This document shows, one piece after another, positions 1 through 64,000 of a stretch of 64,000 bases of DNA. The notes under the pieces were generated by a model, which was not told where the DNA came from, ran no database searches, and saw nothing but the letters and a program-made list of their open reading frames with translations. Each line of letters begins with the position of its first letter. Positions within the stretch are counted from its first letter, which is position 1. Position numbers and translations under genes: made by a program. The DNA comes from Candidatus Heimdallarchaeota archaeon (lineage in GTDB: Archaea; Asgardarchaeota; Heimdallarchaeia; Heimdallarchaeales; Heimdallarchaeaceae): positions 1 to 64,000 of the forward strand of contig DXJF01000112.1 in NCBI GenBank assembly GCA_019057375.1. The letters are read 5' to 3'.

Positions 1-8804: not shown

Positions 8805-10478
8805 TTAGAGTGATTCTTCATATAACTGAACTAATCTGTCTCTAACTACGTCACTTCTATACTCTGGTAAAATGGTTGGAGAATATCTTTTATCTTTTAG
8901 ATTTAGAGCATCAAGAGCCTTAATTGATTTATGAACATGAGCAAGAGAAAGTTTTCCTGTGGTACTCTTTTTCTTGTATTCATTAGCTGCTGTGATACCA
9001 GCCCTTCTTCCGAATACATTTATTTCTAAAAGAGAATTACCCATAAGACGATTCTTACCATGAACTCCTCCGGAAATTTCTCCTGCTGCTAAAAGTCCCT
9101 TAAGAGATGTGTGACAACTCTCATCATGCTCTACACCACCATTCTGATAATGTAAGGTAGGATAAACAAGAATTGGATCTACGGTTATATCGATATCAAA
9201 CCTATTCATCATTCGATGCATAGCACTAAGATTGTTCATAATTGTACCTTTTCCTTTGATTTCCTCAATTAAAGGACTATCTAGCCAGACTCCTCTCATT
9301 TGGGTTGGAGTTTCAATGTAATTGTCAGTTGCTGCACAACATTTGATTATAGATGATGCTTCAACGTCTCTGGGTTCCAATGGATAACAAATTTGTTCCC
9401 CATTTCGTCCAAGAACTTGACCTCCTAAACTTCGAACTTTTTCAGTAATCAGTAGTCCTACAATTTGCTCTGGAAATGCTGCACCTGTTGGATGGAATTG
9501 TGTAGCATCTAAATCTCGTAATTTAGCACCTGCACGATAAGCCATAACTACACCATCCATAGTTGCACCATAGTGATTAGATGTTGGAAAACCTGCTACA
9601 TGAAGTCTTCCAAAACCACCTGTGGTTAAGATGATTGTTTTAGCTCTAACAACAAAGTATTGTTTTGTTTCGATGTTATATAGAACAGCTCCTGCTATTC
9701 CTCCAGTTTCATTTGTAATAAGCTCAACAGCGGGAGAAAATTCTAGATATGGAACTTCCTTATTTATTATCTCATCTTTTAATGTTCTAAACATCTCCAG
9801 TCCAGTGTAATCCTTAGAACAATGCATTCTATTTCTTGATGTACCACCTCCAGGATTCTCAATAAAACTACCATCTTCAGTACAATCATACATTACTCCA
9901 AGGTCCTTGTGCCATTTGATAATTTTCGGAGCATCACTCACTAAAGCTTTGACCAGCTCAGGTTTGTTCTCGAAATGTCCCCCTCCTATTGCATCCATAT
10001 AATGAATTAATGGACTATCTACAGGACGATCAGCTGCTTGAATACCACCTTGCGCCATGACTGTATTGCAATCTCCAAGTCTGAGTTTTGTAACAAGCAG
10101 AATTTCCTCTTTTGGTACTCCAGAGTAGTTGGCCCACAAGGCTGCTGAGGTACCAGCACCGCCTGCACCAATGATTAATACATTGACATCATAATCGATT
10201 TGGTTTAAATCTATATCATCTGGATTTACCATTGGATAAGCTTCAATAACATCTGCAACTTCATTGGGTACATCATCACCTTTATTACCTCCCCAAGAAA
10301 TATTCCTTTTAAATTTTGGATTATAATCTGGGTGAAAATTGTCAAGAACTTCTTTTCGTTCTTTTAGAGATAAATCTTCTATAATTTGGTCGATACGCTT
10401 GTTTCTTGTTTTATTAACATTATCTATGCTTTTTCGCATATCTTCAGGATAACCTCTTATCATCTTCATTTTTATCAC
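8805..10478 (-). CDS. Fumarate reductase/succinate dehydrogenase-family flavoprotein (SdhA/FrdA/TfrA-like), probably non-covalent FAD
   Basis: IGAGGAG; NTVMAQGGIQAA (Asn where SdhA has the FAD-binding His); QFHPTG, LITEKVR, EPRDVE, PTLHYQNGG, NRLMGNSL. Confidence 0.85.
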   Translation of the reverse strand: MIKMKMIRGYPEDMRKSIDNVNKTRNKRIDQIIEDLSLKERKEVLDNFHPDYNPKFKRNISWGGNKGDDVPNEVADVIEAYPMVNPDDIDLNQIDYDVNVLIIGAGGAGTSAALWANYSGVPKEEILLVTKLRLGDCNTVMAQGGIQAADRPVDSPLIHYMDAIGGGHFENKPELVKALVSDAPKIIKWHKDLGVMYDCTEDGSFIENPGGGTSRNRMHCSKDYTGLEMFRTLKDEIINKEVPYLEFSPAVELITNETGGIAGAVLYNIETKQYFVVRAKTIILTTGGFGRLHVAGFPTSNHYGATMDGVVMAYRAGAKLRDLDATQFHPTGAAFPEQIVGLLITEKVRSLGGQVLGRNGEQICYPLEPRDVEASSIIKCCAATDNYIETPTQMRGVWLDSPLIEEIKGKGTIMNNLSAMHRMMNRFDIDITVDPILVYPTLHYQNGGVEHDESCHTSLKGLLAAGEISGGVHGKNRLMGNSLLEINVFGRRAGITAANEYKKKSTTGKLSLAHVHKSIKALDALNLKDKRYSPTILPEYRSDVVRDRLVQLYEESL

Positions 10479-11191
10479 GCCTTTTTCTGATCAACGAAAT
10501 CTCGTTCAGTATATCGTTTCTTTAAACCATCCTTTGAGAGAGAAATCAGTTCTTTAAAACCCTCCTCAAAGACACCGTTTTCAATTTCTTCAACTCTTTC
10601 CAAAAGTGTTTCTGGAGTGCTAGTGTTGTATTTTCCATGTAGTCTTCTAGCAAGCATACCAACATGATATTGTGGAATTTCTGCAGGACATCTAATCGCA
10701 CATAAACCACATTGAACACAATCAAAAGACACCTCTGCAGCTTTATCAATCTGGCCTTGAAGACTATATTGAACAAAGTCCATAACCTGGATTTCCTGAG
10801 GACATACCTTTGAACAAGCGTTACAACTTAAACATCTTGCTACTTCAGGATAAAATTTCAGAATTGAACTCGCTGTAGGTTGAAGTGAATCTACATCGTA
10901 AATTCCCTTTGGTGCGGGTACAAATGGTAATTGAGTTAATACCATCCCGTCTTCAACTTGTGTCTGACATGCTAGTGCAGCGTATAATCTGTAGTCACCT
11001 GCTTTTCGATATACTGTCCCACAAGCTCCACAAAATCCAGCTCTACATCCAGCACCCCTTTTAATTTTAAAACCTGCATACTCCATCGCTTTCATTATTG
11101 TCAGAGATTCGGGTACTTCATGCGCTGAACCCATAATATATATTTTTACTGTAAGGGTTTCATTCTCTTGTTTTGTTTTGGTCTTTGACAT
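10475..11191 (-). CDS. SdhB/FrdB/TfrB-like iron-sulfur subunit ([2Fe-2S] plus two 4-Cys clusters)
   Basis: GCRAGFCGACG...ALAC, CLSCNACSKVCP, CVQCGLCAIRCP. Its stop overlaps the flavoprotein start. Confidence 0.85.
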   Translation of the reverse strand: MSKTKTKQENETLTVKIYIMGSAHEVPESLTIMKAMEYAGFKIKRGAGCRAGFCGACGTVYRKAGDYRLYAALACQTQVEDGMVLTQLPFVPAPKGIYDVDSLQPTASSILKFYPEVARCLSCNACSKVCPQEIQVMDFVQYSLQGQIDKAAEVSFDCVQCGLCAIRCPAEIPQYHVGMLARRLHGKYNTSTPETLLERVEEIENGVFEEGFKELISLSKDGLKKRYTERDFVDQKKA

Positions 11192-11203
11192 TTTTCTAAC
11201 CCT

Positions 11204-12121
11204 CTATTTTGTTTTTTTCCTCCCAATTAATCCCAAATCCTTGAGGAGAGGTTCAGGATTTATGAAATGATCTTTAAAGTGATTGATTTTAACTGGTTCT
11301 CCCATTGCTATAGCCATCAATTGTGTAAAGTAAAACACTGGAATAGGTGATTTTCTTACAGTATTCTTTGCCATAGCTTTTTGCTGTTGGTCTATGTTAT
11401 AAGCACATAATGGACAAGCAACTACTAGTGCATTTGCTCCTCTTCTTTTTGCAGCTTCAACAATTTTCTCAACTTGAGAAGAAACAATATATTCTTGATC
11501 TACTATGTGATAGGAACCACAACAGAATTTGAATAACGGAGACATTACTAATTCTGCTCCTAAGCTTTCAACTAAACTTTCTAAAACATCAGGCATCTCT
11601 TCATCGTCAATCTTAGCTTCTTCAGGATGCAATAACATACAACCATAGTAAGGTGAAATTTTCAGACCTTCAAGCGGATTGACCACTTTTTCAGAGATTT
11701 TTTCATATCCTACTGAATCTCGAAGAATTTCCAAGAAATGTTTTACTTCCATGTCTGTTTCATAGACTTCTTCATCTTCTTCCAATTGATAATTAATCTT
11801 ATCCAAAGTATCTTGATTTTTCCTAACTTCATTATTGACAATTCTTAGAGTACTATTACACATAGAACAAAGAGTAACTACTTGATTTGGAGATTCTTTA
11901 AGTGTTTCAATATGTTTCTTTGATCTTGATAACACTCGAATAGGTGCAATACGTTTCATGATATTGTCTGAGGTCAGAGTATGTACAGTTCCACAGCAAT
12001 TCCAAATTGGCATTTCAACTAGTTCAGCATTTATTTTTTTACTGACAGCTATAGCAGTTTCTTCAAACCCTTTTGCATTTGTTTTTAGATTGCATCCTGG
12101 AAAGTAAGAGTATTGTACCAT
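11204..12121 (-). CDS. hdrB: Heterodisulfide reductase subunit B (two CCG domains)
   Basis: YFPGC, WNCCG, TLCSMC, YYGC, FCCG, VACPLC. Confidence 0.92.
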   Translation of the reverse strand: MVQYSYFPGCNLKTNAKGFEETAIAVSKKINAELVEMPIWNCCGTVHTLTSDNIMKRIAPIRVLSRSKKHIETLKESPNQVVTLCSMCNSTLRIVNNEVRKNQDTLDKINYQLEEDEEVYETDMEVKHFLEILRDSVGYEKISEKVVNPLEGLKISPYYGCMLLHPEEAKIDDEEMPDVLESLVESLGAELVMSPLFKFCCGSYHIVDQEYIVSSQVEKIVEAAKRRGANALVVACPLCAYNIDQQQKAMAKNTVRKSPIPVFYFTQLMAIAMGEPVKINHFKDHFINPEPLLKDLGLIGRKKTK

Positions 12122-12128
12122 TTACGAA

Positions 12129-12539
12129 TCACCCTGTTTTTTTACGAAAATTGCTAACTAAAGCAATATTTGGAAGCTTATCTAAAGCTTCTTTAGAAAT
12201 TTCAGAAATTATGATTTTCTCATAATCCTCTCTCAAGCAATATTCACGTACTGCTTCCATTAATGCAGCAACATCAATATCTCGAGGGCATCTGACAGAG
12301 CAAGTTAAACAACTAGAACAAACCCAATGAGTATTTGATTTCAGAACCTTTTCTTTTTGCCCGATTTGAATAAGGTGAATAAGTTGACTTACTGTTCTAT
12401 CCATTTTATCACTAAAAACACAGCCTGCAGAACACTTACCACATTGATAGCAGCTGTAGATATTTTGTCCTGAAATTTCTTCTATTTTTGCAATGAAGTC
12501 TTTTTCTTCTTTTCCAAATTTTAAATATTCGTATGACAT
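12129..12539 (-). CDS. hdrC: Heterodisulfide reductase subunit C
   Basis: CYQCGKCSAGC and CSSCLTCSVRCP; located between hdrA and hdrB. Confidence 0.92.
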   Translation of the reverse strand: MSYEYLKFGKEEKDFIAKIEEISGQNIYSCYQCGKCSAGCVFSDKMDRTVSQLIHLIQIGQKEKVLKSNTHWVCSSCLTCSVRCPRDIDVAALMEAVREYCLREDYEKIIISEISKEALDKLPNIALVSNFRKKTG

Positions 12540-12553
12540 TTCTCTACACCCCT

Positions 12554-14521
12554 TTATTCTTCTCCCAATGCCCCTATTAAGGCAAGAATTTGACTATCTG
12601 TATATCCTAGCTGATTAATTGCACCATTCAAACAAGCTGCAGCACAACTTCCACATCCTTTACACAATGCTTCATTAACAAAAGCAACTCGTAAAGCGTG
12701 TCCGTATTTATTAATTGCATTAATTTCGATTGCACTATAAGGACAAGCTTCAGCACATAAACCGCAACCTCGACATAGGTCTTCATCTACCTGAGCAACA
12801 GTTCCTTCAATTTCTAATTCATCTTGAGCTAATATTCCTGCAGCTCTAGAAGCTGCTCCACTAGCACTTGAAACTGCATCTGGAATGTCTTTTGGTCCTG
12901 TAGCAGTTCCTGCAACAAAAACACCTGAAATTGCAGTATCTACTGGCTTTAATTTTGGATGTGCTTCTCTGATGAAACCATTCATTCCAACTGATAGGTT
13001 TAGAAGGCTAGCAATTTCTTTAGTTCCTGCACTAGGCATTAAACCTGTGGCTAGAACTACTAAATCAGCATGAAGTTCAACGGTTTCTCCTGTTAGAGTA
13101 TCTGCTCCTTTTACTAGAATTTTATCTCCATCTTGGAAAACTTCAGAAACTTTACCTCTTATATATATCACTTGGTCTTCTTCAGCTGCTCTCTGGTAAA
13201 ATTCTTCATAATCTTTTCCAGCTGTTCTTATGTCAATAAAGAAGTTTATAGCTGTTCCATCATGCACTAAATGTTTGTACTGTAAAGCATGTTTGGTTGC
13301 ATACATACAACAAACTTTCGAACAATAAGGTAGATGTTTGCTTGGGTCACGAGATCCTGCACAATGGACGAAAACAACTGTTTTAGGTATTTTACCATCA
13401 GATGGACGACGAATTGTACCATCAGTTGGACCACTTGCAGAAACTATTCTCTCAAAGTCCAAACCAGAAATCACATCTGGAATTGTTCCATAACCATACT
13501 CACCAATATTTTCTATAGGATAGGGTTCATATCCTGTTGCTACAATTATGGCACCAACTTCTTTTTCAATTATCTCTGGTTTCATATCAAAATCTATTGC
13601 TTCTGGTCCGCAAACATCTTTACATTTTGAACAAATGAGCGGATCTATACCTAAACAAGAATTAGGGTCTATAAGATATGATGCTGGGACTGCTTGAGGA
13701 TATGGTATGTAAATCGCTCTTCTTGGAGAAAATCCTTGATTATATTCATCGTGTTCTATAACTGGACAGACAGGAACACAATCATCACAAAGAGTACATT
13801 TATCTGCTAATACATAACTAGGATTTTTCTTAATCTTTACTTTGAAATTTCCAACATATCCATCAACTTCTACAACCTCACTTAGTGCAAGTAAGTCAAT
13901 ATTTGGGTGACGATTAACATCTACCATTTTAGGACTTAAAATACACTGTGAACAATCTAATGTAGGAAATGTTTTGTCAAGCTGAGACATTTTTCCACCA
14001 ATTGTTGCAGATTTTTCAACAAGTGTGGTATCAAATCCCATATCTGCTAAATCAAGAGAAGCTTGGATACCTGCTATACCACCACCTATCACGAGTGCAT
14101 TGTGTGTTACGCCAACCTTTTTCCTTTCTAAGGGATGCATTAAAGAAGCTCTTAAAACTGCACCTTTAAGCAATGAAGCAGCTTTAGCTGTACCCTTTGA
14201 CTTGTCGTCATGGACCCAAGAAACTTGTTCTCTAATATTGACAATTTCTAGGACATATGGATTCAATCCCATGTCTTCTAACACTGCCCTGAATGTAGGT
14301 TCATGCATTCTTGGCGAACAAGCTGCAACTACAATTCTATCTAGTTGTTTCTCCTCAATATCCTGTTTTATCAATACTTGACCGGGGTCAGAACACACAT
14401 ATTTGTAAACTCTGCTGACTTCTACATATGGAAATTCTTTTGCTTGTTCTACTAAATCCTCAACATCAACAGTACTTGCAATGTTGGATCCACATTCACA
14501 AACATAAACTCCAATTTTCAT
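12554..14521 (-). CDS. hdrA: Heterodisulfide reductase subunit A (bifurcating FAD/FeS subunit)
   Basis: GVYVCECGSNIA, AACSPRMHE, IGGGIAG, TFPTLDCSQCIL, YCSKVCCMYATK, plus inserted and C-terminal ferredoxin motifs. Confidence 0.96.
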   Translation of the reverse strand: MKIGVYVCECGSNIASTVDVEDLVEQAKEFPYVEVSRVYKYVCSDPGQVLIKQDIEEKQLDRIVVAACSPRMHEPTFRAVLEDMGLNPYVLEIVNIREQVSWVHDDKSKGTAKAASLLKGAVLRASLMHPLERKKVGVTHNALVIGGGIAGIQASLDLADMGFDTTLVEKSATIGGKMSQLDKTFPTLDCSQCILSPKMVDVNRHPNIDLLALSEVVEVDGYVGNFKVKIKKNPSYVLADKCTLCDDCVPVCPVIEHDEYNQGFSPRRAIYIPYPQAVPASYLIDPNSCLGIDPLICSKCKDVCGPEAIDFDMKPEIIEKEVGAIIVATGYEPYPIENIGEYGYGTIPDVISGLDFERIVSASGPTDGTIRRPSDGKIPKTVVFVHCAGSRDPSKHLPYCSKVCCMYATKHALQYKHLVHDGTAINFFIDIRTAGKDYEEFYQRAAEEDQVIYIRGKVSEVFQDGDKILVKGADTLTGETVELHADLVVLATGLMPSAGTKEIASLLNLSVGMNGFIREAHPKLKPVDTAISGVFVAGTATGPKDIPDAVSSASGAASRAAGILAQDELEIEGTVAQVDEDLCRGCGLCAEACPYSAIEINAINKYGHALRVAFVNEALCKGCGSCAAACLNGAINQLGYTDSQILALIGALGEE

Positions 14522-14536
14522 AATATTATCACGCCT

Positions 14537-15379
14537 TTACATATCTCCTTGAATATCTTTTATTTGATCATATGAGAATACAGGTCCATCTTTGCAGACA
14601 TAGAGATTCCCTATGTTGCACCTTCCGCATATACCTATACCACATTTCATTCTCATTTCCAAAGTTGTGTAAACTTGGTCTTCTTTAAAGTCAAGTTCCA
14701 AGAGATTTTGAATTACAAATTTAATCATGATTGGTGGGCCGCAAGTGATTGCAATTGTATTTTCTGGAGATGGGTTAAGTCTCTTCAAATTATCTGGAAC
14801 AAACCCTACAAACTGATCCCAACCCTCTTCTTCAACATCTATGGAAAGATGAATGCTTAAATCATCTTTCTTACTCATTTCTGCAAATTCATCCTTATAA
14901 CAGAGGTCACGAGAAGTTCTAGCACCATAAACGATATCTATTTTTCCATAATCTTTTCTGTTATCTTTGCAGTAATTAATCACAGAACGAAGTGGAGCTT
15001 GCCCTATTCCTCCACCTAAAAAGAGGATATTCTTTCCTTTCCATTCATCAACTTTGAAGCTGTTCCCATATGGACCCCTTGCTCCAACTAAATCCCCTTC
15101 TTCTTTTAGATGCAGTGCTTTGGTAAGTTTACCATATCTCATAACACTAACTTCTATGTAATCTTTTTGAGTGGGTGATGAAGAGATAGCGAACATACTT
15201 TCACCAGTTCCAAATACGCTTATCATAATACATTGACCAGGTAGGAAGGTGAACTTCTTTTTAACTTCTTCATCTTGGAATTCAAGTCTGAATGTTTTTA
15301 TTGCTCTTTCTCCACTAGCTTCTTCTTTTATACTGATAATTTTCGCTATCCAAGGCTGGTAGGGGTTTTCGTCTGTCAT
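14537..15379 (-). CDS. flxA: FAD/NAD(H)-binding oxidoreductase with [2Fe-2S] (FlxA; HydG/AsrB-like)
   Basis: FLPGQ, RGPYGN, GGGIGQAP, CGPPIM, MKCGIGICGRCNIG..VCKDGP; position within the hdr cluster. Confidence 0.85.
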   Translation of the reverse strand: MTDENPYQPWIAKIISIKEEASGERAIKTFRLEFQDEEVKKKFTFLPGQCIMISVFGTGESMFAISSSPTQKDYIEVSVMRYGKLTKALHLKEEGDLVGARGPYGNSFKVDEWKGKNILFLGGGIGQAPLRSVINYCKDNRKDYGKIDIVYGARTSRDLCYKDEFAEMSKKDDLSIHLSIDVEEEGWDQFVGFVPDNLKRLNPSPENTIAITCGPPIMIKFVIQNLLELDFKEDQVYTTLEMRMKCGIGICGRCNIGNLYVCKDGPVFSYDQIKDIQGDM

Positions 15380-16413
15380 ACATTGACCTCCTTCACTTTG
15401 TCAATTACTTCGATTATATCAATATTAACAGGACAATAATCAATACATCTACCACAACCAGTACATCCAAAGATTCCATCATTTTTGGGGAAGTAGTTGA
15501 ACTTGTGATAAACTCTATTTCTTACTCTATTCATTCTTGAGGGTCTAGGATTATGACCTGATGCATGATGAGTATATTCTTCATACATACATGAATCCCA
15601 TACACGTACTCTCCCACCTAGTTTCAAAGTACTCTCATCTTGCATATCAAAACAATGACATGTTGGACACAAATAAGTACAAATGCCACAACCAATACAA
15701 CTTCTAGCAGCTTCTATCCAGAATTCGTGCTCAAACATTTTGTTTAGTTTTTCAACGGCTCCCTCTGTGTTCATCTTTCGGGAGATTGCTTTAATTGCTG
15801 TTTTTTCTGTCTCCTTTCTGATAGTACCTTCTTTTTCAGTTGCTTTAGAGAAGATTTTGCTTAGGTTTTTAATTAGATCTTCTCCTTTTTCTGTTACAAT
15901 TTCAACAAAATATGTGCCGCCTATATCTGTAAATAGAATATCTACATGTTTAGAATTCGCTGGACTGTCATCAAATGATGTACAGAAACAGTTGGTATCT
16001 GGTTCATTACAACTTAGACCAATCAGAATGCTTCTATTTCTTTTCTTTGTATAAAATGGATCAGTATAATCGCCTTCTTTCTTACCCATAAAAACTGGAT
16101 CTATGATATCATATCCTCGTGCATCGCATGGGCGAATTCCAAAAATTACTCTTACTGATTCATCAATTTTTGGAGTTTGAATCTTAGAATCTTTTCCTTT
16201 GGCATATGTAAAGAGAGTTTCAGTTTGTTGGAATATCAAGGACTTAGGAGGCACTCTTGAAAGTAAAATATCTAGATTGACCTCTTTTGGATCATTTATT
16301 TTCCTGAAGGCTAAGAATCCATTTTCTTCCTTTGGTCCAATCAGTTCAAATTTAGAACCAATCTCTCCAAGCAATTCAGGTAATTTTTCTTTTGGTAATG
16401 TTAGTTGTTCCAT
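15376..16413 (-). CDS. flxB: 4Fe-4S dicluster protein (FlxB; HydB/AsrA-like)
   Basis: FGIRPCDA, CFCTSF, CIGCGICTYLCPTCHCF, GCTGCGRCIDYCP. Confidence 0.85.
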   Translation of the reverse strand: MEQLTLPKEKLPELLGEIGSKFELIGPKEENGFLAFRKINDPKEVNLDILLSRVPPKSLIFQQTETLFTYAKGKDSKIQTPKIDESVRVIFGIRPCDARGYDIIDPVFMGKKEGDYTDPFYTKKRNRSILIGLSCNEPDTNCFCTSFDDSPANSKHVDILFTDIGGTYFVEIVTEKGEDLIKNLSKIFSKATEKEGTIRKETEKTAIKAISRKMNTEGAVEKLNKMFEHEFWIEAARSCIGCGICTYLCPTCHCFDMQDESTLKLGGRVRVWDSCMYEEYTHHASGHNPRPSRMNRVRNRVYHKFNYFPKNDGIFGCTGCGRCIDYCPVNIDIIEVIDKVKEVNV

Positions 16414-16422
16414 TTTAACTCC

Positions 16423-17409
16423 TCACGAAATGAAATCCTCCGGATCATCTGGTCGAAAACTTCCCAAGAATGGTTTTTCTTCAGTATCGAGTCCAGCAGT
16501 ATAATCAAACATCTCTTTAACTTCTTTCTCAACAAACTTGTTCAATTCCATTAGAGGAATGTTAACAGGACAAGATCGTTCGCATTCCCCACAACTAATA
16601 CACCTACCAGCAAGATGAAATGCACGCATTACGTTCCAAGCAGTATTTTCTGATAGATTTACAGATCGTCTGATCCATTGTGGTTCTAATAGATCAGCCA
16701 TACATGTTTTACAATAGCAAAGTGGGCATGCCTCTCTACATGCATAACAGCGGATGCAGTTCTGAAAATGCTTCTCCCAATATTCCCATCTTTTTTCTAT
16801 TGTTTTTTCTTCTAATTCATCTACTCTGTTAAAGTGTTCGGGTTGAAATTCTTCTTCAGCTTCACCTATAAGTATGTCATATAAAGGTGGATTTGGGTAT
16901 TCGCAGCTTTTACATACATCTGAAAGCAATTCGTCTTTGGGTATTTTATGGCTTGTTCCACCTATTTCTAATATATATTCGTCGTTGTTATTTTCCTCAA
17001 CATCAACAAACTTTGATTGTTTAGGAAATCTTTTTGCTATCTTTTTTGGGTCGATTACACCTTTGCAAGGGATGCCTATTAAAACAACATCTTCCTTTTC
17101 TAATCCCTTTTCTTGAATGATTTGGATTATGGCACGGGAGTCACAACCCTTTACAACAATTCCAATCTTCTTATGTTCTGCTTCCTCTCCTCTTCTTAAT
17201 GGTAATTTTTCTTCAAGAAGTGGATAAGTAGCTAGATTCTTTGAACATAATGGAGAGTAAAAGAACTCCTTTGCGTCTTCAGCGCTATATGCAAAGGCAG
17301 GTTTTATCTGAAAACCATAAGTGCCTCTCTTATAACCAATAACGTATTTCACGTCATCTCGAGAAACGGTTTCCTCAACTACCTTGATTAGTTCTTTATT
17401 CTCTACCAT
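16423..17409 (-). CDS. flxC: 4Fe-4S protein (FlxC; FdhB/FrhB-like)
   Basis: KGCDSRAI, CIRCYACREACPLCYC, HLAGRCISCGECERSCP. Confidence 0.8.
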   Translation of the reverse strand: MVENKELIKVVEETVSRDDVKYVIGYKRGTYGFQIKPAFAYSAEDAKEFFYSPLCSKNLATYPLLEEKLPLRRGEEAEHKKIGIVVKGCDSRAIIQIIQEKGLEKEDVVLIGIPCKGVIDPKKIAKRFPKQSKFVDVEENNNDEYILEIGGTSHKIPKDELLSDVCKSCEYPNPPLYDILIGEAEEEFQPEHFNRVDELEEKTIEKRWEYWEKHFQNCIRCYACREACPLCYCKTCMADLLEPQWIRRSVNLSENTAWNVMRAFHLAGRCISCGECERSCPVNIPLMELNKFVEKEVKEMFDYTAGLDTEEKPFLGSFRPDDPEDFIS

Positions 17410-17876
17410 TCTTTTTCCCTCCTAATTTTGGTCATAGGACCTAATTTTTTGATGTCCTCAGTAACTTCTCTGACGACGTCAGCATATTTTCTACCTTCAG
17501 CAGCTGAAACCCAAGTCATTCTTACTCTCTCAGGTTCAATACCAAGAAACTCCAATAGCTTTTTCATGGTAGCAACCCTTCTCCTCGCTAAGTAATTTCC
17601 ATGAGTGTAGTGACAATCACCAGGATGACATCCACTGACTAGAACTCCATCAGCACCCTGCTGAAATGCATTAATTATATACATCGGATTTACTCTTCCA
17701 GAACACATTACCTTGATGATTTTAACATTAGGAGGATATTGGATTCTGCTTGTTCCTGCGAGATCTGCTCCTGCATAGGAACACCAACTACATAAGAAAC
17801 CAATTATGTTTGGTTCGAATTCTTCCAGTTCTGTATTCTTTTTTGTAGACATTTCCAAACCTTCGTCTATTCTCAA
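17403..17876 (-). CDS. mvhD: MvhD/FlxD [2Fe-2S] subunit (true start probably ATG at 17852)
   Basis: GFLCSWCSYAGADLAG, VMCSGRV, GCHPGDCHY, WVSAAEG. Confidence 0.93.
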   Translation of the reverse strand: MRIDEGLEMSTKKNTELEEFEPNIIGFLCSWCSYAGADLAGTSRIQYPPNVKIIKVMCSGRVNPMYIINAFQQGADGVLVSGCHPGDCHYTHGNYLARRRVATMKKLLEFLGIEPERVRMTWVSAAEGRKYADVVREVTEDIKKLGPMTKIRREKEW

Positions 17877-18421
17877 GAGTCTGATTTATACTCCATACCT
17901 TTTTGGAAAGCAATTAGATTCTTTTCAACAAATCTTGCTTTGATTTTTTCTTTCATTATTGTAAGCATAGCTTCTTCAGAGAAGATGTCTGTTGTGTTAG
18001 CACATACATAACCCAACATAGCTATGTTAGCATAAAGTCTGCTTCCAAGAGTTTCAGCAATTTTAGTTGCTGGAATTTTGAATATCTTTTTAGCTTTCTT
18101 TGCATTTTCATCTAGTGTAACTAAATCCTCTTCAACAAAGAGTATTCCACCTTCTTTGAGTTTTGGAATATACTTCTGATAAGCTTCTTCTGATAAAACG
18201 ACAAAGTAATCCAGTTCAGTTGCTTTAGGATAATCGATTTCTCCTTCATCAATTACGACATCAGTGCTACTTGCTCCACCCCTACTTTCTGGACCATAAC
18301 TTTGTGTCATTACAGAATTCTTTCCTTCTTCTAATAAGCTTACAGCTTCACCTACAAGCCTCCCCATAAGTCCTATCCCTTGACCACCAAAACCTGCAAA
18401 ACGAATTTCTACTCTACTCAT
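17873..18421 (-). CDS. korC: 2-oxoacid:ferredoxin oxidoreductase gamma subunit (KorC-type)
   Basis: EIRFAGFGGQG, QSYGPESRGGASS, NIAMLG. Confidence 0.9.
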   Translation of the reverse strand: MSRVEIRFAGFGGQGIGLMGRLVGEAVSLLEEGKNSVMTQSYGPESRGGASSTDVVIDEGEIDYPKATELDYFVVLSEEAYQKYIPKLKEGGILFVEEDLVTLDENAKKAKKIFKIPATKIAETLGSRLYANIAMLGYVCANTTDIFSEEAMLTIMKEKIKARFVEKNLIAFQKGMEYKSDS

Positions 18422-18425
18422 TTTA

Positions 18426-19286
18426 TCATCCCTTCTTAGCTTGACTAACTCTCTGAAGTGCTAGTAAATTATCTGTTAAAGTTGGTTTGTCTTCAATGTC
18501 AACAAATTTACCAACTATAATTGGACTGTTCTTATCAATTTGAACGTCTCTGGTGTCCGCATCGTGGTTCAAAACAGTTTTTTCAGCGAAAAATTCAAGA
18601 ATCTTTTTTCCTTCAGCTAGTTGGTTTCGACGACCGTAAGTTGTAGGACAGCTACCTAAAACTTCGACGAAAGAGAATCCATTTTTAGCTATGGCTTCAG
18701 AAAAAGCCTCTTTTACTCTTCTAACATCTAAAGCAGTATATCGTGCAACGTAGACTGCGCCACAACTTGCAGCAAGATTAGGAATGTTGAATGGCTCTTC
18801 TAGTGAGCCATAAGGAGCGGTAGTCTGAAATTGACCCACGTAAGTTGTGGGACCTGCTTGTCCTCCTGTCATACCATAATTGAAGTTATTAACACAAACT
18901 ACAGTAATATTCGCATTTCTTCTTGCTGCATGGATAAAATGATTTCCACCTATTGCAAAAAGATCCCCATCTCCAGAAATTACTATCACTTTGCGTTCTG
19001 GATCTGTTACACTCAAACCTATTGCAAAAGGAATTGATCTTCCATGAGTTGTATGGAAACTATCGAAATTGAGATATCCTGCAATTCTACCAGTGCATCC
19101 TATTCCTGAGACCACTGCAACTTTTTTAGGGTCGATTCCAGATTCATTTATTGCTTCAATGAGAACATTTGTTATTGAACCCAAACTGCATCCTGGGCAG
19201 AATATGTGTGGTATTCGTCCTTCTCTTAAAAATCCATCTAGAGGATGAGCCTCTGATTCCAGTAATTGATTTTGATCTTCTGTCAT
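18426..19286 (-). CDS. korB: 2-oxoacid:ferredoxin oxidoreductase beta subunit (KorB-type)
   Basis: FCPGC, SGIGC, HTTHGR, TPP motif GDGDLFAIGGNH...NN, YGMTGGQ. Confidence 0.92.
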   Translation of the reverse strand: MTEDQNQLLESEAHPLDGFLREGRIPHIFCPGCSLGSITNVLIEAINESGIDPKKVAVVSGIGCTGRIAGYLNFDSFHTTHGRSIPFAIGLSVTDPERKVIVISGDGDLFAIGGNHFIHAARRNANITVVCVNNFNYGMTGGQAGPTTYVGQFQTTAPYGSLEEPFNIPNLAASCGAVYVARYTALDVRRVKEAFSEAIAKNGFSFVEVLGSCPTTYGRRNQLAEGKKILEFFAEKTVLNHDADTRDVQIDKNSPIIVGKFVDIEDKPTLTDNLLALQRVSQAKKG

Positions 19287-20491
19287 TATGCATCACCCTC
19301 AATTTCTTTTAGTATTTCTTGTGGATTATGAATTGCTCCTCCAAGCTTGAATATACCTTTTACTTCAGTTTTACCATGAACACTTCTTTCTACTTCTCTT
19401 GTAATTTGTCCATAGTTGATTTCTGGAACATAAATTTTCTTTACTTGTTCTGCTAAAGCTTCTATCCTCTCATTAGGGAAAGGCCATATGGTGATTAACC
19501 GCAATAAACCTACTTTGATTCCCTTCTTTCTGGCCCTATTCACAGCCCCTTTAGCTGTTCTTGCTACTGAACCAAATGAGATAATTGCAAATTCAGCATC
19601 ATCTAACATGTATTCCTCTACCTTGATGATATCTTTCTTATTTAGTCTAATTTTATCATTAATTCTTCTAACCAGTTTATCTTGTGTCTTTGTATTTAAG
19701 TCAGGATATCCTCTTTCATCATGAGTTAATCCAGTTACCATAACTCTGTAACCTTCTCCAGCAACAGCCATAGGGGGAATAAGATCATCATCTGGCTTAT
19801 ATGGTAAGTGTTCCTCTGGAGAATCTTTCGGTTTTTTCCTTTCTACTTTTCCAATTTTACTAGCATCAGGAATTATTAGTCTTTCACTCATGTGCCCCAG
19901 AGTTTCATCCAACAAAAGTGTAACTGGTAATCTATATTTCTCTGCATAATTGAATGCTTCAATAGCTAGCTCAAAACATTCCTGAACTGAGTTTGGACAT
20001 AAAACTATTGGTTCAAAATCTCCATGGGCCCCCCATTTGGTTTGCATAATATCTTGTTGTCCAACCAATGTAGGTAATCCAGTAGACGGTCCTCCTCTTT
20101 GAACGTTGATTATTACGCAAGGAGTTTCAGTCATCATTCCAAGACCTATGTTCTCAACCATCAAAGAATATCCTGGACCCGAAGTTGCTGTCATACTCTT
20201 GACACCACCCCAAGATGCTCCCAAAATGCCAATAATTGAGGCAATTTCGTCTTCAAACTGAACAAAATTCCCACCTAGTTGTGGCAAACGTAAAGCCATA
20301 TGTTCGGCTATTTCAGAACTAGGTGTAATTGGATATCCACCAAAGAACTTACATCCAACTGCGAGAGCTCCTTCAGCAGCAGCATGGTTACCTGTAGTAA
20401 AGTGCTCTCCAGTACTTACTTCTAAAAATTTTTGTTTTTGCTTACTCATCTTCAGCATCACTCTCTTCGAGTACTTTAACATAAATTGCAA
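19286..20491 (-). CDS. korA: 2-oxoacid:ferredoxin oxidoreductase alpha subunit (KorA-type; start probably the downstream MSKQK)
   Basis: GNHAAAEGA, YPITPSSEI, QFEDE, ATSGPG, QRGGPSTGLPT. Confidence 0.92.
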   Translation of the reverse strand: MQFMLKYSKRVMLKMSKQKQKFLEVSTGEHFTTGNHAAAEGALAVGCKFFGGYPITPSSEIAEHMALRLPQLGGNFVQFEDEIASIIGILGASWGGVKSMTATSGPGYSLMVENIGLGMMTETPCVIINVQRGGPSTGLPTLVGQQDIMQTKWGAHGDFEPIVLCPNSVQECFELAIEAFNYAEKYRLPVTLLLDETLGHMSERLIIPDASKIGKVERKKPKDSPEEHLPYKPDDDLIPPMAVAGEGYRVMVTGLTHDERGYPDLNTKTQDKLVRRINDKIRLNKKDIIKVEEYMLDDAEFAIISFGSVARTAKGAVNRARKKGIKVGLLRLITIWPFPNERIEALAEQVKKIYVPEINYGQITREVERSVHGKTEVKGIFKLGGAIHNPQEILKEIEGDA

Positions 20492-20774
20492 ATTCAGGAC
20501 AAATTAACTCACAGAAATGGCACTCAGCACAATCGTCGAAAGTCTTTCCTTCTTTTAAAACAGGGGGACGATATCCTTTAGCATTAATTTCCTCTCCAGT
20601 TTCTAAAATCTCCTCTGGACAGTAAATAATACACCACTCACATTCCTTGCATCTATCCTTTATTATATAAACTTGAGAGTCAGGACCTTTTAACTTTTCC
20701 AAGTCTACAAAAGCTGGCCATTCTGGCTTCTTTCGTCTTCTTTCTAGTGATTGACCCATTAAAATGAACCACAA
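20442..20774 (-). CDS. korD: 2-oxoacid:ferredoxin oxidoreductase delta subunit (2x[4Fe-4S] ferredoxin, KorD)
   Basis: CKECEWCIIYCP and CAECHFCELICPEFAI; first gene of the operon. Confidence 0.88.
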   Translation of the reverse strand: MWFILMGQSLERRRKKPEWPAFVDLEKLKGPDSQVYIIKDRCKECEWCIIYCPEEILETGEEINAKGYRPPVLKEGKTFDDCAECHFCELICPEFAIYVKVLEESDAEDE

Positions 20775-20847
20775 TTTATAGCGCTGTCGGGTGTGATTTA
20801 TTTAGTTATTTAAAGTTTTATTTATGTATTGAATTGAAATAATAAAT

Positions 20848-20902
20848 GAATACTAATAGTATTCCTTTAGGATTTAAGTAATTGTTTTCAATCCTTAGGA
20901 TT
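20848..20902. promoter_or_regulatory. Palindromic putative operator sites in the divergent promoter of the kor-flx-hdr operon
   Basis: GAATACTA-A-TAGTATTC (20848-20864, perfect 8-1-8) and AATCCT-T-AGGATT (20890-20902, 6-1-6). Confidence 0.4.
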
Positions 20903-20968
20903 TTTTAATAATGTGATTCATGTATCTCTTCCTATTCCCCTCTGAGGAAAAATTGAAATAGTTTAACG

Positions 20969-21631
20969 ATGATAAAATTAATGTCTAAAATGTTAACAAG
21001 AGATTTGAGTGTAACTGTTCTCGGGAACACAGGAGCAGGAAAAACTACCCTTGTGCACCGATTAAAGGGAGAAGAAGTTGAAGACATCAGTCCTACAACA
21101 AGTATAGAGGTTCATCAAAAGACAATTCGATTAAAGAGTCAATCATTCAAACCTGCCTTAAGTTTAGAGAAGTATAGAAGTTATCGAGTGAGAGCAATCG
21201 ACTGTCCTGGTGATATGAGTTTATGGCCATATTGGAAAAAAGCATTAGCTGATTATAACACAAATGGAATTATATTTCTCATAGATCCTACACAAGATTC
21301 AAAGGTACAAATAGATGCACTAACTCAGGTTTCCAATTATTATCTTATGACTTTAGATGATGATGTAGTTAGAGCAGAAAGAAAAGCAAGAAAAGTTAAG
21401 GCTATTTTCTTCCTCGTTGTTAATAAGATAGATCTTATTGGAAATAGCAAAGGTAAAGCTGATGAATTAATCAAAGAGAAATATCAAACAGCTTGGAATC
21501 ATCTTAAAGAACGTTACCCAAGTAGTGGGCATTATTGGGAAGCAATCTCAGCAATTGATGAAACTGAGCAAATGATTGACACTATCGATGGAATCTTTGA
21601 AACTATCAAGCGCGAAATCTATGGAGAGTAA
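20969..21631 (+). CDS. Ras-superfamily small GTPase (Arf/Sar-related, atypical)
   Basis: G1 GNTGAGKTT, G2 SPTT, G3 DCPG, G4 NKID, G5 SAI. Confidence 0.9.
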   Translation: MIKLMSKMLTRDLSVTVLGNTGAGKTTLVHRLKGEEVEDISPTTSIEVHQKTIRLKSQSFKPALSLEKYRSYRVRAIDCPGDMSLWPYWKKALADYNTNGIIFLIDPTQDSKVQIDALTQVSNYYLMTLDDDVVRAERKARKVKAIFFLVVNKIDLIGNSKGKADELIKEKYQTAWNHLKERYPSSGHYWEAISAIDETEQMIDTIDGIFETIKREIYGE

Positions 21632-21709
21632 TCTCGGGATTTTCTATTTTTTGATAACTATCGAAAAATCTTTAATCATTTTCGTTTTAGATTCAAATCA
21701 CGTGATAAT

Positions 21710-22444
21710 ATGAGTGATTCAGAATCAGTAAAAGAATCAAAAAAATTTGTTCATAATTGTACTAAATGTGGATCTTGTTGTGAAAAGTGGTCTGAAATAC
21801 CAATATATATTGAAGATTTACAGAAATGGATTGCTGATGGAACAATTCATCCTGTTTTACCGTTTCTACAGATACAAGAAACTCCTCCAGCATATGTGCG
21901 ATTAATTATGAAAAAACCTGCTACAAATGAAGAAGATCCAAACCCATCCGGATGCCCATTATATGATTATAAAAATAAAATTTGCAATATTTATTCTTCG
22001 ATGCCGTTATATTGTGCGTCTTATCCTTTAGCATATAATGGTGAAAAATTCTATCTAGTTGATAGAGATTCTCCAGGACTTGGTAATGGAATTATGACAG
22101 CTGAAACATTAGAATCGGCAAGAGAAAGAGCAAGAAATCAATTTGAAGCTGTATCTAGTTCTATTGCAATCCTCCCCTTGCTTTATACAATGATTATCTC
22201 AAGTATTATGCAAAAAAGTCAAGAAGCGATGGCTTCCTTATCTGATGAGGATCAGCAGCAACTGGAAGAACTTTTATCAAAATCTAAAGATGATCAAGAA
22301 ACAGAAGACGAAACTGATTCCAAGGAAGATAATCAAGAAACAGAAGACGAAACTGATTCCCAAGATGAATGGGAAGATATTGATGATGAAGAAAATACTG
22401 AGAAAGAAAATACAGAGAAAGAAAATACAGAGAAAGAGGAATAA
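21710..22444 (+). CDS. YkgJ-family cysteine-cluster (Zn/Fe-chelating) protein with acidic tail
   Basis: CTKCGSCC...GCPLY...CNIY..MPLYCASYP, followed by a D/E-rich C-terminus. Confidence 0.8.
   Translation: MSDSESVKESKKFVHNCTKCGSCCEKWSEIPIYIEDLQKWIADGTIHPVLPFLQIQETPPAYVRLIMKKPATNEEDPNPSGCPLYDYKNKICNIYSSMPLYCASYPLAYNGEKFYLVDRDSPGLGNGIMTAETLESARERARNQFEAVSSSIAILPLLYTMIISSIMQKSQEAMASLSDEDQQQLEELLSKSKDDQETEDETDSKEDNQETEDETDSQDEWEDIDDEENTEKENTEKENTEKEE
22293..22435 (+). repeat. In-frame tandem repeats encoding the acidic tail
   Basis: 29-bp exact repeat at 22293-22321 and 22332-22360 (39-bp period); 15-bp unit GAAAATAC(T/A)GAGAAA three times at 22391-22435. Confidence 0.9.
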
Positions 22445-22450
22445 TCAACC

Positions 22451-23131
22451 TCAGTCTGTCTCATCTTGACAATAAAGTGATTCTGATCCCATTAAATGAC
22501 CATCTTCACTTTTTGTAGATAGATATTTTACATTATAGACATTAGGTGTAATTGCAATAGGAATTCTATCAATGACTTCTATGTTACTTCCACATAGTTC
22601 TGCTACTTTTCTAGGATTATTAGTTAGAAGCTTAACACATTTAACGTGCAAAGATTGTAAGATATCAATAGCTACAAGATATGAACGTTCATCTGCCTTA
22701 AAACCTAAAGCTTCATTTGCTTCGTTTGTATCATATCCAATCTCTTGAAGTGTATATGCCTTGAGTTTATTAAACAAACCAATCCCTCTTCCTTCTTGAC
22801 GGAGATAGATTAGTATGCCATGTTTCTGCTGTGAAAGGTAATTTAATGCAAATTCCAGTTGCTCTCTACAATCACATCGCAATGATGTAAAAGCGTCACC
22901 TGTAAGACACTCTGAATGAATGCGTAGTGGAACATCTTCCTTTCCGACTGGATTCCCTTTAACGATTACAGCATGTTCTTTCATATCTCTTAAACTTAAA
23001 AGTCCTATAATTTCAAATTCTCCAAATTGAGTAGGTAATTTAGCAATAGATCCAAAATGGATTAATTCTGTGTCTTTAAGATTTAACTCTGATATTTTTT
23101 CTCTGATTTGTTTCTCAATATCTTCAGGCAA
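22451..23131 (-). CDS. ribA: GTP cyclohydrolase II
   Basis: RIHSECLTGDAFTSLRCDC, YLRQEGRGIGL, LLTNNP. Confidence 0.95.
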   Translation of the reverse strand: MPEDIEKQIREKISELNLKDTELIHFGSIAKLPTQFGEFEIIGLLSLRDMKEHAVIVKGNPVGKEDVPLRIHSECLTGDAFTSLRCDCREQLEFALNYLSQQKHGILIYLRQEGRGIGLFNKLKAYTLQEIGYDTNEANEALGFKADERSYLVAIDILQSLHVKCVKLLTNNPRKVAELCGSNIEVIDRIPIAITPNVYNVKYLSTKSEDGHLMGSESLYCQDETD

Positions 23132-23186
23132 TCTAATTCCTCACAATTAAGTACTGTTTGAATTGCTTTTGAATGTTGATGTTTCA

Positions 23187-23468
23187 CTAATAAGTTACTT
23201 TAAAATAAGAAAGATCTCCTCTAGTTTTTTCCCATTTAACTTGTATGTCGTAAACTTTAGCTGAAGATGGACCCTGTTTAGCAAAACTAATTAGTCTATT
23301 CAATCTCTCTTCGGACCCTTCAGCAATTATTTCTACTGATCCATCCCTCATATTTCGTACTGTTCCTTTAAGGCCCAATTTCCTTGCTACATCTCTTGTT
23401 GTGGCTCTAAAAAAAACTCCTTGAACCATTCCAAATACTATAATTTCTATTCTTTTTTCTTCTACCAT
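23187..23468 (-). CDS. acyP: Acylphosphatase
   Basis: GMVQGVFFR and GTVRNMRDGSVEIIAEG. Confidence 0.95.
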   Translation of the reverse strand: MVEEKRIEIIVFGMVQGVFFRATTRDVARKLGLKGTVRNMRDGSVEIIAEGSEERLNRLISFAKQGPSSAKVYDIQVKWEKTRGDLSYFKVTY

Positions 23469-23477
23469 AGATACACA

Positions 23478-24233
23478 TCAGCCAATTTTGTTTAGTAAAT
23501 TTTCAGTAAAATCCGGTAAGGTTTCTTCACATGGTCCAAATATAGAATAATCACAATAACTCGAAATTGGGGTAGCTTCAATGTTGAATTCTATAATCAT
23601 AGAGTTGTTTTGCTTTGCATAGAGTGGTAAAGTGGATACAGGAGTAACTATACCAGAAGTTCCAATTACAAGCATCACATTTGATTGCGTTGTCCACTCA
23701 GCTGCCTTTTGCCATCTCTTGGGGTCTAAAGGTTCTCCAAACCAAACAACATCAGGTCGAAGAAGATTGGTTTCACATTCTGGACAGTATGGTAATTCAA
23801 TTCCTTTTTGTGCTTTTTTTTCATCATCCCACCTTTCTATGTTAGTGCAACTAATGCATCTTGCATACCTGATTCTGCCATGTATCTCAACAATATTTCT
23901 GGAACCTGCTATTTCATGTAATCCATCGACATTCTGAGTAATAATTCCAAGAGCAATTTTCTCTTTTTCCAATTCAGTGAGTGAATAATGAGCTGGATTT
24001 GGTTTAGCTTCTAATAGGATTCTCATCCTTGCTCTATACCATTCCCATACAAGTTTCGGGTCTCTTGAAAACGCATGGGGCGTTGCTAACTCATCAGCTC
24101 TGTAATTGTTCCACAACCCATCTTCTCCTCTAAAAGTAGGCATTCCTGAAGCTTTAGAGACCCCAGCACCAACTACAGAAACTATTGTTGGATTTAGCTC
24201 AGCAACTTCATCTGCCACTGAATTGATGTTCAT
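23478..24233 (-). CDS. cobB: NAD-dependent protein deacylase (sirtuin)
   Basis: GAGVSKASGMPTFRG, TQNVDGLH, HG..C..C, C..C..LRPDVVWFGE, GTSG. Confidence 0.95.
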   Translation of the reverse strand: MNINSVADEVAELNPTIVSVVGAGVSKASGMPTFRGEDGLWNNYRADELATPHAFSRDPKLVWEWYRARMRILLEAKPNPAHYSLTELEKEKIALGIITQNVDGLHEIAGSRNIVEIHGRIRYARCISCTNIERWDDEKKAQKGIELPYCPECETNLLRPDVVWFGEPLDPKRWQKAAEWTTQSNVMLVIGTSGIVTPVSTLPLYAKQNNSMIIEFNIEATPISSYCDYSIFGPCEETLPDFTENLLNKIG

Positions 24234-24344
24234 TATTAAAATTAAGAATTACACAAATAAAAAAGTATAGGGAAAGTAATTGCTCTGTAATGCTTCAATG
24301 TACATTTCCTTAGTTTTGATCATCAATTTTAGTTTTTGTTAAGA

Positions 24345-25439
24345 TTATATGTTGAAACGTCTTTTCTTTCCAGTTACTTCTTGATATAGTTTATCAATGC
24401 TACTTGAATATTCAGGATAACGAGTGAAGGCAATTTTGAATGCCATATCAATATCTGCTTCTCCCATATTTGCAAATTGCTGCTTAGGATTTGTGGTTAA
24501 TGCATAGTATTGGGATATTATACTAGTGCCTGAATATCTTATGATTTTTACAACCTCTCCTTCTAAACCTCGAATTGATGAATCAATAATATTTCTATGA
24601 TCTTTACCTCCACCTTCAACATCTTGTTGTAATTTCAGTAACAATTGTTTGCTGAATTCGCTCTCATCACCGCCTTTAACTTGTCCTGCTATGAGATCAC
24701 AAATAACATTATCAGGATAATCAGAAACTAAGTCAGATGTTGCAAAGAGAACATCAAATTGATCTGGGGGGATATACTCCTTAGGAAACAGTGAAATCAA
24801 TAATTCTCTTCTGGGTTGAAATGATTGCAATGATGATAAAAGTGGTTTAACCATTTCTTGAGTACAAACAGCAACTACTGGTTTTCCTATTAGTATAGCT
24901 TCCACCACTTTATCTTGACCTTTGTTAATCAGTCTCATGAAGAAATAAGGTGAAGTTTCTGATCTGATAACTTCTACGGTTTGAGCTGTTGCAGTCTCTT
25001 GTTTAGTCATGATTGAGGAAAGTTTAGTGGCCCAACCTCTTATTCTCATTTGAAGAGCTTCATCTAACTCATAGCCAGGTTCATAGAGAATTAGACCAGA
25101 AAGTTGTTTTGCAATATTGGAACTATGATAGTTAAAAACTGGAACTTTTGTATAAAGCTGTGATTGCAATTCTTCTTGGATGACGTAAGTTAAACAAGCC
25201 ATAGTAATGGGTGATCTCTTGCTTTTGCATGGTATACCAAAGAAGAAAGAATATGCAACTCCCCCTGTATCATGGAGTGGCATAACTGCACTTGCTTCTC
25301 TTAAAATATCTGTTGCTGCAGCCCCCGATAACATACGAATAGATACTTTATGGGAATCTTCTTCTGTGAGGTTATCGCGTTGTAAGACTTTCACACCTAC
25401 GGTATCATCAAATACACTAAAACAAATTTTTTGTTCCAT
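24345..25439 (-). CDS. Hypothetical protein, DENN-domain-like (uDENN/longin N-terminus plus cDENN-like core)
   Basis: N-terminal beta-FDDTVG-beta-helix pattern typical of uDENN; EAILIGKPVVAVC resembles the cDENN core. Judged by eye only. Confidence 0.5.
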   Translation of the reverse strand: MEQKICFSVFDDTVGVKVLQRDNLTEEDSHKVSIRMLSGAAATDILREASAVMPLHDTGGVAYSFFFGIPCKSKRSPITMACLTYVIQEELQSQLYTKVPVFNYHSSNIAKQLSGLILYEPGYELDEALQMRIRGWATKLSSIMTKQETATAQTVEVIRSETSPYFFMRLINKGQDKVVEAILIGKPVVAVCTQEMVKPLLSSLQSFQPRRELLISLFPKEYIPPDQFDVLFATSDLVSDYPDNVICDLIAGQVKGGDESEFSKQLLLKLQQDVEGGGKDHRNIIDSSIRGLEGEVVKIIRYSGTSIISQYYALTTNPKQQFANMGEADIDMAFKIAFTRYPEYSSSIDKLYQEVTGKKRRFNI

Positions 25440-25585
25440 CTAAAAACACAACTTTATACTTTCTCTTAAATGTTCTGTTGAGGGAAATAGAGCTGCTCTA
25501 AAGCTATCTAGGATTTTTGGTAAAGAGACAAGCATATAGTTTTTAAATTGTATATAATATCTAATCTACCTATCCGGTGATATGA

Positions 25586-25906
25586 GTGGTAGATAATGGA
25601 GATACATTAGAATCTCTAGTCGAAAGACTAGGTCGAACTAAACGCCTTATCCTCATAGAACTTACCAAAGAAGCGGTTGGATACAAGAAGTTATCAAAGA
25701 AGCTTCGAATTGGTCTGGATACAATCAGATCACACATCAAGACTGGTAAGCATTCTAATTCACTTACTCAATTAGGATTGATTCAACAAGAGGAAAGGGG
25801 TTGGTCAATTACCGAATCAGGCGAAAAAGTATTGGAGATTTTGAGAAAAGATCCAGAATATTCTCCATTTTTCTTTGTGAACTCCACAATAGAAAATGAG
25901 AAATAG
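25586..25906 (+). CDS. Winged helix-turn-helix protein (putative regulator)
   Basis: GYKKLSKKLRIGLDTIRSHI HTH, then LTQLGLIQ..ERGWSITESG wing. Confidence 0.75.
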   Translation: MVDNGDTLESLVERLGRTKRLILIELTKEAVGYKKLSKKLRIGLDTIRSHIKTGKHSNSLTQLGLIQQEERGWSITESGEKVLEILRKDPEYSPFFFVNSTIENEK

Positions 25907-25944
25907 GACCAAAAATCAAAATTCTCTTCTTTTTTCTTTTAAAA

Positions 25945-27579
25945 TTAAAAGCAATCTAGGGCTTCTTTCACTAGTCTTGAGACTTCAGCTTTTCCCAAAA
26001 CATCTATGAGTGTTCCAGCTCTAGGTCCTGATTTTTGTGCTAGCACTATTTGATATAGTGATCTAAAGAAATTGCTAGGTTTAATTTCTTTTTCCTTTGC
26101 TTTCTCATAAAGATGTTGAGTAATAGCATCTCCTTGATAGTTTTCAGGAAGGTACTGTAGAGCTATGTCTAGTTCTTTAAGGACCTGTAAATCCATTAAT
26201 TTCACGATCTCACATTTTGGATTTTCAACTACACTGAATTTGAAGTTTTCACTAGCATAATTTTCTATCCAAAATTTCGCTCTTTGGATTCTATTTCTTA
26301 ACAGCTGCAAATCCCTATTACTGATATTGAAAGGAATTATCTCTTTGGCTTTAAGAGTTTCAATAACCTGTTCTTCATTAAACAAATAAACTTGTAAGAA
26401 TGTAACAAGCTGTCCATAATCCACCCTGATTGGCTTTTCTTCAAAAGGATCTACCATAAGAGCAAGTTCGTAAGCTTTGACTGTTTTTTCCTTGGTTTTT
26501 CTGTGTTCAATGTCCCTCTCTTGATAGTACAGTTCTTCTGCAACATCATAGTCTGAAGCTACTCCGGGCACATCCATCTCAACTTTAAAATCTGTGTCTG
26601 TTCTCAGATTAGTTCTATATATTTTGTAAAGAAATACAGATGGATCTAATATACTCGGAAATTTTGATACAGGCAAACCACTGCCTGTGCTCCCACTTAA
26701 TTTCTTACCACCAAAGGTTAGAAAACCATGAGTAATTAACATAGGTAATTTGCTTTTTCCAAATATTCTCTCGTGGATTACCAAAGATGAATCTATAGAC
26801 CCCCCTGATACACCATGATCTTTACCTGAAGATTCAACAGTAACTCCTAAGAAATCTTGTCTTGCAGCCCAGTCGAGTCGCCATTTAATTTTCCAGATTG
26901 TTTCTCCTAAAATTACGGAGGACTTCTGACCACATCCTCGTTTTTCTTTCTGACAAAAGATTTCTACCTTGATTTTATCATCTATAAATTTATAATCAAT
27001 GAGTTTTGGAGCAGATAGATTTTTACATTCAGGACATTGTATTAGAAAGAAATCTTCCATTTTTGAGCCCGTTATTTCCTCAGTTAACTCGTACATTTCT
27101 TCCTTTTTCTCAAGAAACAATTTAGCATATCTATCATATTTTCCTTCTTTATATAGTTTCGATGTAAGAATTGGATCAGGGTTGACATCAAAATCATTCA
27201 TTATAGCTAAAGCATCAGCAATGAAATGCTCTGCGTATGAATCATGACAACCTAAAGGATCTGGTACTTCACAGATTGCATGTCCTAGGTAGGGTTTCAA
27301 TAACTTACCATACTCTTTAAAGAATGCAGGTATTTTTTCAAAAGGATCCACATCATCTATATTAAGTAAATAATATGAATTTGCTCCTAAGCTGATTAAT
27401 TCTCTATGAATAGCTCTGCAAGTAACTGCTTCTTTGAAGTTTCCAATATGATAAAAACCAGATGGTGCCCATCCAGTAGCAACTATTTGTTTTTTTCCAA
27501 AAATCTTAATAGCCTCATTGCTAACTACAGTCGCCCAGTGTTCATATGATCTTTCTTCTGCTTCTTCTTGATGTGTCAT
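25945..27579 (-). CDS. lysS: Lysine--tRNA ligase, class I
   Basis: GWAPSGFYHIGN, zinc-finger cysteines, WKIKWRLDWAAR, GKDHG, KKLSGS, SGPRAG. Confidence 0.95.
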   Translation of the reverse strand: MTHQEEAEERSYEHWATVVSNEAIKIFGKKQIVATGWAPSGFYHIGNFKEAVTCRAIHRELISLGANSYYLLNIDDVDPFEKIPAFFKEYGKLLKPYLGHAICEVPDPLGCHDSYAEHFIADALAIMNDFDVNPDPILTSKLYKEGKYDRYAKLFLEKKEEMYELTEEITGSKMEDFFLIQCPECKNLSAPKLIDYKFIDDKIKVEIFCQKEKRGCGQKSSVILGETIWKIKWRLDWAARQDFLGVTVESSGKDHGVSGGSIDSSLVIHERIFGKSKLPMLITHGFLTFGGKKLSGSTGSGLPVSKFPSILDPSVFLYKIYRTNLRTDTDFKVEMDVPGVASDYDVAEELYYQERDIEHRKTKEKTVKAYELALMVDPFEEKPIRVDYGQLVTFLQVYLFNEEQVIETLKAKEIIPFNISNRDLQLLRNRIQRAKFWIENYASENFKFSVVENPKCEIVKLMDLQVLKELDIALQYLPENYQGDAITQHLYEKAKEKEIKPSNFFRSLYQIVLAQKSGPRAGTLIDVLGKAEVSRLVKEALDCF

Positions 27580-27634
27580 GGTTAAAACAACATCCTATTA
27601 CTTAACTTAAAAATTATGGTTTCTGTTAGTATAT

Positions 27635-29068
27635 TTAAGTAACTTGTGAGTAAAGATCAAGAATCTTCGATTTCCATGCTTCATAGCTTTCTGGCGTTGT
27701 GGGATAGATTTCGCAGTGTTTGGCGATTGCTTTGCTTGTGCTTATTGCTTTTCTCATCATCAACAAGAGTCCATATTTAGGAAAACATCTAACCACTCGA
27801 CCTAAATAGTCCATAAATGATCTTTTTTTCATAATACCTGCAGATGTTAAATCTGATTGTTTAACCACTTTTCTTTTAAGTAGAAATTCTAGTTTTTCTG
27901 GGCCTATTATTTCCAAGACTTTTGTTAGGATTCTATTTCTAGCATGATCTGCCCCAAATTCTTTCACAATTAGAAGATTATATTCCCATAGGTCTTCCAA
28001 TTCAAATGAGTTCTGTTCAAGAGCATTGCATGCAACTTCTCCTGCAAAGCTTCCAGCCATTAATGCAGGACCATGACCTTCAGCTGTTAGTGGGTCAGCG
28101 TGAAAAGCTGCATCTCCTGCAACAATCAAACCATTCCCAACTGCATTCCATAAAGGAGCCCTAATTGGTACTACATCTCCTCTCCCATCAAGTGTTTTGT
28201 AAGTTCCTTGTGGGAAATATTTCTCTAAAGCGTTAAAATATACTGACTTAACACTCTTGGTGGCGTGTTTTCCTTGTTTGATAAATCCTGTTCCACAATT
28301 CAAACGTTTTTTCCCTTCATCGAAGAACCAGATATATCCTGGTTCCGGTATATCTATTTCATATTGTAGAACTATTTTACCTTCTAAATCATGATTGTGA
28401 TTTAACTGTATTATTTCGCGATAACAAGGGGCAAAATCTGCTTTAGTAACCTTTTTGTTCAATTTTGGTTCATATTCTTGTGGTAAACCTGTTCTTACTA
28501 CTGCCATAGTTCCACTGCAGTCAATTACCATTTTAGACAAAATTTCTATGCTATTGTGTTCTGAATCTTTAATCAAAACTCCAGATACTTTGTTATCTAT
28601 CACAATTGGTTCTTTTACTCTGCATTGATTTTTTAAAATTACTCCAGATTTTATCGCTTCTTGAAGTAACCTTTGTCCGAACTTATGGCGATCAATCATA
28701 TAGCCTATTGCTGGAAAAGTAATATGGTTTTTAGGTAAAGCTGTTCTAAGAACTAAATCTTCAATTTGTGCTTTAATTTCTTCTTCCAGTGGGGGAGCAA
28801 TAGAGAGTTTTTCCATAGCCTTAAGAACTGTTTTTTTTGAGATTGCTTCGCCACATACCTTGTCTCCAATCTTCTCCTTCTTTTTCTTATCAAGAAGTAA
28901 GACATTATATCCCCTCTTTCGACAAATTAATGATGCAGCTACACCCGCAGGACCTGCTCCAACAACTATTACTTCATAAGAATCTTTCATTGATAGAACC
29001 CAATTCCCTAAGTTGTAAATAAACTCTATGTGATAAATTGAATGAATGAACCTAGAGAGATTTGACAA
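27635..29068 (-). CDS. Geranylgeranyl reductase family flavoprotein (true start probably ATG at 28990)
   Basis: VGAGPAG, DKVCGEAI, DCSG, PGYIWFF, AGDAAFHADPLTAEGHG. Confidence 0.88.
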   Translation of the reverse strand: MSNLSRFIHSIYHIEFIYNLGNWVLSMKDSYEVIVVGAGPAGVAASLICRKRGYNVLLLDKKKKEKIGDKVCGEAISKKTVLKAMEKLSIAPPLEEEIKAQIEDLVLRTALPKNHITFPAIGYMIDRHKFGQRLLQEAIKSGVILKNQCRVKEPIVIDNKVSGVLIKDSEHNSIEILSKMVIDCSGTMAVVRTGLPQEYEPKLNKKVTKADFAPCYREIIQLNHNHDLEGKIVLQYEIDIPEPGYIWFFDEGKKRLNCGTGFIKQGKHATKSVKSVYFNALEKYFPQGTYKTLDGRGDVVPIRAPLWNAVGNGLIVAGDAAFHADPLTAEGHGPALMAGSFAGEVACNALEQNSFELEDLWEYNLLIVKEFGADHARNRILTKVLEIIGPEKLEFLLKRKVVKQSDLTSAGIMKKRSFMDYLGRVVRCFPKYGLLLMMRKAISTSKAIAKHCEIYPTTPESYEAWKSKILDLYSQVT

Positions 29069-30623
29069 GCTCTCTAGAGATCGATGATTCTTTGTCTATA
29101 ACTTCTTTTTCAGTTTTATCTCCAATGAATACTTCGAACATCTCAAAAGTTGGTGGAGTGTCTCCTGAAACTTTGATTGCGACAGATGCAAATTTTCCAA
29201 TAGGTGGAGGTTCTGTTATCCATGTTATAATCTTAACTCCTGAATCATCAATTTGTTCCATTATTTGTGAATTTTCTGGATCTTTTCCTACCACAGCATG
29301 GCTAACAGGGAATTTATCAGCTAGAGATATGATTTCATCAGCATCTCCTTTAATATTTTTAATTTTGTAGTTAACAGTATACCCTACATCTTTTTCAGAG
29401 GATTTGATGAACTTAGCTATCTTGAAAATTGTTTTTCCTTCTTTATCTTGAATGAGTTTCTTTCCTCTGAATAGGAATGGAAAATAATCAAGTTTATAGG
29501 ATTTATCTAAGGAATGATTAGCTGAAACATTCTTATGTTTCCATCTTACAATAGTCCCCTTCAGTTTAACTTTTTCAATTACTGCATTTGGAGGAAGTGC
29601 TTCAGGATTTGTTTTTAAGACGTCAAATTCTGGAGGGATCTCATCTATAATATGTAATTCCTGTAGCTGACGATTATGAATGTTAAGATATTTAATACTG
29701 GAAGAAAACTCTAAACCTGATAGAGAAATATTTTCAAATGAATTTAGAACTGCAATTACTTCATTTTGAATTATCTCTAAAATTGTTCGATTTATTCTCT
29801 TAGATAATTTATATTTGATTTCAACTTCTTGATCTGGCTGAATTTCTGGAATCTCCCAAGTGATTTCCAAAACCTGTTCTTCTTTCTCTTTAGATGGTTC
29901 GCTTTCTAGATTGGCAATTTCCATATTATCTATTGCAAAACAATAGGGTATCTCATCTATGATTTTAATTTCTGTGATTGTTTTTTTGTGATTATTTTTC
30001 AGACTTGAAATCAGAGTTACATCCTTGAGAGTTTCTCCTGCCCCTAATGGGTTTTCTTTTTCAGTGGTTTCAATTTCACCGCTTGCTAATTTATACTGAA
30101 TTCGACTTTTTACTATATTTGGTATTTGATATTTATTATCTTCTATTAACTTTTGAAGAAGTTCATCTCTGAAGTAATCATCTTCTGGAAGTTTTTTAAT
30201 TGTAATTTCATGCCCAATTATTTTACTGTCTTCTACAGTATCAAAAGCTTTTTCGAAATTTTCAGTACTCACTTCTTTAGTTTCTGTAATTAGGTCTTCT
30301 AAATCTTCAGAAAATAGTTCATCTGATCTTAAAAGCCGTAAAAGTAAATTATAATCACCAATAATGCCTGTTTCTGATAAATATTCTTCTATCCATCGAG
30401 CTACTCTTGTTTCATGAGGTGCTAAAATTGTTGACCAGAATTCATTTACGGTATTTACTATCTCTAGAAGATTCCTACATTCTTTTTCATTTATCAAACC
30501 ATGAGTATCATAAAATGAGACTATTCCGCTCATAGAGGTACCAAAAACATTTGTATAAGGATCAATTTTAATAAAGTATCTAGTTGATCCCCAGATTGGT
30601 TTTTGTTCAACCATTTTAATCAA
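29052..30623 (-). CDS. Hypothetical protein with three DUF11-like Ig repeats and no signal peptide
   Basis: Repeated I-x-D-(E/K)-(I/F)-P...W...Y-K-(L/V) units: IIDEIPYCF, IIDEIPPEF, LADKFPVSH. Confidence 0.6.
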   Translation of the reverse strand: MIKMVEQKPIWGSTRYFIKIDPYTNVFGTSMSGIVSFYDTHGLINEKECRNLLEIVNTVNEFWSTILAPHETRVARWIEEYLSETGIIGDYNLLLRLLRSDELFSEDLEDLITETKEVSTENFEKAFDTVEDSKIIGHEITIKKLPEDDYFRDELLQKLIEDNKYQIPNIVKSRIQYKLASGEIETTEKENPLGAGETLKDVTLISSLKNNHKKTITEIKIIDEIPYCFAIDNMEIANLESEPSKEKEEQVLEITWEIPEIQPDQEVEIKYKLSKRINRTILEIIQNEVIAVLNSFENISLSGLEFSSSIKYLNIHNRQLQELHIIDEIPPEFDVLKTNPEALPPNAVIEKVKLKGTIVRWKHKNVSANHSLDKSYKLDYFPFLFRGKKLIQDKEGKTIFKIAKFIKSSEKDVGYTVNYKIKNIKGDADEIISLADKFPVSHAVVGKDPENSQIMEQIDDSGVKIITWITEPPPIGKFASVAIKVSGDTPPTFEMFEVFIGDKTEKEVIDKESSISRELVKSL

Positions 30624-31242
30624 CCCTCACTGTTTCTTGAATGGAAATGACTTCATATTCAACAAGTTTTTCAGTAGAAATTTCGAGCTCCTCAGTTGTT
30701 CCACTCTTGTGATTTAATATTGTTACAGAGAAAGTTCCTTCAGGCAAAAAATTATGCACATATCTCCTTACAAGTGAAACATTTTCAAACATTGTACTAG
30801 GGCTAGCTGGTATTTGATCTAAGTCCCCAAAAATATCCATTTTGCGAATACTTATGATCTCTCTATTGCTTTTTGTTTCACTCCTTCTTTCAAATATTGT
30901 TCTAACAGTATCTAGATGGAAACCTGAAAGTTCCTTGCTTATTGATTCTTTAAAAACTTCTTCTGCTTTCTGAAGATCATCCAACAAAAGATATCTACTT
31001 ATTAGCTTACTATATGCATAAGATTGATTATCTTGATCGTCAAGATTTTCCATCACTTCTGCAACGAAGTGCCATAAGATAACAGATTCAATAAACTGGT
31101 CATTTTCTTCTAGCTTTTTAATCCCTTTTTCAATGAATTTTAGAAAATCATCGGGTGATTTGTTAGCTAGTAGGTCTTTTCCTTCTCTAATCATTTTTTG
31201 TACATCATCATCTGCACTCAATATAGACCACTTTCCAGTCAA
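30616..31242 (-). CDS. Hypothetical protein with alpha-helical TPR/solenoid-like N-terminus
   Basis: Helical-repeat pattern; overlaps the next gene by 8 nt. Confidence 0.55.
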   Translation of the reverse strand: MTGKWSILSADDDVQKMIREGKDLLANKSPDDFLKFIEKGIKKLEENDQFIESVILWHFVAEVMENLDDQDNQSYAYSKLISRYLLLDDLQKAEEVFKESISKELSGFHLDTVRTIFERRSETKSNREIISIRKMDIFGDLDQIPASPSTMFENVSLVRRYVHNFLPEGTFSVTILNHKSGTTEELEISTEKLVEYEVISIQETVRVD

Positions 31243-31414
31243 ACAATTTACAATTGTATATTTTGAGAACTTCTTATTTAAACTCTGTCCTAGTATTCAT
31301 TTAAATTTCATACACAATTATATTGAAAAAAAGAATAAATTCTATCTCTCTAAAAGCACATAACAAAAAAGACTGTTTCGATAAAGTTAAAAGAATACTC
31401 TTTTTTTTGTAGTT

Positions 31415-32437
31415 ATGGCTAAAATTGTAAGCAAAGAATTTTGCGCATTCCATTTCCACAATGATTCTGATGGTGAGTGTTCTAATTGTGGATTAGCAAT
31501 TTGCAATCTTGACCAACAATATGACTTACAAGCTAACAGACAATGTCAAATATGTTTCAATTTAACAAGAGCCAAGAAGATTGCAAGGTATATGCAATTT
31601 GGTTTGTGGGGTGTAATTATTTCGCTTGTTGTAATGTTATGGTTATTACTAAGAGCTAGCGGAAATACTTTTTATGCTTTCCTGCCAGTTATTTTACTAT
31701 TAGTTGTTCCATATCTTCTTCGTCCTGTTCTGATGAAATTGTATTTCAGAGATTTAGCGCCCATTGAGTCTATATTGCCTATCCTTCGTTATTTTGAAGG
31801 TACTGGAAATATGGACCATTACAAACTTTTCTTGAGATTCTTAGGCAAATTAACTGAAGAAGATATTAAAGATATCCAAAAACCATTATATGATTATCTA
31901 ATTCCTGCTCTAGCATTTAATTATTCTAAGTTACCTGAAGGTTGGGAAGAAAATTTGATTAAAAATCTTCAAATTTCTAAGGAAAGGTTTATCGAACTCA
32001 TGGTGAAGGATTATCGCACTATCTTGATTCAGACTGCCGTTCATAGTGCACAGTCTAATATGGCTCTCTTCATTTTCTACTTAAGTGAAACAGCTTCTGA
32101 TAAAGATCTCATCAAAGAATACATAATTGAAATTACATCTCAAGAAGTTATGAAGCTAAATGAAGAAGAGGTAAATATCATTTATAAACATCTTTTAGAA
32201 GATTTGTATCTTTATGAAGATAGATTTCTTGAACTCTGTGATGAATTGGAACTTAAAAAACAAAAAGATTTAATTATTCAACTAATAGAACGATTTGATC
32301 CCCCCCCAGTACCAAAGAATCAAATTGAAGCTGTTATGACTCCAGATCAACTTAGGGAGAAAAGAAGAAAGGAAAAGGATTTAGCTGAAAATCCTCCTCC
32401 TCTAGAAATCGAGCAAAAAACTGAGGAAACTCAGTAA
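31415..32437 (+). CDS. Membrane protein with N-terminal B-box-like zinc finger, two TM helices and a helical C-terminal domain
   Basis: CAFH...CSNC...C..D...CQIC followed by two hydrophobic segments. Confidence 0.7.
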   Translation: MAKIVSKEFCAFHFHNDSDGECSNCGLAICNLDQQYDLQANRQCQICFNLTRAKKIARYMQFGLWGVIISLVVMLWLLLRASGNTFYAFLPVILLLVVPYLLRPVLMKLYFRDLAPIESILPILRYFEGTGNMDHYKLFLRFLGKLTEEDIKDIQKPLYDYLIPALAFNYSKLPEGWEENLIKNLQISKERFIELMVKDYRTILIQTAVHSAQSNMALFIFYLSETASDKDLIKEYIIEITSQEVMKLNEEEVNIIYKHLLEDLYLYEDRFLELCDELELKKQKDLIIQLIERFDPPPVPKNQIEAVMTPDQLREKRRKEKDLAENPPPLEIEQKTEETQ

Positions 32438-32501
32438 AATCTCCTCTTTTTATTTTGTAACTGTTCGCAACTCATATATTTACTAGTTTTGAATCTCTAA
32501 T

Positions 32502-32580
32502 TGAGAATAGCGAATATGATGAGGAATTACAACCGATGATTCCATGACTTTCCTAGCTCACTCTGATGACGTTATTCTCA
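32502..32580 (+). ncRNA. Box C/D guide sRNA candidate 1
   Basis: C box ATGATGA 32516-32522; D' ATGA 32536-32539; C' ATGACTT 32544-32550; D CTGA 32563-32566; guides of 13 and 12 nt; 11-bp terminal stem 32502-32512/32570-32580; upstream TATA-like TATATTTA 32475-32482 and downstream T-tract. Confidence 0.75.
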
Positions 32581-32665
32581 TTATCTTTTTTAGGTAAAAG
32601 TTCTCTAAAAGAGAAAAAGCTTTAGTACTTTCAGTCAGTATCTATTTCAAAAAGAGAACCTCATG

Positions 32666-32746
32666 TTGAGAATAATGGAAATGATGAAAATGCACGAACA
32701 AATGATTCTATGATTAACCTTGAACACCCAGTTTCGCTACTCTCAA
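32666..32746 (+). ncRNA. Box C/D-like sRNA candidate 2 (tandem paralog with degenerate D box)
   Basis: Same scaffold as copy 1: TTGAGAATA...ATGATGA (32681-32687), ATGA-TTCT-ATGATTA (32702-32716), and an imperfect 15-bp terminal stem 32666-32680/32732-32746. CCAG stands where CTGA is expected. Confidence 0.55.
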
Positions 32747-32784
32747 TAATTTGATTCCTTCAATATTGATGACAAAGTCTTAAT

Positions 32785-34464
32785 ATGATAGTATCTATCT
32801 TCGTTATTATCAATTATAAAGGAACACAGATGACAGTAACTAAACGAAACAGGAAATCTATTACGTTTGCATGGCAATTTGCAGGTTTTTTTCTTTATCT
32901 TTTTACAGTTGCTGTTGCTTTAGTAGGTTTGGTATATTTGGTCTGGTCTTTTGTTTTAATGATTCAAAGATTCTATGTGGTACCGTTCCAGAATATAATG
33001 ATATTAGAGTTTATTTTGAATCTAACAACCTTACTAATAGAATTTTTAGGAGTATTCTATACTGCTATACTATTGAACCACATGGCTTCTACCTGTATGA
33101 ATCCTCCTATTCTAACAGAAGAGAAGGCCATCATAGAAAATTATCCAACAGTTAGTATACTCATTCCTATTAGGCATCCTGAGTATGAAATTCTTAGAGA
33201 AACTTTAGTTTCCATTTCAGAGGTTGACTATCCTAAAGAAAAACTTACTGTGTTCCTAGGAGATGATACCGAAAAAGAGCATGAAAGTTATCTGAAAACC
33301 GTTGAACTAGCTCACCATTATAACGTTCAACACATACATGATCCATCAAATATTCATTTCAAAGCTGGAATGTTAAACGTTGTCTTAAAACATGTAACAT
33401 CAGAATTTTTTATACTATTAGATTATGATCATAAGATAGAACCAAAGATTATCACCAAATCTGTCAAATTACTAATGAATAATTCACAACTAGCTTTCGT
33501 ACAACCCAAAGTAAATTTTAGACTTGTTAAATCAAAACTACAAGTATGGGAATCCGTTATGTATGCCCAATTTTATGAAGTATTTCAACGATCAAAAACA
33601 AAGCATTCTACAGTTTTGACTAATGGTTCTACAGCTTGTTATCGCAAGTCATATGTTGATGAAATTGGTGGAATACCATTTGATACATTCACAGAAGATG
33701 TTGATATTTCAGTTAAGCTTCTTGCAAAAGGATACCAAACAGAATTAGTTGATGAATACGGTAGTTTTGGTTTGATTCCAGCAAATTTCTCACTTCTCTT
33801 ATCACAAATATTAAGATGGGCAAAAGGGAGCATGCAAGTCCTTAGACTAAGATGGAAGAAAATAATGTCAGCTAAAATGCCTTTCATTCATAGGATAGAT
33901 TTACTGTTCAGCGCGTCGCTGTTTTTTATTGCCTCTTCAGTATACTTAAATCTAGTTTTCTATGTTATTATGTATTTCACAAACAGTTCTGTAGTTCGAT
34001 TACCAATGAGTGTTTTTCCACCATTATTAATCATGCCAATAGCATTTGCAGTTTCTTACCAACTTTCTGGAATAATAGCCGTTATTTTCGCTAGAAGAAG
34101 TGGAATTACAAATCTAAAATTGTTTGACCTTGTTTATTTCTTAATTCTCGCTCTCGTACTTAACCCATTTACTGTTTACGCTGTTTTCAAGTCCATATTC
34201 AAGCGAAAAATCCCATCAAGAGATAGGGATGAATGGAATGAAAAAGTTCCTTATTTTATACTTTCTTTTATCATTTCCATCTTGGGTGGTGGTCTCGTTA
34301 CTATCTCAGTTTTTGATATTTTAAACAATGGGTTTACTGGTTCCTTTTGGCTAATTTTAGGTCTCTTGGGTTTGACCATGCTAGCAACTTTTCCAGTGTG
34401 TATTTTCTTCCATTTCTCAACAAAACACAACAAACCTTATTTTGTTAAAGAGTTTAACACATAA
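32785..34464 (+). CDS. Processive GT2 glycosyltransferase, cellulose-synthase-like (start possibly ATG 32830)
   Basis: GDD, HFKAGMLN, LDYDH (DxD), TEDVD, QILRW (QxxRW); 2 N-terminal and about 5 C-terminal TM helices; no PilZ domain. Confidence 0.9.
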   Translation: MIVSIFVIINYKGTQMTVTKRNRKSITFAWQFAGFFLYLFTVAVALVGLVYLVWSFVLMIQRFYVVPFQNIMILEFILNLTTLLIEFLGVFYTAILLNHMASTCMNPPILTEEKAIIENYPTVSILIPIRHPEYEILRETLVSISEVDYPKEKLTVFLGDDTEKEHESYLKTVELAHHYNVQHIHDPSNIHFKAGMLNVVLKHVTSEFFILLDYDHKIEPKIITKSVKLLMNNSQLAFVQPKVNFRLVKSKLQVWESVMYAQFYEVFQRSKTKHSTVLTNGSTACYRKSYVDEIGGIPFDTFTEDVDISVKLLAKGYQTELVDEYGSFGLIPANFSLLLSQILRWAKGSMQVLRLRWKKIMSAKMPFIHRIDLLFSASLFFIASSVYLNLVFYVIMYFTNSSVVRLPMSVFPPLLIMPIAFAVSYQLSGIIAVIFARRSGITNLKLFDLVYFLILALVLNPFTVYAVFKSIFKRKIPSRDRDEWNEKVPYFILSFIISILGGGLVTISVFDILNNGFTGSFWLILGLLGLTMLATFPVCIFFHFSTKHNKPYFVKEFNT

Positions 34465-34481
34465 TATTAAGAGGAAACAGA

Positions 34482-36137
34482 ATGCAGTGGAAAAAAATTC
34501 TATGGTATGTTTTAGCCTGTTCTCTTTTTGCTTTTCTTATATTCTATATTATTTACAGTACTATCGAAATTATTCAAGTTTATAGGACTATGCTACCAAG
34601 TGGGTCAGCTATAGTTGGTTTAATTCTAAATTTTCTCATTCTATTATTAGAATTATTTTCAGCATTTTTCTCAGTTTTCATTTATTATTATATTGGTTCA
34701 TCATCAAATTACACTTTACTAAAGGATGAGAATAACAAATTTCTAAAGAGCAATTCTCTTCCTAAGGTAGCCATACTTCTTCCTCTTTATAGAGAGCCAT
34801 TTGCAGTTGTTTCTCAGACATTAGAGGGAGCAATGAATCTAGATTATCCTAAAGAGAAATTTGAGATAGTTGTTTGCGATGATAGTCCTGCTGAGCATTC
34901 ATCTGAGATCGAATCTTTTTGCAAAGTTAATAGTATTAAATTCATACGTAGGAAAAATCGTTCAGGATTTAAAGCTGGAGCAATAAATAATGCTTTGAAA
35001 CAAATTGAATGTGATTTTATAGGGCTCTTGGATGCAGATCATATCCCTACTCCTAATTTCATCAGAACATGTCTCTCTGGATTTACTGAAGACGATATTG
35101 TTCTTGTTCAAGGAAAACCAATGTTTGTTAATCAGGATGATTACCTGATGAGAAGTAGTGCCTTTATCCAATCTCAATTTTACCACATTTATCAAAAAAG
35201 TAGAGGAACTAGAAATGGTGTTATATTTGCTGGAACTACAGGATTATTAAGAGTTGATTTACTAAGAAAGTTCGGAGGTTTCTTGGAAGATACATTAGCC
35301 GAAGATACAGATACTTCCTTTATGTTAATGTCCAATGGGTACAAGACCCGATATCTTCATGAAATCTGTTCCAAAGGTTTAGTTCCTTGGAATCCAATCA
35401 GTATGGTGAATCAAGTGTGGAGATGGACAAATGGGATTACTTCGATTTTTCGTAAGAGATTTTGGAAGATAGTAAAAGGACAAAATAAGACTATAAACAA
35501 AATAGATATTCTTTCAACAGTCACAACCCCAATAATTGGGACAGTTATGATTTTTGTTTATGTTTTACTGTTTGTTATGTATATGGTCAAAGAATACACT
35601 GGGCTAGTTGAATTTGCATTCATAAGGCCAGACTTAGGCGTTTTTCCTCTTCTATTAGTTGCTCCTCTTTTAATTTCTTTTGCTAGTTTGATTATGGCTT
35701 TAGTTACATGGCGAAGAGAAGAAAAAGAAGATAAAATGATTCGTCTAAGAGGTTTCTTTGGTATGGTATGGACCATTACTGCTTTTTACCTTTTAATGAT
35801 GACTGCACAATATTTTCTAGTTTGGGCAGTTATGAGTGCACTTTTGGGAGTTAAGAAAGAATTTGATAGGACGATAAAGGTGAAAACTAAAACCATAGGA
35901 AAAATGAGTCAGAAAGTAAAATATACTCTCTGGTCAATTGGATTACTTCTAATTGCAGGAGTATTTTACTTTGCTAGCTATAGAACCTTTATAGCTCATG
36001 ATGCTCTTTTTGGTTGGTTTATTATCGCTGCTGTTACTGCAACCATTCCAATTATAATAACAATCGGTCACTTCAGTAAATTGGATTTTACCAAAGATAA
36101 AACAGCAGCAGATGTCGAGAAAGAGTACGGAGATTAA
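34482..36137 (+). CDS. Processive GT2 glycosyltransferase, cellulose-synthase-like (second paralog)
   Basis: CDDS, GFKAGAIN, LDADH, AEDTD, QVWRW; similar TM layout; no PilZ domain. Confidence 0.9.
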   Translation: MQWKKILWYVLACSLFAFLIFYIIYSTIEIIQVYRTMLPSGSAIVGLILNFLILLLELFSAFFSVFIYYYIGSSSNYTLLKDENNKFLKSNSLPKVAILLPLYREPFAVVSQTLEGAMNLDYPKEKFEIVVCDDSPAEHSSEIESFCKVNSIKFIRRKNRSGFKAGAINNALKQIECDFIGLLDADHIPTPNFIRTCLSGFTEDDIVLVQGKPMFVNQDDYLMRSSAFIQSQFYHIYQKSRGTRNGVIFAGTTGLLRVDLLRKFGGFLEDTLAEDTDTSFMLMSNGYKTRYLHEICSKGLVPWNPISMVNQVWRWTNGITSIFRKRFWKIVKGQNKTINKIDILSTVTTPIIGTVMIFVYVLLFVMYMVKEYTGLVEFAFIRPDLGVFPLLLVAPLLISFASLIMALVTWRREEKEDKMIRLRGFFGMVWTITAFYLLMMTAQYFLVWAVMSALLGVKKEFDRTIKVKTKTIGKMSQKVKYTLWSIGLLLIAGVFYFASYRTFIAHDALFGWFIIAAVTATIPIIITIGHFSKLDFTKDKTAADVEKEYGD

Positions 36138-38919
36138 AATCATGATTCAGCTAGATATTAGAATTCTTGTTCCACTCATCTCAATTCTTTCATCTGGATC
36201 ACTTATCGTAGAAATAGTTAAGAAAAGAATATTAAAGCTGAAAACATCTGATTCTTTTATTGAAAATCTTGCAGAATCTTTAGTTGTAGGAACTATGGCT
36301 TTAGCTGTTCCAATGTTGATAATTGCCTGGGGTGCCAATAAAATAAATAACACTTTTCTTCTAGAGAGGTTTGTTTATGTTTATCTAGCTATTGGATTAC
36401 TCTACTTGATTTACAAAATATACGTCTGGGTTAGAAAGAAATTACCACTACTAGTATTATCTGAAAGAAAAAAACTATCTCAATCAATAGATCTTCTTCT
36501 AAAAATCGTCATAACCTTAATGATACTCTTCTATGCATTTCAAGTACTAGTGTACCCCTTTAAAGGGTGGGATTTTCTGCATTTCTATTTGCCAAATTCT
36601 TTCAGAATCTTCCTTACTGGTCAATTAAGTACAATTAATGAATTAACCTTTCTCCCCCAATTTAAACCCCCTATGAATATATTGCTTTTTGCGTATACAT
36701 TTTTTGTAACACAATCTGAAATGATTCAATTTATACCAATTTTATATCTAGCAGGTACTACATATTTTTGTTATAAAATATCCAAGATAATGGGATTATC
36801 CAACAAAACTTCTCTTTTTGCCTCAATTGCTTTTCTAGCTACCCCCCTTACTTATTTTCTGGTGTATGAATATACATACTATCAAGAGATGTTTATACTC
36901 TTCTTTACTACTGGAGCCTTTTATTACTACAAACGTTTCCTAGGTACTGACAAAAGTAAAGAACAGTTGTATTTTGCAATTTTAACTTCATTGAGTTTTG
37001 GTGGTTGTAGTTTAAGTAAACTGAGCGGTTTTATTATCCCTGTTGTTATATTTGTTGCAATGCCTTCTGATAAAATTGGTAAGGTTTTACGGGTTGTAAT
37101 TATCGTAGGTTTAGCAAGCCAACTGATAAGAAAATCCATTTTTGAGATTTACTTAGGAACGGGGATTCTTATTGGATTACTTGCGATATATTGCATTTAT
37201 CTTGTTTTTAGTAGTAAAAGTTTAATTTTTTCTGTCAAGCGATGGATATATACTGCAGGTATTTTTGCATTCCCTTTAGCTATCATAGTGTTATGGATAT
37301 TTTATATGCTAACAATTCCTGGTGTAGATAATCTTCTCGTTAATTTATATTTGAATCTAAGGGTATCCAAATTAAGTTTATCTTGGCCTGGAATTGCAAT
37401 ACCGGATACTTTAACTTATCTAGAAAATGCTCAAGCAGCATCCTTCCTATCTTCTTCGTTTTCAATTTTAATCGCTGCAATGTTTGCTGGTACATGGATG
37501 ATTTTTAAGCTTGTAGGTTTTGTTAGTTCAAATAAGAAAAACAATGATCTTCTGCTTTGGTTAATTTTCTTCTTTATTATCTGGCAAGGGTTCTTTTCTA
37601 TGGGCTCAGTTAGATACCTTACACCCATTATAGTTCCTTTAGCAATTATTTTTGCAGTAGGATTTGAATCTGTCGTTGAGTATTTCAACAAGAGAGACGG
37701 AAAAGATCGGGATGGATTGTTAGCTTACTTATTCATCACAGCGAGTGCTTATCTCTTCCTCTATCCTATTTTACCAATTGAGACCGTCTTTGAAAACTTT
37801 CATCTACGTTGGTATTACGCTCACACAAGACTGTTGTCTTTATTTGGATATATTTTATTATTCAATTTAATAACTCTTCTTCTAATCTGGAAAGAGAAAA
37901 ATCTTAAATTCAGCTTTTCACAAATTTATAATAAGAAATTTAATGGTAGAAAGATTCTTTCAGGAACTTTAATTTTCATTATCGTTTTTGTTCCTTTTGT
38001 GGGTCAAGCAGTTCTTATTGCTTCTGTTGGTTTTAATATGAAAGATTTTGAAAGCACATATTGTTATGATTATAGAGAATCATTTCAAGAACTAATAGAT
38101 GCCATTAATAGACTTGGTTACACAGATGATCAAATTATTCTCTCAGTAAATACGCCAGGTTTAGAATACTATTCATCTCAACCGATAATTGATCTCTATA
38201 TGTTAGGTTTTCTAAGTGAAACGGGTTTATCTGACGCATCTATTCCTCTTTGGAAATCAAATGTTACGAGAAATCTAGAATTTTATGAGAAATATGATAT
38301 AACAATTTTCGTAGCTTTAAATAGCTCTAATGATTGGTTTCCAGCATATTTGGAAGGATTTTACTGGAAATATTTTATCTTTAGATTTCTACATAATAAT
38401 AACTATTTCACACATCGATTTGCAAATGAAGAATTCTTATTATTTACTATTAACAAATTCGAAGACTTTATTGGACCAGTTGATATAGAATTGAAAGGAA
38501 ATTCTTCTAAATCCAGTCTTCTTGCATATGCACCATTATCGGTAGATATCACCGACGAAACCGCTTCAATTGAAGCAATACTTGATTTAACTGGCATTCA
38601 AACCAATCAACCAATTTCGATTGATATTTCTACACGGTATACTCTTTCATCCAACAGTACGATAATAGTAGTTAATCGTAATGATATTCCATTTAACAAA
38701 CCCATCAATGAAATATTTACTTCTTTATCTCTAATGACCTTACCTCATCAATCAATAAACATTCATGATATTAGCATAACAATTAATTATGATGATCTAT
38801 GGGGCCTCCCACAGACTGTTATTCACAATTTAGTTCCTATGTTCGGGAATTCTGTAAACATTACTTGGACGAGTGACTCGTGGCTTTATGAAGGATATTA
38901 TGGGTTTAAGTTCGTATAA
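36112..38919 (+). CDS. Polytopic GT-C-fold glycosyltransferase (ArnT/PMT-like) with extracellular C-terminal domain (start probably ATG 36142)
   Basis: More than 14 TM segments; GWDFLHFYLP, FKPPMNILL, YQEMF and LSKLSG motifs typical of ArnT-like proteins. Confidence 0.65.
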   Translation: MSRKSTEIKIMIQLDIRILVPLISILSSGSLIVEIVKKRILKLKTSDSFIENLAESLVVGTMALAVPMLIIAWGANKINNTFLLERFVYVYLAIGLLYLIYKIYVWVRKKLPLLVLSERKKLSQSIDLLLKIVITLMILFYAFQVLVYPFKGWDFLHFYLPNSFRIFLTGQLSTINELTFLPQFKPPMNILLFAYTFFVTQSEMIQFIPILYLAGTTYFCYKISKIMGLSNKTSLFASIAFLATPLTYFLVYEYTYYQEMFILFFTTGAFYYYKRFLGTDKSKEQLYFAILTSLSFGGCSLSKLSGFIIPVVIFVAMPSDKIGKVLRVVIIVGLASQLIRKSIFEIYLGTGILIGLLAIYCIYLVFSSKSLIFSVKRWIYTAGIFAFPLAIIVLWIFYMLTIPGVDNLLVNLYLNLRVSKLSLSWPGIAIPDTLTYLENAQAASFLSSSFSILIAAMFAGTWMIFKLVGFVSSNKKNNDLLLWLIFFFIIWQGFFSMGSVRYLTPIIVPLAIIFAVGFESVVEYFNKRDGKDRDGLLAYLFITASAYLFLYPILPIETVFENFHLRWYYAHTRLLSLFGYILLFNLITLLLIWKEKNLKFSFSQIYNKKFNGRKILSGTLIFIIVFVPFVGQAVLIASVGFNMKDFESTYCYDYRESFQELIDAINRLGYTDDQIILSVNTPGLEYYSSQPIIDLYMLGFLSETGLSDASIPLWKSNVTRNLEFYEKYDITIFVALNSSNDWFPAYLEGFYWKYFIFRFLHNNNYFTHRFANEEFLLFTINKFEDFIGPVDIELKGNSSKSSLLAYAPLSVDITDETASIEAILDLTGIQTNQPISIDISTRYTLSSNSTIIVVNRNDIPFNKPINEIFTSLSLMTLPHQSINIHDISITINYDDLWGLPQTVIHNLVPMFGNSVNITWTSDSWLYEGYYGFKFV

Positions 38920-38927
38920 TTGTTCTC

Positions 38928-41900
38928 TTATCTTCTTACTGAAGATACCTTTCTTTCTTTACCTGCTTTTCTAGCAATCAGAATAATTGTTAAAATTGCA
39001 ACAAGAAGAGTGAATGCTACATTGAGGAGAAAAATGTTCCAACTTCCTTTTGGCAAGAATGTGTGCCCAAAGAAAATAGTTTGATTTAAGCTTGATAATA
39101 TTTTCAGGATAAGAACACCAATTCCATACCCAATAATCGATGATATAAGCGCAATAAGTCCTAATCGTGAAAAAATTGAAACAATCGTATGTAAGTTCGT
39201 CCCTCCTATCATCTTAATAATCGTTGATTCCCTCTTGCTTTCTCTATACATATTCTGAAGAATTGAGTACATATTGACAATTACTACGACAAGGATAAGT
39301 GCAATCTCCGCATAAACGAGTGTATACGTAAATAGCAATGATCCTCTAAGATAATAGTTCAGATATTCTGTTGAAAAAGCTATTAAGAAAGAAAATCCAG
39401 CTACTGGCTTAAAGGGTATTTTTGACAATTGGTCATCTGAATCGCTTGGTAAAACTATAGTGATCAATTCTTTCCCAGGTTCAAAGATTCGACGTAAATA
39501 CACAGTACTTCCATCTTCAGGAAAAATAGTCAAATTCACATAACCATAGGATATATAAATTTTAAACTTTGAATGTAATGAAGTCGTAGTTAGTATTTGT
39601 CCTTGTATTTCTGTTTCAACAATTACTGGAAGATTGAAGATTTTTGACCCATTGTCATATCTGAATTCAAAATCAACTCTTTTTTTCATAGAGGGGATTT
39701 CAAACAGAATGATATTGTTTGATCCGTATACCTCAAAAGGAACAGCAATAGTCGCATCATCTGTTCTAGTGAAATAACAGATGTAATCTCCTGAAGGTAA
39801 AGAAGATGTTAAAAATTGTCCTTGATTATTTGTTATTTGAGACATGATTCTTCTTCCAAACAAGTCCCTAATGATGCAATATTGATTATTGATAGAAGAG
39901 TTTGCAAAATAATCTCTTACTTCAACTGTAGTATATCCATAACCAATTAGGATATTCTGATTGATTCCTGTTCTAGTATCTAACTGGAAATCATAATATT
40001 TATCTGCATAATTGAATTTTACTTGAAACTCTCCTTCAAAAATATTGAAAAAAACGCTTCCATTAATATCTGAAGTAAAAAAGCTGGTTGGAGAATTGTA
40101 GAAATCATTAATAGCAACAGTTAGGTTGAAGATTGGATGAATATCATCACCAATTTTTATTTCTATAGTTAAATTAACAGGAGCATATTCTTGTCCCATA
40201 TAAAAAGTATACGTTTCTGTTTTTGTGTTATTAAAAGAATCAGTGAGATAGAAAATTATTGTGTGCTCCCCTCCTACCAGAAACGGGGGAATATAGATAC
40301 TATCATATTCGTAAATTGGGTTATTATCTATTTTAAATAATATTAGTACTGCATCACTTTCCAATATTAAATCAGCATTTAATCCCTCTTCTCCTTTATG
40401 AGGTGACAATACTGTAACATATGGGTCATTTGTGTCCACAATGAAATTATAGTTAAAAGTATCAGTAGAGATGTCAACTAATTGGTAAAGAAGAGAGTAG
40501 TATCCATCGCTAACAAAGAGTGTATTTAATGAATTAATTGTATAATTAACGTCAAGATATAGAAGATTAATAAAAATATCTCCAGAGTATGTTTCGCTAA
40601 AATTATCATTCGTTATGGTTGAAGTTTTTTGACCATCTAGAATGTTAAAAGTCCAAGTGCGTTCTCTTTTGTCTAAAAAACTCCCCCAATAGATTATTTT
40701 TAGATTGTAATTACCTGGATAAAGGAAAATTCTAGTAGTATTTGTAATGTTACCTGCTTTAAAAACTGTCCCACTTATCTGATATTCAACTCTATATGCT
40801 TCTGTTTCAGAAATAACATTCAAATCAATATGAACTTGATTCAATGTACCTGAATATTCATTCAGCATGTAAAAATCTATTGGCGTTGATCCAGTGAAAT
40901 TAACTATGACAAACTCATAGTACAGTTCCATGGAATTTCCAGCAAGATCAGAAGTTCTTAATCTTAAAGTATGGTTACCGTTGCTTTGAGGAACAAGTAT
41001 TTTTGTATCATAAGCAGTTGAATAAGAAAGACCATCCCATGAGAATTCAAGAGAAGAAAGAGTTTCATTTGTTGAAACTGTTAGTAAGGATTCATAGTTG
41101 ATTTCACTTCCATTAATCTGCGATAGTGATATATCTGGTGCTGAATTATCTATCCTAAAAGTGTATGATCGATTTGACCAGATATAGGTGTCATAAAATG
41201 CTAAATACAAGGTGTGATTACCTTCAGTCAATCCATCTGGTTTGATTACACTGTTTTGACTTATCAGTGAATCTGCATAACTGTCCCACTGATAGTATGC
41301 TTCGTATTGCGGATTAAACCATGTTTGAATTTCAGATTCTGCACTGACTTTCATGTGCTCTTTCAAGCCAATAATACCTATTCCTTCAGGATTGTCTGTT
41401 ACTGCAAAAACAAAATTCCATTCTTTGCTTGCGTTTTCTAATTCCGCTTTCAATGTTAAAGAATGAATTCCATTAACATAAGGAACGGATATTATATCTG
41501 AAAAAACCTCCAACCAAGGATTAGAATTCCATTTATAGAGGAAATTGCCACTAAATTTGTGAGTTGAATTCAAAATTAGTACACTTGAAGGATTCAAATG
41601 AGAACCATTCATTGCATTTATGAAATAATATTCTTCGGGAAAAGCTTCAATCACATCAAAGTAAACTTTGGTTTCTGCGTAATTAAGACTCTTATCATAT
41701 CCGCTTGATATATAATCTTGATTAAATGTTTCGATTGTTAGAGAATGTGAGCCCTCCTCAAAAGGAGTTGAAATGCTTTCTGGTGCCTCCTCACTAGGAG
41801 ATGCTAAATAGAATTCTTCCATTGTTGTTAGATTATCATCCCAGTAGAAATAAATAGAATAACCAGGAGAAGAGGACAATCTAATGTCAACATTATATCC

Positions 41901-43121
41901 AATAATTACAGAATTATTAATTGGGTTTTCTACTATTATTTGTGGATGTCTGCTGATTAATATGATTTCGAAATCATTTGAAATAGATGTTGTGAAAGTT
42001 AAATCTTTTCTATAAACTCCATACAAAATAATGCATGAATAACTACCATCACTTACTGATATGTTTGATTCTCCATTACTGTCGGTGGTACTTACATAGT
42101 TTTGATCTTCTGTTCTGAATCCATTCTGTCTGTAGAGAGTAATCTTCGCGCCTTGAATCGGATCATTTTCATCCGTTATTAATCTAAAATATACGTTTCT
42201 CTCAATATATGAAATATATATCTCTGCTTGTAAATCTTTATCCAATAGAATCCTTATCGACTCTGAAATAACATCTGTAACTTCACACTGTATTTCGTAT
42301 TCTCCAAAAGGTAATATAAACGAAGCTTGATTGTCATTAAAAATGATGGTTTGATTGATTAATACACCTCTTTTATTATAGACACAAACCGATGCATTAA
42401 GTTCTTGCAGATACCCAGGAGTTATGATATTCACAACAAGTTCATATTCACTACTCACTAATTCCCGTAGCATTTCTTTGTTTTCAATGACATCTAGATC
42501 TATCTCTACTCTCAAGTGAGTTATGTAATTAAAATCCTCAAATGCAAAAAACTGACCAATCCATAAGGAAGCTATTATCTCGTCATCTAATAGGGTATCA
42601 GATCTAAAAATTGATTTAATTTTTAATTCAATTGCAGATTCTGATCTGGTAGAAAATAGTGTAAAATAGTCTCCTAATCCTAGATTATTTCTTTCCGCAA
42701 AATTAATTCCCACACTAACCTCAAACGTATCATTTACTGTTAGAAGTTTACCTTCCAAATGCTCTATGCTGGTGAAATGCCAAAAGGAAGAAACATCTAC
42801 ACCCCTGAAGTAAACAGCTTTATTCTTAAATACTGCAGCTGTCATAACTTCCGGACTAACTTCTTTTACTCCCTCAATTGAACTAATAGTATCTGCTAAA
42901 TCTAATGGTATCACACTTGTGTAAGGAGTCGAAGCCTTTGGATTCGAGATTACCAAAATATTTTCACTCTCTCCTAGATATGATGCAGTACTATTTACAA
43001 TGCTGGACATAAGGATTCCAGCACCTGAAATTATAGTGGAGCTAATAAGAAATCCAATGAAAGCTAAGAGTATTCTCTTTTTTGGTAGGACATTGTAAAG
43101 AAAGATTTTTCTAAGATTCAT
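38928..43121 (-). CDS. FtsX/MacB-like ABC permease with very large extracytoplasmic Ig-like region (1397 aa)
   Basis: N-terminal TM plus MacB-type core (VSVGINFAERNNLGLGD); about 1000 aa beta-rich insert; C-terminal ESKRESTIIKMIGG followed by 3 TM helices. Confidence 0.8.
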   Translation of the reverse strand: MNLRKIFLYNVLPKKRILLAFIGFLISSTIISGAGILMSSIVNSTASYLGESENILVISNPKASTPYTSVIPLDLADTISSIEGVKEVSPEVMTAAVFKNKAVYFRGVDVSSFWHFTSIEHLEGKLLTVNDTFEVSVGINFAERNNLGLGDYFTLFSTRSESAIELKIKSIFRSDTLLDDEIIASLWIGQFFAFEDFNYITHLRVEIDLDVIENKEMLRELVSSEYELVVNIITPGYLQELNASVCVYNKRGVLINQTIIFNDNQASFILPFGEYEIQCEVTDVISESIRILLDKDLQAEIYISYIERNVYFRLITDENDPIQGAKITLYRQNGFRTEDQNYVSTTDSNGESNISVSDGSYSCIILYGVYRKDLTFTTSISNDFEIILISRHPQIIVENPINNSVIIGYNVDIRLSSSPGYSIYFYWDDNLTTMEEFYLASPSEEAPESISTPFEEGSHSLTIETFNQDYISSGYDKSLNYAETKVYFDVIEAFPEEYYFINAMNGSHLNPSSVLILNSTHKFSGNFLYKWNSNPWLEVFSDIISVPYVNGIHSLTLKAELENASKEWNFVFAVTDNPEGIGIIGLKEHMKVSAESEIQTWFNPQYEAYYQWDSYADSLISQNSVIKPDGLTEGNHTLYLAFYDTYIWSNRSYTFRIDNSAPDISLSQINGSEINYESLLTVSTNETLSSLEFSWDGLSYSTAYDTKILVPQSNGNHTLRLRTSDLAGNSMELYYEFVIVNFTGSTPIDFYMLNEYSGTLNQVHIDLNVISETEAYRVEYQISGTVFKAGNITNTTRIFLYPGNYNLKIIYWGSFLDKRERTWTFNILDGQKTSTITNDNFSETYSGDIFINLLYLDVNYTINSLNTLFVSDGYYSLLYQLVDISTDTFNYNFIVDTNDPYVTVLSPHKGEEGLNADLILESDAVLILFKIDNNPIYEYDSIYIPPFLVGGEHTIIFYLTDSFNNTKTETYTFYMGQEYAPVNLTIEIKIGDDIHPIFNLTVAINDFYNSPTSFFTSDINGSVFFNIFEGEFQVKFNYADKYYDFQLDTRTGINQNILIGYGYTTVEVRDYFANSSINNQYCIIRDLFGRRIMSQITNNQGQFLTSSLPSGDYICYFTRTDDATIAVPFEVYGSNNIILFEIPSMKKRVDFEFRYDNGSKIFNLPVIVETEIQGQILTTTSLHSKFKIYISYGYVNLTIFPEDGSTVYLRRIFEPGKELITIVLPSDSDDQLSKIPFKPVAGFSFLIAFSTEYLNYYLRGSLLFTYTLVYAEIALILVVVIVNMYSILQNMYRESKRESTIIKMIGGTNLHTIVSIFSRLGLIALISSIIGYGIGVLILKILSSLNQTIFFGHTFLPKGSWNIFLLNVAFTLLVAILTIILIARKAGKERKVSSVRR

Positions 43122-44293
43122 CTAGTGTCCCCCCTTATAACTTTGATTTTTGAAGCTTCAAGAGAAGGTAAAATTCCAGATACTAAGGATAATGATAATG
43201 AAAATAGAAATATTATTCCAACCAAAAATCCTTCCATTTTCAATGCTATATATGGTAATCCCATAGATGCTGTTACTAAACCAACTATACCACTAACAGC
43301 TAAATATCCAATTACTAGAGAAAGCAAAGCTGATATTATTCCAATATAAAAGGATTGAAGCATGAATAGCATAACTATTTGCCTTTTAGTAGCTCCAATA
43401 GATCTTAATGTGAAAATCTCTTTTTCACTCTCTCTAACTAAAGTATAAATGCTATATGAAATAGAAATAAGCATTAAAACAAAAAATAGAATCTCTAAAA
43501 TAGTTAGCGTTCTTATTACATCATTTGTAGCATAAATTATGAAATTCTGAGTCTGTTTCTGATCAAGCACTTCTAAGAAATTGAATTCATTTATAATATC
43601 AGTTCTAATTGTTTCAATTCCCCTAATATCTAGAACTCTTAATTCTATAAAAGAGAAATAATCCAAAGATGCGTTTAGATCAAAACTGAAAAGTGACCCC
43701 ATTAACTCTATATCATACTCGTGACCTGATTTAATAATGTTTGATACAGAATAGCTTTCATTATGTGAAAGTACAAATGACTCATTTACTTGATAATCAC
43801 TAAATTCAATTTTTACTAAGGATCCAACTCCTGCAGCTGTTAGATAAGCAAGTTGTTGTCCTATAATTATCTCATCATTTTCTAGTTCTGTTGGGGGATA
43901 TTCATAGTGGTGTGGTTGAAATCGCTCAAAATTACTGATGTTAAGCAATCGTAAATGCGTCGTTAACCTTGTTCCTGTTTCTCCTTCAACCACTACTGGA
44001 ATATATAATTCTGGTAAAATCACCTCTAAGTTTGGTGTTGTACTAGCGTATTCCTCCAAAAATTCTAACACTTCAATATTTATTCTACTTTCGGATAAAC
44101 TCTTTCCTTCTTCTATAACAAGAAGAAGATCTGAAGGTTGAATAATCTCTGCCATTCCACTTATATTAGAAGCATATCCTCTGACTAAAAGGGTTGTAGA
44201 AATATATATGACGAGAGCTAAAGTTAATGTCATTATAGCTTGATAAGTCCTCTTTTTATTATGAAAGAAAAACCGAACACTAAACTTTAGCAT
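43118..44293 (-). CDS. FtsX/MacB-like ABC permease
   Basis: EIIIGQQLA core and ESEKEIFTLRSIGAT FtsX motif, 4 TM; stop overlaps the next start. Confidence 0.85.
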   Translation of the reverse strand: MLKFSVRFFFHNKKRTYQAIMTLTLALVIYISTTLLVRGYASNISGMAEIIQPSDLLLVIEEGKSLSESRINIEVLEFLEEYASTTPNLEVILPELYIPVVVEGETGTRLTTHLRLLNISNFERFQPHHYEYPPTELENDEIIIGQQLAYLTAAGVGSLVKIEFSDYQVNESFVLSHNESYSVSNIIKSGHEYDIELMGSLFSFDLNASLDYFSFIELRVLDIRGIETIRTDIINEFNFLEVLDQKQTQNFIIYATNDVIRTLTILEILFFVLMLISISYSIYTLVRESEKEIFTLRSIGATKRQIVMLFMLQSFYIGIISALLSLVIGYLAVSGIVGLVTASMGLPYIALKMEGFLVGIIFLFSLSLSLVSGILPSLEASKIKVIRGDTR

Positions 44294-44375
44294 TTAACAT
44301 CTCACTTTAAAGACATGGAATTATACTGATATAAAATTTTCTAGCTAGAATAAAGAAGAGAATTCTTCTTCTCTT

Positions 44376-45698
44376 TCATATTACAATTGGGTAGAGACCG
44401 AAGAACACTAATCTTTGAATAATTAAAGTAACGTATATTGCAACACCAACAGCAAGAATAGATGGTATTCGAGTTTTTGAAGGAGTTACTCTGTTTACAC
44501 CTATACCTAAGAATAGTAAAAATCCATACAAGAATATGTTAAGAGGGATTCTGGCAAGCAATTGAAATTTTATTTCACGCTGTTCGACTCCAAAACTAGA
44601 ACTAGTTGGGTTAAATCCAATTGCTTCTAAATATTTTAAACCGCCGAAAATATAGCATATCATATATATGAAAACAGCAATAGATGCAATAAAAACTGCA
44701 TTACGGTAGATTTTCAACCACTTCTTTTCTCCCAATAGCAGTGAATAAATGAGTGGAAAAACAAAAACCCATGTAAACCAGGCAAGAATCCCAATAAACA
44801 TCTGATCTCCAATATCACTTGTTGCAAAGTTTGTAAAATCAAATTCTTCAGTTAAACCACCTACCAATCCTCCTGGAAAGAGAGGATAGACCGTTAGTTC
44901 TGAGAAGAAACCTCCCGCAAAAAGCATAAAACTTACGTATACGAGAAAAGATGTTAGAATATTGATTAGGAAGTAATTAGGTAACAGTTCAGAGTAACTT
45001 GCTCTTGTTGGTCTAGTCAAATAATCTTTTGCAAATCTGAAAGTATCCTTTACATAAGTAAATTTGAAAAGCAAATAGACAGCTATTGCAGGAATAGCTA
45101 TAACAGCTATAAGAAATAGGATATTAAGCGTCAATGCTGCAGGATTCGACAAAGAACCAAGTAAATCATCCCAGATGAAAGTTCTTATGTTGAAATCTGT
45201 CATCCCCTTAAACGGTGGGGATCCGAAAATTAGTAGAGAATACCAACACAAAGTTAATGCTACAAAAAATGTTGCTAAATAGTCTCTTATTCTGAATTTC
45301 CTTTTTTGAGTGTCCAAATACCATAGTTTTTTGTAAATTATTTCCGTAGCATCAGCTTCAAAATCAGTTAATACTAACCCATCTATTCTTACTTCACCAT
45401 ATTTTTCATAGAATCTTTTAGCAATCATATCTAGTAATTCTTTGGTGTCTTTTGTATCCATTCTTTTATCCACTGATATAACAAACAGTAAATCATTCTC
45501 CTCTTCTTGAAAAAGAATTCTTGAAGTTACCATTTCAAATTCGGAAATCTTTTCTTTTTGTGTTTCTGTTGCCATTGAATAAATTGCGCTCATTAACCCG
45601 CCTGTTAGTGCAACATCAACAGCTTCATCTGTTTTTTCAAATTCTTGACTATAGAAAATTTGACCATAAGTTGTTAGAATAAGTAGATGTTTAATCAA
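44376..45698 (-). CDS. Longin-like domain fused to a 7-TM membrane domain
   Basis: The first ~120 aa show a longin pattern (LLILTTYGQIFY...GGLMSAIYSMA...LLFVISVD...LLDMIAKRF), followed by seven hydrophobic segments. Confidence 0.7.
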   Translation of the reverse strand: MIKHLLILTTYGQIFYSQEFEKTDEAVDVALTGGLMSAIYSMATETQKEKISEFEMVTSRILFQEEENDLLFVISVDKRMDTKDTKELLDMIAKRFYEKYGEVRIDGLVLTDFEADATEIIYKKLWYLDTQKRKFRIRDYLATFFVALTLCWYSLLIFGSPPFKGMTDFNIRTFIWDDLLGSLSNPAALTLNILFLIAVIAIPAIAVYLLFKFTYVKDTFRFAKDYLTRPTRASYSELLPNYFLINILTSFLVYVSFMLFAGGFFSELTVYPLFPGGLVGGLTEEFDFTNFATSDIGDQMFIGILAWFTWVFVFPLIYSLLLGEKKWLKIYRNAVFIASIAVFIYMICYIFGGLKYLEAIGFNPTSSSFGVEQREIKFQLLARIPLNIFLYGFLLFLGIGVNRVTPSKTRIPSILAVGVAIYVTLIIQRLVFFGLYPIVI

Positions 45699-45800
45699 GG
45701 TGGTATTCCCCTTTTCTTATAACTCATAATAGGACCCCCTCTCCTAAAAATATTACGGAAGTTTTCGGAAAAATAGAAAAAGGGAGGGTGATATATAGAA

Positions 45801-47054
45801 TTAGGTGCCCTCAAAGTAGGCATCCTTATAGGCTTCCTGTTCAGGAGTCAATTTATCTATTTTATATCCCATGAGTGACAGTTTTAGACCGGCTATTTCT
45901 CTATCTTGTTCATCTGGAATATCATATACTTTATTTTCGAGATTTTTACCTTCTTCTGCTAGATGAATTAAGCTTAATAATTGGTTAGCAAAAGACATGT
46001 CCATAACTTCAGAAGGATGACCTTCAGCAGCAGATAAGTTTACCAATCTTCCTTTTGCAAGAAGATACACTTTTCTTCCGTCTGACATTAGATATTCTTC
46101 ATTATTTTTTCTTATTTCTCTTTTTGATGTGCTTAAATCTTCTAAATCTTGGATGTTTATTTCAGCATCATAATGTCCAGTATTGCATACAATTGCTCCT
46201 TCTTTCATGCTTTCAAAGTGTTTTTTTATAATAACATCCTTCATCCCAGTTGCAGTAATAAATAAATCACCCAAACCTGCAGCTTCATCCATCTTCATGA
46301 CTCTGAACCCATCCATTGCAGCCTTAAGAGCTTGTACTGGATCAACTTCAGTCACTACTACATCAGCTCCTAATCCAGATGCATTCTTAGCCAAACCTTT
46401 TCCACAGTGTCCATAACCAGCTATAACAACAATTTTACCAGCAATTATGATGTTAGTTGATCTCAACACTCCATCTAATGTGGATTGACCAGTTCCATAC
46501 ACATTATCAAAATCACTTTTTGTTTCTGCATCATTTACCGCAATTATTGGATATAAGAGTTTTTCAGCTCTGTCCATTGCTCTCAATCTATGAACACCAG
46601 TTGTTGTTTCTTCGGTTCCACCTATGATAGTTTCAGCTAGATCTGAAAATTCAGAATGTACTCGAAATATTAGATCAGCTCCATCATCTAAAGTTAAAGT
46701 AGGTTTGAATTCCAAAACCTTGTCTATTGCCCAATAGAATTCTTCATTGGACATTCCATACCAAGCAAATATGGAAATATCTTTAGCTGCTAAAGCAGCA
46801 GCAATATCGTCTTTTGTAGATAATGGATTACACCCACTCCAAGAAACCTCCGCTCCTACTGCAATCAATGTTTCAACTAAAACTGCTGTTTCTTTTGTTA
46901 CGTGAAGACATCCAGCTATTTTCATACCTTCTAATGGTTTTGTTTCTGCAAACTTCCTTCTTAATTCCATAAGAACAGGCATCCTAGACTCTGCCCAGTC
47001 AATATTCTTTCGACCCTCTTCAGCTAGATTTATGTCATTAATTTTGTATTCCAT
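45801..47054 (-). CDS. ahcY: Adenosylhomocysteinase
   Basis: GCLHVTKET, GCNPLSTKD, DDGADL, EETTTG, KSDFDNVYGTG, AEGHPSEVMDMSFANQ. Confidence 0.97.
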   Translation of the reverse strand: MEYKINDINLAEEGRKNIDWAESRMPVLMELRRKFAETKPLEGMKIAGCLHVTKETAVLVETLIAVGAEVSWSGCNPLSTKDDIAAALAAKDISIFAWYGMSNEEFYWAIDKVLEFKPTLTLDDGADLIFRVHSEFSDLAETIIGGTEETTTGVHRLRAMDRAEKLLYPIIAVNDAETKSDFDNVYGTGQSTLDGVLRSTNIIIAGKIVVIAGYGHCGKGLAKNASGLGADVVVTEVDPVQALKAAMDGFRVMKMDEAAGLGDLFITATGMKDVIIKKHFESMKEGAIVCNTGHYDAEINIQDLEDLSTSKREIRKNNEEYLMSDGRKVYLLAKGRLVNLSAAEGHPSEVMDMSFANQLLSLIHLAEEGKNLENKVYDIPDEQDREIAGLKLSLMGYKIDKLTPEQEAYKDAYFEGT

Positions 47055-47146
47055 GTATCTCCCATCTTCTTCAATTTTAAAAATATGTCGAGATAAGATT
47101 TTTTGAAAAACACAAGATTAATCAATCTTGAAAAAAAACTGATAAT

Positions 47147-47866
47147 ATGGTGGAATTTACTACACCCTTGATTATTGCTCATAGAGGTGCTTCTATAGAA
47201 GAACATGAGAATTCCATTAAAGCTTTTGAATTAGCTGTTAAACAAAAAGCCGATATGATAGAGTTGGATGCTCATTTGACTAGGGATGGTTATTTTGTTG
47301 TTTTTCATAATGACACAATTCCCTATAAAGATCAAAATATAGTAATAGCTGAATCAAATCTTGAAACTATTCAAAAATTCAAACTTCCAAATGGTGATCC
47401 TGTTCCTCTATTAGAAGATGTTCTTAAGCAATTTCTCTCGAAAATTAAATTTAATATAGAATTAAAATGTGATGTGACGAAGGAGCAATTCGATTCTCTT
47501 TTAAATGAAGTAGGTGGAGACAATTCCCAAATTCTTGTAAGTTCATTTCTTCATGAACCAATTGTAAATCTAAGAGAAAAAACTCTAGGTTATGAACTGG
47601 CTTATCTCTATATCTTCCCTATGTATCAGAACAAAAGTGTAGCTCTCAATGATTTTATTGATGCTATGAATCCTTTCTACAGATTTCTGACTAAGAAAAC
47701 TGTGAATTTTTTTCATAAGCAAGGTAAGAAAGTTTATCCTTGGACAATTAATGATGAGAAAAAAATTAGAAAATTAATTAGAAGAAATGTGGATGGAATA
47801 ATTACTGATCTCCCCAAACAAACAAGAGAAATAATATCTTTAGAGCTTGAGAAACTAAATGGTTAA
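47147..47866 (+). CDS. glpQ: Glycerophosphodiester phosphodiesterase
   Basis: IAHRGAS..EHENS, IELDAHLTRDG..VVFHN, NIELK, WTIN, GIITD. Confidence 0.93.
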   Translation: MVEFTTPLIIAHRGASIEEHENSIKAFELAVKQKADMIELDAHLTRDGYFVVFHNDTIPYKDQNIVIAESNLETIQKFKLPNGDPVPLLEDVLKQFLSKIKFNIELKCDVTKEQFDSLLNEVGGDNSQILVSSFLHEPIVNLREKTLGYELAYLYIFPMYQNKSVALNDFIDAMNPFYRFLTKKTVNFFHKQGKKVYPWTINDEKKIRKLIRRNVDGIITDLPKQTREIISLELEKLNG

Positions 47867-48597
47867 TAGTATTTTACTAAAGAGAATGAATATTCTTGCC
47901 ATTCTGCTATTTGATTAACCTTTTCAAGAAGTTCCTCTTCTTTGTTTTTCTCTACGCTAAAGATCATACTTACAATCTCAGGTGAATAACCTGATTCAAG
48001 TATTTTCTTGTAATCTGTAGGTTCTTCGATTATTTCCAATTTATAGGCTCCTTCCTTAGAAATCATTAACTCTATGATATCAGGTTTAATCCCTTCTTGG
48101 ATTTTATTATAAATTTTAACAAATTCAGTTCTTTTCTCTAATTCTTTGCTTACTCTGAGAATAGCAACATTGAACAATCCTTCATTGACTAGAACAGGAA
48201 TTAACCAGAAAGATTGGCTTGGAATAGTTAATTCTGCAATAGAACAGTCATTTTTCTTTATTTCCTCATCTAAATCTTGTACCAATTCTTTAGCTCGTTC
48301 CTCAGTTTGTTCCTCAGGAAGTAAAACAATTTCATCGATTGCAAAGATGTTTATCTCAGTTTTTTTTCCACTAACTTCTTCTTCATCTTCTTCCTCAACT
48401 TCTTTTTCTTTTAACCAGATTAGATAACCAGTAAACTTCTCCCCCGATTTTATTAGACTGATTTTAGCATTTTTATCTTCTAGAGTAGAATCAACAAACA
48501 TTTCTGTTGTGATTTCATTACCGTAGAGCGATTTTACTAGTTTTTCTAGCTCCTGGGAGGTTTTGGGATTTTTAACTTCTGTAAACATCTCTGACAC
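47863..48597 (-). CDS. Hypothetical protein with degenerate GNAT-like fold
   Basis: TGYLIW / AIDEIVLLPE.Q / AELTIP strand-helix order of GNATs, but no GxG acetyl-CoA loop. Confidence 0.5.
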   Translation of the reverse strand: MSEMFTEVKNPKTSQELEKLVKSLYGNEITTEMFVDSTLEDKNAKISLIKSGEKFTGYLIWLKEKEVEEEDEEEVSGKKTEINIFAIDEIVLLPEEQTEERAKELVQDLDEEIKKNDCSIAELTIPSQSFWLIPVLVNEGLFNVAILRVSKELEKRTEFVKIYNKIQEGIKPDIIELMISKEGAYKLEIIEEPTDYKKILESGYSPEIVSMIFSVEKNKEEELLEKVNQIAEWQEYSFSLVKYY

Positions 48598-48686
48598 GGT
48601 ATGAGCTATATCTAAATAAAACTATTCTTTTTAACGATGTTACTAATAACTGAAAAATACAAGAAAAATAAAAAGAAGGAAAAAAT

Positions 48687-49094
48687 TTATGCTGTGTGCG
48701 AAAATGTTTTTGATACTTCAGCAAACTCTAATGTAATATCATAACTGGTTCCAACGTTAAATGCTCCAACTATGTAAACCATATCGGTACCTTCTGCGGC
48801 TATCACTACGTAAATCATACTACTTCCTGTTGGCGTGTCAAGAAGTTGTACTCCTGTTAAACCAGTGACAGTTACACTCGTGATATTAAGTGATCCACCT
48901 ACGGCATCCACTTTAACTTCTATAGCTCTGTCTCCACCACCAACATCACTTGACCCTGGTGTGATAATGAGCGTTGCTTCGCTTTTAGGTTGTAACATCG
49001 GAATTACTACTAGAAACACTATAGCTGCTGCTGCTGTAACCAATGCAATCAGCAAAACTGTTGCGATTACTGGAGATACTCCTCGTTTCTTCAT
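48687..49094 (-). CDS. Archaeal type IV pilin-like protein (class III signal peptide)
   Basis: MKKRG|VSPVIATVLLIALVTAAAAIVF prepilin motif followed by a small beta-rich domain. Confidence 0.9.
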   Translation of the reverse strand: MKKRGVSPVIATVLLIALVTAAAAIVFLVVIPMLQPKSEATLIITPGSSDVGGGDRAIEVKVDAVGGSLNITSVTVTGLTGVQLLDTPTGSSMIYVVIAAEGTDMVYIVGAFNVGTSYDITLEFAEVSKTFSHTA

Positions 49095-49251
49095 TTTTTA
49101 ATTCACCCTTGATTATTATTAATCAAATCAAAATACCCAAATATTACTTAAAAAAGTAGCGATAGTCTTAACGCACTAGAATTATTTTTTAGTAGTATTA
49201 CTCAATTTTGCAGATTAACAATTATTTATATTGGAGTATGTCCTTTGTTAA

Positions 49252-49956
49252 ATGGAACAAATGGATACTATCACTAATATCATATTCAGGTCATTGACCA
49301 CAATATATGAAGGAACGATTAGTGGTAGCGATTTGCATCCAAACATATATTTTCTCGAAAATAACAAACAGAATACATACTATGGTTTCAATCTTCAAGA
49401 TGTTATTCCAACAAGATTAATTACGCGTATTTATGAAGAAGGAAAACACATCATTACAGATTTACTCTGGTTGGTAGATGACTCAAAAATAACTGGAAAA
49501 GGGCATATATCTTTTACAGAAAAATCTAACAAAATTTCTGTAGAAGGAGAACCAAAAGAATATATTAAACTATTTGAGAAAGATGCAACCGTAACTGCAT
49601 GTTATGGAGATCTCCTCACACTACCTAATTATCTAGACCTGGTTCTAACTGGATCTAGAGACTGGTCTCCAGCTAAAATACAATCTACAACTAAATTAAA
49701 CATACCAAACATTCCCACAAACTTGTACAGTTTCTCAAGAACCATCTTAGAAGCAAAAAAAGTTAAAGATGAAGATTATCAAGAACTTGTACTAGATAGC
49801 TACTTAGCTCTAATTGATTTGGTACACAGGTCACTTGAATTACTTTCTAAATATACTCAGAAGGAGAACGGAGAGATCATTTTTTGTGTTAGATGTGGTC
49901 AAGAGCTTCCTTCAAACTCATTCTACTGTCCAATATGTGGAAGTAAACAAAATTAG
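49252..49956 (+). CDS. Hypothetical protein with C-terminal zinc ribbon
   Basis: CVRCG...FYCPICG at the C-terminus. Confidence 0.7.
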   Translation: MEQMDTITNIIFRSLTTIYEGTISGSDLHPNIYFLENNKQNTYYGFNLQDVIPTRLITRIYEEGKHIITDLLWLVDDSKITGKGHISFTEKSNKISVEGEPKEYIKLFEKDATVTACYGDLLTLPNYLDLVLTGSRDWSPAKIQSTTKLNIPNIPTNLYSFSRTILEAKKVKDEDYQELVLDSYLALIDLVHRSLELLSKYTQKENGEIIFCVRCGQELPSNSFYCPICGSKQN

Positions 49957-49968
49957 TTTCAATAAAAA

Positions 49969-50322
49969 TTAAGTGTGATAAAGTATTTCTGCTCGTTCGA
50001 TTAGTTCTAAGGTATCGGTTTGATTTGCTAAATCTCTTGCATTTGGGGAGAAATTATTAGCTATTATGAACCCACCACTCAGATTCGATCTTTGAACTAA
50101 ACGTTCAATATGAATAATTTTATCTGTTCCGACACTTCTTTTCCAGTCTAAAACCCAAACACCTACTAGTAATTCTTTTATTATTATCAGAAAATCTATT
50201 GCATGTTTGGATGGTCCTGTAACAACTGATAAATCGTGAGAAAGTGTTCCGAAACTTTTTAGATATTCAAGTGACAGTTCAATCAGCGGTTTACTTCGGT
50301 CGTAATTCATTGACCACAGCAT
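49969..50322 (-). CDS. Stand-alone Mrr-like PD-(D/E)xK domain protein
   Basis: IDFLI...VLDWK..VG...GFIIANNFSPNARDLA...LELIE matches the Mrr catalytic-domain layout. Confidence 0.6.
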   Translation of the reverse strand: MLWSMNYDRSKPLIELSLEYLKSFGTLSHDLSVVTGPSKHAIDFLIIIKELLVGVWVLDWKRSVGTDKIIHIERLVQRSNLSGGFIIANNFSPNARDLANQTDTLELIERAEILYHT

Positions 50323-50365
50323 TCTAATGTCTATTAAAATATTTGTATGAAAATCCTCTTCTTAA

Positions 50366-50674
50366 TTAGATTTCAATTTCGAGATTTTTGTCGTTACATT
50401 GGATAATCCATTTGCCTTTTGTTTTAAGGGTTAAAGAAATACTTTTTCTGAAATTCTTAACAACTTGTGCTGCCATAAGATTAGGGTATCTTTTTCCATA
50501 AATTTTGATTGACACTACTTGTTTTGTTTCATCTATTGAAACTTGTTCTCTAAACATTTCCCATGCTGGATCTGGTAGATACCCCTCAATTTCTATATAA
50601 AATTTAATACCTACTTCTGGTGGAGTATGGATCAACATCCTTGTGATTGGAACAAGTCTCTGACTCTGCTTCAT
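50366..50674 (-). CDS. Hypothetical beta-rich protein
   Basis: 102-aa ORF with host-like composition; no family recognised. Confidence 0.55.
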   Translation of the reverse strand: MKQSQRLVPITRMLIHTPPEVGIKFYIEIEGYLPDPAWEMFREQVSIDETKQVVSIKIYGKRYPNLMAAQVVKNFRKSISLTLKTKGKWIIQCNDKNLEIEI

Positions 50675-50768
50675 CAGTTCTTACCTTGTAAACTAATTAA
50701 TAAACCTTGAGAACAGATAAAGAATTCAAAAGCAAATTTTTATAATATCCTTTGAATCAATAAACATA

Positions 50769-51959
50769 ATGTCTTCCTCTGATGATAAAACCCTAAAGGA
50801 AAAGATAAGTACATTTGTTAAAAAGTTTATCAGTGATATTGATGCCAAAGAAGTAGCTATTCTCATCATATTTGGTTTGATAATTTTCATGGTTTTCAAA
50901 ATGATGTTGGGAGGAATTTTTGGCTTATCTTTAGTTGTTATAGAAAATCCTTCCCCAACAAGCATGTGGCCTACTTACGATCAAGGTGATATGTTTCTTA
51001 TTTACAAGTGCTCTCCAGAGAAAATTGAGCTTGGTGACGTAATTGTTTATGTTTCAGATACCTCAAGGAATAGAGGAATTCTGATTATTCATCGTGTGGT
51101 TAATATAACTAAAGAAGACAAAGGGAATGGATTAGAGTACTTTTTCAGGGTTAGCGGGGATAATCCTAACTCAAATACTTATGTTGATAGTTACGACGGA
51201 ACAACAACACTTATTCCTTATGAAGCAGTTGTAGGAAAAACAGTGCTTCTAATAAGAAAAATTGGTTATCTTAGATTGTGGCTAGCTGATAACGCTGTTG
51301 TTAGGTATATTCTTCTAGCAGCTGTCATTCTAATAGGTGCCTATCTGATTTTATCTCCTGATAAGAAAAAGGAAGAAAAAGAGGTTGCTTCAGAGAAATT
51401 TGATGAAATGCAAAAGAAAGAGAAGAAAGAATTCAAAGTTAGAATCAAGGAATATTTCGTTACTAAATGGAAGAACACAAAGAAATGGTTTATAGAGTTA
51501 TTTATAGTTAAAAAACAAAGAATAAAACTAATTATCTTCTGTTCAATTATCTTATCATTGGTGATCTTTATACCCGTTATTGACAATTCAATCAGAACTC
51601 AGGGAATAACAACTGGAATTGATGATATTACCATCCTTTCCCCTGATTACTATCCTTTGGAAGATATGGTTTATGTTCCATTTACAATCTATTTCAAACA
51701 TGATGGCTCATGGAATCAAGTACTCAAATGTTTTACAACTGAGGGTATTCAAAATGGAACTGTTTTAGCTACATCAGCTTGGTGGTCACATTACCAAGTT
51801 GAAGGAGATAGAACGTTAGGTGGTTCCTTAGTGTTTGTGGAAAGTGAATTCAACGGTAGTCTTGCTTTGACAATAAAGATAACCTATACAATAAAACATA
51901 GGTTTGGATCTGATCTTGTCGATTTAGAATATGAAGAAACCTTTCCTCCTCCAATCTAA
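50769..51959 (+). CDS. sec11: Signal peptidase I (S26, Sec11-type Ser/His) with additional TM and C-terminal extracellular domain
   Basis: TSMWPTYDQGD (Ser), IIHRVV (His), SGDN; three TM segments. Confidence 0.85.
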   Translation: MSSSDDKTLKEKISTFVKKFISDIDAKEVAILIIFGLIIFMVFKMMLGGIFGLSLVVIENPSPTSMWPTYDQGDMFLIYKCSPEKIELGDVIVYVSDTSRNRGILIIHRVVNITKEDKGNGLEYFFRVSGDNPNSNTYVDSYDGTTTLIPYEAVVGKTVLLIRKIGYLRLWLADNAVVRYILLAAVILIGAYLILSPDKKKEEKEVASEKFDEMQKKEKKEFKVRIKEYFVTKWKNTKKWFIELFIVKKQRIKLIIFCSIILSLVIFIPVIDNSIRTQGITTGIDDITILSPDYYPLEDMVYVPFTIYFKHDGSWNQVLKCFTTEGIQNGTVLATSAWWSHYQVEGDRTLGGSLVFVESEFNGSLALTIKITYTIKHRFGSDLVDLEYEETFPPPI

Positions 51960-51984
51960 TGAAAAAAATAGAAGTAAATGAGAA

Positions 51985-52872
51985 TCATAGATTCTCTTTT
52001 ATTCGTATTGGTATTTCACTTGAAGTTCTTACTGTAGTAATTCCAGCTTCGCTTAAGATACGCATTTTTTCTTTAGCTGTTCCTGATTTTCCATGAACTA
52101 TAGCACCAGCATGCCCCATCTGTTTACCTGGGGGAGCAGTCTGCCCAGCTATAAATGCATATACAGGTTTGGTTATCTCCTTTTTGACTAAATCTGCTGC
52201 TTGTTGTTCTCCTGTTCCTCCTATTTCCCCAACAAGTATGATCTGATTGGTTTGAGGATCGTTTTCAAACAATGTCAAACATTCATTAAAACCAATACCT
52301 TTTATTGGATCTCCACCTAAACCTACACAAGTTGATTGACCAAAACCATTAACGGTTAAATTTTGTATAATCTCGTATGTGAGAGTACCACTCCTGCTCA
52401 CAATACCAACATTTCCTTTAGTGCAGATTTTTCCAGGGATGATACCAATTTTGCTTGCTTCTGGGGTAATTAATCCTGGGCAATTTGGTCCTACCATTAC
52501 TACATCATTATCTAGCGCCTTTTGCCTTATTCTTGCTGAATCTTGAACGGGAACTCCTTCAGTTATAACTGTAAGTAGATTTATTCCAGCATCTATTGCT
52601 TCCATTGCAGCAGAATAAGTAAATCTTGCAGGAATGAAAATTACAGAAGCAGTTGCCTGTGTTGCTTCAACAGCTTCTTTCATACTGTCAAAAACTGGCA
52701 CACCTAAATGCTCTTGCCCTCCTTTACCTGGAGTAACACCTGCTACAACTTTGGTACCATAACCAATCATGGATTTTGCATGGAATGTTCCTTGTTTTCC
52801 AGTAATCCCTTGCACAATAACCTTAGTATTTTCATCTAACAGAATTGCCATTTTAATTTCCTCCTTTAACAA
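51985..52872 (-). CDS. sucD: Succinyl-CoA synthetase alpha subunit (true start probably ATG at 52851)
   Basis: VIVQGITGKQG, GPNCPG, SRSGTLTYE, GLGGD, MGHAGA. Confidence 0.96.
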   Translation of the reverse strand: MLKEEIKMAILLDENTKVIVQGITGKQGTFHAKSMIGYGTKVVAGVTPGKGGQEHLGVPVFDSMKEAVEATQATASVIFIPARFTYSAAMEAIDAGINLLTVITEGVPVQDSARIRQKALDNDVVMVGPNCPGLITPEASKIGIIPGKICTKGNVGIVSRSGTLTYEIIQNLTVNGFGQSTCVGLGGDPIKGIGFNECLTLFENDPQTNQIILVGEIGGTGEQQAADLVKKEITKPVYAFIAGQTAPPGKQMGHAGAIVHGKSGTAKEKMRILSEAGITTVRTSSEIPIRIKENL

Positions 52873-54016
52873 GCTCTATAATTTTTCTTGCAGCGGGTTC
52901 CATCTCACCATATGCTTTTATTCCATTTTCCTCCAAAATACTAATACCTTCTTTATCATTGGTTCCAACTAATCTAATTACTATTGGAACTTCTATCTCA
53001 AATTTCTTTGAAGCATTAATGATTCCTTGAGCTACATCATCACATCTAGTGATTCCTGCAAAGAAGTTTACGAAAATCCCCTTGATATTTTGCCTTGAAA
53101 GAATTTCTAAAGATTTCTCAATTTTTGTTTCATCAGCTCCTCCTCCTACATCTAGGAAATTAGCAGGAGAACTACCAAAGAATTCTAGCAAATCACAGGT
53201 TGCCATTGAAAGACCTGCACCTCCAGCGATAATCCCAATCTCTCCATCAAGTTGAACATAGCTTATACCTGCTTGATCTGCTTCAAACTCTAACTCTGTG
53301 TGTCTATCTCTTTGAGATTTTAAAGATGCAATATTTGCTTGTCTAAAATCTGAATTGCCATCTATTACCACTTTAGAATCTGCTGCAATTATTTTCCTAT
53401 CAGGTGTCAATATTAATGGGTTGATCTCAACCAGAGTAAGGTCTCTTTGCTTAGCCATGTTGACCATGTTTGTCATTATGTTGGTAAAAGAAGTTAGTGT
53501 TTTTGCTTCAAAACCAAGGTTCTTACCTAGATCTATGAACATATATGAAAAAGGATCATCCCAAATCGAAAGATATTCCTTGAAAATATCATCTGGATAG
53601 TGTTCGGCAACTTCTTCAATATCTACTCCTCCACGAGAACTAGCGATAATTAGATACTTTCCAGATTCGTTGTCCAACATAACAGCAAGATAATATTCTT
53701 TTTCGATTTCCAAAGGCTCCTCCAACATAACTATTTCAACAGGTTTACCTCTGTGGTCTCTGCCTAAGATACTCTGAATGTATTCCTCAGCTTCAGCACT
53801 AGAGACTTTTTTTATCAATCCCGCTTTGCCTCTTCCCCCTGAAAGAGCTTGTGCTTTAGCCATCATTACATCACTACCAATTTCCTCAACAAACTGACTA
53901 ATACTGCTGGAATCAGTATATGCTCTGAATCGAGGAACTGGTATTTTGTTTTCTTTAAAAAGTTGTTTTCCTTCAATTTCATAAAGCATTGGCATATTGT
54001 TGAAAACTGGCATCAA
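52853..54016 (-). CDS. sucC: Succinyl-CoA synthetase beta subunit
   Basis: LYEIEGKQLF, KAQALSGGRGKAG, EINPL, GGAGLSM, PANFLDVGGG, GITRCD. Confidence 0.96.
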   Translation of the reverse strand: MMPVFNNMPMLYEIEGKQLFKENKIPVPRFRAYTDSSSISQFVEEIGSDVMMAKAQALSGGRGKAGLIKKVSSAEAEEYIQSILGRDHRGKPVEIVMLEEPLEIEKEYYLAVMLDNESGKYLIIASSRGGVDIEEVAEHYPDDIFKEYLSIWDDPFSYMFIDLGKNLGFEAKTLTSFTNIMTNMVNMAKQRDLTLVEINPLILTPDRKIIAADSKVVIDGNSDFRQANIASLKSQRDRHTELEFEADQAGISYVQLDGEIGIIAGGAGLSMATCDLLEFFGSSPANFLDVGGGADETKIEKSLEILSRQNIKGIFVNFFAGITRCDDVAQGIINASKKFEIEVPIVIRLVGTNDKEGISILEENGIKAYGEMEPAARKIIELVKGGN

Positions 54017-54105
54017 TGTCTTTTTAAGGTCTTTGAAGTGAGCTCAAAAGCTACTAGAATAAACGAGATAAGAATTTTAAATGAGATTTAAAAGAAGAGT
54101 TTAGA

Positions 54106-54417
54106 TTATTTTACCATCTCTACTCTTTTGGTTCGGGGATATGAAAGTACCCATTTCTTCCCACAATCTGGACAGCTTAATCGCAAATCAACTTTCTTTG
54201 AAGTTTTAGAAGCCATTTTTGTTTGAGTGACAGGTCTCTTGCTGTATTTACCGAGATTACCATATCCTCTCCTTCTAATCTTTTCTTTCCTTGCAGTCGC
54301 TGACATGCCTGATTTTCTTCTGGCAGTTTTTTCTTGTTTAACTTTCATAGTCTTGTGTGTGCCGCATTTTGGGCAATATTTGAACATTGTTTCAGGTATC
54401 TTAACCATATCAGTCAC
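54106..54417 (-). CDS. rpl44e: 50S ribosomal protein L44e (eL42; start probably ATG at 54408)
   Basis: YCPKCGTH...RRGYG...K..KK.DLRL.C..CGK. Confidence 0.93.
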   Translation of the reverse strand: MTDMVKIPETMFKYCPKCGTHKTMKVKQEKTARRKSGMSATARKEKIRRRGYGNLGKYSKRPVTQTKMASKTSKKVDLRLSCPDCGKKWVLSYPRTKRVEMVK

Positions 54418-54479
54418 TCACCTTATTGCTTAGACATATCTTTTTATTTGTTTCCTTTTTTGAGAAGCATTGGTTTTTG

Positions 54480-54791
54480 TTATATCTCTCTCAATGCTTG
54501 AATATCTCGTAGTTTTTGCAGAGGAATGATTTGAAAGGTTTGGTTTGGATGCATCCTTCGTATGCTTAGGGGTAAAACTTTAGCCCTTAGCTCAAATTCT
54601 GCTATAACAAGAGGCGATTTATTTTCTAATTCTTGAAGTTGGAGTAATACAGGAGCCCCCATACTTAATTGTAAAGCCCGTGCTCCTACTATGCGAGCTC
54701 TTTCGAAGCGAGTTAGTCTATCGGGACCAACCTTAACTTGTTTAGAAACGATTTCTTTATCCTCGGTGTTCCCATCTATACTCATAGCCAT
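54480..54791 (-). CDS. rpoK: DNA-directed RNA polymerase subunit K (Rpo6/omega)
   Basis: LTRFERARIVGARALQLSMGAP. Confidence 0.96.
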   Translation of the reverse strand: MAMSIDGNTEDKEIVSKQVKVGPDRLTRFERARIVGARALQLSMGAPVLLQLQELENKSPLVIAEFELRAKVLPLSIRRMHPNQTFQIIPLQKLRDIQALREI

Positions 54792-55125
54792 AACAAACCA
54801 CCAAAATATATTTTAAAGGTTACATCATTCAACCTTGGTCTTATTTTAAAAATTTTTAGATATTGGGGTATTCTGAAGTACAGTAAAATTATCTTTCGCG
54901 TGCAAAATATCTTTGAGAGCTATCGAAATTTTTTAATACCGACATTGAAGCAAAAAGACAGACAAGATTTGACTAGAAACTGTAAGTCTGGGATATTCTC
55001 GCTTGCATATCTGGAAAAACTTTAATAAGAAAATAACAGCAAATAAACCAGATAGAGTCAAGATTAAGATAAGACTTATAAAATAGATACAAAATGTAAA
55101 TTAACTTATACGGAATGACAGCTGC

Positions 55126-55692
55126 ATGAGTATGTTCGGGTCGTTTTCCTCATGGTTGAGAACTAAGCTTAAGAAAGAGCAGAAGGCTAAGATATTGATA
55201 TTAGGTTTAGATGCAGCAGGAAAAACAACTTTGACTCGTTTTATGAGATTTGGTAAATTCGCCGAAAACTTGACACCAACAATTGGGCAGAACATTGAAT
55301 CTTTTGAATTTGAAGGATGGACTATAACTGCAATAGATGTTGCTGGACAATCACATTTCAGATTTTTATGGGAAGCACATTATCCAGGATGTAGCTCAGT
55401 AATATTTGTTATTGATGCCGCTGACATCGAACGATTACCTGAAGCAAGAGATGTTCTCAAAACACATGTTTTCAATAATCCATATATGGAAAATGTTCCC
55501 ACATTAATAATGGCCAACAAGCAGGATCTTCCTGGGGCGGTAGAGGCTCCTCTATTGATCCAAATGCTTGGATTGCATCTTGATCTTAAAGATCGAACCT
55601 TTGCTGTTTTTGATACAAGTATTCTCCACGGGAAGGGAATTAAGGAAGCTTTTATCTGGTTAGTAAATGAATTGGATACTCATTTACAATAA
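55126..55692 (+). CDS. Arf/Sar-family small GTPase
   Basis: KILILGLDAAGKTT, PTIG, DVAGQ..FR.LW..HY, FVIDAAD..R, ANKQDL; N-terminal amphipathic helix. Confidence 0.93.
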   Translation: MSMFGSFSSWLRTKLKKEQKAKILILGLDAAGKTTLTRFMRFGKFAENLTPTIGQNIESFEFEGWTITAIDVAGQSHFRFLWEAHYPGCSSVIFVIDAADIERLPEARDVLKTHVFNNPYMENVPTLIMANKQDLPGAVEAPLLIQMLGLHLDLKDRTFAVFDTSILHGKGIKEAFIWLVNELDTHLQ

Positions 55693-55774
55693 AAAGTTGA
55701 CTAAGTTTCTTTCTGTTTAAATTTGTATTTAGTAATGAATTTGTCCAGAAACATTGGTATTCAAGGATAATTCT

Positions 55775-56995
55775 TTAGAAAATTTCTTCCAACATCTCAT
55801 CAATTGTTTTCTTATACTCCTTCAAAAATTCCGGCAATTCCTTCTTAAATTTCTCTATATCTTGTTTAGTAGCAGGAGGGATCTTATCTCTATTTTCTAA
55901 ATGAAACAAGAAGTTGTAATAATCGCTTCTGTGTATGCTTAATAGAGCATCGTATATTTCTACAAATATTGTAATAACTTCTTCATAAAGATCATTTTCT
56001 TTATATTTTGCAAGAAGATTCTCTCCTGTAGGTGTTTCATAATCTTGAAAGAAATTTTCCAATTCTTTTTTTACCTCTTTAATTCTCTCTGGATCAATCA
56101 TTACGTCTTTAAGTGTCTTATACCAATTTTTTTCAGAATTTGAGTCTGTGAGTGTATCGGAGTGAAGTTTTTCTTTAGCTTCTTTTTCTGCTACCTCTGC
56201 TTTTCTCTTCTCTTCTTCCTTCTTTTTTAATTCAGCCTTCTTTTGATAGAATTTTCTTCTTTTCTCAATGTATTTTTCTAAAGGAAATTCTTTATTGGTT
56301 TGATAAGTTGGGTCTTTCTTCACATATTCATAAGTCGAAATAGCACTATAATGAAGCTCTTTGTTTTCATCAGTACTTTTAATCACTTTAACAAGGAAAT
56401 CAGCAATAGAATTATCAAGGATTTTTTCACCTACAACTTCAATTGGATATAGAATATAATTTTTGAAATGATTACTAGATGTAGAGAAGAAGCTTTCATA
56501 AAAATGCTCTTTAGTATCTTGCCAAATTAACAAAAATTTATCAAAATTTTCTGTTTCATGGATAGTATCAGCATAAATCCTGCCTTTGTCAAATAACTGA
56601 TCAGGCTCCCATTTTAGAAATTCTGCAAGTTTCTCAAATTCTCTAGCAAGATAATAGTTTACCATGTCATGAATGCCAACTCCTTCAAAAAGATACTTAT
56701 TAACAACTTTAAGTACAATTTTTTGTATCTCTTTAGTTCTATTTTCGTTCAAAAATTCTGGGTGATTACTGATTATATTTGAAATACCAATTATACAATA
56801 TGTGAAGAGAAATTCTCTTACATCTTCCTTGTCTATTCCTCCCTCTTCATAATCCATTTTCTGAGATATTTCGATAAATAAATCAAGATCCACATAATCT
56901 TGTGAGGAAGTAAGATAATAGGCTGCAGTAATTTTTTCAAATATGTCTCCAGATTTCAGTTTATCTCTGATGAATATTATAGCATCAGAAGACAT
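55775..56995 (-). CDS. Hypothetical alpha-helical protein (HEAT-like, with charged coiled coil)
   Basis: 406-aa ORF; no catalytic motif recognised. Confidence 0.6.
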   Translation of the reverse strand: MSSDAIIFIRDKLKSGDIFEKITAAYYLTSSQDYVDLDLFIEISQKMDYEEGGIDKEDVREFLFTYCIIGISNIISNHPEFLNENRTKEIQKIVLKVVNKYLFEGVGIHDMVNYYLAREFEKLAEFLKWEPDQLFDKGRIYADTIHETENFDKFLLIWQDTKEHFYESFFSTSSNHFKNYILYPIEVVGEKILDNSIADFLVKVIKSTDENKELHYSAISTYEYVKKDPTYQTNKEFPLEKYIEKRRKFYQKKAELKKKEEEKRKAEVAEKEAKEKLHSDTLTDSNSEKNWYKTLKDVMIDPERIKEVKKELENFFQDYETPTGENLLAKYKENDLYEEVITIFVEIYDALLSIHRSDYYNFLFHLENRDKIPPATKQDIEKFKKELPEFLKEYKKTIDEMLEEIF

Positions 56996-56997
56996 TT

Positions 56998-57390
56998 TTA
57001 AAATTGTTTTACTTTCTTTATCGCTGAATCAAAAATCCAGCTAGTGTCATCGTGTAGATAAAAGAACTTAGTTGATTCAAGCATCAAATAAAAATAGAAG
57101 CTATAGTTGTTAGTTTCTAAAAATTGGTCATAATACTTTTTCGTCCCATAAACTTCGGTACTATATAGATATTTAGCAAAATATTTTGCAGCAGGTTCAC
57201 CAAATTCAATCAAGCTCTCTAATAAAAGTATAAAGTCTTTATAATAAAAATCAAGACCCCATTGGCGACCCCATTGGAAAATTTGTTCAATGAACTTTTT
57301 AATATAGAGAATATGTTCAGGATTATTTTGATCTATTTTTTTGAGCCAATCTTTTGCATCAGTATTTTCATCAAAGGAGAAAGAATCCAT
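56998..57390 (-). CDS. Hypothetical alpha-helical protein
   Basis: 130-aa ORF ending 2 nt before the next start. Confidence 0.55.
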   Translation of the reverse strand: MDSFSFDENTDAKDWLKKIDQNNPEHILYIKKFIEQIFQWGRQWGLDFYYKDFILLLESLIEFGEPAAKYFAKYLYSTEVYGTKKYYDQFLETNNYSFYFYLMLESTKFFYLHDDTSWIFDSAIKKVKQF

Positions 57391-57517
57391 TATAATTCAT
57401 TGTAATTAGATAATATAATTTTTTCTGAAGTGCGATTTCTCTTTAACTCTTATTTAAAATAAAAGTGAACTAATAATCCACACTTACTTAATCGATTATC
57501 AGCAATTTCCTTAATTT

Positions 57518-58789
57518 CTATTCTTTTGGCTTTAAGCTGAATTTAGCAATAAATCCTCCAGTATTGTTTGTTGTTAAAGGATCAAGATAAACTGTTGATT
57601 TATCCAATTCTTTCTCGATTTCCTTATAGTTTTCTGGAGGAGTTCGTGATTCTATTGTTTTAGATTTCTTCAGTTTCCTTATTGTTTCTGGTAACTCTTG
57701 ATTGTCTAAATATGCTTTACTTAGTGTGTTCTGGAATACCTCTTCATTTTCTAAATAGTCAATTGAATGAGTAATGTAAGTAATAGATGCTTTACCATGA
57801 GAGCATCTATATAGTTCTCCGATAAGCTTTTGCTGATTTTCAGAAAACTGTTGCAATCTATCTATACCTAGATTTGATGAGAATACTGGAATTACAGCTG
57901 TTCTTGAGTTTTGAGGTTCGATGAAAAACGATGTATATTTTATCTCAGGTATTTCCCTTACAAATGTAAGAAATGGTCTATGCAAAATTCTAATAGCTTT
58001 GTTCTTTGTTCTATCAACATTCTTCCTAAGAGCTTTGACTTGCATCTCATTCGCTGCTAGAACAGTTATTGGTATTTTGTAATTAGTAATTTCTGAAATG
58101 TAATTAGCTACATCCCCTTTATCAGTAGACATAACCAGAATATTTTCTTTAGAGTCAAATTCCATAGATTTAACTCCAACTGCTTGAGTAGGAGACATTA
58201 TACTGAAAAATCCTCTTCTATATTCCCTTAGTTCTGTTATAGGAGGAGCATAAGCCAAAGAACTTGACACCTTTACTACAGCCTTTTGAGTAAGTCTTGT
58301 TATTTCACTACTTTTTACTTGAGTCTTTCCAACTGCTAGAATATTGTTTACATAATCTGCTATACAAACTGTTTCTCCAGAATCAAATTCATCATGATTC
58401 ATAATATTAGCAGTCTGAACATCTCTCCCTAAAGCAATGTTTGTAGTAGATTCATGATCTACCCTTATAATAGGTAAATCTCTAGAATATCCAGACAACT
58501 CTTTTTTCTGCACTTCAACTTCTATAAAATCATCAAAAAAAGGATGCTTACGAGCAATGTACCCCTTTTCTTCAAAGATGTCAAAGAGAGAGTAATAATC
58601 TATTTTTCTTATATTTACTTGAACCCACATTGAATTGTAAGGTGATCTAAGCCCATCTAACAATTCTAGCGTTTTGCTTAAATCAAAAACCTCAAGCCAA
58701 TGATTCAGCAGACTAGCTGAGTATTGAAATTTCTTCATTAAATCAGCTGAAAGAAGATTATTTTCGTCTTGGCTCTCTGTGGGTTTCAT
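57518..58789 (-). CDS. RsmB/NOP2/NSUN-family protein with PUA domain, catalytic cysteines absent
   Basis: N-terminal NOP2-like region, PUA-like insert, and motif remnants IEPQNSRT (for DxPCSG) and YITHS..LENE (for YSTCS..ENE). Confidence 0.8.
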   Translation of the reverse strand: MKPTESQDENNLLSADLMKKFQYSASLLNHWLEVFDLSKTLELLDGLRSPYNSMWVQVNIRKIDYYSLFDIFEEKGYIARKHPFFDDFIEVEVQKKELSGYSRDLPIIRVDHESTTNIALGRDVQTANIMNHDEFDSGETVCIADYVNNILAVGKTQVKSSEITRLTQKAVVKVSSSLAYAPPITELREYRRGFFSIMSPTQAVGVKSMEFDSKENILVMSTDKGDVANYISEITNYKIPITVLAANEMQVKALRKNVDRTKNKAIRILHRPFLTFVREIPEIKYTSFFIEPQNSRTAVIPVFSSNLGIDRLQQFSENQQKLIGELYRCSHGKASITYITHSIDYLENEEVFQNTLSKAYLDNQELPETIRKLKKSKTIESRTPPENYKEIEKELDKSTVYLDPLTTNNTGGFIAKFSLKPKE

Positions 58790-58906
58790 TCTGATAAGAG
58801 ATTTCCTAATTTAAGCTTTAAGAATATTATCAAAATAGTGTTACTTTTCATCTCCAAAACACAAAATTGAAAAAAGAGCTAGTAAAGTCAAGTTAGAGGT
58901 TAATAG

Positions 58907-59416
58907 ATGGAGCAATCTGTTACTGTACGGTTAGCTGAATTAAGTGATATTAATGACATCATTAAGATTAACAGGCTCTGTCTTCCAGAAAACTATTCCT
59001 TTGATTTCTTTTATCGTATTCTTAAAGAATATGGCTTTGCATGTGTTATTGGAGAAGTAGAAGGAAAAGTTATAGGTTATGCGCTTTCCAGACTGGAAAG
59101 ACCTTTTTCTACCTTCATAGGTTTAAGCGCATCTAAAGGTCATGTGATTTCAATTGCAGTTATTCCTAATCATAGAAAGAAAGGTCATGGGACTAAGATT
59201 ATGAAATATGGAATACAAAAACTAATCGAACATGGTGTGGATACAATCTACTTGGAAGTTCGAGTATCGAATGTAGCAGCAGTTGAGATGTATAAGAAAT
59301 TGGGTTTCTATATTAAAAGGGAGTTCAAACATTATTATAGAGATGGCGAATCTGCTTTTGTAATGGAATGGGGAAGAAAACAAGAAGCTGAAGAAGCTGA
59401 AAATGCTGAAAATTAA
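58907..59416 (+). CDS. ard1: N-terminal protein acetyltransferase, Ard1/Naa10(RimI)-type
   Basis: NRLCLPENY, GHVISIAV, RKKGHG, LEVRVSN..A..MY..LGF, YYRDGE. Confidence 0.92.
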   Translation: MEQSVTVRLAELSDINDIIKINRLCLPENYSFDFFYRILKEYGFACVIGEVEGKVIGYALSRLERPFSTFIGLSASKGHVISIAVIPNHRKKGHGTKIMKYGIQKLIEHGVDTIYLEVRVSNVAAVEMYKKLGFYIKREFKHYYRDGESAFVMEWGRKQEAEEAENAEN

Positions 59417-59499
59417 TTCTTTTTTTACTGTTTCGACAAAGTTGATTCTATGTAATAATGAAATATATATAGTGAAATAATATTGTAGAAACAATCAAA

Positions 59500-62400
59500 A
59501 TGACTCTCCATTACTTAGATGAACCTTCAACCTCAGCAGATATTTATTCCTTCTTAGCTGATGAAATCAAAGATTGGTTTACATCTAAGTTTCCAGGAGG
59601 GTTCACTCTTCCTCAACTTTATGCTATACCTTCTATTCATGATAGAAGAAACACACTAGTATTCAGTTCTACAGGATCTGGCAAAACCTTTGCCGCTTTC
59701 CTTTCAGCAATAAATGAGCTATTTATAGAAGCAAAGGACGGCAATCTAAAGGATGAGATTTATGTTTTATATATCTCCCCACTTAAAGCTCTTGGTAATG
59801 ATATCAGAAAAAATCTTGAAGAGCCACTACAAGGAATTCAGGAGTTAGCAGCTGCAAATAAACTAGTAACACCTAAGATAAGAGTAGGTGTAAGAACAGG
59901 AGATACGACTCAAGCAGAAAGAACCAAAATGCTCAAAACCCCACCTCATATTTTGATAACTACCCCTGAAAGCTTAGGACTTATATTAACATCTCCAAAG
60001 TTTTCGTTGCACTTAAAGAGTGTTCGTTGGTTGGTTCTGGATGAGATTCATGAAGTTAGCTCGAATAAAAGAGGAGTAATGCTTTCACTCTTTCTTTCGT
60101 ACCTACAGCAAGAAGTTGCAGAAAGAGAAATCACTAGAATTGGCTTGTCTGCAACTCAAGCTCCCATAGAGGAGATTGCTAGATTTCTGGTGGGAAGCAA
60201 TGATAATTTTCAGGAAAAAGATTGTTATATAGCTAATCTCCCACCACAGAGGAAACTTGACTTGGAAGTAAAGAGTCCAGTTAATGATATACTCCATACT
60301 CCCTACGTTATTATTCAAGAAGGAATATATGCTATCTTAGCTGATTTAATATTAGATCATGAAACATCCATAGTTTTCACAAACACACGAAGAGGGTCCG
60401 AGAATGTAGCATTCCGACTAAAGGAATATCTTGGAGATGAATACGCTTCTGCAATTGCTGTTCATCACTCTAGCCTTTCTAGAGAAATCCGCTTAGATGT
60501 TGAAGATAGATTGAAGAATAATGAATTACTTGCGGCAATAACATCAACTTCTCTTGAATTAGGTATAGACATAGGAAGTGTAGAACTTGTATCTCAAATA
60601 GGGTCACCAAAGACTGTTGCAAAGTATTTGCAGAGGGTTGGACGAAGTGGTCATTCACTAGATAGAATAGCAAAGGGGAGACTGATTACAACTGATAGAG
60701 ATGACGCTATTGAATGTGCAGTTCTAACCAAAAGTGCTTATAGCAGAGAGATAGATAAAGTTCAGATTCCTATCAACTGTTTGGATGTTCTTGCTCAATT
60801 TATTGTGGGTATATCTCTTATGAAGAGATGGGGTGTTGAAGAAGCATTTGATATGATAAGAAAATCATACAACTACAAAGCTCTTGATTTTGATGATTAT
60901 ATTAACGTATTAGAATATCTAGGAGGGTACAATCTCGATGTAGAAGAGAGAAAAATCTATAGAAAGATATGGTATGATGACAAAGAAAAAGCATTTGGAA
61001 AGAAGAGAGGTTCTAGATTGGTTTTTTACACTAATATAGGGACCATTCCAGAAAATGCTGATTATCGAGTTGAATTAGAAACTTATAGAACAAGAATAGG
61101 TGTTCTTTCTGAAAGTTTCGTTGAACGATTGACACCAGGGGATATTTTCGTATTAGGTAGTCATACTTACCAGTTTAGAAGGACAGTGGGTTCCAGAGTT
61201 GTTGTTGCAGAAGCTTTTGGAAGAAGACCTACTATACCTAATTGGGTTGGTGAGGAACTCCCTAGGTCTTTTGAATTATCGCAACAGATTGGGCGATTCA
61301 TTGATGCCGTTTCAAAGAAAATACAAAAAGAAGATGAAAGCCAAGTAAGAGATTGGATTGAAAGATCATTTCAAGTCGACGATATTATATCGAAATCAAT
61401 TGTTGAATATGTTAAAGAACAAATGATGCTTCTCAATGTTACTCCAAGTGACAAAAAACTATTGATAGAATCTTATATTGATCCACAAGGTAGAATGGTT
61501 TTAGTTTTTCATGCTTATTATGGTAGGAGGGTAAATGATGCATTATCAAGGGCTTATGCATATACTATAGGAAAAGCTATTGATTCTGACATTGGATCAG
61601 CTGTTAATGATAACGGTTTCTTGTTAATGCTTCCCATAGACAAAATAATCGACACTTCCATTGTTCCTGAACTATTGTCTTCTGTTAATTTGGAGGAGAT
61701 TCTTAAACAAGCAATAATTAACACAGAACTATTTGTTAACAGATTTCGTCATGTTGCAAATAGAGCATTTATGGTTCTAAGAAGAAGTGGTGAAAAACAT
61801 ATTTCTGTATCTAGACAAAGCATGTATGCTAGAAGAATATTCTCAACACTTCGGGACCAAGACAGTTTTTGTGTAATAAAAGAAACTTATCGGGAGATAT
61901 TAAAAGATTACATGGATTTGGCAAATTGTTTAGTAGTTTTAGCAAAATTGCAAAAGGGTGAATTTGAATATCATATCACTCCCTTGTCAGATATCCCTAG
62001 TCCATTTGCTCATGGAATTGTTCTATTGGGTATTTCAGACATAGTCCAGATTTCAGATAGAAGTGCTTTATTAAGAGAGCTACATCAACAGGTTCTAGCG
62101 AAAGTTTTTGGAAAGGAAGGATCTAAAGAAATATTATTTAACACAGAATTAGTTGAGAGGATTTTCAACAATCGAAGCTATAAGAACACTGATCTCCCCA
62201 TTTCTTCTCTCAAGCAATTAAAGAACGCTGTAAAAGCTTTAGCACCAATTAAAACAACAGATAGTGTGAATCCAAGCATCTATCATCACAGTATTACTGA
62301 TGCAAAACAGATAAGAGCGTGGTCTTTGGCTTTACACAATAATCGAGAACTAATAGAAGTTAATATTGCTAGAGGAGATAGAAGATCCATACCAATTACA

Positions 62401-64000
62401 GATTTTCAGTTATTTTGGAATCTTTATCTTAAATCAATTGAGAAAACTGAATTTGATGAGAAAATTCTGAAACTAATTAATGATGTTCATCCTATTTCTC
62501 TAAATAAAATAGCTGAAGAACTTAAGGAAGAGACAAGAACTGTTCAGATACATCTAGAAAAATTAGAAAAAGCTATGTTGATAGCTCGTGTTGAATATGA
62601 GCTATATGGTGGGGGAATTCGATCAAAATATGCACCAATAAGTAAAGTCGTTCCTGAACCTCTACTTCAAGAAGCAAAGAAGCTTGATCCTGAAGAATGT
62701 TTAAAGAAGATTATCCTTCGTTTCTTAAAAGTACATGGACCATCTAGTATGCTTCAAATAGCTGAATATTTGAGAATCGAAGAGGAGAAACTTGTACGAG
62801 CTTTGACTGAACTTGAACAGAAAAATCGAATACTAAAAGGAAGAATTACTGAATCTTCTGTTGACCTACAATACATTCGTTTAGAAGATAGAGAATTACT
62901 TCGGAATCTCAGTAATCGAAAACCAGATTCGATAATATTAACATCTGAAGATTTGAACTATATGCATTATAATTTCGCAGTTGAGAGCATATTTGGTGAG
63001 AATTTACAGGGAAAAGAGAGCGTTCTTAATCTCCTGAATCGCTTTGGTTCGATTGAGGATTTAAGTTCATTATCTGTTAGAATAAATGACTTTGATCTTG
63101 ATTGGATAAGAGATTTAATTGAAAAAAATGAACTTATCAAGGGAAGATTCAGTCACAAAAGATTATCTTTTGTAAGCAGAGAAATGTTCCCATACTATTA
63201 TGTTGCTTATAGAGAACCATTTAATCTCTCTAGATCTGAAGAAAAAATACTTTCAACAATAAGAAAGTACGGACCACTAACAAAAAGAGAAATTATAGAA
63301 TTTACAGAAATGGATGGAGATATAATTCAAGAAAACTTGACGATCCTTGATAGAACGCTGTATTTAGTTCGAAAATCAGTATCTCAAGAGTCTTTTATTC
63401 CCAAACAATTTGTTCCTAATGTTTATGAAATATCTGAACGATATTTTGCTGTAGATAAACTTCCTTCATTTGAAAAGAGTCAAGAGTTCATTCTTTTGCA
63501 AGCTATTGAATCTCTAGGTCCTGTCTCTCTGGTAGAGTTAACCCATCTAATTGGTTTCAGATATAGCAATATCGAGAAATTGATTAAGAATCTGTTAAGC
63601 AAAAAGAAAATTATTGAGAGAAAACTAACTGAAAGAGAAACTAATTACTATATGACACCTGAAAGATTCAAAGACATTGGTCAAATAAAAAATAATCTGA
63701 TAAACATGGCGTTGAAGGAGGATGAAAGAATAGTAATACTTCCTAAGAATGATCCCTTCACTAGATTAGGGATGCGCTTACATTTACGTGATATTTATGG
63801 GGAAGGACAAATTGATCCCATTTTACTAGATGGTGAGATGGTGGGATCAGTTGAATATAAACTTCATAAAGGACAATATTTACAGATTTATGACTTGAAG
63901 CTAAAAGATGAAGTAGCTTTTCATTCAGTCACCCTTCAGAAAATTGCATCTGAATTAGTTTCATATACCAGAAAGATTCATAGAGTCTTGAGTCTTCAGA
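59500..64000 (+). CDS. lhr: Lhr-family SF2 helicase with long C-terminal wHTH/AlkZ-YcaQ-like extension (3' end beyond window)
   Basis: Hand-translated frame open from ATG 59500 to the window end (1500 codons): STGSGKT, SPLKAL, RTGD, TTPES, DEIH (60040), LSAT, HHSSLS, SLELGID, QRVGRSGH, PSPFA. Absent from the ORF track because there is no stop in the window. Confidence 0.95.
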   Translation, partial: MTLHYLDEPSTSADIYSFLADEIKDWFTSKFPGGFTLPQLYAIPSIHDRRNTLVFSSTGSGKTFAAFLSAINELFIEAKDGNLKDEIYVLYISPLKALGNDIRKNLEEPLQGIQELAAANKLVTPKIRVGVRTGDTTQAERTKMLKTPPHILITTPESLGLILTSPKFSLHLKSVRWLVLDEIHEVSSNKRGVMLSLFLSYLQQEVAEREITRIGLSATQAPIEEIARFLVGSNDNFQEKDCYIANLPPQRKLDLEVKSPVNDILHTPYVIIQEGIYAILADLILDHETSIVFTNTRRGSENVAFRLKEYLGDEYASAIAVHHSSLSREIRLDVEDRLKNNELLAAITSTSLELGIDIGSVELVSQIGSPKTVAKYLQRVGRSGHSLDRIAKGRLITTDRDDAIECAVLTKSAYSREIDKVQIPINCLDVLAQFIVGISLMKRWGVEEAFDMIRKSYNYKALDFDDYINVLEYLGGYNLDVEERKIYRKIWYDDKEKAFGKKRGSRLVFYTNIGTIPENADYRVELETYRTRIGVLSESFVERLTPGDIFVLGSHTYQFRRTVGSRVVVAEAFGRRPTIPNWVGEELPRSFELSQQIGRFIDAVSKKIQKEDESQVRDWIERSFQVDDIISKSIVEYVKEQMMLLNVTPSDKKLLIESYIDPQGRMVLVFHAYYGRRVNDALSRAYAYTIGKAIDSDIGSAVNDNGFLLMLPIDKIIDTSIVPELLSSVNLEEILKQAIINTELFVNRFRHVANRAFMVLRRSGEKHISVSRQSMYARRIFSTLRDQDSFCVIKETYREILKDYMDLANCLVVLAKLQKGEFEYHITPLSDIPSPFAHGIVLLGISDIVQISDRSALLRELHQQVLAKVFGKEGSKEILFNTELVERIFNNRSYKNTDLPISSLKQLKNAVKALAPIKTTDSVNPSIYHHSITDAKQIRAWSLALHNNRELIEVNIARGDRRSIPITDFQLFWNLYLKSIEKTEFDEKILKLINDVHPISLNKIAEELKEETRTVQIHLEKLEKAMLIARVEYELYGGGIRSKYAPISKVVPEPLLQEAKKLDPEECLKKIILRFLKVHGPSSMLQIAEYLRIEEEKLVRALTELEQKNRILKGRITESSVDLQYIRLEDRELLRNLSNRKPDSIILTSEDLNYMHYNFAVESIFGENLQGKESVLNLLNRFGSIEDLSSLSVRINDFDLDWIRDLIEKNELIKGRFSHKRLSFVSREMFPYYYVAYREPFNLSRSEEKILSTIRKYGPLTKREIIEFTEMDGDIIQENLTILDRTLYLVRKSVSQESFIPKQFVPNVYEISERYFAVDKLPSFEKSQEFILLQAIESLGPVSLVELTHLIGFRYSNIEKLIKNLLSKKKIIERKLTERETNYYMTPERFKDIGQIKNNLINMALKEDERIVILPKNDPFTRLGMRLHLRDIYGEGQIDPILLDGEMVGSVEYKLHKGQYLQIYDLKLKDEVAFHSVTLQKIASELVSYTRKIHRVLSLQ

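Follow-up and report, generated by a model that had tools for sequence, protein, structure and literature searches.

Which reaction is served by an archaeal operon that encodes a 2-oxoacid:ferredoxin oxidoreductase (Kor), an Flx-Hdr electron-transfer module and a pair resembling the catalytic subunits of fumarate reductase? The operon lies in a 64,000-nucleotide stretch of DNA (the window) from a Heimdallarchaeaceae MAG. The Asgard origin, suspected from the letters alone in an earlier note, is borne out because close homologues are named Heimdallarchaeaceae or Ca. Heimdallarchaeum. We consider it reasonably likely that the operon specifies an NAD(P)H-driven soluble fumarate reductase in which HdrA bifurcates electrons and produces reduced ferredoxin for Kor.

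Gene content and organization of the operon

The ORF list of the window places 13 ORFs, all co-oriented on the minus strand, at 8805–20774. Adjoining genes overlap by 1–50 nt or are separated by gaps of 4–15 nt, and the 13 are translationally coupled. These coordinates and junctions (overlaps or gaps of at most 15 nt) are exactly those given in the earlier note, and its domain assignments, in the order korD-korA-korB-korC-mvhD(flxD)-flxC-flxB-flxA-hdrA-hdrC-hdrB-sdhB-like-sdhA-like, were upheld for all 13 genes by Pfam and NCBIfam.

51985–54016, minus strand: sucD-sucC, succinyl-CoA synthetase (CoA_binding + Ligase_CoA; ATP-grasp_2 + Ligase_CoA)
20775–20968, no strand: divergent intergenic region, AT-rich, TATA-like boxes read upstream of korD
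20442–20774, minus strand: korD, small 2x[4Fe-4S] ferredoxin-like delta subunit of 2-oxoacid:ferredoxin oxidoreductase (Fer4 matches; OorD/OGOR-delta models 45/43 bits, below cut-offs)
19286–20491, minus strand: korA, alpha subunit (POR_N + PFOR_II; NF006412 569 bits, above cut-off of 411)
18426–19286, minus strand: korB, TPP-binding beta subunit (TPP_enzyme_C; top NCBIfam model 2-oxoglutarate ferredoxin oxidoreductase beta subunit, 234 bits, below cut-off of 364)
17873–18421, minus strand: korC, gamma subunit (POR domain, 122 bits)
17403–17876, minus strand: mvhD/flxD, [2Fe-2S] adaptor between an input module and HdrA (FlpD 198 bits; matches the C-terminal MvhD part of HdrA2)
16423–17409, minus strand: flxC-like, Fe-S protein with FrhB/FdhB C-terminal-type domain (FrhB_FdhB_C 25.4 bits, cut-off 23.3; Fer4 dicluster)
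15376–16413, minus strand: flxB-like, Fe-S protein of AsrA/sulfhydrogenase-beta type (Fer4_22 119 bits; ShyB 213 bits, below cut-off)
14537–15379, minus strand: flxA-like, NAD(P)H:FAD oxidoreductase with [2Fe-2S] cluster (FAD_binding_6 + NAD_binding_1 + DHODB_Fe-S_bind)
12554–14521, minus strand: hdrA, full-length bifurcating-type flavoprotein (NF040770 HdrA2 828 bits, model positions 1–642)
12129–12539, minus strand: hdrC, 2x[4Fe-4S] subunit without membrane domain (Fer4_8/17; CoB_CoM_SS_C 63 bits; QmoC N-terminal part 70 bits)
11204–12121, minus strand: hdrB, two CCG domains with non-cubane cluster motifs (CCG x2)
10475–11191, minus strand: sdhB-like, Fe-S subunit with [2Fe-2S] and two complete CxxCxxCxxxCP motifs, without CCG domains (from the sequence)
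8805–10478, minus strand: sdhA-like flavoprotein (P0001), FAD and capping domains (only FAD_binding_2 matched)
8744–8804, minus strand: T-runs TTTTTT and TTTTTTT immediately past the stop codon of sdhA-like, resembling an archaeal terminator as read

The intergenic region at 20775–20968 is the sole sizeable non-coding gap at the operon head. The true start of korA is probably the ATG at 20449, with which the overlap with korD remains. Against the 2-oxoglutarate-specific model NF007206, KorA scores 419 bits, below the cut-off of 579; since every specific model scores below its cut-off, specificity of Kor for 2-oxoglutarate is not established by the models. The FlxA-like protein is presumed to be the electron entry point.

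As the earlier note had reported, the 13 genes include no MvhAG or other hydrogenase catalytic subunit, no formate dehydrogenase catalytic subunit, no DsrC and no membrane anchor. A membrane helix is predicted in none of the 13 proteins because no 19-residue window exceeds 1.5 on the Kyte-Doolittle scale. The sucD-sucC genes, which that note had also located correctly and whose domains confirm them, encode the step linking the reductase and Kor; they stand outside the operon, 31 kb away. RNA evidence is limited to fragmentary contigs of a relative, all from a single sample.

The flavoprotein and its iron–sulfur partner

P0001 carries a conserved N-terminal extension of 95 residues and has no C-terminal helical domain. 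Its AF2 model (pLDDT 82.9) finds SdhA, FrdA and Fcc3 as top fold matches. Fumarate-site residues were placed by alignment to E. coli SdhA and FrdA; P0001 retains HPT, TE (hinge), PRD (capping-domain Arg, EPRDVE), HYQNGG (His) and NRLMGNS (Arg), and all five elements are invariant in 59 homologues. The cysteines of the SdhB-like partner are likewise all invariant among 49 homologues (alignment A2).

The flavoprotein might instead act on L-aspartate, like NadB, or on another enoate or dicarboxylate, its link to the TCA cycle then being indirect. NadB models score 251 bits on P0001, nearly level with Sdh/Frd models, the active-site residues are common to NadB, and the N-terminal extension is unique to this family. 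Such a substrate is nevertheless very unlikely: the family has an obligate SdhB-like Fe-S partner (adjacent in 77 of 80 loci) whereas NadB has none, fumarase and succinyl-CoA synthetase genes are repeatedly adjacent, and an operon of similar layout in Pseudoclostridium thermosuccinogenes is transcribed and belongs to a succinate-forming route (PMC7282089).

The earlier note had cited thiol:fumarate reductase (Tfr), but the pair is not a Tfr. TfrA is the top-scoring NCBIfam model for P0001, at 303 bits against a cut-off of 718, and the SdhB-like protein reaches just 40 bits with the TfrB model (cut-off 385); the CCG domains of TfrB and the C-terminal domain of TfrA are both absent.

Proposed electron transfer from HdrB to the SdhB-like subunit

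In HdrB, nine of the ten Cys residues of the two CCG motifs are invariant among 45 homologues and the tenth is nearly so (alignment A3); with the SdhE model the protein reaches 125 bits. The genome has one copy each of HdrB, HdrC and the two SdhAB-like genes, all of them in this operon. In one locus (L064), HdrB and the SdhB-like protein are fused in a single 526-residue ORF.

Structural modeling covered HdrB with the SdhB-like protein. The co-fold scored 0.58, compared with 0.00 for the best control; the runs shared at least 91% of contacts and partner pLDDT was at least 79. In calibration, 58 of the 80 solved complexes attained the mark, as did 2 of the 110 mismatched pairs, with just 7 of the 80 solved complexes and both passing mismatches at or below 0.60; because we supplied our own alignments, these counts hold only roughly. 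The predicted HdrB–SdhB-like contact is therefore weakly supported.

These data bear on whether the operon could encode two enzymes that communicate through a thiol, either free to diffuse or bound to protein, with Flx-HdrABC reducing a heterodisulfide and the SdhAB-like pair re-oxidizing the thiols as a thiol:fumarate reductase. Methanogens offer a precedent (Mvh-Hdr with TfrAB and Kor), gammaproteobacterial clusters have been described in these terms (PMC6315080), and the best NCBIfam model points the same way. Elsewhere in the genome a gene for the lipoyl carrier GcvH adjoins an HdrD-like gene, which makes protein-bound disulfides conceivable. We judge a thiol link unlikely, however. The SdhB-like subunit is devoid of the CCG domains that form the thiol site of TfrB, scores on Tfr models are far under their cut-offs, the only HdrB of the genome is encoded next to sdhB-like, and the L064 fusion and the co-fold with its zero-scoring controls argue in the same direction. 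Neither ComA nor DsrC was found in any of five genomes (the host and four congeners, 88–92% complete), a check that the earlier note had proposed. Direct wiring of electrons from HdrB to the SdhB-like subunit with no thiol shuttle is the more economical model, and the fumarate reductase would be soluble, quinone-independent and probably thiol-independent.

Linkage of the modules across bacteria and archaea

At least 598 species genomes, bacterial and archaeal, contain the flavoprotein family. The gene-order survey suggested by the earlier note was made on 80 loci and showed recurrent linkage in both domains: beside the flavoprotein gene lie an SdhB-like gene (77/80), HdrB/C (61/80), HdrA (49/80), MvhD (40/80), Kor (36/80), class I fumarase (16/80) and SucCD (14/80). 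Some loci, for example L036, L081 and L082, hold the entire fumarase/SucCD/Kor stretch together with the SdhAB-like pair. The order from korA to sdhA is repeated in the genomes of three further Heimdall species, with protein identities of 56–91% (L013–L015, which start inside korA, so that korD is outside coverage). The arrangement is not due to chance, because the order recurs in these three genomes and the linkage recurs across phyla.

The input module is Flx-type in 13 of the 80 loci and of the MvhAG [NiFe]-hydrogenase type in 21 (Pfam on L020 and L057), around a common Kor-HdrABC-SdhAB core. On well-supported branches of the flavoprotein tree, the Flx label changes at least seven times and the Mvh label at least nine times, and the Flx clade of the window is sister to an Mvh-type locus. 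The two input modules are interchangeable.

Of the 80 loci, 44 lack Kor and 31 lack HdrA; truncated contigs account for many of these. The long loci L034, L038, L040, L078 and L090 contain the SdhAB-like pair only, which implies that the flavoprotein can also use partners encoded elsewhere or other partners. Gene order is highly variable among lineages. Such loci and such variability are what would be seen if the neighborhood were regulatory or historical only and Kor, Flx-Hdr and the SdhAB-like pair worked independently. That is highly improbable given the translational coupling of the 13 genes, the existence of gene fusions and a linkage that survives many rearrangements in bacteria and archaea.

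Proposed mechanism, energetics and direction

In the bifurcating scheme, FlxA would oxidize NAD(P)H, and FlxB/FlxC followed by MvhD(FlxD) would relay the electrons to the flavin of HdrA, which would split each pair. The downhill electron would travel via HdrC, HdrB and then the SdhB-like subunit, reaching the non-covalent FAD in the SdhA-like protein and reducing fumarate, while the uphill electron would go from HdrA to ferredoxin. The net reaction would be about 2 NAD(P)H + fumarate + Fd(ox) -> 2 NAD(P)+ + succinate + Fd(red). Each succinate would thus be accompanied by one Fd(red), exactly the demand of Kor for carboxylating the succinyl-CoA that SucCD forms from it. Owing to this match, the stretch of a reductive TCA branch from fumarate to 2-oxoglutarate would be self-sufficient, supplying its own low-potential electrons. 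Candidate donors are NADH, NADPH and, by way of the FrhB-like domain in FlxC, F420.

For the operon, the structure of the genes, their domains, the conserved residues and the linkage across phyla are directly established. Of the complex of NADH, fumarate and ferredoxin tied to Kor that the earlier note had put forward, the site residues, the linkage and the single-copy HdrBC speak in favor; NADH specificity, direction, coupling and the physical complex itself are what we infer.

By our own estimate from E0' values, the net reaction yields about -43 kJ/mol, taking the ferredoxin potential as about -450 mV; fumarate (+33 mV) belongs to the same acceptor class as crotonyl-CoA (-10 mV), the acceptor of Bcd-Etf (PMC5861303). 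Near equilibrium at physiological ratios, the reaction has a direction that cannot be fixed by gene content.

The same complex could run in reverse during amino-acid catabolism, here of glutamate, Kor oxidizing 2-oxoglutarate and electrons from Fd(red) and succinate being confurcated at HdrA to 2 NAD(P)+; anaerobic succinate oxidation would then be possible without a membrane. The stoichiometry suits this direction just as well (each 2-oxoglutarate gives one Fd(red), and each succinate needs one), and we estimate the reverse reaction to be near equilibrium at high succinate/fumarate ratios. Many carriers of the flavoprotein ferment protein or amino acids (Cloacimonadota, Aminicenantes, Thermoplasmata, Theionarchaea), and a paper on Culexarchaeia shows this 'TfrA' oxidatively (PMC9723716). 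We hold reversal to be fairly unlikely, however. By standard potentials, confurcation to NAD+ is endergonic by about 40 kJ/mol. Asn138 of P0001 occupies the position of the covalent-FAD His45 of SdhA, and Asn replaces this His in 59/59 members of the family. In FrdA/SdhA proteins, non-covalent FAD supports fumarate reduction and supports succinate oxidation poorly. The genome also has a separate canonical SdhA with the covalent-FAD His, together with SdhB and FumC, on contig C64. It further encodes an ACL-like cluster, an Ldh_2-type MDH, fumarases and SucCD.

Relation to known systems

The idea of a bifurcating Hdr-fumarate reductase is not new, having been proposed for bacteria in 2019, and the gene set is widespread. 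The novelty suggested by the earlier note thus does not extend to the kor, tfrAB-like and flxABCD-hdrABC arrangement or to the hypothesis, both already published (PMC6315080; PMC7282089); these are proposals rather than characterizations, and no biochemical data on any member of the system were found in the literature examined. Rubin-Blum et al. (2019) proposed that NADH electrons are bifurcated by Flx-Hdr, some going to the 2-oxoglutarate enzyme and others to a soluble fumarate reductase (PMC6315080). The korABCD-tfrAB-flxABCD-hdrABC clusters of tubeworm symbionts and Thioflavicoccus mobilis contain the same three modules, co-oriented and interspersed; they belong to Gammaproteobacteria and sit in larger rTCA clusters with Rnf and Pnt, whereas the window copy is from an Asgard archaeon (PMC6315080). 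A thiol:fumarate reductase was assumed there (PMC6315080); the likeness to the operon of the window is one of gene arrangement.

Koendjbiharie and van Kranenburg (2019) likewise made the proposal for bacteria; PMC7282089 cites a 2019 preprint, 10.20944/preprints201912.0288.v1. The 'succinate operon' of P. thermosuccinogenes, with fumarase and seven Flx-Hdr genes followed by two novel fumarate reductase genes, matches the operon of the window in layout; coupling of ferredoxin reduction to fumarate reduction was proposed for it, and expression rises about 4-fold under CO2 limitation (PMC7282089). It serves fermentative succinate formation, with no kor reported there (PMC7282089).

Hydrogenotrophic methanogens follow the same logic with MvhADG-HdrABC, TfrAB and KorABCD: HdrA bifurcation yields Fd(red), fumarate reduction is soluble and Kor works reductively. 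Many relatives of the window operon have MvhAG where the window has Flx. Methanogens, however, rely on CoM-S-S-CoB as the shuttle, and CCG domains are fused into their TfrB, whereas the CCG protein of the window is HdrB, ComA was not found, and the flavoprotein is without the C-terminal domain of methanogen TfrA.

The FlxA-D and HdrA-C subunit set and domain content match FlxABCD-HdrABC of Desulfovibrio vulgaris (Ramos et al. 2015), whose proposed acceptor is DsrC and whose operon is linked to an alcohol dehydrogenase; in the window genus DsrC was not found, and in the operon HdrB is instead followed by a fumarate reductase pair. FrdABEF of Syntrophobacter fumaroxidans (type E Sdh) similarly has no transmembrane subunit and an extra HdrB-like subunit (SdhE), but its operon is without HdrA, MvhD and Flx, and menaquinone or other carriers are its presumed electron donors (PMC5947623). 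Bcd-EtfAB performs the same chemistry, NADH reducing ferredoxin together with a C=C acceptor whose potential is about 0 mV, with proteins unrelated to those of the window and a bifurcating flavin in Etf rather than HdrA.

Organization of the operon

The thirteen open reading frames lie on one strand at the coordinates assigned in the earlier note, from 20774 down to 8805 (−), and every gene identity proposed there is upheld by Pfam and NCBIfam. Adjacent genes overlap by 1–50 nt or are separated by 4–15 nt, and the korA start is probably the ATG at 20449, which keeps the overlap with korD. Because no 19-residue window in the 13 proteins exceeds a Kyte-Doolittle value of 1.5, none of them is predicted to span the membrane, in line with the suggested lack of a membrane anchor.

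Features of the operon, in gene order.
Divergent intergenic region: 195 nt before korD, AT-rich, with TATA-like boxes
KorD: Fer4
KorA: POR_N and PFOR_II; NF006412 above its cut-off
KorB: TPP_enzyme_C
KorC: POR
MvhD/FlxD: FlpD
FlxC-like: Fe-S protein with an FrhB/FdhB-type domain
FlxB-like: Fer4_22
FlxA-like: NAD(P)H/FAD/[2Fe-2S] protein
HdrA: full-length
HdrC: two [4Fe-4S] motifs
HdrB: two CCG domains
10475-11191 (−), SdhB-like protein, and 8805-10478 (−), SdhA-like protein: last two operon genes
T-runs: after the last stop codon of the operon

The Kor module contains all the α, β, γ and δ domains of KorABCD (POR_N/PFOR_II, TPP_C, POR and Fer4). Models specific for 2-oxoglutarate are its best or second-best matches, under their cut-offs (419 vs 579 and 234 vs 364), and the sucCD and fumarase context in other loci supports this specificity; the sucDC pair reported in the window at 51985-54016 is real. 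The second module likewise corresponds to FlxABCD-HdrABC, with NAD(P)- and FAD-binding domains and a [2Fe-2S] cluster in FlxA, Fe-S proteins as FlxB and FlxC, MvhD as FlxD, a full-length HdrA, two [4Fe-4S] motifs in HdrC and two CCG motifs in HdrB. Among 45 HdrB sequences, 9 of the 10 CCG-motif cysteines are invariant and the tenth is nearly so. Selenocysteine was considered at the apparent internal stops of four HdrB references and rejected; these stops (TAA or TGA, at residue ∼293–301) are true ends.

The probable Asgard origin of the DNA is borne out by the nearest homologues, which carry the names Heimdallarchaeaceae or Ca. Heimdallarchaeum. A gene-order survey found the korA-to-sdhA order in three other Heimdall species genomes (L013–L015), whose loci start inside korA and leave korD outside their coverage. 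The operon is covered patchily, at 88–98% identity, by contigs from a single metatranscriptome sample (X18/X19) and a single probable DNA run (X20), and pieces span the korD/korA, korA/korB and mvhD/flxC junctions. These contigs come from a relative and cannot prove one transcript, DNA carry-over is possible, and operon bins without contig cover carry no meaning; at most they hint at a related operon in the RNA library, and they do not demonstrate co-transcription.

The SdhAB-like pair resembles a soluble fumarate reductase

The SdhA-like flavoprotein (P0001, 557 residues) contains a 95-residue N-terminal extension followed by the FAD and capping domains, with only ∼75 residues beyond the NRLMGNS motif and no Pfam match to Succ_DH_flav_C (PF02910). 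Alignment with E. coli SdhA/FrdA (1nek, 2b76) showed that the His-Pro-Thr motif, the hinge Thr-Glu, the capping-domain Arg, the His of HY(Q)NGG and the Arg of NRL are all kept, and that Asn138 occupies the position of the FAD-linked His of SdhA. The dicarboxylate-site residues, this Asn and much of the N-terminal extension are invariant among 59 homologues. AF2 modelled P0001 with confidence, extension included (pLDDT 82.9, pTM 0.85). A Foldseek search with this model retrieved the expected SdhA, FrdA, flavocytochrome c3 and NadB folds only and gave no hint of a role for the extension. The SdhB-like subunit (238 residues) combines an SdhB-type [2Fe-2S] motif with two complete CxxCxxCxxxCP motifs; across 49 homologues all are invariant. 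It has no CCG domain in Pfam; the CCG domains of the operon reside in the separate HdrB.

The pair differs from both TfrAB and complex II. The TfrA equivalog model NF004900 gives P0001 303 bits against a cut-off of 718 and covers model positions 6–423 of 546, and TfrA carries the Succ_DH_flav_C domain that P0001 lacks. TfrB has two CCG domains fused to an SdhB-like N-terminus, whereas the SdhB-like subunit of the window is devoid of them and scores 40 bits with NF004898 (cut-off 385). The thiol donors of TfrAB are CoM-SH and CoB-SH, and ComA (PF02679) was found in none of five genomes of the genus, namely this one and four congeners; the earlier note had called for this check of CoM synthesis. 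Complex II SdhA/FrdA shares with P0001 the HPT motif, the catalytic Arg, the second His and the second Arg, but its 8-alpha-N3-histidyl-FAD His, C-terminal helical domain and membrane anchors are all missing from the operon. The motif and domain content, together with Tfr scores far under the cut-offs, suggest that the pair works like a soluble fumarate reductase; it is a member of neither Tfr nor complex II.

A widespread core with exchangeable electron inputs

Homologues of P0001 occur in at least 598 stretches of species-representative genomes of bacteria and archaea, with 52–62% identity among the matches listed. The spread in Asgard archaea is patchy (61/301 sampled genomes, 19/70 genera). 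Gene neighbourhoods were counted in the best 80 loci by tblastn with the proteins of the window plus MvhA/G, fumarase and SucCD; the counts are lower bounds, many loci being on short contigs.

Genes found beside the flavoprotein gene (lower bounds, best 80 loci).
SdhB-like: 77/80
HdrB/C: 61/80
HdrA: 49/80
MvhD: 40/80
Kor: 36/80
MvhA/G: 21/80
Class I fumarase: 16/80
sucCD: 14/80
FlxA/B: 13/80

In loci without Flx, the 2.5 kb from mvhD to hdrC carries genes for both subunits, small and large, of a [NiFe] hydrogenase (L020, L057), joined in L057 by a hydrogenase maturation protease; the Kor-HdrABC-SdhAB core therefore combines with an NAD(P)H module in some loci and with an H2 module in others. 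In a third variant, an FrhB-like FlxC is the only input gene, which may represent a third kind of electron input. In seven such loci (L019, L053, L063, L066, L069, L075 and L089), the sole gene separating mvhD from the SdhAB-like pair codes for an FlxC-like protein with the FrhB/FdhB domain, FlxA/B and MvhAG are lacking, and HdrA genes are often split or multiple. In a quick IQ-TREE maximum-likelihood phylogeny of 77 flavoproteins, bacteria and archaea are mixed together. The sister of the Flx clade containing the window is an Mvh-type locus (SH-aLRT 100%), and the well-supported branches require at least seven Flx and at least nine Mvh label changes. The SdhB-like and SdhA-like proteins are fused in one ORF in L081:9284-11668 (794 aa) and L092:1821-4130 (769 aa), as seen from reading frames in which assembly error is possible.

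Direct wiring from HdrB is preferred over a thiol shuttle

Electrons could reach the SdhAB-like pair from HdrB directly or through a thiol shuttle. A shuttle is the less preferred possibility, given that the SdhB-like subunit has no CCG domains and that the sole HdrB of the genome is encoded in this operon. No CoM or DsrC route was found either: DsrC (PF04358), the disulfide acceptor of FlxABCD-HdrABC in sulfate reducers, was, like ComA, found in 0/5 genomes (88–92% complete), as the check proposed earlier showed. Moreover, HdrB and the SdhB-like protein are fused in one 526-aa ORF in a Myxococcales MAG (L064:78-1658), a fusion likewise read from the reading frame and open to assembly error. 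Co-folding of HdrB with the SdhB-like protein, a smaller version of the HdrABC-SdhAB modelling suggested in the earlier note, lent weak support to direct contact between the two, with a median score of 0.58 against 0.00 for the best control, at least 91% of contacts agreeing between runs and a partner pLDDT of at least 79. In calibration, 58 of the 80 solved complexes attained the mark, as did 2 of the 110 mismatched pairs, and scores up to 0.60 comprise only seven of the 80 solved complexes plus both of those mismatches, counts that are only a rough guide here because our own alignments were used. Taken together, the missing CCG domains, the single HdrB, the missing CoM/DsrC route, the fusion and the weak co-fold make direct wiring from HdrB to the SdhB-like subunit the preferred reading.

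A plausible mechanism of fumarate-driven bifurcation

One soluble complex is the simplest model consistent with these data. FlxA would oxidize NAD(P)H, FlxB/C and MvhD would pass the electrons to the HdrA flavin, and each pair would be split there. Fumarate would receive the first electron by way of HdrC, HdrB, the SdhB-like subunit and lastly the non-covalent FAD, and the second would reduce ferredoxin. This mechanism, which we infer from sequence and context, is plausible as a whole. With potentials of +33 mV for fumarate and −320 mV for NADH (PMC5861303) and about −450 mV for ferredoxin, we estimate ∼−43 kJ/mol for the net reaction, an energy yield comparable to that of the Bcd-Etf reaction. 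The complex would supply one reduced ferredoxin per succinate, exactly what Kor needs for the next carboxylation, which would account for the gene linkage with Kor.

The same stoichiometry suits the complex running in reverse, in the confurcating direction, which also fits. Against this direction, the covalent-FAD His is missing family-wide, a canonical His-containing SdhAB is present in parallel and standard energetics favour reduction; for these reasons fumarate reduction is favoured.

A broader proposal is possible but doubtful. Outside methanogens, HdrABC may be no heterodisulfide reductase at all: the non-cubane clusters of HdrB would feed the SdhB-like subunit directly, with fumarate as the terminal high-potential acceptor of a thiol-free bifurcation served by plug-in Flx, Mvh or FrhB-like donors. 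In Heimdallarchaeaceae, together with the ATP-citrate-lyase (ACL)-like cluster on C102, this would amount to a reductive TCA cycle self-sufficient in reduced ferredoxin, which might even be channelled to Kor via KorD.

Metabolic context in the genome

The assembly (3.47 Mb, 89% complete) was searched by tblastn. HdrB, HdrC, the SdhB-like subunit and a P0001-type flavoprotein were each found in this operon only. The one further CCG protein is HdrD-like and lies beside a GlcD-like flavoprotein and GcvH. In that region (G000:C37:5189-8225; L096:3189-6225, −), the HdrD-like gene (Fer4 and two CCG domains, 397 aa) is followed by an FAD_binding_4 (GlcD/D-lactate dehydrogenase-like) gene and a glycine-cleavage H protein gene; as a lipoyl carrier, the H protein might serve as a protein-bound disulfide partner.

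Hydrogenases, another of the checks suggested earlier, are present elsewhere in the genome. A second Hdr-type cluster on C158 (G000:C158:1-15000, L097) lacks HdrBC. It starts with an FlxB-like gene (−), then MvhG-MvhA-MvhD-FlxC-FlxB-FlxA-HdrA (648 aa), followed by a 1120-aa HdrA with an inserted Fer4_20 and Pyr_redox_2 (GltD/NfnB-like) domain, a HycI protease and a second MvhD. This cluster may encode an H2/NAD(P)H/ferredoxin enzyme without a disulfide or fumarate arm.

Canonical SdhA, SdhB and class II fumarase (FumC) genes stand in a row on C64 (G000:C64:5545-9408, L095), and a class I fumarase is also present. This SdhA (571 aa) has the FAD-linking His in VRSHSGAAQGG and a Succ_DH_flav_C domain; the SdhB is a Fer2_3 protein. 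Neither an Ldh_1_C-type malate dehydrogenase nor archaeal PEP carboxylase (PEPcase_2) was found in the five genomes; an Ldh_2-type dehydrogenase and malic enzyme are found instead. The C102 cluster (G000:C102:19000-27700; L093:5316-13696) encodes an IDH-family dehydrogenase, aconitase-family large and small subunits, a fused aconitase-family protein, an SCS-beta-like ATP-grasp protein and a 713-aa SCS-alpha::citryl-CoA-lyase fusion. The architecture is ATP-citrate-lyase-like, with every NCBIfam score under its cut-off, and homocitrate or leucine-type chemistry is possible for the first genes. Counting the C102 cluster, the fumarases, the Ldh_2-type dehydrogenase and malic enzyme, the genome holds a candidate gene for every step of the reductive TCA cycle.

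Published counterparts and implications

The idea of such a system is already published. In the rTCA clusters of tubeworm symbionts and Thioflavicoccus, Rubin-Blum et al. (2019) reported that korABCD and tfrAB lie intermingled with flxABCD-hdrABC, and suggested that a bifurcating complex supplies electrons to both the 2-oxoglutarate enzyme and fumarate reductase (PMC6315080). For P. thermosuccinogenes, Koendjbiharie et al. reported a 'succinate operon' comprising fumarase, Flx-Hdr and a two-gene fumarate reductase, and assumed ferredoxin reduction coupled to fumarate reduction, citing their own 2019 preprint (PMC7282089). The window likewise has kor, tfrAB-like and flx-hdr modules co-localized and co-directional, a likeness to these clusters that is drawn from their published descriptions. 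The Asgard literature that we found mentions Hdr, Flx or 'thiol:fumarate reductase' separately and not this operon. No biochemical test of a bifurcating fumarate reductase was found in the literature searched, which extends to late 2026, and PMC13689815, PMC11176372 and PMC5861303 contain no biochemical demonstration. The genomic context strengthens the soluble NADH-fumarate-ferredoxin bifurcating complex put forward in the earlier note, a plausible idea but not a new one; the operon is a new Asgard (Heimdallarchaeaceae) example of a proposed, widespread type. To that type it contributes an archaeal case and some constraints, in that HdrBC occurs in single copy, a canonical SdhAB is encoded in parallel and the genome has an ACL-like cluster.

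Should the mechanism prove correct, the short list of high-potential partners known for flavin-based electron bifurcation, heterodisulfide and crotonyl-CoA among them, would gain fumarate, and it would be answered what HdrABC reduces in many non-methanogens without CoM, CoB or DsrC. NADH or H2 could then power the path from fumarate to 2-oxoglutarate in an anaerobe, with no need for a membrane or outside ferredoxin. Since the family is so widespread, metabolic models of sediment and digester anaerobes would be affected, as would those of the Asgard lineages used in reasoning about the eukaryogenesis host.

Other genes of the window

Divergent from the operon, 20969-21631 (+) encodes a 220-aa Arf/SRPRB-like small GTPase, a type typical of Asgard archaea, followed at 21710-22444 (+) by a CxxCxxCC protein that is putatively Zn/Fe-chelating. 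Two very long ORFs are also present, one of 1397 aa at 38928-43121 (−) and the other, of more than 1500 aa, at 59500-63999 (+), continuing past the window end.

What the first reader, a model, noticed from the sequence alone, without database searches (positions are those of the whole stretch)
32502..32580. Unannotated box C/D guide RNA predicted to methylate the LSU site equivalent to yeast Am2946
The geometry is textbook: C box, 13-nt guide, D' ATGA, 4-nt loop, C', 12-nt guide, D CTGA, closed by an 11-bp stem, with a TATA-like box upstream and a T-tract downstream. The D guide CCTAGCTCAC (32552-32561) can form 10 bp (one G-U) with the conserved peptidyl-transferase-centre sequence GUGAGCUGGG. 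The D+5 rule puts the methyl on the A of GAGC, which is E. coli A2577 and yeast Am2946 (snR71 target). A probable Asgard sRNA guiding a eukaryote-conserved site would link archaeal sRNAs to eukaryotic snoRNAs. The long terminal stem is also more snoRNA-like than most archaeal sRNAs. I could not assign a target for the D' guide.
Basis: partly seen in the sequence, partly recalled or inferred. Interest (0 to 1): 0.8.

Follow-up and report, generated by a model that had tools for sequence, protein, structure and literature searches.

The report
Asgard rRNA methylation guide RNA
This is a real, conserved but ordinary small guide RNA of an Asgard archaeon that most likely directs sugar methylation of one, perhaps two, nucleotides at the ribosome's catalytic centre. 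Distant archaea carry the same guides, so it is not a special Asgard-eukaryote link.

Summary
The described anatomy is exact. Window 32502-32580 (+) has box C, a 13-nt spacer, D' AUGA, a 4-nt loop, C', a 12-nt spacer and box D CUGA, closed by an 11-bp stem.

It is an orthologous gene. A covariance model finds it in 28 of 30 other genomes of the same family, and in all 26 loci checked it lies between the same two genes. The stem shows compensatory changes.

The D guide pairs 10 bp with the organism's own 23S rRNA and puts the methyl on A2577 (E. coli numbering, checked against K-12 rrlH), which is yeast Am2946. All orthologues keep 10-13 bp, and the only guide changes are wobble-preserving.

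This copy pairs only 6 bp. Relatives pair 7-11 bp, and sRNAs of two other Asgard families carry the same two-target combination.

Nop5, fibrillarin and L7Ae genes are present. No RNA data exist.

The same guides occur in Methanopyrus kandleri sR56 and sR17 and in Sulfolobus acidocaldarius sR127, so the eukaryote link is not Asgard-specific.

This scan already reported the same RNA family on other genomes (e1-5554359, e1-5637239), with the same conclusion.

Verdict: a new member of a known kind, of low to moderate interest.

The parts
32473..32482 (+). AT-rich TATA-like box (CATATATTTA), 20-29 nt upstream of the stem
   Evidence: Sequence. An AT-rich box at a similar distance is seen in the 27 orthologous loci printed. 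This is weak evidence in a 33% GC genome.
32502..32512 (+). 5' arm of the 11-bp terminal stem
   Evidence: Covariation at the inner three pairs. A-U to G-C double change in the outer stem of a divergent group.
32516..32522 (+). Box C, AUGAUGA
   Evidence: Conserved in all orthologues; the only variants are AUGAAGA, AUGACGA and AUGAUUU.
32523..32535 (+). D' guide spacer (13 nt). The invariant core ACAACC is at 32529-32534 and guide position 5 is 32531.
   Evidence: The core is invariant in 29 orthologues. It pairs with GGUUGU (G2549-U2554), the only GGTTGT in the 23S rRNA, 16S rRNA and 41 tRNAs. Position 5 faces U2552.
32536..32539 (+). Box D', AUGA (canonical CUGA in several orthologues)
32540..32543 (+). 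Loop between D' and C'
   Evidence: Variable in sequence and length among orthologues.
32544..32550 (+). Box C', AUGACUU (canonical AUGAUGA or GUGAUGA in two other genera)
32551..32562 (+). D guide spacer (12 nt). The paired part CCUAGCUCAC is at 32552-32561 and guide position 5 is 32558.
   Evidence: 10 bp (one G-U) with own LSU 3059-3068. Position 5 faces LSU A3062 = E. coli A2577.
32563..32566 (+). Box D, CUGA
   Evidence: CUGA in 28 of the 29 orthologues; UUGA in G043.
32570..32580 (+). 3' arm of the terminal stem
32586..32591 (+). T-tract, a possible archaeal terminator
   Evidence: Sequence only. Not conserved in position among orthologues.
32667..32745 (+). Tandem paralogue (copy 2). 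It has the same scaffold but box D is lost and the D guide has decayed. Its D' guide AAAUGCACGAACA is aimed at the A loop three nucleotides further on (U2555).
   Evidence: Covariance model hit of 50.2 bits, E = 1e-7. A more intact copy 2 exists only in G006. A-loop pairing is 7+4 bp.

Best explanation
Window 32502-32580 (+) is the gene of a double-guide box C/D sRNA, transcribed on its own from an upstream TATA-like box.

Inferred mechanism, from the established one for archaeal C/D RNPs:
1. The terminal stem brings boxes C and D together into a kink-turn, and C' and D' form a kink-loop.
2. L7Ae binds both, and Nop5 and fibrillarin assemble on them.
3. The 12-nt D guide pairs with 23S G2574-G2583 (helix 90 region of the peptidyl-transferase centre). 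Fibrillarin then 2'-O-methylates A2577, the nucleotide opposite the fifth guide position. This is yeast Am2946.
4. The D' guide is aimed at the A loop 25 nt upstream, and its fifth position faces U2552 (yeast Um2921).

In this genome the D' arm keeps only a 6-bp core. It may methylate weakly, act only as a second anchor or chaperone contact, or be redundant with an RrmJ-like enzyme.

Shown here: sequence anatomy, orthology, conservation and covariation, complementarity to the organism's own rRNA, and presence of the protein genes.

Inferred: transcription, RNP assembly and the methylations.
For: Anatomy and spacing:
- All four boxes are present with spacers of 13 and 12 nt and an 11-bp stem.

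Orthology:
- Model R1 finds one copy in 28 of 30 other genomes of the family, in 4 of 5 genera.
- In all 26 orthologous loci tested it lies between the orthologue of a 340-aa protein and a GT2 glycosyltransferase. Those proteins have drifted to 36-54% identity, while the boxes and guide cores stay fixed.

Stem:
- 92% of cells are paired, against 34-57% when the partner is slid.
- 3 pairs show double changes, plus an A-U to G-C change in the outer stem.
- The pair next to the kink-turn also covaries: A-U, G-U, G-C (my reading).

D guide:
- The ten paired nucleotides are invariant in the 18 sequences aligned, while flanking positions vary.
- In 29 orthologues the duplex is 10-13 bp, and the only changes inside it (A to G opposite U, U to C and C to U opposite G) keep pairing.
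- The target sequence is identical in all 14 congeners with an assembled 23S.

D' guide:
- The ACAACC core is invariant.
- Pairing with the A loop is 6 bp here, 7-9 bp in several lineages, and 11 bp (10 Watson-Crick, GCGAACAACC) in five genomes, always with position 5 on U2552.
- Short-stem sRNAs in two other Asgard families (1 of 1 and 4 of 4 genomes) combine a D guide to A2577 with a D' guide GGCGAACA(AC). Under the 12-nt spacing rule this also puts position 5 on U2552.

Machinery:
- A Nop5-fibrillarin operon and an L7Ae gene are present.

Precedent:
- U2552 is predicted to be sRNA-guided in five archaea (PMC4644070).
- M. kandleri sR56 and sR17 and S. acidocaldarius sR127 carry the same guides.
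Against: - There are no transcript, RNP or methylation data for this organism.
- The D-guide match on its own is reached by 9-15% of random 13-mers. A weaker alternative exists at LSU 876-885 (10 bp with 3 G-U, pairing from position 3).
- The D' guide here pairs only 6 bp. That is below the 10-12 nt usual for archaeal guides (PMC7994747).
- The conserved GAAUU just 5' of the D' core has no explanation.
- An RrmJ/RlmE-like protein is present in all 31 genomes of the family and could make Um2552 without a guide (198 aa, 195 bits to TIGR00438, below its 300-bit cut-off).
- C' and D' are non-canonical in this copy (AUGACUU and AUGA).
Confidence: 0.8

Rival explanations
1. It is the same C/D sRNA, but in this genome only the D arm is a methylation guide. 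The D' arm is an eroding or orphan guide, or a mere second anchor or chaperone contact, and U2552 is methylated by the RrmJ-like protein.
For: - Only 6 bp of A-loop pairing here, against 9-11 bp in relatives.
- An RrmJ-like gene is present in every genome of the family.
- Orphan guides arising by mutation are described for archaeal sRNAs (PMC7994747).
Against: - The 6-nt core ACAACC is invariant in all 29 orthologues, although neighbouring positions change freely. This argues for continuing selection on A-loop pairing.
- The RrmJ-like protein scores below the equivalog cut-off and could be a tRNA Trm7-type enzyme instead.
Confidence: 0.4
2. The D guide acts on a different site or RNA than A2577, for example LSU 876-885, or the rRNA match is a coincidence.
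For: - Random 13-mers reach the same match quality 9-15% of the time.
- A 10-bp alternative with 3 G-U pairs exists.
Against: - Exactly the nucleotides paired with G2574-G2583 are invariant or change only to wobble partners across 29 orthologues and two further families.
- Position 2, unpaired in the alternative, is invariant.
- The same guide is assigned to this site in M. kandleri, and S. acidocaldarius sR127 carries the same guide sequence.
Confidence: 0.07
3. It is not a guide RNA. It is a kink-turn-containing leader or L7Ae-binding regulatory element of the downstream glycosyltransferase operon, or a small inverted-repeat DNA element (MITE-like).
For: - It lies 205 nt upstream of a GT2 gene on the same strand and has 11-bp terminal inverted repeats.
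- L7Ae binds kink-turns in mRNAs (PMC5539422, seen only as an abstract).
Against: - There is one copy per genome at a fixed syntenic site, apart from a local tandem duplicate. That is not the pattern of a mobile element.
- Two 10-13 nt segments complementary to adjacent rRNA sites, at the exact box spacing, are not expected of a leader.
- It has its own upstream AT-rich box.
Confidence: 0.04

Closest known systems
Methanopyrus kandleri sR56 and Sulfolobus acidocaldarius sR127 (archaeal box C/D sRNAs; supplement of Dennis et al. 2015, PMC4644070)
   Same: - Same D guide core followed by CUGA: ACCCAGCUCACG in sR56 and AACUCAGCUCACU in sR127.
- sR56 is assigned to 23S alignment position A2851. 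This equals E. coli A2577 by the paper's offset of 274.
- Same kind of RNA and same inferred mechanism.
   Different: - They have different second guides: sR56 is assigned to G2761, and sR127 has an A-rich D' spacer whose target I did not look up.
- They have short or no terminal stems.
- There is no detectable sequence relationship outside the guide and boxes, so common descent versus convergence on an invariant target cannot be told.
M. kandleri sR17 and other archaeal sRNAs predicted to guide A-loop Um2552 (five of seven species in PMC4644070)
   Same: The sR17 D' guide is AGCGAACAACCG-CUGA. This is the same A-loop guide as GCGAACAACC in the divergent orthologues here, and it contains this window's ACAACC core. 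U2552 is a known archaeal sRNA target.
   Different: - This window's copy has only the 6-nt core.
- Here the A-loop guide is combined with the A2577 guide on one RNA.
Yeast snR71 (Am2946) and snR52 (Um2921) box C/D snoRNAs
   Same: The same two rRNA nucleotides are methylated (PMC5199042; numbering offset is my own count). Same RNP type.
   Different: - In yeast the two sites are guided by two separate snoRNAs.
- No Rfam snoRNA family matches this sequence. The best hit is snoZ105 at 17 bits against a threshold of 45.
- Homology is therefore not shown.

Membership tests
Archaeal box C/D sRNA (2'-O-methylation guide) | Box C (RUGAUGA) near the 5' end and box D (CUGA) near the 3' end | tested here: met
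   AUGAUGA at 32516-32522 and CUGA at 32563-32566. Conserved in orthologues.
Archaeal box C/D sRNA (2'-O-methylation guide) | A terminal stem juxtaposes C and D so that a kink-turn with tandem sheared G-A pairs can form | tested here: met
   11-bp stem with covariation. The GA dinucleotides of both boxes are invariant. The kink-turn itself is inferred, not modelled.
Archaeal box C/D sRNA (2'-O-methylation guide) | Internal D' and C' boxes with spacers of about 12 nt | tested here: met
   D' is AUGA, C' is AUGACUU, and the spacers are 13 and 12 nt. Canonical CUGA and AUGAUGA or GUGAUGA occur in other genera.
Archaeal box C/D sRNA (2'-O-methylation guide) | D guide complementary (about 10 bp) to a stable RNA of the same organism, with the target opposite position 5 | tested here: met
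   10 bp with own 23S LSU 3059-3068, with position 5 on A3062 = A2577. Maintained in 29 orthologues.
Archaeal box C/D sRNA (2'-O-methylation guide) | D' guide complementary (about 10 bp) to a stable RNA | tested here: inconclusive
   Only 6 bp with the A loop (position 5 on U2552) in this genome. Relatives pair 7-11 bp, and the sRNAs of two other Asgard families pair 9-10 bp by my count from the sequences.
Archaeal box C/D sRNA (2'-O-methylation guide) | L7Ae, Nop5 and fibrillarin encoded in the genome | tested here: met
   PF01269 at 305 bits and PF01798 at 227 bits in adjacent genes on contig C82; PF01248 at 90 bits on C80.
Archaeal box C/D sRNA (2'-O-methylation guide) | Expressed as a stable small RNA that binds L7Ae and directs methylation | not testable with these tools
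   No RNA sequencing run holds this DNA. No biochemical tool is available.
Orthologue of a eukaryotic snoRNA family (snR71 or snR52 type) | Sequence or structure similarity beyond the boxes and the target-dictated guide | tested here: not met
   No Rfam family reaches its gathering score. At E up to 10 there are only chance-level snoRNA hits of 17-22 bits.
Orthologue of a eukaryotic snoRNA family (snR71 or snR52 type) | Same rRNA target nucleotide | tested here: met
   A2577 corresponds to Am2946 and U2552 to Um2921. The same holds for non-Asgard archaeal sRNAs, so this does not discriminate.

The most novel reading that the evidence does not exclude
One vertically inherited Asgard sRNA has long coupled the two peptidyl-transferase-centre methylations Um2552 and Am2577 on a single RNA. 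It is found in three Asgard families of at least two classes. It would be the archaeal forerunner of what eukaryotes split into separate snoRNAs (snR52 type and snR71 type). In the window's own family (a Heimdall-group family by earlier scan notes) it gained a long, sequence-invariant closing helix that could reflect a snoRNA-like, stem-dependent maturation rather than the usual archaeal end-trimming or circularisation.
Probability: 0.1. Interest if true: 0.55.

Novelty: new member of a known kind. Interest (0 to 1): 0.3.

Why it matters
The full-text library held no catalogue of Asgard box C/D sRNAs, and Rfam has no model for this one. The locus therefore adds a well-supported, family-wide conserved guide RNA, with both targets assigned, for the closest archaeal relatives of eukaryotes.

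It also gives a clean natural series of guide evolution:
- a D guide frozen by an invariant target;
- a D' guide ranging from 11 bp to 6 bp among orthologues;
- a tandem duplicate whose D' guide has slid by 3 nt along the same loop.

It does not bear on eukaryogenesis. The same sites are guided by the same guide sequences in Methanopyrus and Sulfolobus.

Tried and rejected
- **Alternative D' target in domain I.** LSU 217-226 would pair 10 bp from guide position 4. Rejected: in G001, G016, G020 and genus g10 the target changes UU to AA at the would-be methylated position, while the guide stays identical.
- **A fully complementary target for the conserved GAAUUACAACC.** GGTTGTAATTC occurs 7 times in the genome besides the antisense of the sRNA itself (2.4 expected). 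Three of these lie in copies of one repeat. In five other genomes the hits are unrelated and scattered, with no conserved target.
- **tRNA targets.** None of the 41 tRNAs found by aragorn contains GGTTGT. The tRNA-Tyr anticodon loop does not fit.
- **Another sRNA with a full A-loop guide in this genome.** None found.
- **Covariation between D' guide quality and the RrmJ-like gene.** None. The gene is in all 31 genomes.
- **A looser two-guide pattern across the phylum.** Apart from one unexamined candidate (G049, family f9), it added nothing beyond families f1, f10 and f11 above the control rate.
- **A simple genome-wide C/D scan, to ask whether long stems are general.** Too few candidates and a poor control, so no conclusion.
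- **RNAalifold on the wide alignment.** It gave no structure because the 3' arms of the divergent group are misaligned. Stems were checked per sequence instead.
- **Expression.** No RNA holder is listed among public sequencing runs.
- **Taxon naming.** The protein atlas gave no taxon for Nop5.

Full report
**Observation**

It consists of an 11-nt stem arm, AAU, box C AUGAUGA, a 13-nt spacer, D' AUGA, loop UUCC, C' AUGACUU, a 12-nt spacer, box D CUGA, UGA, and the complementary 11-nt arm (one G-U pair).

The RNA folds with the terminal stem at -19.8 kcal/mol, z = -2.7 against shuffles. It lies in a 347-nt gap between a 340-aa ORF without Pfam or NCBIfam match (31415-32437, +) and a GT2 glycosyltransferase gene (32785-34464, +). 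No ORF of 40 aa or more lies on it. Rfam has no family for it.

**Organism**

The window is contig C63 of a 3.47-Mb, 33% GC, 89%-complete assembly. The genome encodes:
- a full-length eukaryote-type actin (447 bits to PF00022);
- an ESCRT-II EAP30 protein above the Pfam cut-off;
- a 3578-nt 23S rRNA.

From established knowledge, this combination marks an Asgard archaeon. Earlier notes of this scan call it Heimdall-group. I did not test that label beyond these markers. DNA runs that hold the stretch are marine sediment metagenomes and may be its source.

**Is it a gene? Orthology and selection**

BLAST found the element in 17 of 24 congeners at 98-75% identity. A covariance model built from those sequences (R1) then found one copy in 28 of 30 other genomes of the family, in four of five genera, and none in the other families of the order.

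In all 26 loci examined it sits between the orthologues of the same two genes on the same strand. Those proteins have diverged to 36-54% identity. It is therefore a vertically inherited gene, not a mobile repeat.

Across the alignment the loop, the nucleotides next to the boxes and the inner stem vary. The boxes, the D guide and a 6-nt core of the D' guide do not.

The stem is supported in several ways:
- 92% of cells are paired, against 34-57% when partners are slid.
- Three pairs show changes on both sides.
- The outer stem shows an A-U to G-C change in the most divergent group.
- The pair that extends the stem to the kink-turn also covaries: A-U, G-U, G-C (my reading).
- In other genera D' is canonical CUGA and C' is canonical AUGAUGA or GUGAUGA.

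An AT-rich box lies at a similar distance upstream in every locus printed. This fits an archaeal TATA box but is weak evidence in an AT-rich genome.

**D guide**

The organism's own 23S rRNA has GUGAGCUGGG at LSU 3059-3068. The guide pairs with it from guide position 2 to position 11 (9 Watson-Crick pairs plus 1 G-U), and position 5 faces LSU A3062.

A gapless alignment with E. coli K-12 rrlH shows LSU position = E. coli + 485 in this region. The target is therefore A2577. U2552, G2553, U2585 and A2602 were verified on the same E. coli sequence. Yeast Am2946 (snR71) and Um2921 (snR52) are listed in PMC5199042. The yeast offset of 369 is my own count.

By itself the match is unremarkable. 9-15% of random or shuffled 13-mers do as well somewhere in the rRNA. 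The comparative evidence is what counts:
- The target stretch is identical in all 14 congeners with an assembled 23S.
- In all 29 orthologues the duplex is kept at 10-13 bp.
- The only substitutions inside it are A to G opposite U, and U to C or C to U opposite G, which all preserve pairing.
- Positions just outside the duplex vary freely.

**D' guide**

The invariant core ACAACC (guide positions 2-7) is complementary to GGUUGU. [quoted passage not shown] Six base pairs would be chance on their own. About 1.2 matches are expected in 5.1 kb. Three observations raise it above chance:
- The site is 25 nt from the D target. Closely spaced double targets are typical of archaeal sRNAs (PMC7994747).
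- Orthologues extend the same pairing to 7-9 bp, and in five genomes to 11 bp with GCGAACAACC, always with position 5 on U2552.
- A pattern search over 400 Asgard genomes found short-stem sRNAs in two other families (1 of 1 and 4 of 4 genomes) outside the window's class. Their D guide ACCAGCUCAC or CUCAGCUCAC targets A2577. Their D' spacer GGCGAACAACGA or GGCGAACAGAAG again puts position 5 on U2552 under the 12-nt spacing rule.

The family's D' target is therefore U2552 with good confidence.

In this genome's lineage the 5' part of the guide has been replaced by GAAUU, so function here is uncertain. That pentamer is conserved in four genera and I could not explain it:
- A domain I alternative fails the covariation test.
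- No conserved fully complementary target exists.

An RrmJ/RlmE-like methyltransferase is encoded in every genome of the family and could make Um2552 without a guide. In yeast, from my own knowledge, Spb1 can back up snR52 in the same way.

**Machinery**

Nop5 (425 aa) and fibrillarin (227 aa) are adjacent genes on contig C82, and L7Ae is on C80.

**Comparison with what is known**

U2552 is predicted to be sRNA-guided in five of seven archaea studied by Dennis et al. 2015. Their supplement lists three sRNAs with the same guides:
- M. kandleri sR56, with D guide ACCCAGCUCACG-CUGA, assigned to alignment position A2851. This equals A2577 by the paper's offset of 274.
- S. acidocaldarius sR127, with D guide AACUCAGCUCACU-CUGA.
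- M. kandleri sR17, with D' guide AGCGAACAACCG-CUGA.

Both guides of this RNA therefore already exist in Euryarchaeota and Crenarchaeota, on different sRNAs. That the sites are also methylated in yeast is true of those archaea too, so nothing here ties Asgard sRNAs specially to snoRNAs. No sequence homology to a snoRNA family was detectable.

The features particular to this family are:
- the combination of the two guides on one RNA, shared with two other Asgard families;
- the long closing helix, whose outer 7 bp are invariant in the 18 genomes found by BLAST. This helix is specific to one family. The other Asgard versions have 3-4 bp.

Full-text searches found no paper describing Asgard C/D sRNAs. 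Earlier follow-ups of this scan on other genomes reached the same verdict on the same RNA family.

**Surroundings**

A second copy lies 165 nt downstream, at 32667-32745 (model score 50 bits). It keeps the stem, box C, D' and C'. It has lost box D (CCAG) and the D guide.

Its D' spacer AAAUGCACGAACA pairs 7+4 bp with the A loop, shifted by three nucleotides, so position 5 faces U2555. A more intact copy 2, with D guide ACCUAGCUCACC and box D CGGA, exists only in G006. The nearest relatives lack the segment. It looks like an old local duplicate that is decaying in this genome.

**Verdict**

This is a real box C/D guide RNA gene. The D target A2577 is well supported. The D' target U2552 is supported for the family but doubtful in function for this copy. 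It is ordinary in kind: a new member of a known kind, with no expression or modification data.

Noticed in passing
window 32667-32745 (+): Tandem paralogue of the sRNA. Box D is lost and the D guide has decayed. Its D' guide is shifted 3 nt along the A loop, so position 5 faces U2555. A more intact copy exists only in G006, and the segment is absent from the closest relatives.
   Followed up: yes
own genome contig C12, 23S rRNA positions 3086-3240 (locus L001); not in the window: A 155-nt insertion in helix 93 of the 23S rRNA, between E. coli positions 2600 and 2601 and next to A2602. It folds into a long hairpin. It is present in G000, G001, G006, G009, G013, G016 and G020 and absent from G002, G004, G005, G008, G019 and G023. 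It is probably an archaeal rRNA intron. The splice motif was not examined.
   Followed up: partly
window 32523-32528 and orthologues: The pentamer GAAUU just 5' of the D' guide core is conserved in four genera, yet it does not pair with the A loop or with any conserved target I could find.
   Followed up: yes
own genome C65:74711(-), C81:7970(+), C132:109(+); not in the window: Three copies of a repeat of about 60 nt. It contains a 10-bp hairpin (AAGAATTACA ... TGTAATTCTT) that happens to hold the full complement of the D' spacer. Its nature is unknown; it may belong to a mobile element.
   Followed up: no
10-30 nt downstream of the sRNA in most orthologous loci (for example L015-L020, L181, L184): A conserved motif of the type GAAAYNCTTAAKAG lies between the sRNA and the GT2 gene. 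It is probably the promoter of the glycosyltransferase operon. In this window its place is taken by copy 2.
   Followed up: no
own genome C82:17024-17554 (-) and C82:~23000-25000 (+): An RrmJ/RlmE-like methyltransferase gene lies about 6 kb from the Nop5-fibrillarin operon on the same contig.
   Followed up: partly
window 31415-32437 (+): A 340-aa protein with no Pfam or NCBIfam match is conserved directly upstream of the sRNA in all four genera, at 36-92% identity.
   Followed up: no

Follow-up and report, generated by a model that had tools for sequence, protein, structure and literature searches.

The window analysed here, a stretch of 64,000 nucleotides from a Candidatus Heimdallarchaeota archaeon (GCA_019057375.1 DXJF01000112.1:1-64000), carries at 50769..51959 of the plus strand an intact open reading frame that, according to the ORF list and the translation, runs without stops and encodes 396 aa. 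The gene is alone on its strand, the flanking genes lying on the minus strand, and its start (MSSSD...) is kept among the homologues. An earlier note on this DNA had described a Sec11 unit followed by a charged cytosolic linker, a third transmembrane (TM) segment from about nucleotide 51522 and a beta-rich exterior domain, and this layout is borne out by the reading frame, the hydropathy profile and the domain model, with the third TM starting in hydropathy at nucleotide 51519. The features are the following:

50769..51959, plus strand: whole gene, a Sec11-type signal peptidase I with a C-terminal module of TM3 and a predicted beta-sandwich; stop codon at 51957-51959
50769..50849, plus strand: N-terminal tail (aa 1-27), Lys-rich in the translation and placed in the cytosol by the positive-inside rule
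50850..50918, plus strand: TM1 (about aa 28-50), N-terminal membrane anchor of Sec11; hydropathy peak 2.8, helix 26-47 in the AF2 model
50931..51278, plus strand: Sec11 catalytic domain (aa 55-170), predicted extracellular; TIGR02228 above cut-off, alignment to human SEC11C/A
50961-50963, plus strand: codon of Ser65, within the catalytic domain
51090-51092, plus strand: codon of His108, within the catalytic domain
51294..51353, plus strand: TM2 (about aa 176-195), bringing the chain back to the cytoplasm; hydropathy, model helix 176-195
51354..51518, plus strand: K/E-rich cytosolic linker (aa 196-250), from composition; low-confidence or disordered in the model (pLDDT <50)
51519..51587, plus strand: TM3 (aa 251-273), type II anchor of the C-terminal domain; hydropathy peak 2.8, helix 2-25 in the domain model
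51606..51956, plus strand: Ig-like beta-sandwich (aa 280-396), predicted extracellular, 7-8 strands in the predicted domain model

Hydropathy and models place the two ectodomains, the catalytic one and the sandwich, on the same, presumably non-cytosolic, side of the membrane, and the topology that the earlier note had likened to that of SEC11 and SPC22/23 is recovered, TM3 and the sandwich forming a type II unit on the side of the catalytic domain. A TM3 motif, R-I-K-L-I-I...IPVID, is conserved within the family, and the 55 residues of the linker include 17 Lys and 9 Glu. In a homologue of 489 aa (P0014), the linker between TM2 and TM3 houses a RING-H2 finger at residues ~230-280 (Pfam zf-RING_2, 36.5 bits for a cut-off of 27.3), preceded by further Cys pairs. 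This insertion is consistent with a cytosolic linker and hints that the variable cytosolic loop can carry regulatory modules; in P0014 itself, a domain of the ubiquitin-ligase type would sit on the cytosolic loop of a signal peptidase. Another, divergent member of the fused family (P0018, 524 aa) has an extra N-terminal cytosolic extension of ~115 aa (residues 1-115) with no Pfam match.

Some further observations concern TM3 and the surroundings of the gene. The region 51519-51620 has the n-h-c layout of a signal peptide, i.e., a basic, a hydrophobic and then a polar stretch, which is shared by the equivalent regions of loci L026, L027 and L032, and in the family f7 TM3 is followed by ...LAAD/LAAN. 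Self-cleavage might conceivably release the sandwich after TM3, although a stable anchor is favoured because the hydrophobic core spans ~20 residues. Two short antisense ORFs inside the gene (50726-50965 and 51341-51586) are mechanical calls. Immediately downstream, at 51985-54016 of the minus strand, two overlapping ORFs of 295 and 387 aa resemble by eye the two subunits, alpha and beta, of succinyl-CoA ligase (sucD/sucC). At 48687-49094, also on the minus strand, a 135-aa ORF begins with MKKRGVSPVIATVLLIALV..., which by eye resembles a signal peptide of archaeal class III (type IV pilin-like); judged in the same way, its product would be processed by the prepilin peptidase and not by Sec11.

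The N-terminal half as a Sec11-type enzyme

The NCBIfam model of archaeal signal peptidase I, TIGR02228, matches the protein at 56.2 bits, above its cut-off of 51.85. When the genome (3.47 Mb, 89% complete) is searched with it in six frames, the same gene is the sole match, at 59.1 bits, and no second Sec11 is found; being the only one in a genome of that completeness, it must be the working signal peptidase. A profile built from 13 sequences of the family matches human SEC11C (E 4.5e-9) and SEC11A (E 2.9e-8), and Ser65 (in SMWP) and His108 (in IHRV) align onto the catalytic Ser and His of both. Ser65, His108-Arg109 and the Gly130-Asp131-Asn132 of box E are invariant in a class-wide alignment of 23 sequences. 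N136 is conserved, and D140 varies hardly at all in the family; the alignment by itself does not single out the Asp that matches human Asp122/134. The N-terminal half is a bona fide Sec11-type signal peptidase I with intact catalytic residues.

With the known Sec11 enzymes (MEROPS S26B; TIGR02228; human SEC11A/C, PDB 7P2P/7P2Q), the protein shares, in its N-terminal 195 aa, the TM anchor and the extracellular catalytic domain, as well as the typical Ser in box B, His instead of the bacterial Lys in box D, and GDN in box E. The TM segment at the C-terminal end of the catalytic unit is likewise typical of archaeal Sec11 enzymes. It is, however, twice as long as the usual Sec11 and continues into a cytosolic linker, a third TM and a ~117-aa ectodomain that is undescribed for Sec11. 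The fused Sec11 forms also score lower with TIGR02228 (56-85 bits) than the short Asgard ones (90-124 bits).

Distribution of the fused form

Word-indexed and exhaustive searches with the C-terminal 157 aa return a narrow family of ~17 relatives, one of them from Heimdallarchaeota AB_125, to which the lineage of the window is close. Most of them have ~360-520 aa and the same layout, and the shorter ones miss part of the N-terminus. A phmmer search of the C-domain against 1.84 billion representatives yields seven true relatives, all of them fused; two other matches of that search, P0021 and P0022, were rejected as repeat-protein false matches. Within the class, the close-family profile matches 43 of 83 genomes, and nearly all the TIGR02228 matches lie in open frames of 354-450 aa. 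The order TM1, catalytic domain, TM2, linker, TM3 and C-domain (130-140 aa) is common to f2, f3, f4, f5, f7 and the window's own family, f1, and all the sampled families of Heimdallarchaeia (including Hodarchaeales), together with Wukongarchaeia, carry the long layout. By the names of their sources, the f5 type corresponds to Hodarchaeales, the f7 type to Heimdallarchaeota/Gerdarchaeota and the f9 type to Wukongarchaeota.

The C-domains can be aligned across families (alignment A3, 23 rows, 29% mean column identity), with G313, W338 and G346 nearly invariant, and within the family the domain equals the whole protein in conservation (61% and 62% mean column identity, respectively). A survey of Sec11 architectures in Asgard archaea, which had been suggested together with the original observation, was made with the profile A3 and finds the domain in 42 of 161 genomes, one copy in each and always fused: apart from matches cut by contig ends, every copy sits in a long Sec11 frame of 311-567 aa. 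Outside the class, the domain is present in f9, f16, f21 and f23. The same profile finds no C-domain in the families with an ordinary Sec11 of ~175-260 aa (0/35, 0/33, 0/14 and others), and genomes of the Loki, Thor and Odin types retain a Sec11 of ~200 aa. Free-standing versions were not found either in the 161 Asgard genomes or, as SPCS3-sized relatives, among 5.8 billion proteins, in which A3 returns only short-contig fragments of the fused gene. Nor is there a C-domain-like gene adjacent to the short-Sec11 loci of f8, f11, f14, f17, f18, f20, f22 and f26. A different layout, and one that was set aside, is that of the long frame of f10 (L034:21-1115, plus strand, 365 aa), with the Sec11 domain C-terminal to an N-terminal extension of ~200 aa that has no Pfam match; the members of its cluster are named Candidatus Asgardarchaeum sp. 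and Candidatus Odinarchaeota.

By the scans with the close-family profile, TIGR02228 and A3, the layout recurs in more than 70 genomes and is neither a one-off nor an assembly artefact, and across more than 40 genomes the C-domain contains no stops. In the NCBI records, the full-length proteins of 359-409 aa are named simply 'signal peptidase I'. For the AB_125 relative (P0005, HeimAB125_07490), the record lists only the last 239 aa, which begin where the catalytic domain ends, as a distinct 'hypothetical protein'; a mis-called start or a break in the assembly is the probable cause, and earlier surveys may have missed the fusion for this reason. An incomplete literature search found no report of an SPC22/23-like module or of a long Sec11 in Asgard archaea.

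A Sec11 gene tree of 50 rows and 177 columns was built with two eukaryotic SEC11 sequences, of which the Fagaceae one was cut to residues 1-164 because its record holds an internal duplication. The backbone of the tree is unresolved; 25 of the 29 fused forms group weakly (87/74), with f7 outside the group, and the eukaryotic SEC11 stands on a long branch with no supported partner, nearest to short forms by path length. In AU tests, neither a monophyletic grouping of all fused forms (p 0.288) nor a clade that unites them with the eukaryotes (p 0.167) is rejected. The tree does not fix where the eukaryotes branch, and so does not decide on a common origin of the fused gene and the eukaryotic complex.

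Fold of the C-terminal domain and its likeness to SPC22/23

In the eukaryotic signal peptidase complex, SPC22/23 (PF04573) is the essential subunit that has no catalytic role. The likeness of the C-terminal part to this subunit had been proposed by eye, from motifs (DMVYVPFTI, WNQ, LALTI, FP) that are all present in the translation of this protein, and it has found no statistical backing in Pfam, in the PDB-profile searches or in Foldseek. The Pfam SPC22 profile has no match at E<=10 in the C-terminal part, in the whole protein or in its 22 relatives (23 members in all), and the six-frame search of the genome with PF04573 gave none. The NCBIfam search returned no match to SPC22/23; the family profiles A1, A2 and A3 retrieved no SPCS3 chain from the PDB sequences (A2 and A3 at E<=10); and no PF04573-bearing relative appeared among the 5.8 billion proteins searched with A3 or the 1.84 billion representatives searched with phmmer. 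As for the other subunits, SPC25 was not detected in the profile search, and SPC12 gave only noise-level matches like those in control genomes.

Folded alone with an alignment of 17 rows, the C-domain is predicted with a pLDDT of 86 and a pTM of 0.73 as a TM helix followed by 7-8 strands, and the model can be assigned with confidence to the class of generic Ig-like beta-sandwiches. The closest structural matches are sandwiches of the LEA-2/TMEM106B type, and Ig-like domains of GH2 proteins also rank above SPCS3. The chain 7p2p_B, which we take to be human SPCS3 from its length of 179 residues, comes at rank 15 in Foldseek (E 5e-3, prob 0.98), with a TM of 0.33/0.29 and an rmsd of 9.7 over 166 columns, among hundreds of generic Ig-like matches; this likeness is below that of many unrelated Ig-like domains, for which the TM reaches 0.55. 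SPCS3 is absent among the best 50 matches listed in each VIA list (wide; Foldseek top 1000), an absence that is not evidence of differing folds. Shape and feature searches of the ESM Atlas give as neighbours free-standing archaeal proteins with a TM and a sandwich, GH2 domains and LEA_2 clusters, with no SPC22 cluster among them, the feature scores of 0.82-0.83 counting as a lead only. Those free-standing archaeal neighbours are 'hypothetical proteins' of 152-173 aa from Bathyarchaeota, Nitrososphaerota and Thermoproteota, and they are candidates for stand-alone Sec11 partners in archaea with a short Sec11.

With the luminal superfamily of LEA-2 and TMEM106B (PF03168; PDB 8B7D, 1XO8, 3BUT), the predicted domain shares a seven-stranded Ig-like sandwich and the type II TM helix that often precedes it there (TMEM106B, archaeal LEA-2 proteins), a combination that the literature describes as a common archaeal module. 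The capping helix of LEA-2 is absent here: DSSP of the predicted model assigns no helix between the later strands and, at model residues 46-48, just a turn of 3 residues. The LEA_2 Pfam profile has no match in the 23 family members at E<=10 or in the genome, searched in six frames at E<=1. With SPC22/23 (SPCS3, yeast Spc3), in turn, the module shares a single type II TM helix and an all-beta sandwich on the non-cytosolic side, as well as a packing against the Sec11 catalytic domain that is predicted here and has been seen for SPC22/23 in the human complex. The literature portrays SPC22/23 as an ASF1-like sandwich of extended shape, wrapped around the SEC11 core and needed for activity. Unlike that separate subunit, the module is covalently part of the Sec11 chain in all the genomes examined and is shorter (146 aa with the TM, against 179-180 aa for SPCS3), and the SPC12 and SPC25 partners of the eukaryotic heterotetramer have no detectable counterparts. 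The predicted fold cannot by itself decide between kinship with SPC22/23 and with LEA-2-like domains, and the resemblance to SPC22/23 is treated here as analogy and not as family membership. Of the proposed fusion of Sec11 with an SPC22/23-like domain, then, the fusion is real and conserved; the link to SPC22/23 is not recovered by the profile searches, and the structural match is weak and generic.

Predicted docking on the catalytic domain and what the module may mean

That the domain should contact the catalytic domain in models had also been anticipated, and such contact was found. When aa 22-199 and aa 247-396 were modelled as a complex, with the matched 23-row alignments A4 and A3, the docking score was 0.70 (runs of 0.76, 0.66 and 0.70), whereas the highest-scoring of three controls stayed at 0.01. 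Of solved complexes, 58 of 80 attain the mark applied, as do 2 of 110 mismatched pairs; these counts are a rough guide here, with our own alignments supplied. The runs share at least 91% of their contacts and the partners have a pLDDT of at least 81; the confident contacts are all between the ectodomains and none between TM helices. On the catalytic side they involve P68-Y70, E87-G89, R109, V111-N112, R127, S129-P133, N136-V139 and T146-L148, and on the side of the sandwich one face of the 290-307 strands, through every other residue, together with the hairpin T335-Y342/R348-V355. The contacts of lowest error set the near-invariant W338 against the invariant G89, R109 and D131, and in human SEC11 the equivalent Arg-Asp pair has been described as a fold-stabilising salt bridge. 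Residues of the interface are slightly more conserved than the rest of the ectodomains (0.64 against 0.56, p~0.07; 0.47 against 0.43, p~0.13; permutation test), which is a weak trend and not a confirmation of the docking.

The controlled prediction supports a docking of TM3 and the sandwich on the Sec11 catalytic domain, a support that consists in the confidence of a model and not in a measurement. Its pass may partly reflect memory of the solved human SEC11-SPCS3 complex (7P2P), something that is possible but made less likely by the lack of detectable sequence similarity to SPCS3. The full-length AF2 model has a mean pLDDT of 59 and is poor outside the C-domain, so that the arrangement in cis does not appear in any confident single-chain model.

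On balance, we lean slightly towards a single-chain signal peptidase that carries in cis an SPC22/23-like accessory module, docked on its own catalytic domain. The chain would pass through TM1, the extracellular catalytic domain, TM2, the charged cytosolic linker and TM3, and would end outside in the Ig-like sandwich. Most likely, this sandwich would turn back within its own chain to lie against the catalytic domain, beside the box D/E region from which the active site is formed, and the docked domain would act as a built-in accessory subunit, stabilising the catalytic domain and positioning it at the membrane surface. In that way, it would play in cis the role that the separate SPC22/23 (SPCS3/Spc3) plays in trans. 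We infer from the models that the docking would take place in the cell and that activity or stability would depend on it. Most archaea, and most Asgard lineages, run a Sec11 with no such domain, which means that the domain is not generally required.

The ectodomain might instead have nothing to do with the clamping of the catalytic domain, being a recruited archaeal type II TM with a LEA-2-like or Ig-like module that might bind lipids or the cell envelope, capture substrates, or tether the enzyme to the S-layer or to another protein. This we regard as unlikely: the domain is single-copy and never found outside Sec11, which argues for a role dedicated to Sec11; no member of the family and no part of the genome has a LEA_2 Pfam match; and a docking signal that stands out from its controls is unexpected for an independent domain. 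Rather improbable, in our judgement, is a deeper version of the SPC22/23 likeness, the Rosetta-stone fusion of the earlier note, in which TM3 and the sandwich would be homologous to SPC22/23, as its ancestor or its sister, and the core of the complex would predate the eukaryotes, with eukaryotic SEC11 and SPCS3 derived by fission of a fused gene or the fused gene formed from two ancestral partners. Several results point in this direction, namely the topology and similar size (146 against 179-180 aa), the predicted partnering of the module with the Sec11 catalytic domain, the presence of 7p2p_B among the Foldseek matches (probability 0.98, E 5e-3), and the AU test, which does not reject a clade of fused and eukaryotic SEC11 (p 0.167). 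The fusion is moreover confined to Heimdallarchaeia (including Hodarchaeales) and lineages of the Wukongarchaeia type, and one phylogenomic study places the eukaryotes within the Heimdallarchaeia/Wukongarchaeia neighbourhood (PMC10307638), a placement that would suit such an origin. Against it stand the lack of a Pfam SPC22 match in the 23 members or the genome and of SPCS3 among the PDB matches of two family profiles (E<=10), and the lack of a PF04573-bearing or free-standing relative in the 5.8 billion proteins and 1.84 billion representatives. So do a structural likeness to SPCS3 weaker than that to unrelated Ig-like domains, with no SPC22 among the Atlas neighbours, a Sec11 tree that gives the eukaryotes no supported partner and, by path length, puts them closest to short forms, and the failure to find homologues of SPC12 or SPC25.

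To a read-through, a chimeric assembly or two genes merged in error we give practically no credence. The original AB_125 record, which annotates only the last 239 aa separately (P0005), would fit it, but an uninterrupted frame of 350-420 aa is present in dozens of independent assemblies of at least 10 families, closed genomes included, and NCBI lists full-length 'signal peptidase I' proteins of 359-409 aa; this conservation of the frame across assemblies effectively refutes an artefact.

A Sec11 with its own membrane-anchored sandwich, predicted to dock where an accessory subunit would, could be either an independent archaeal answer to the problem that SPC22/23 solves or a precursor of SPC22/23. 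If the latter were true, the SEC11-SPC22/23 core would once have been a single polypeptide in ancestors of eukaryotes of the Heimdall/Wukong type and would have been split later. The origin of the signal peptidase complex thereby becomes testable with a single, small and expressible protein, which bears on eukaryogenesis, and the fused enzymes offer a natural single-chain model for the support of Sec11 catalysis by an accessory sandwich.
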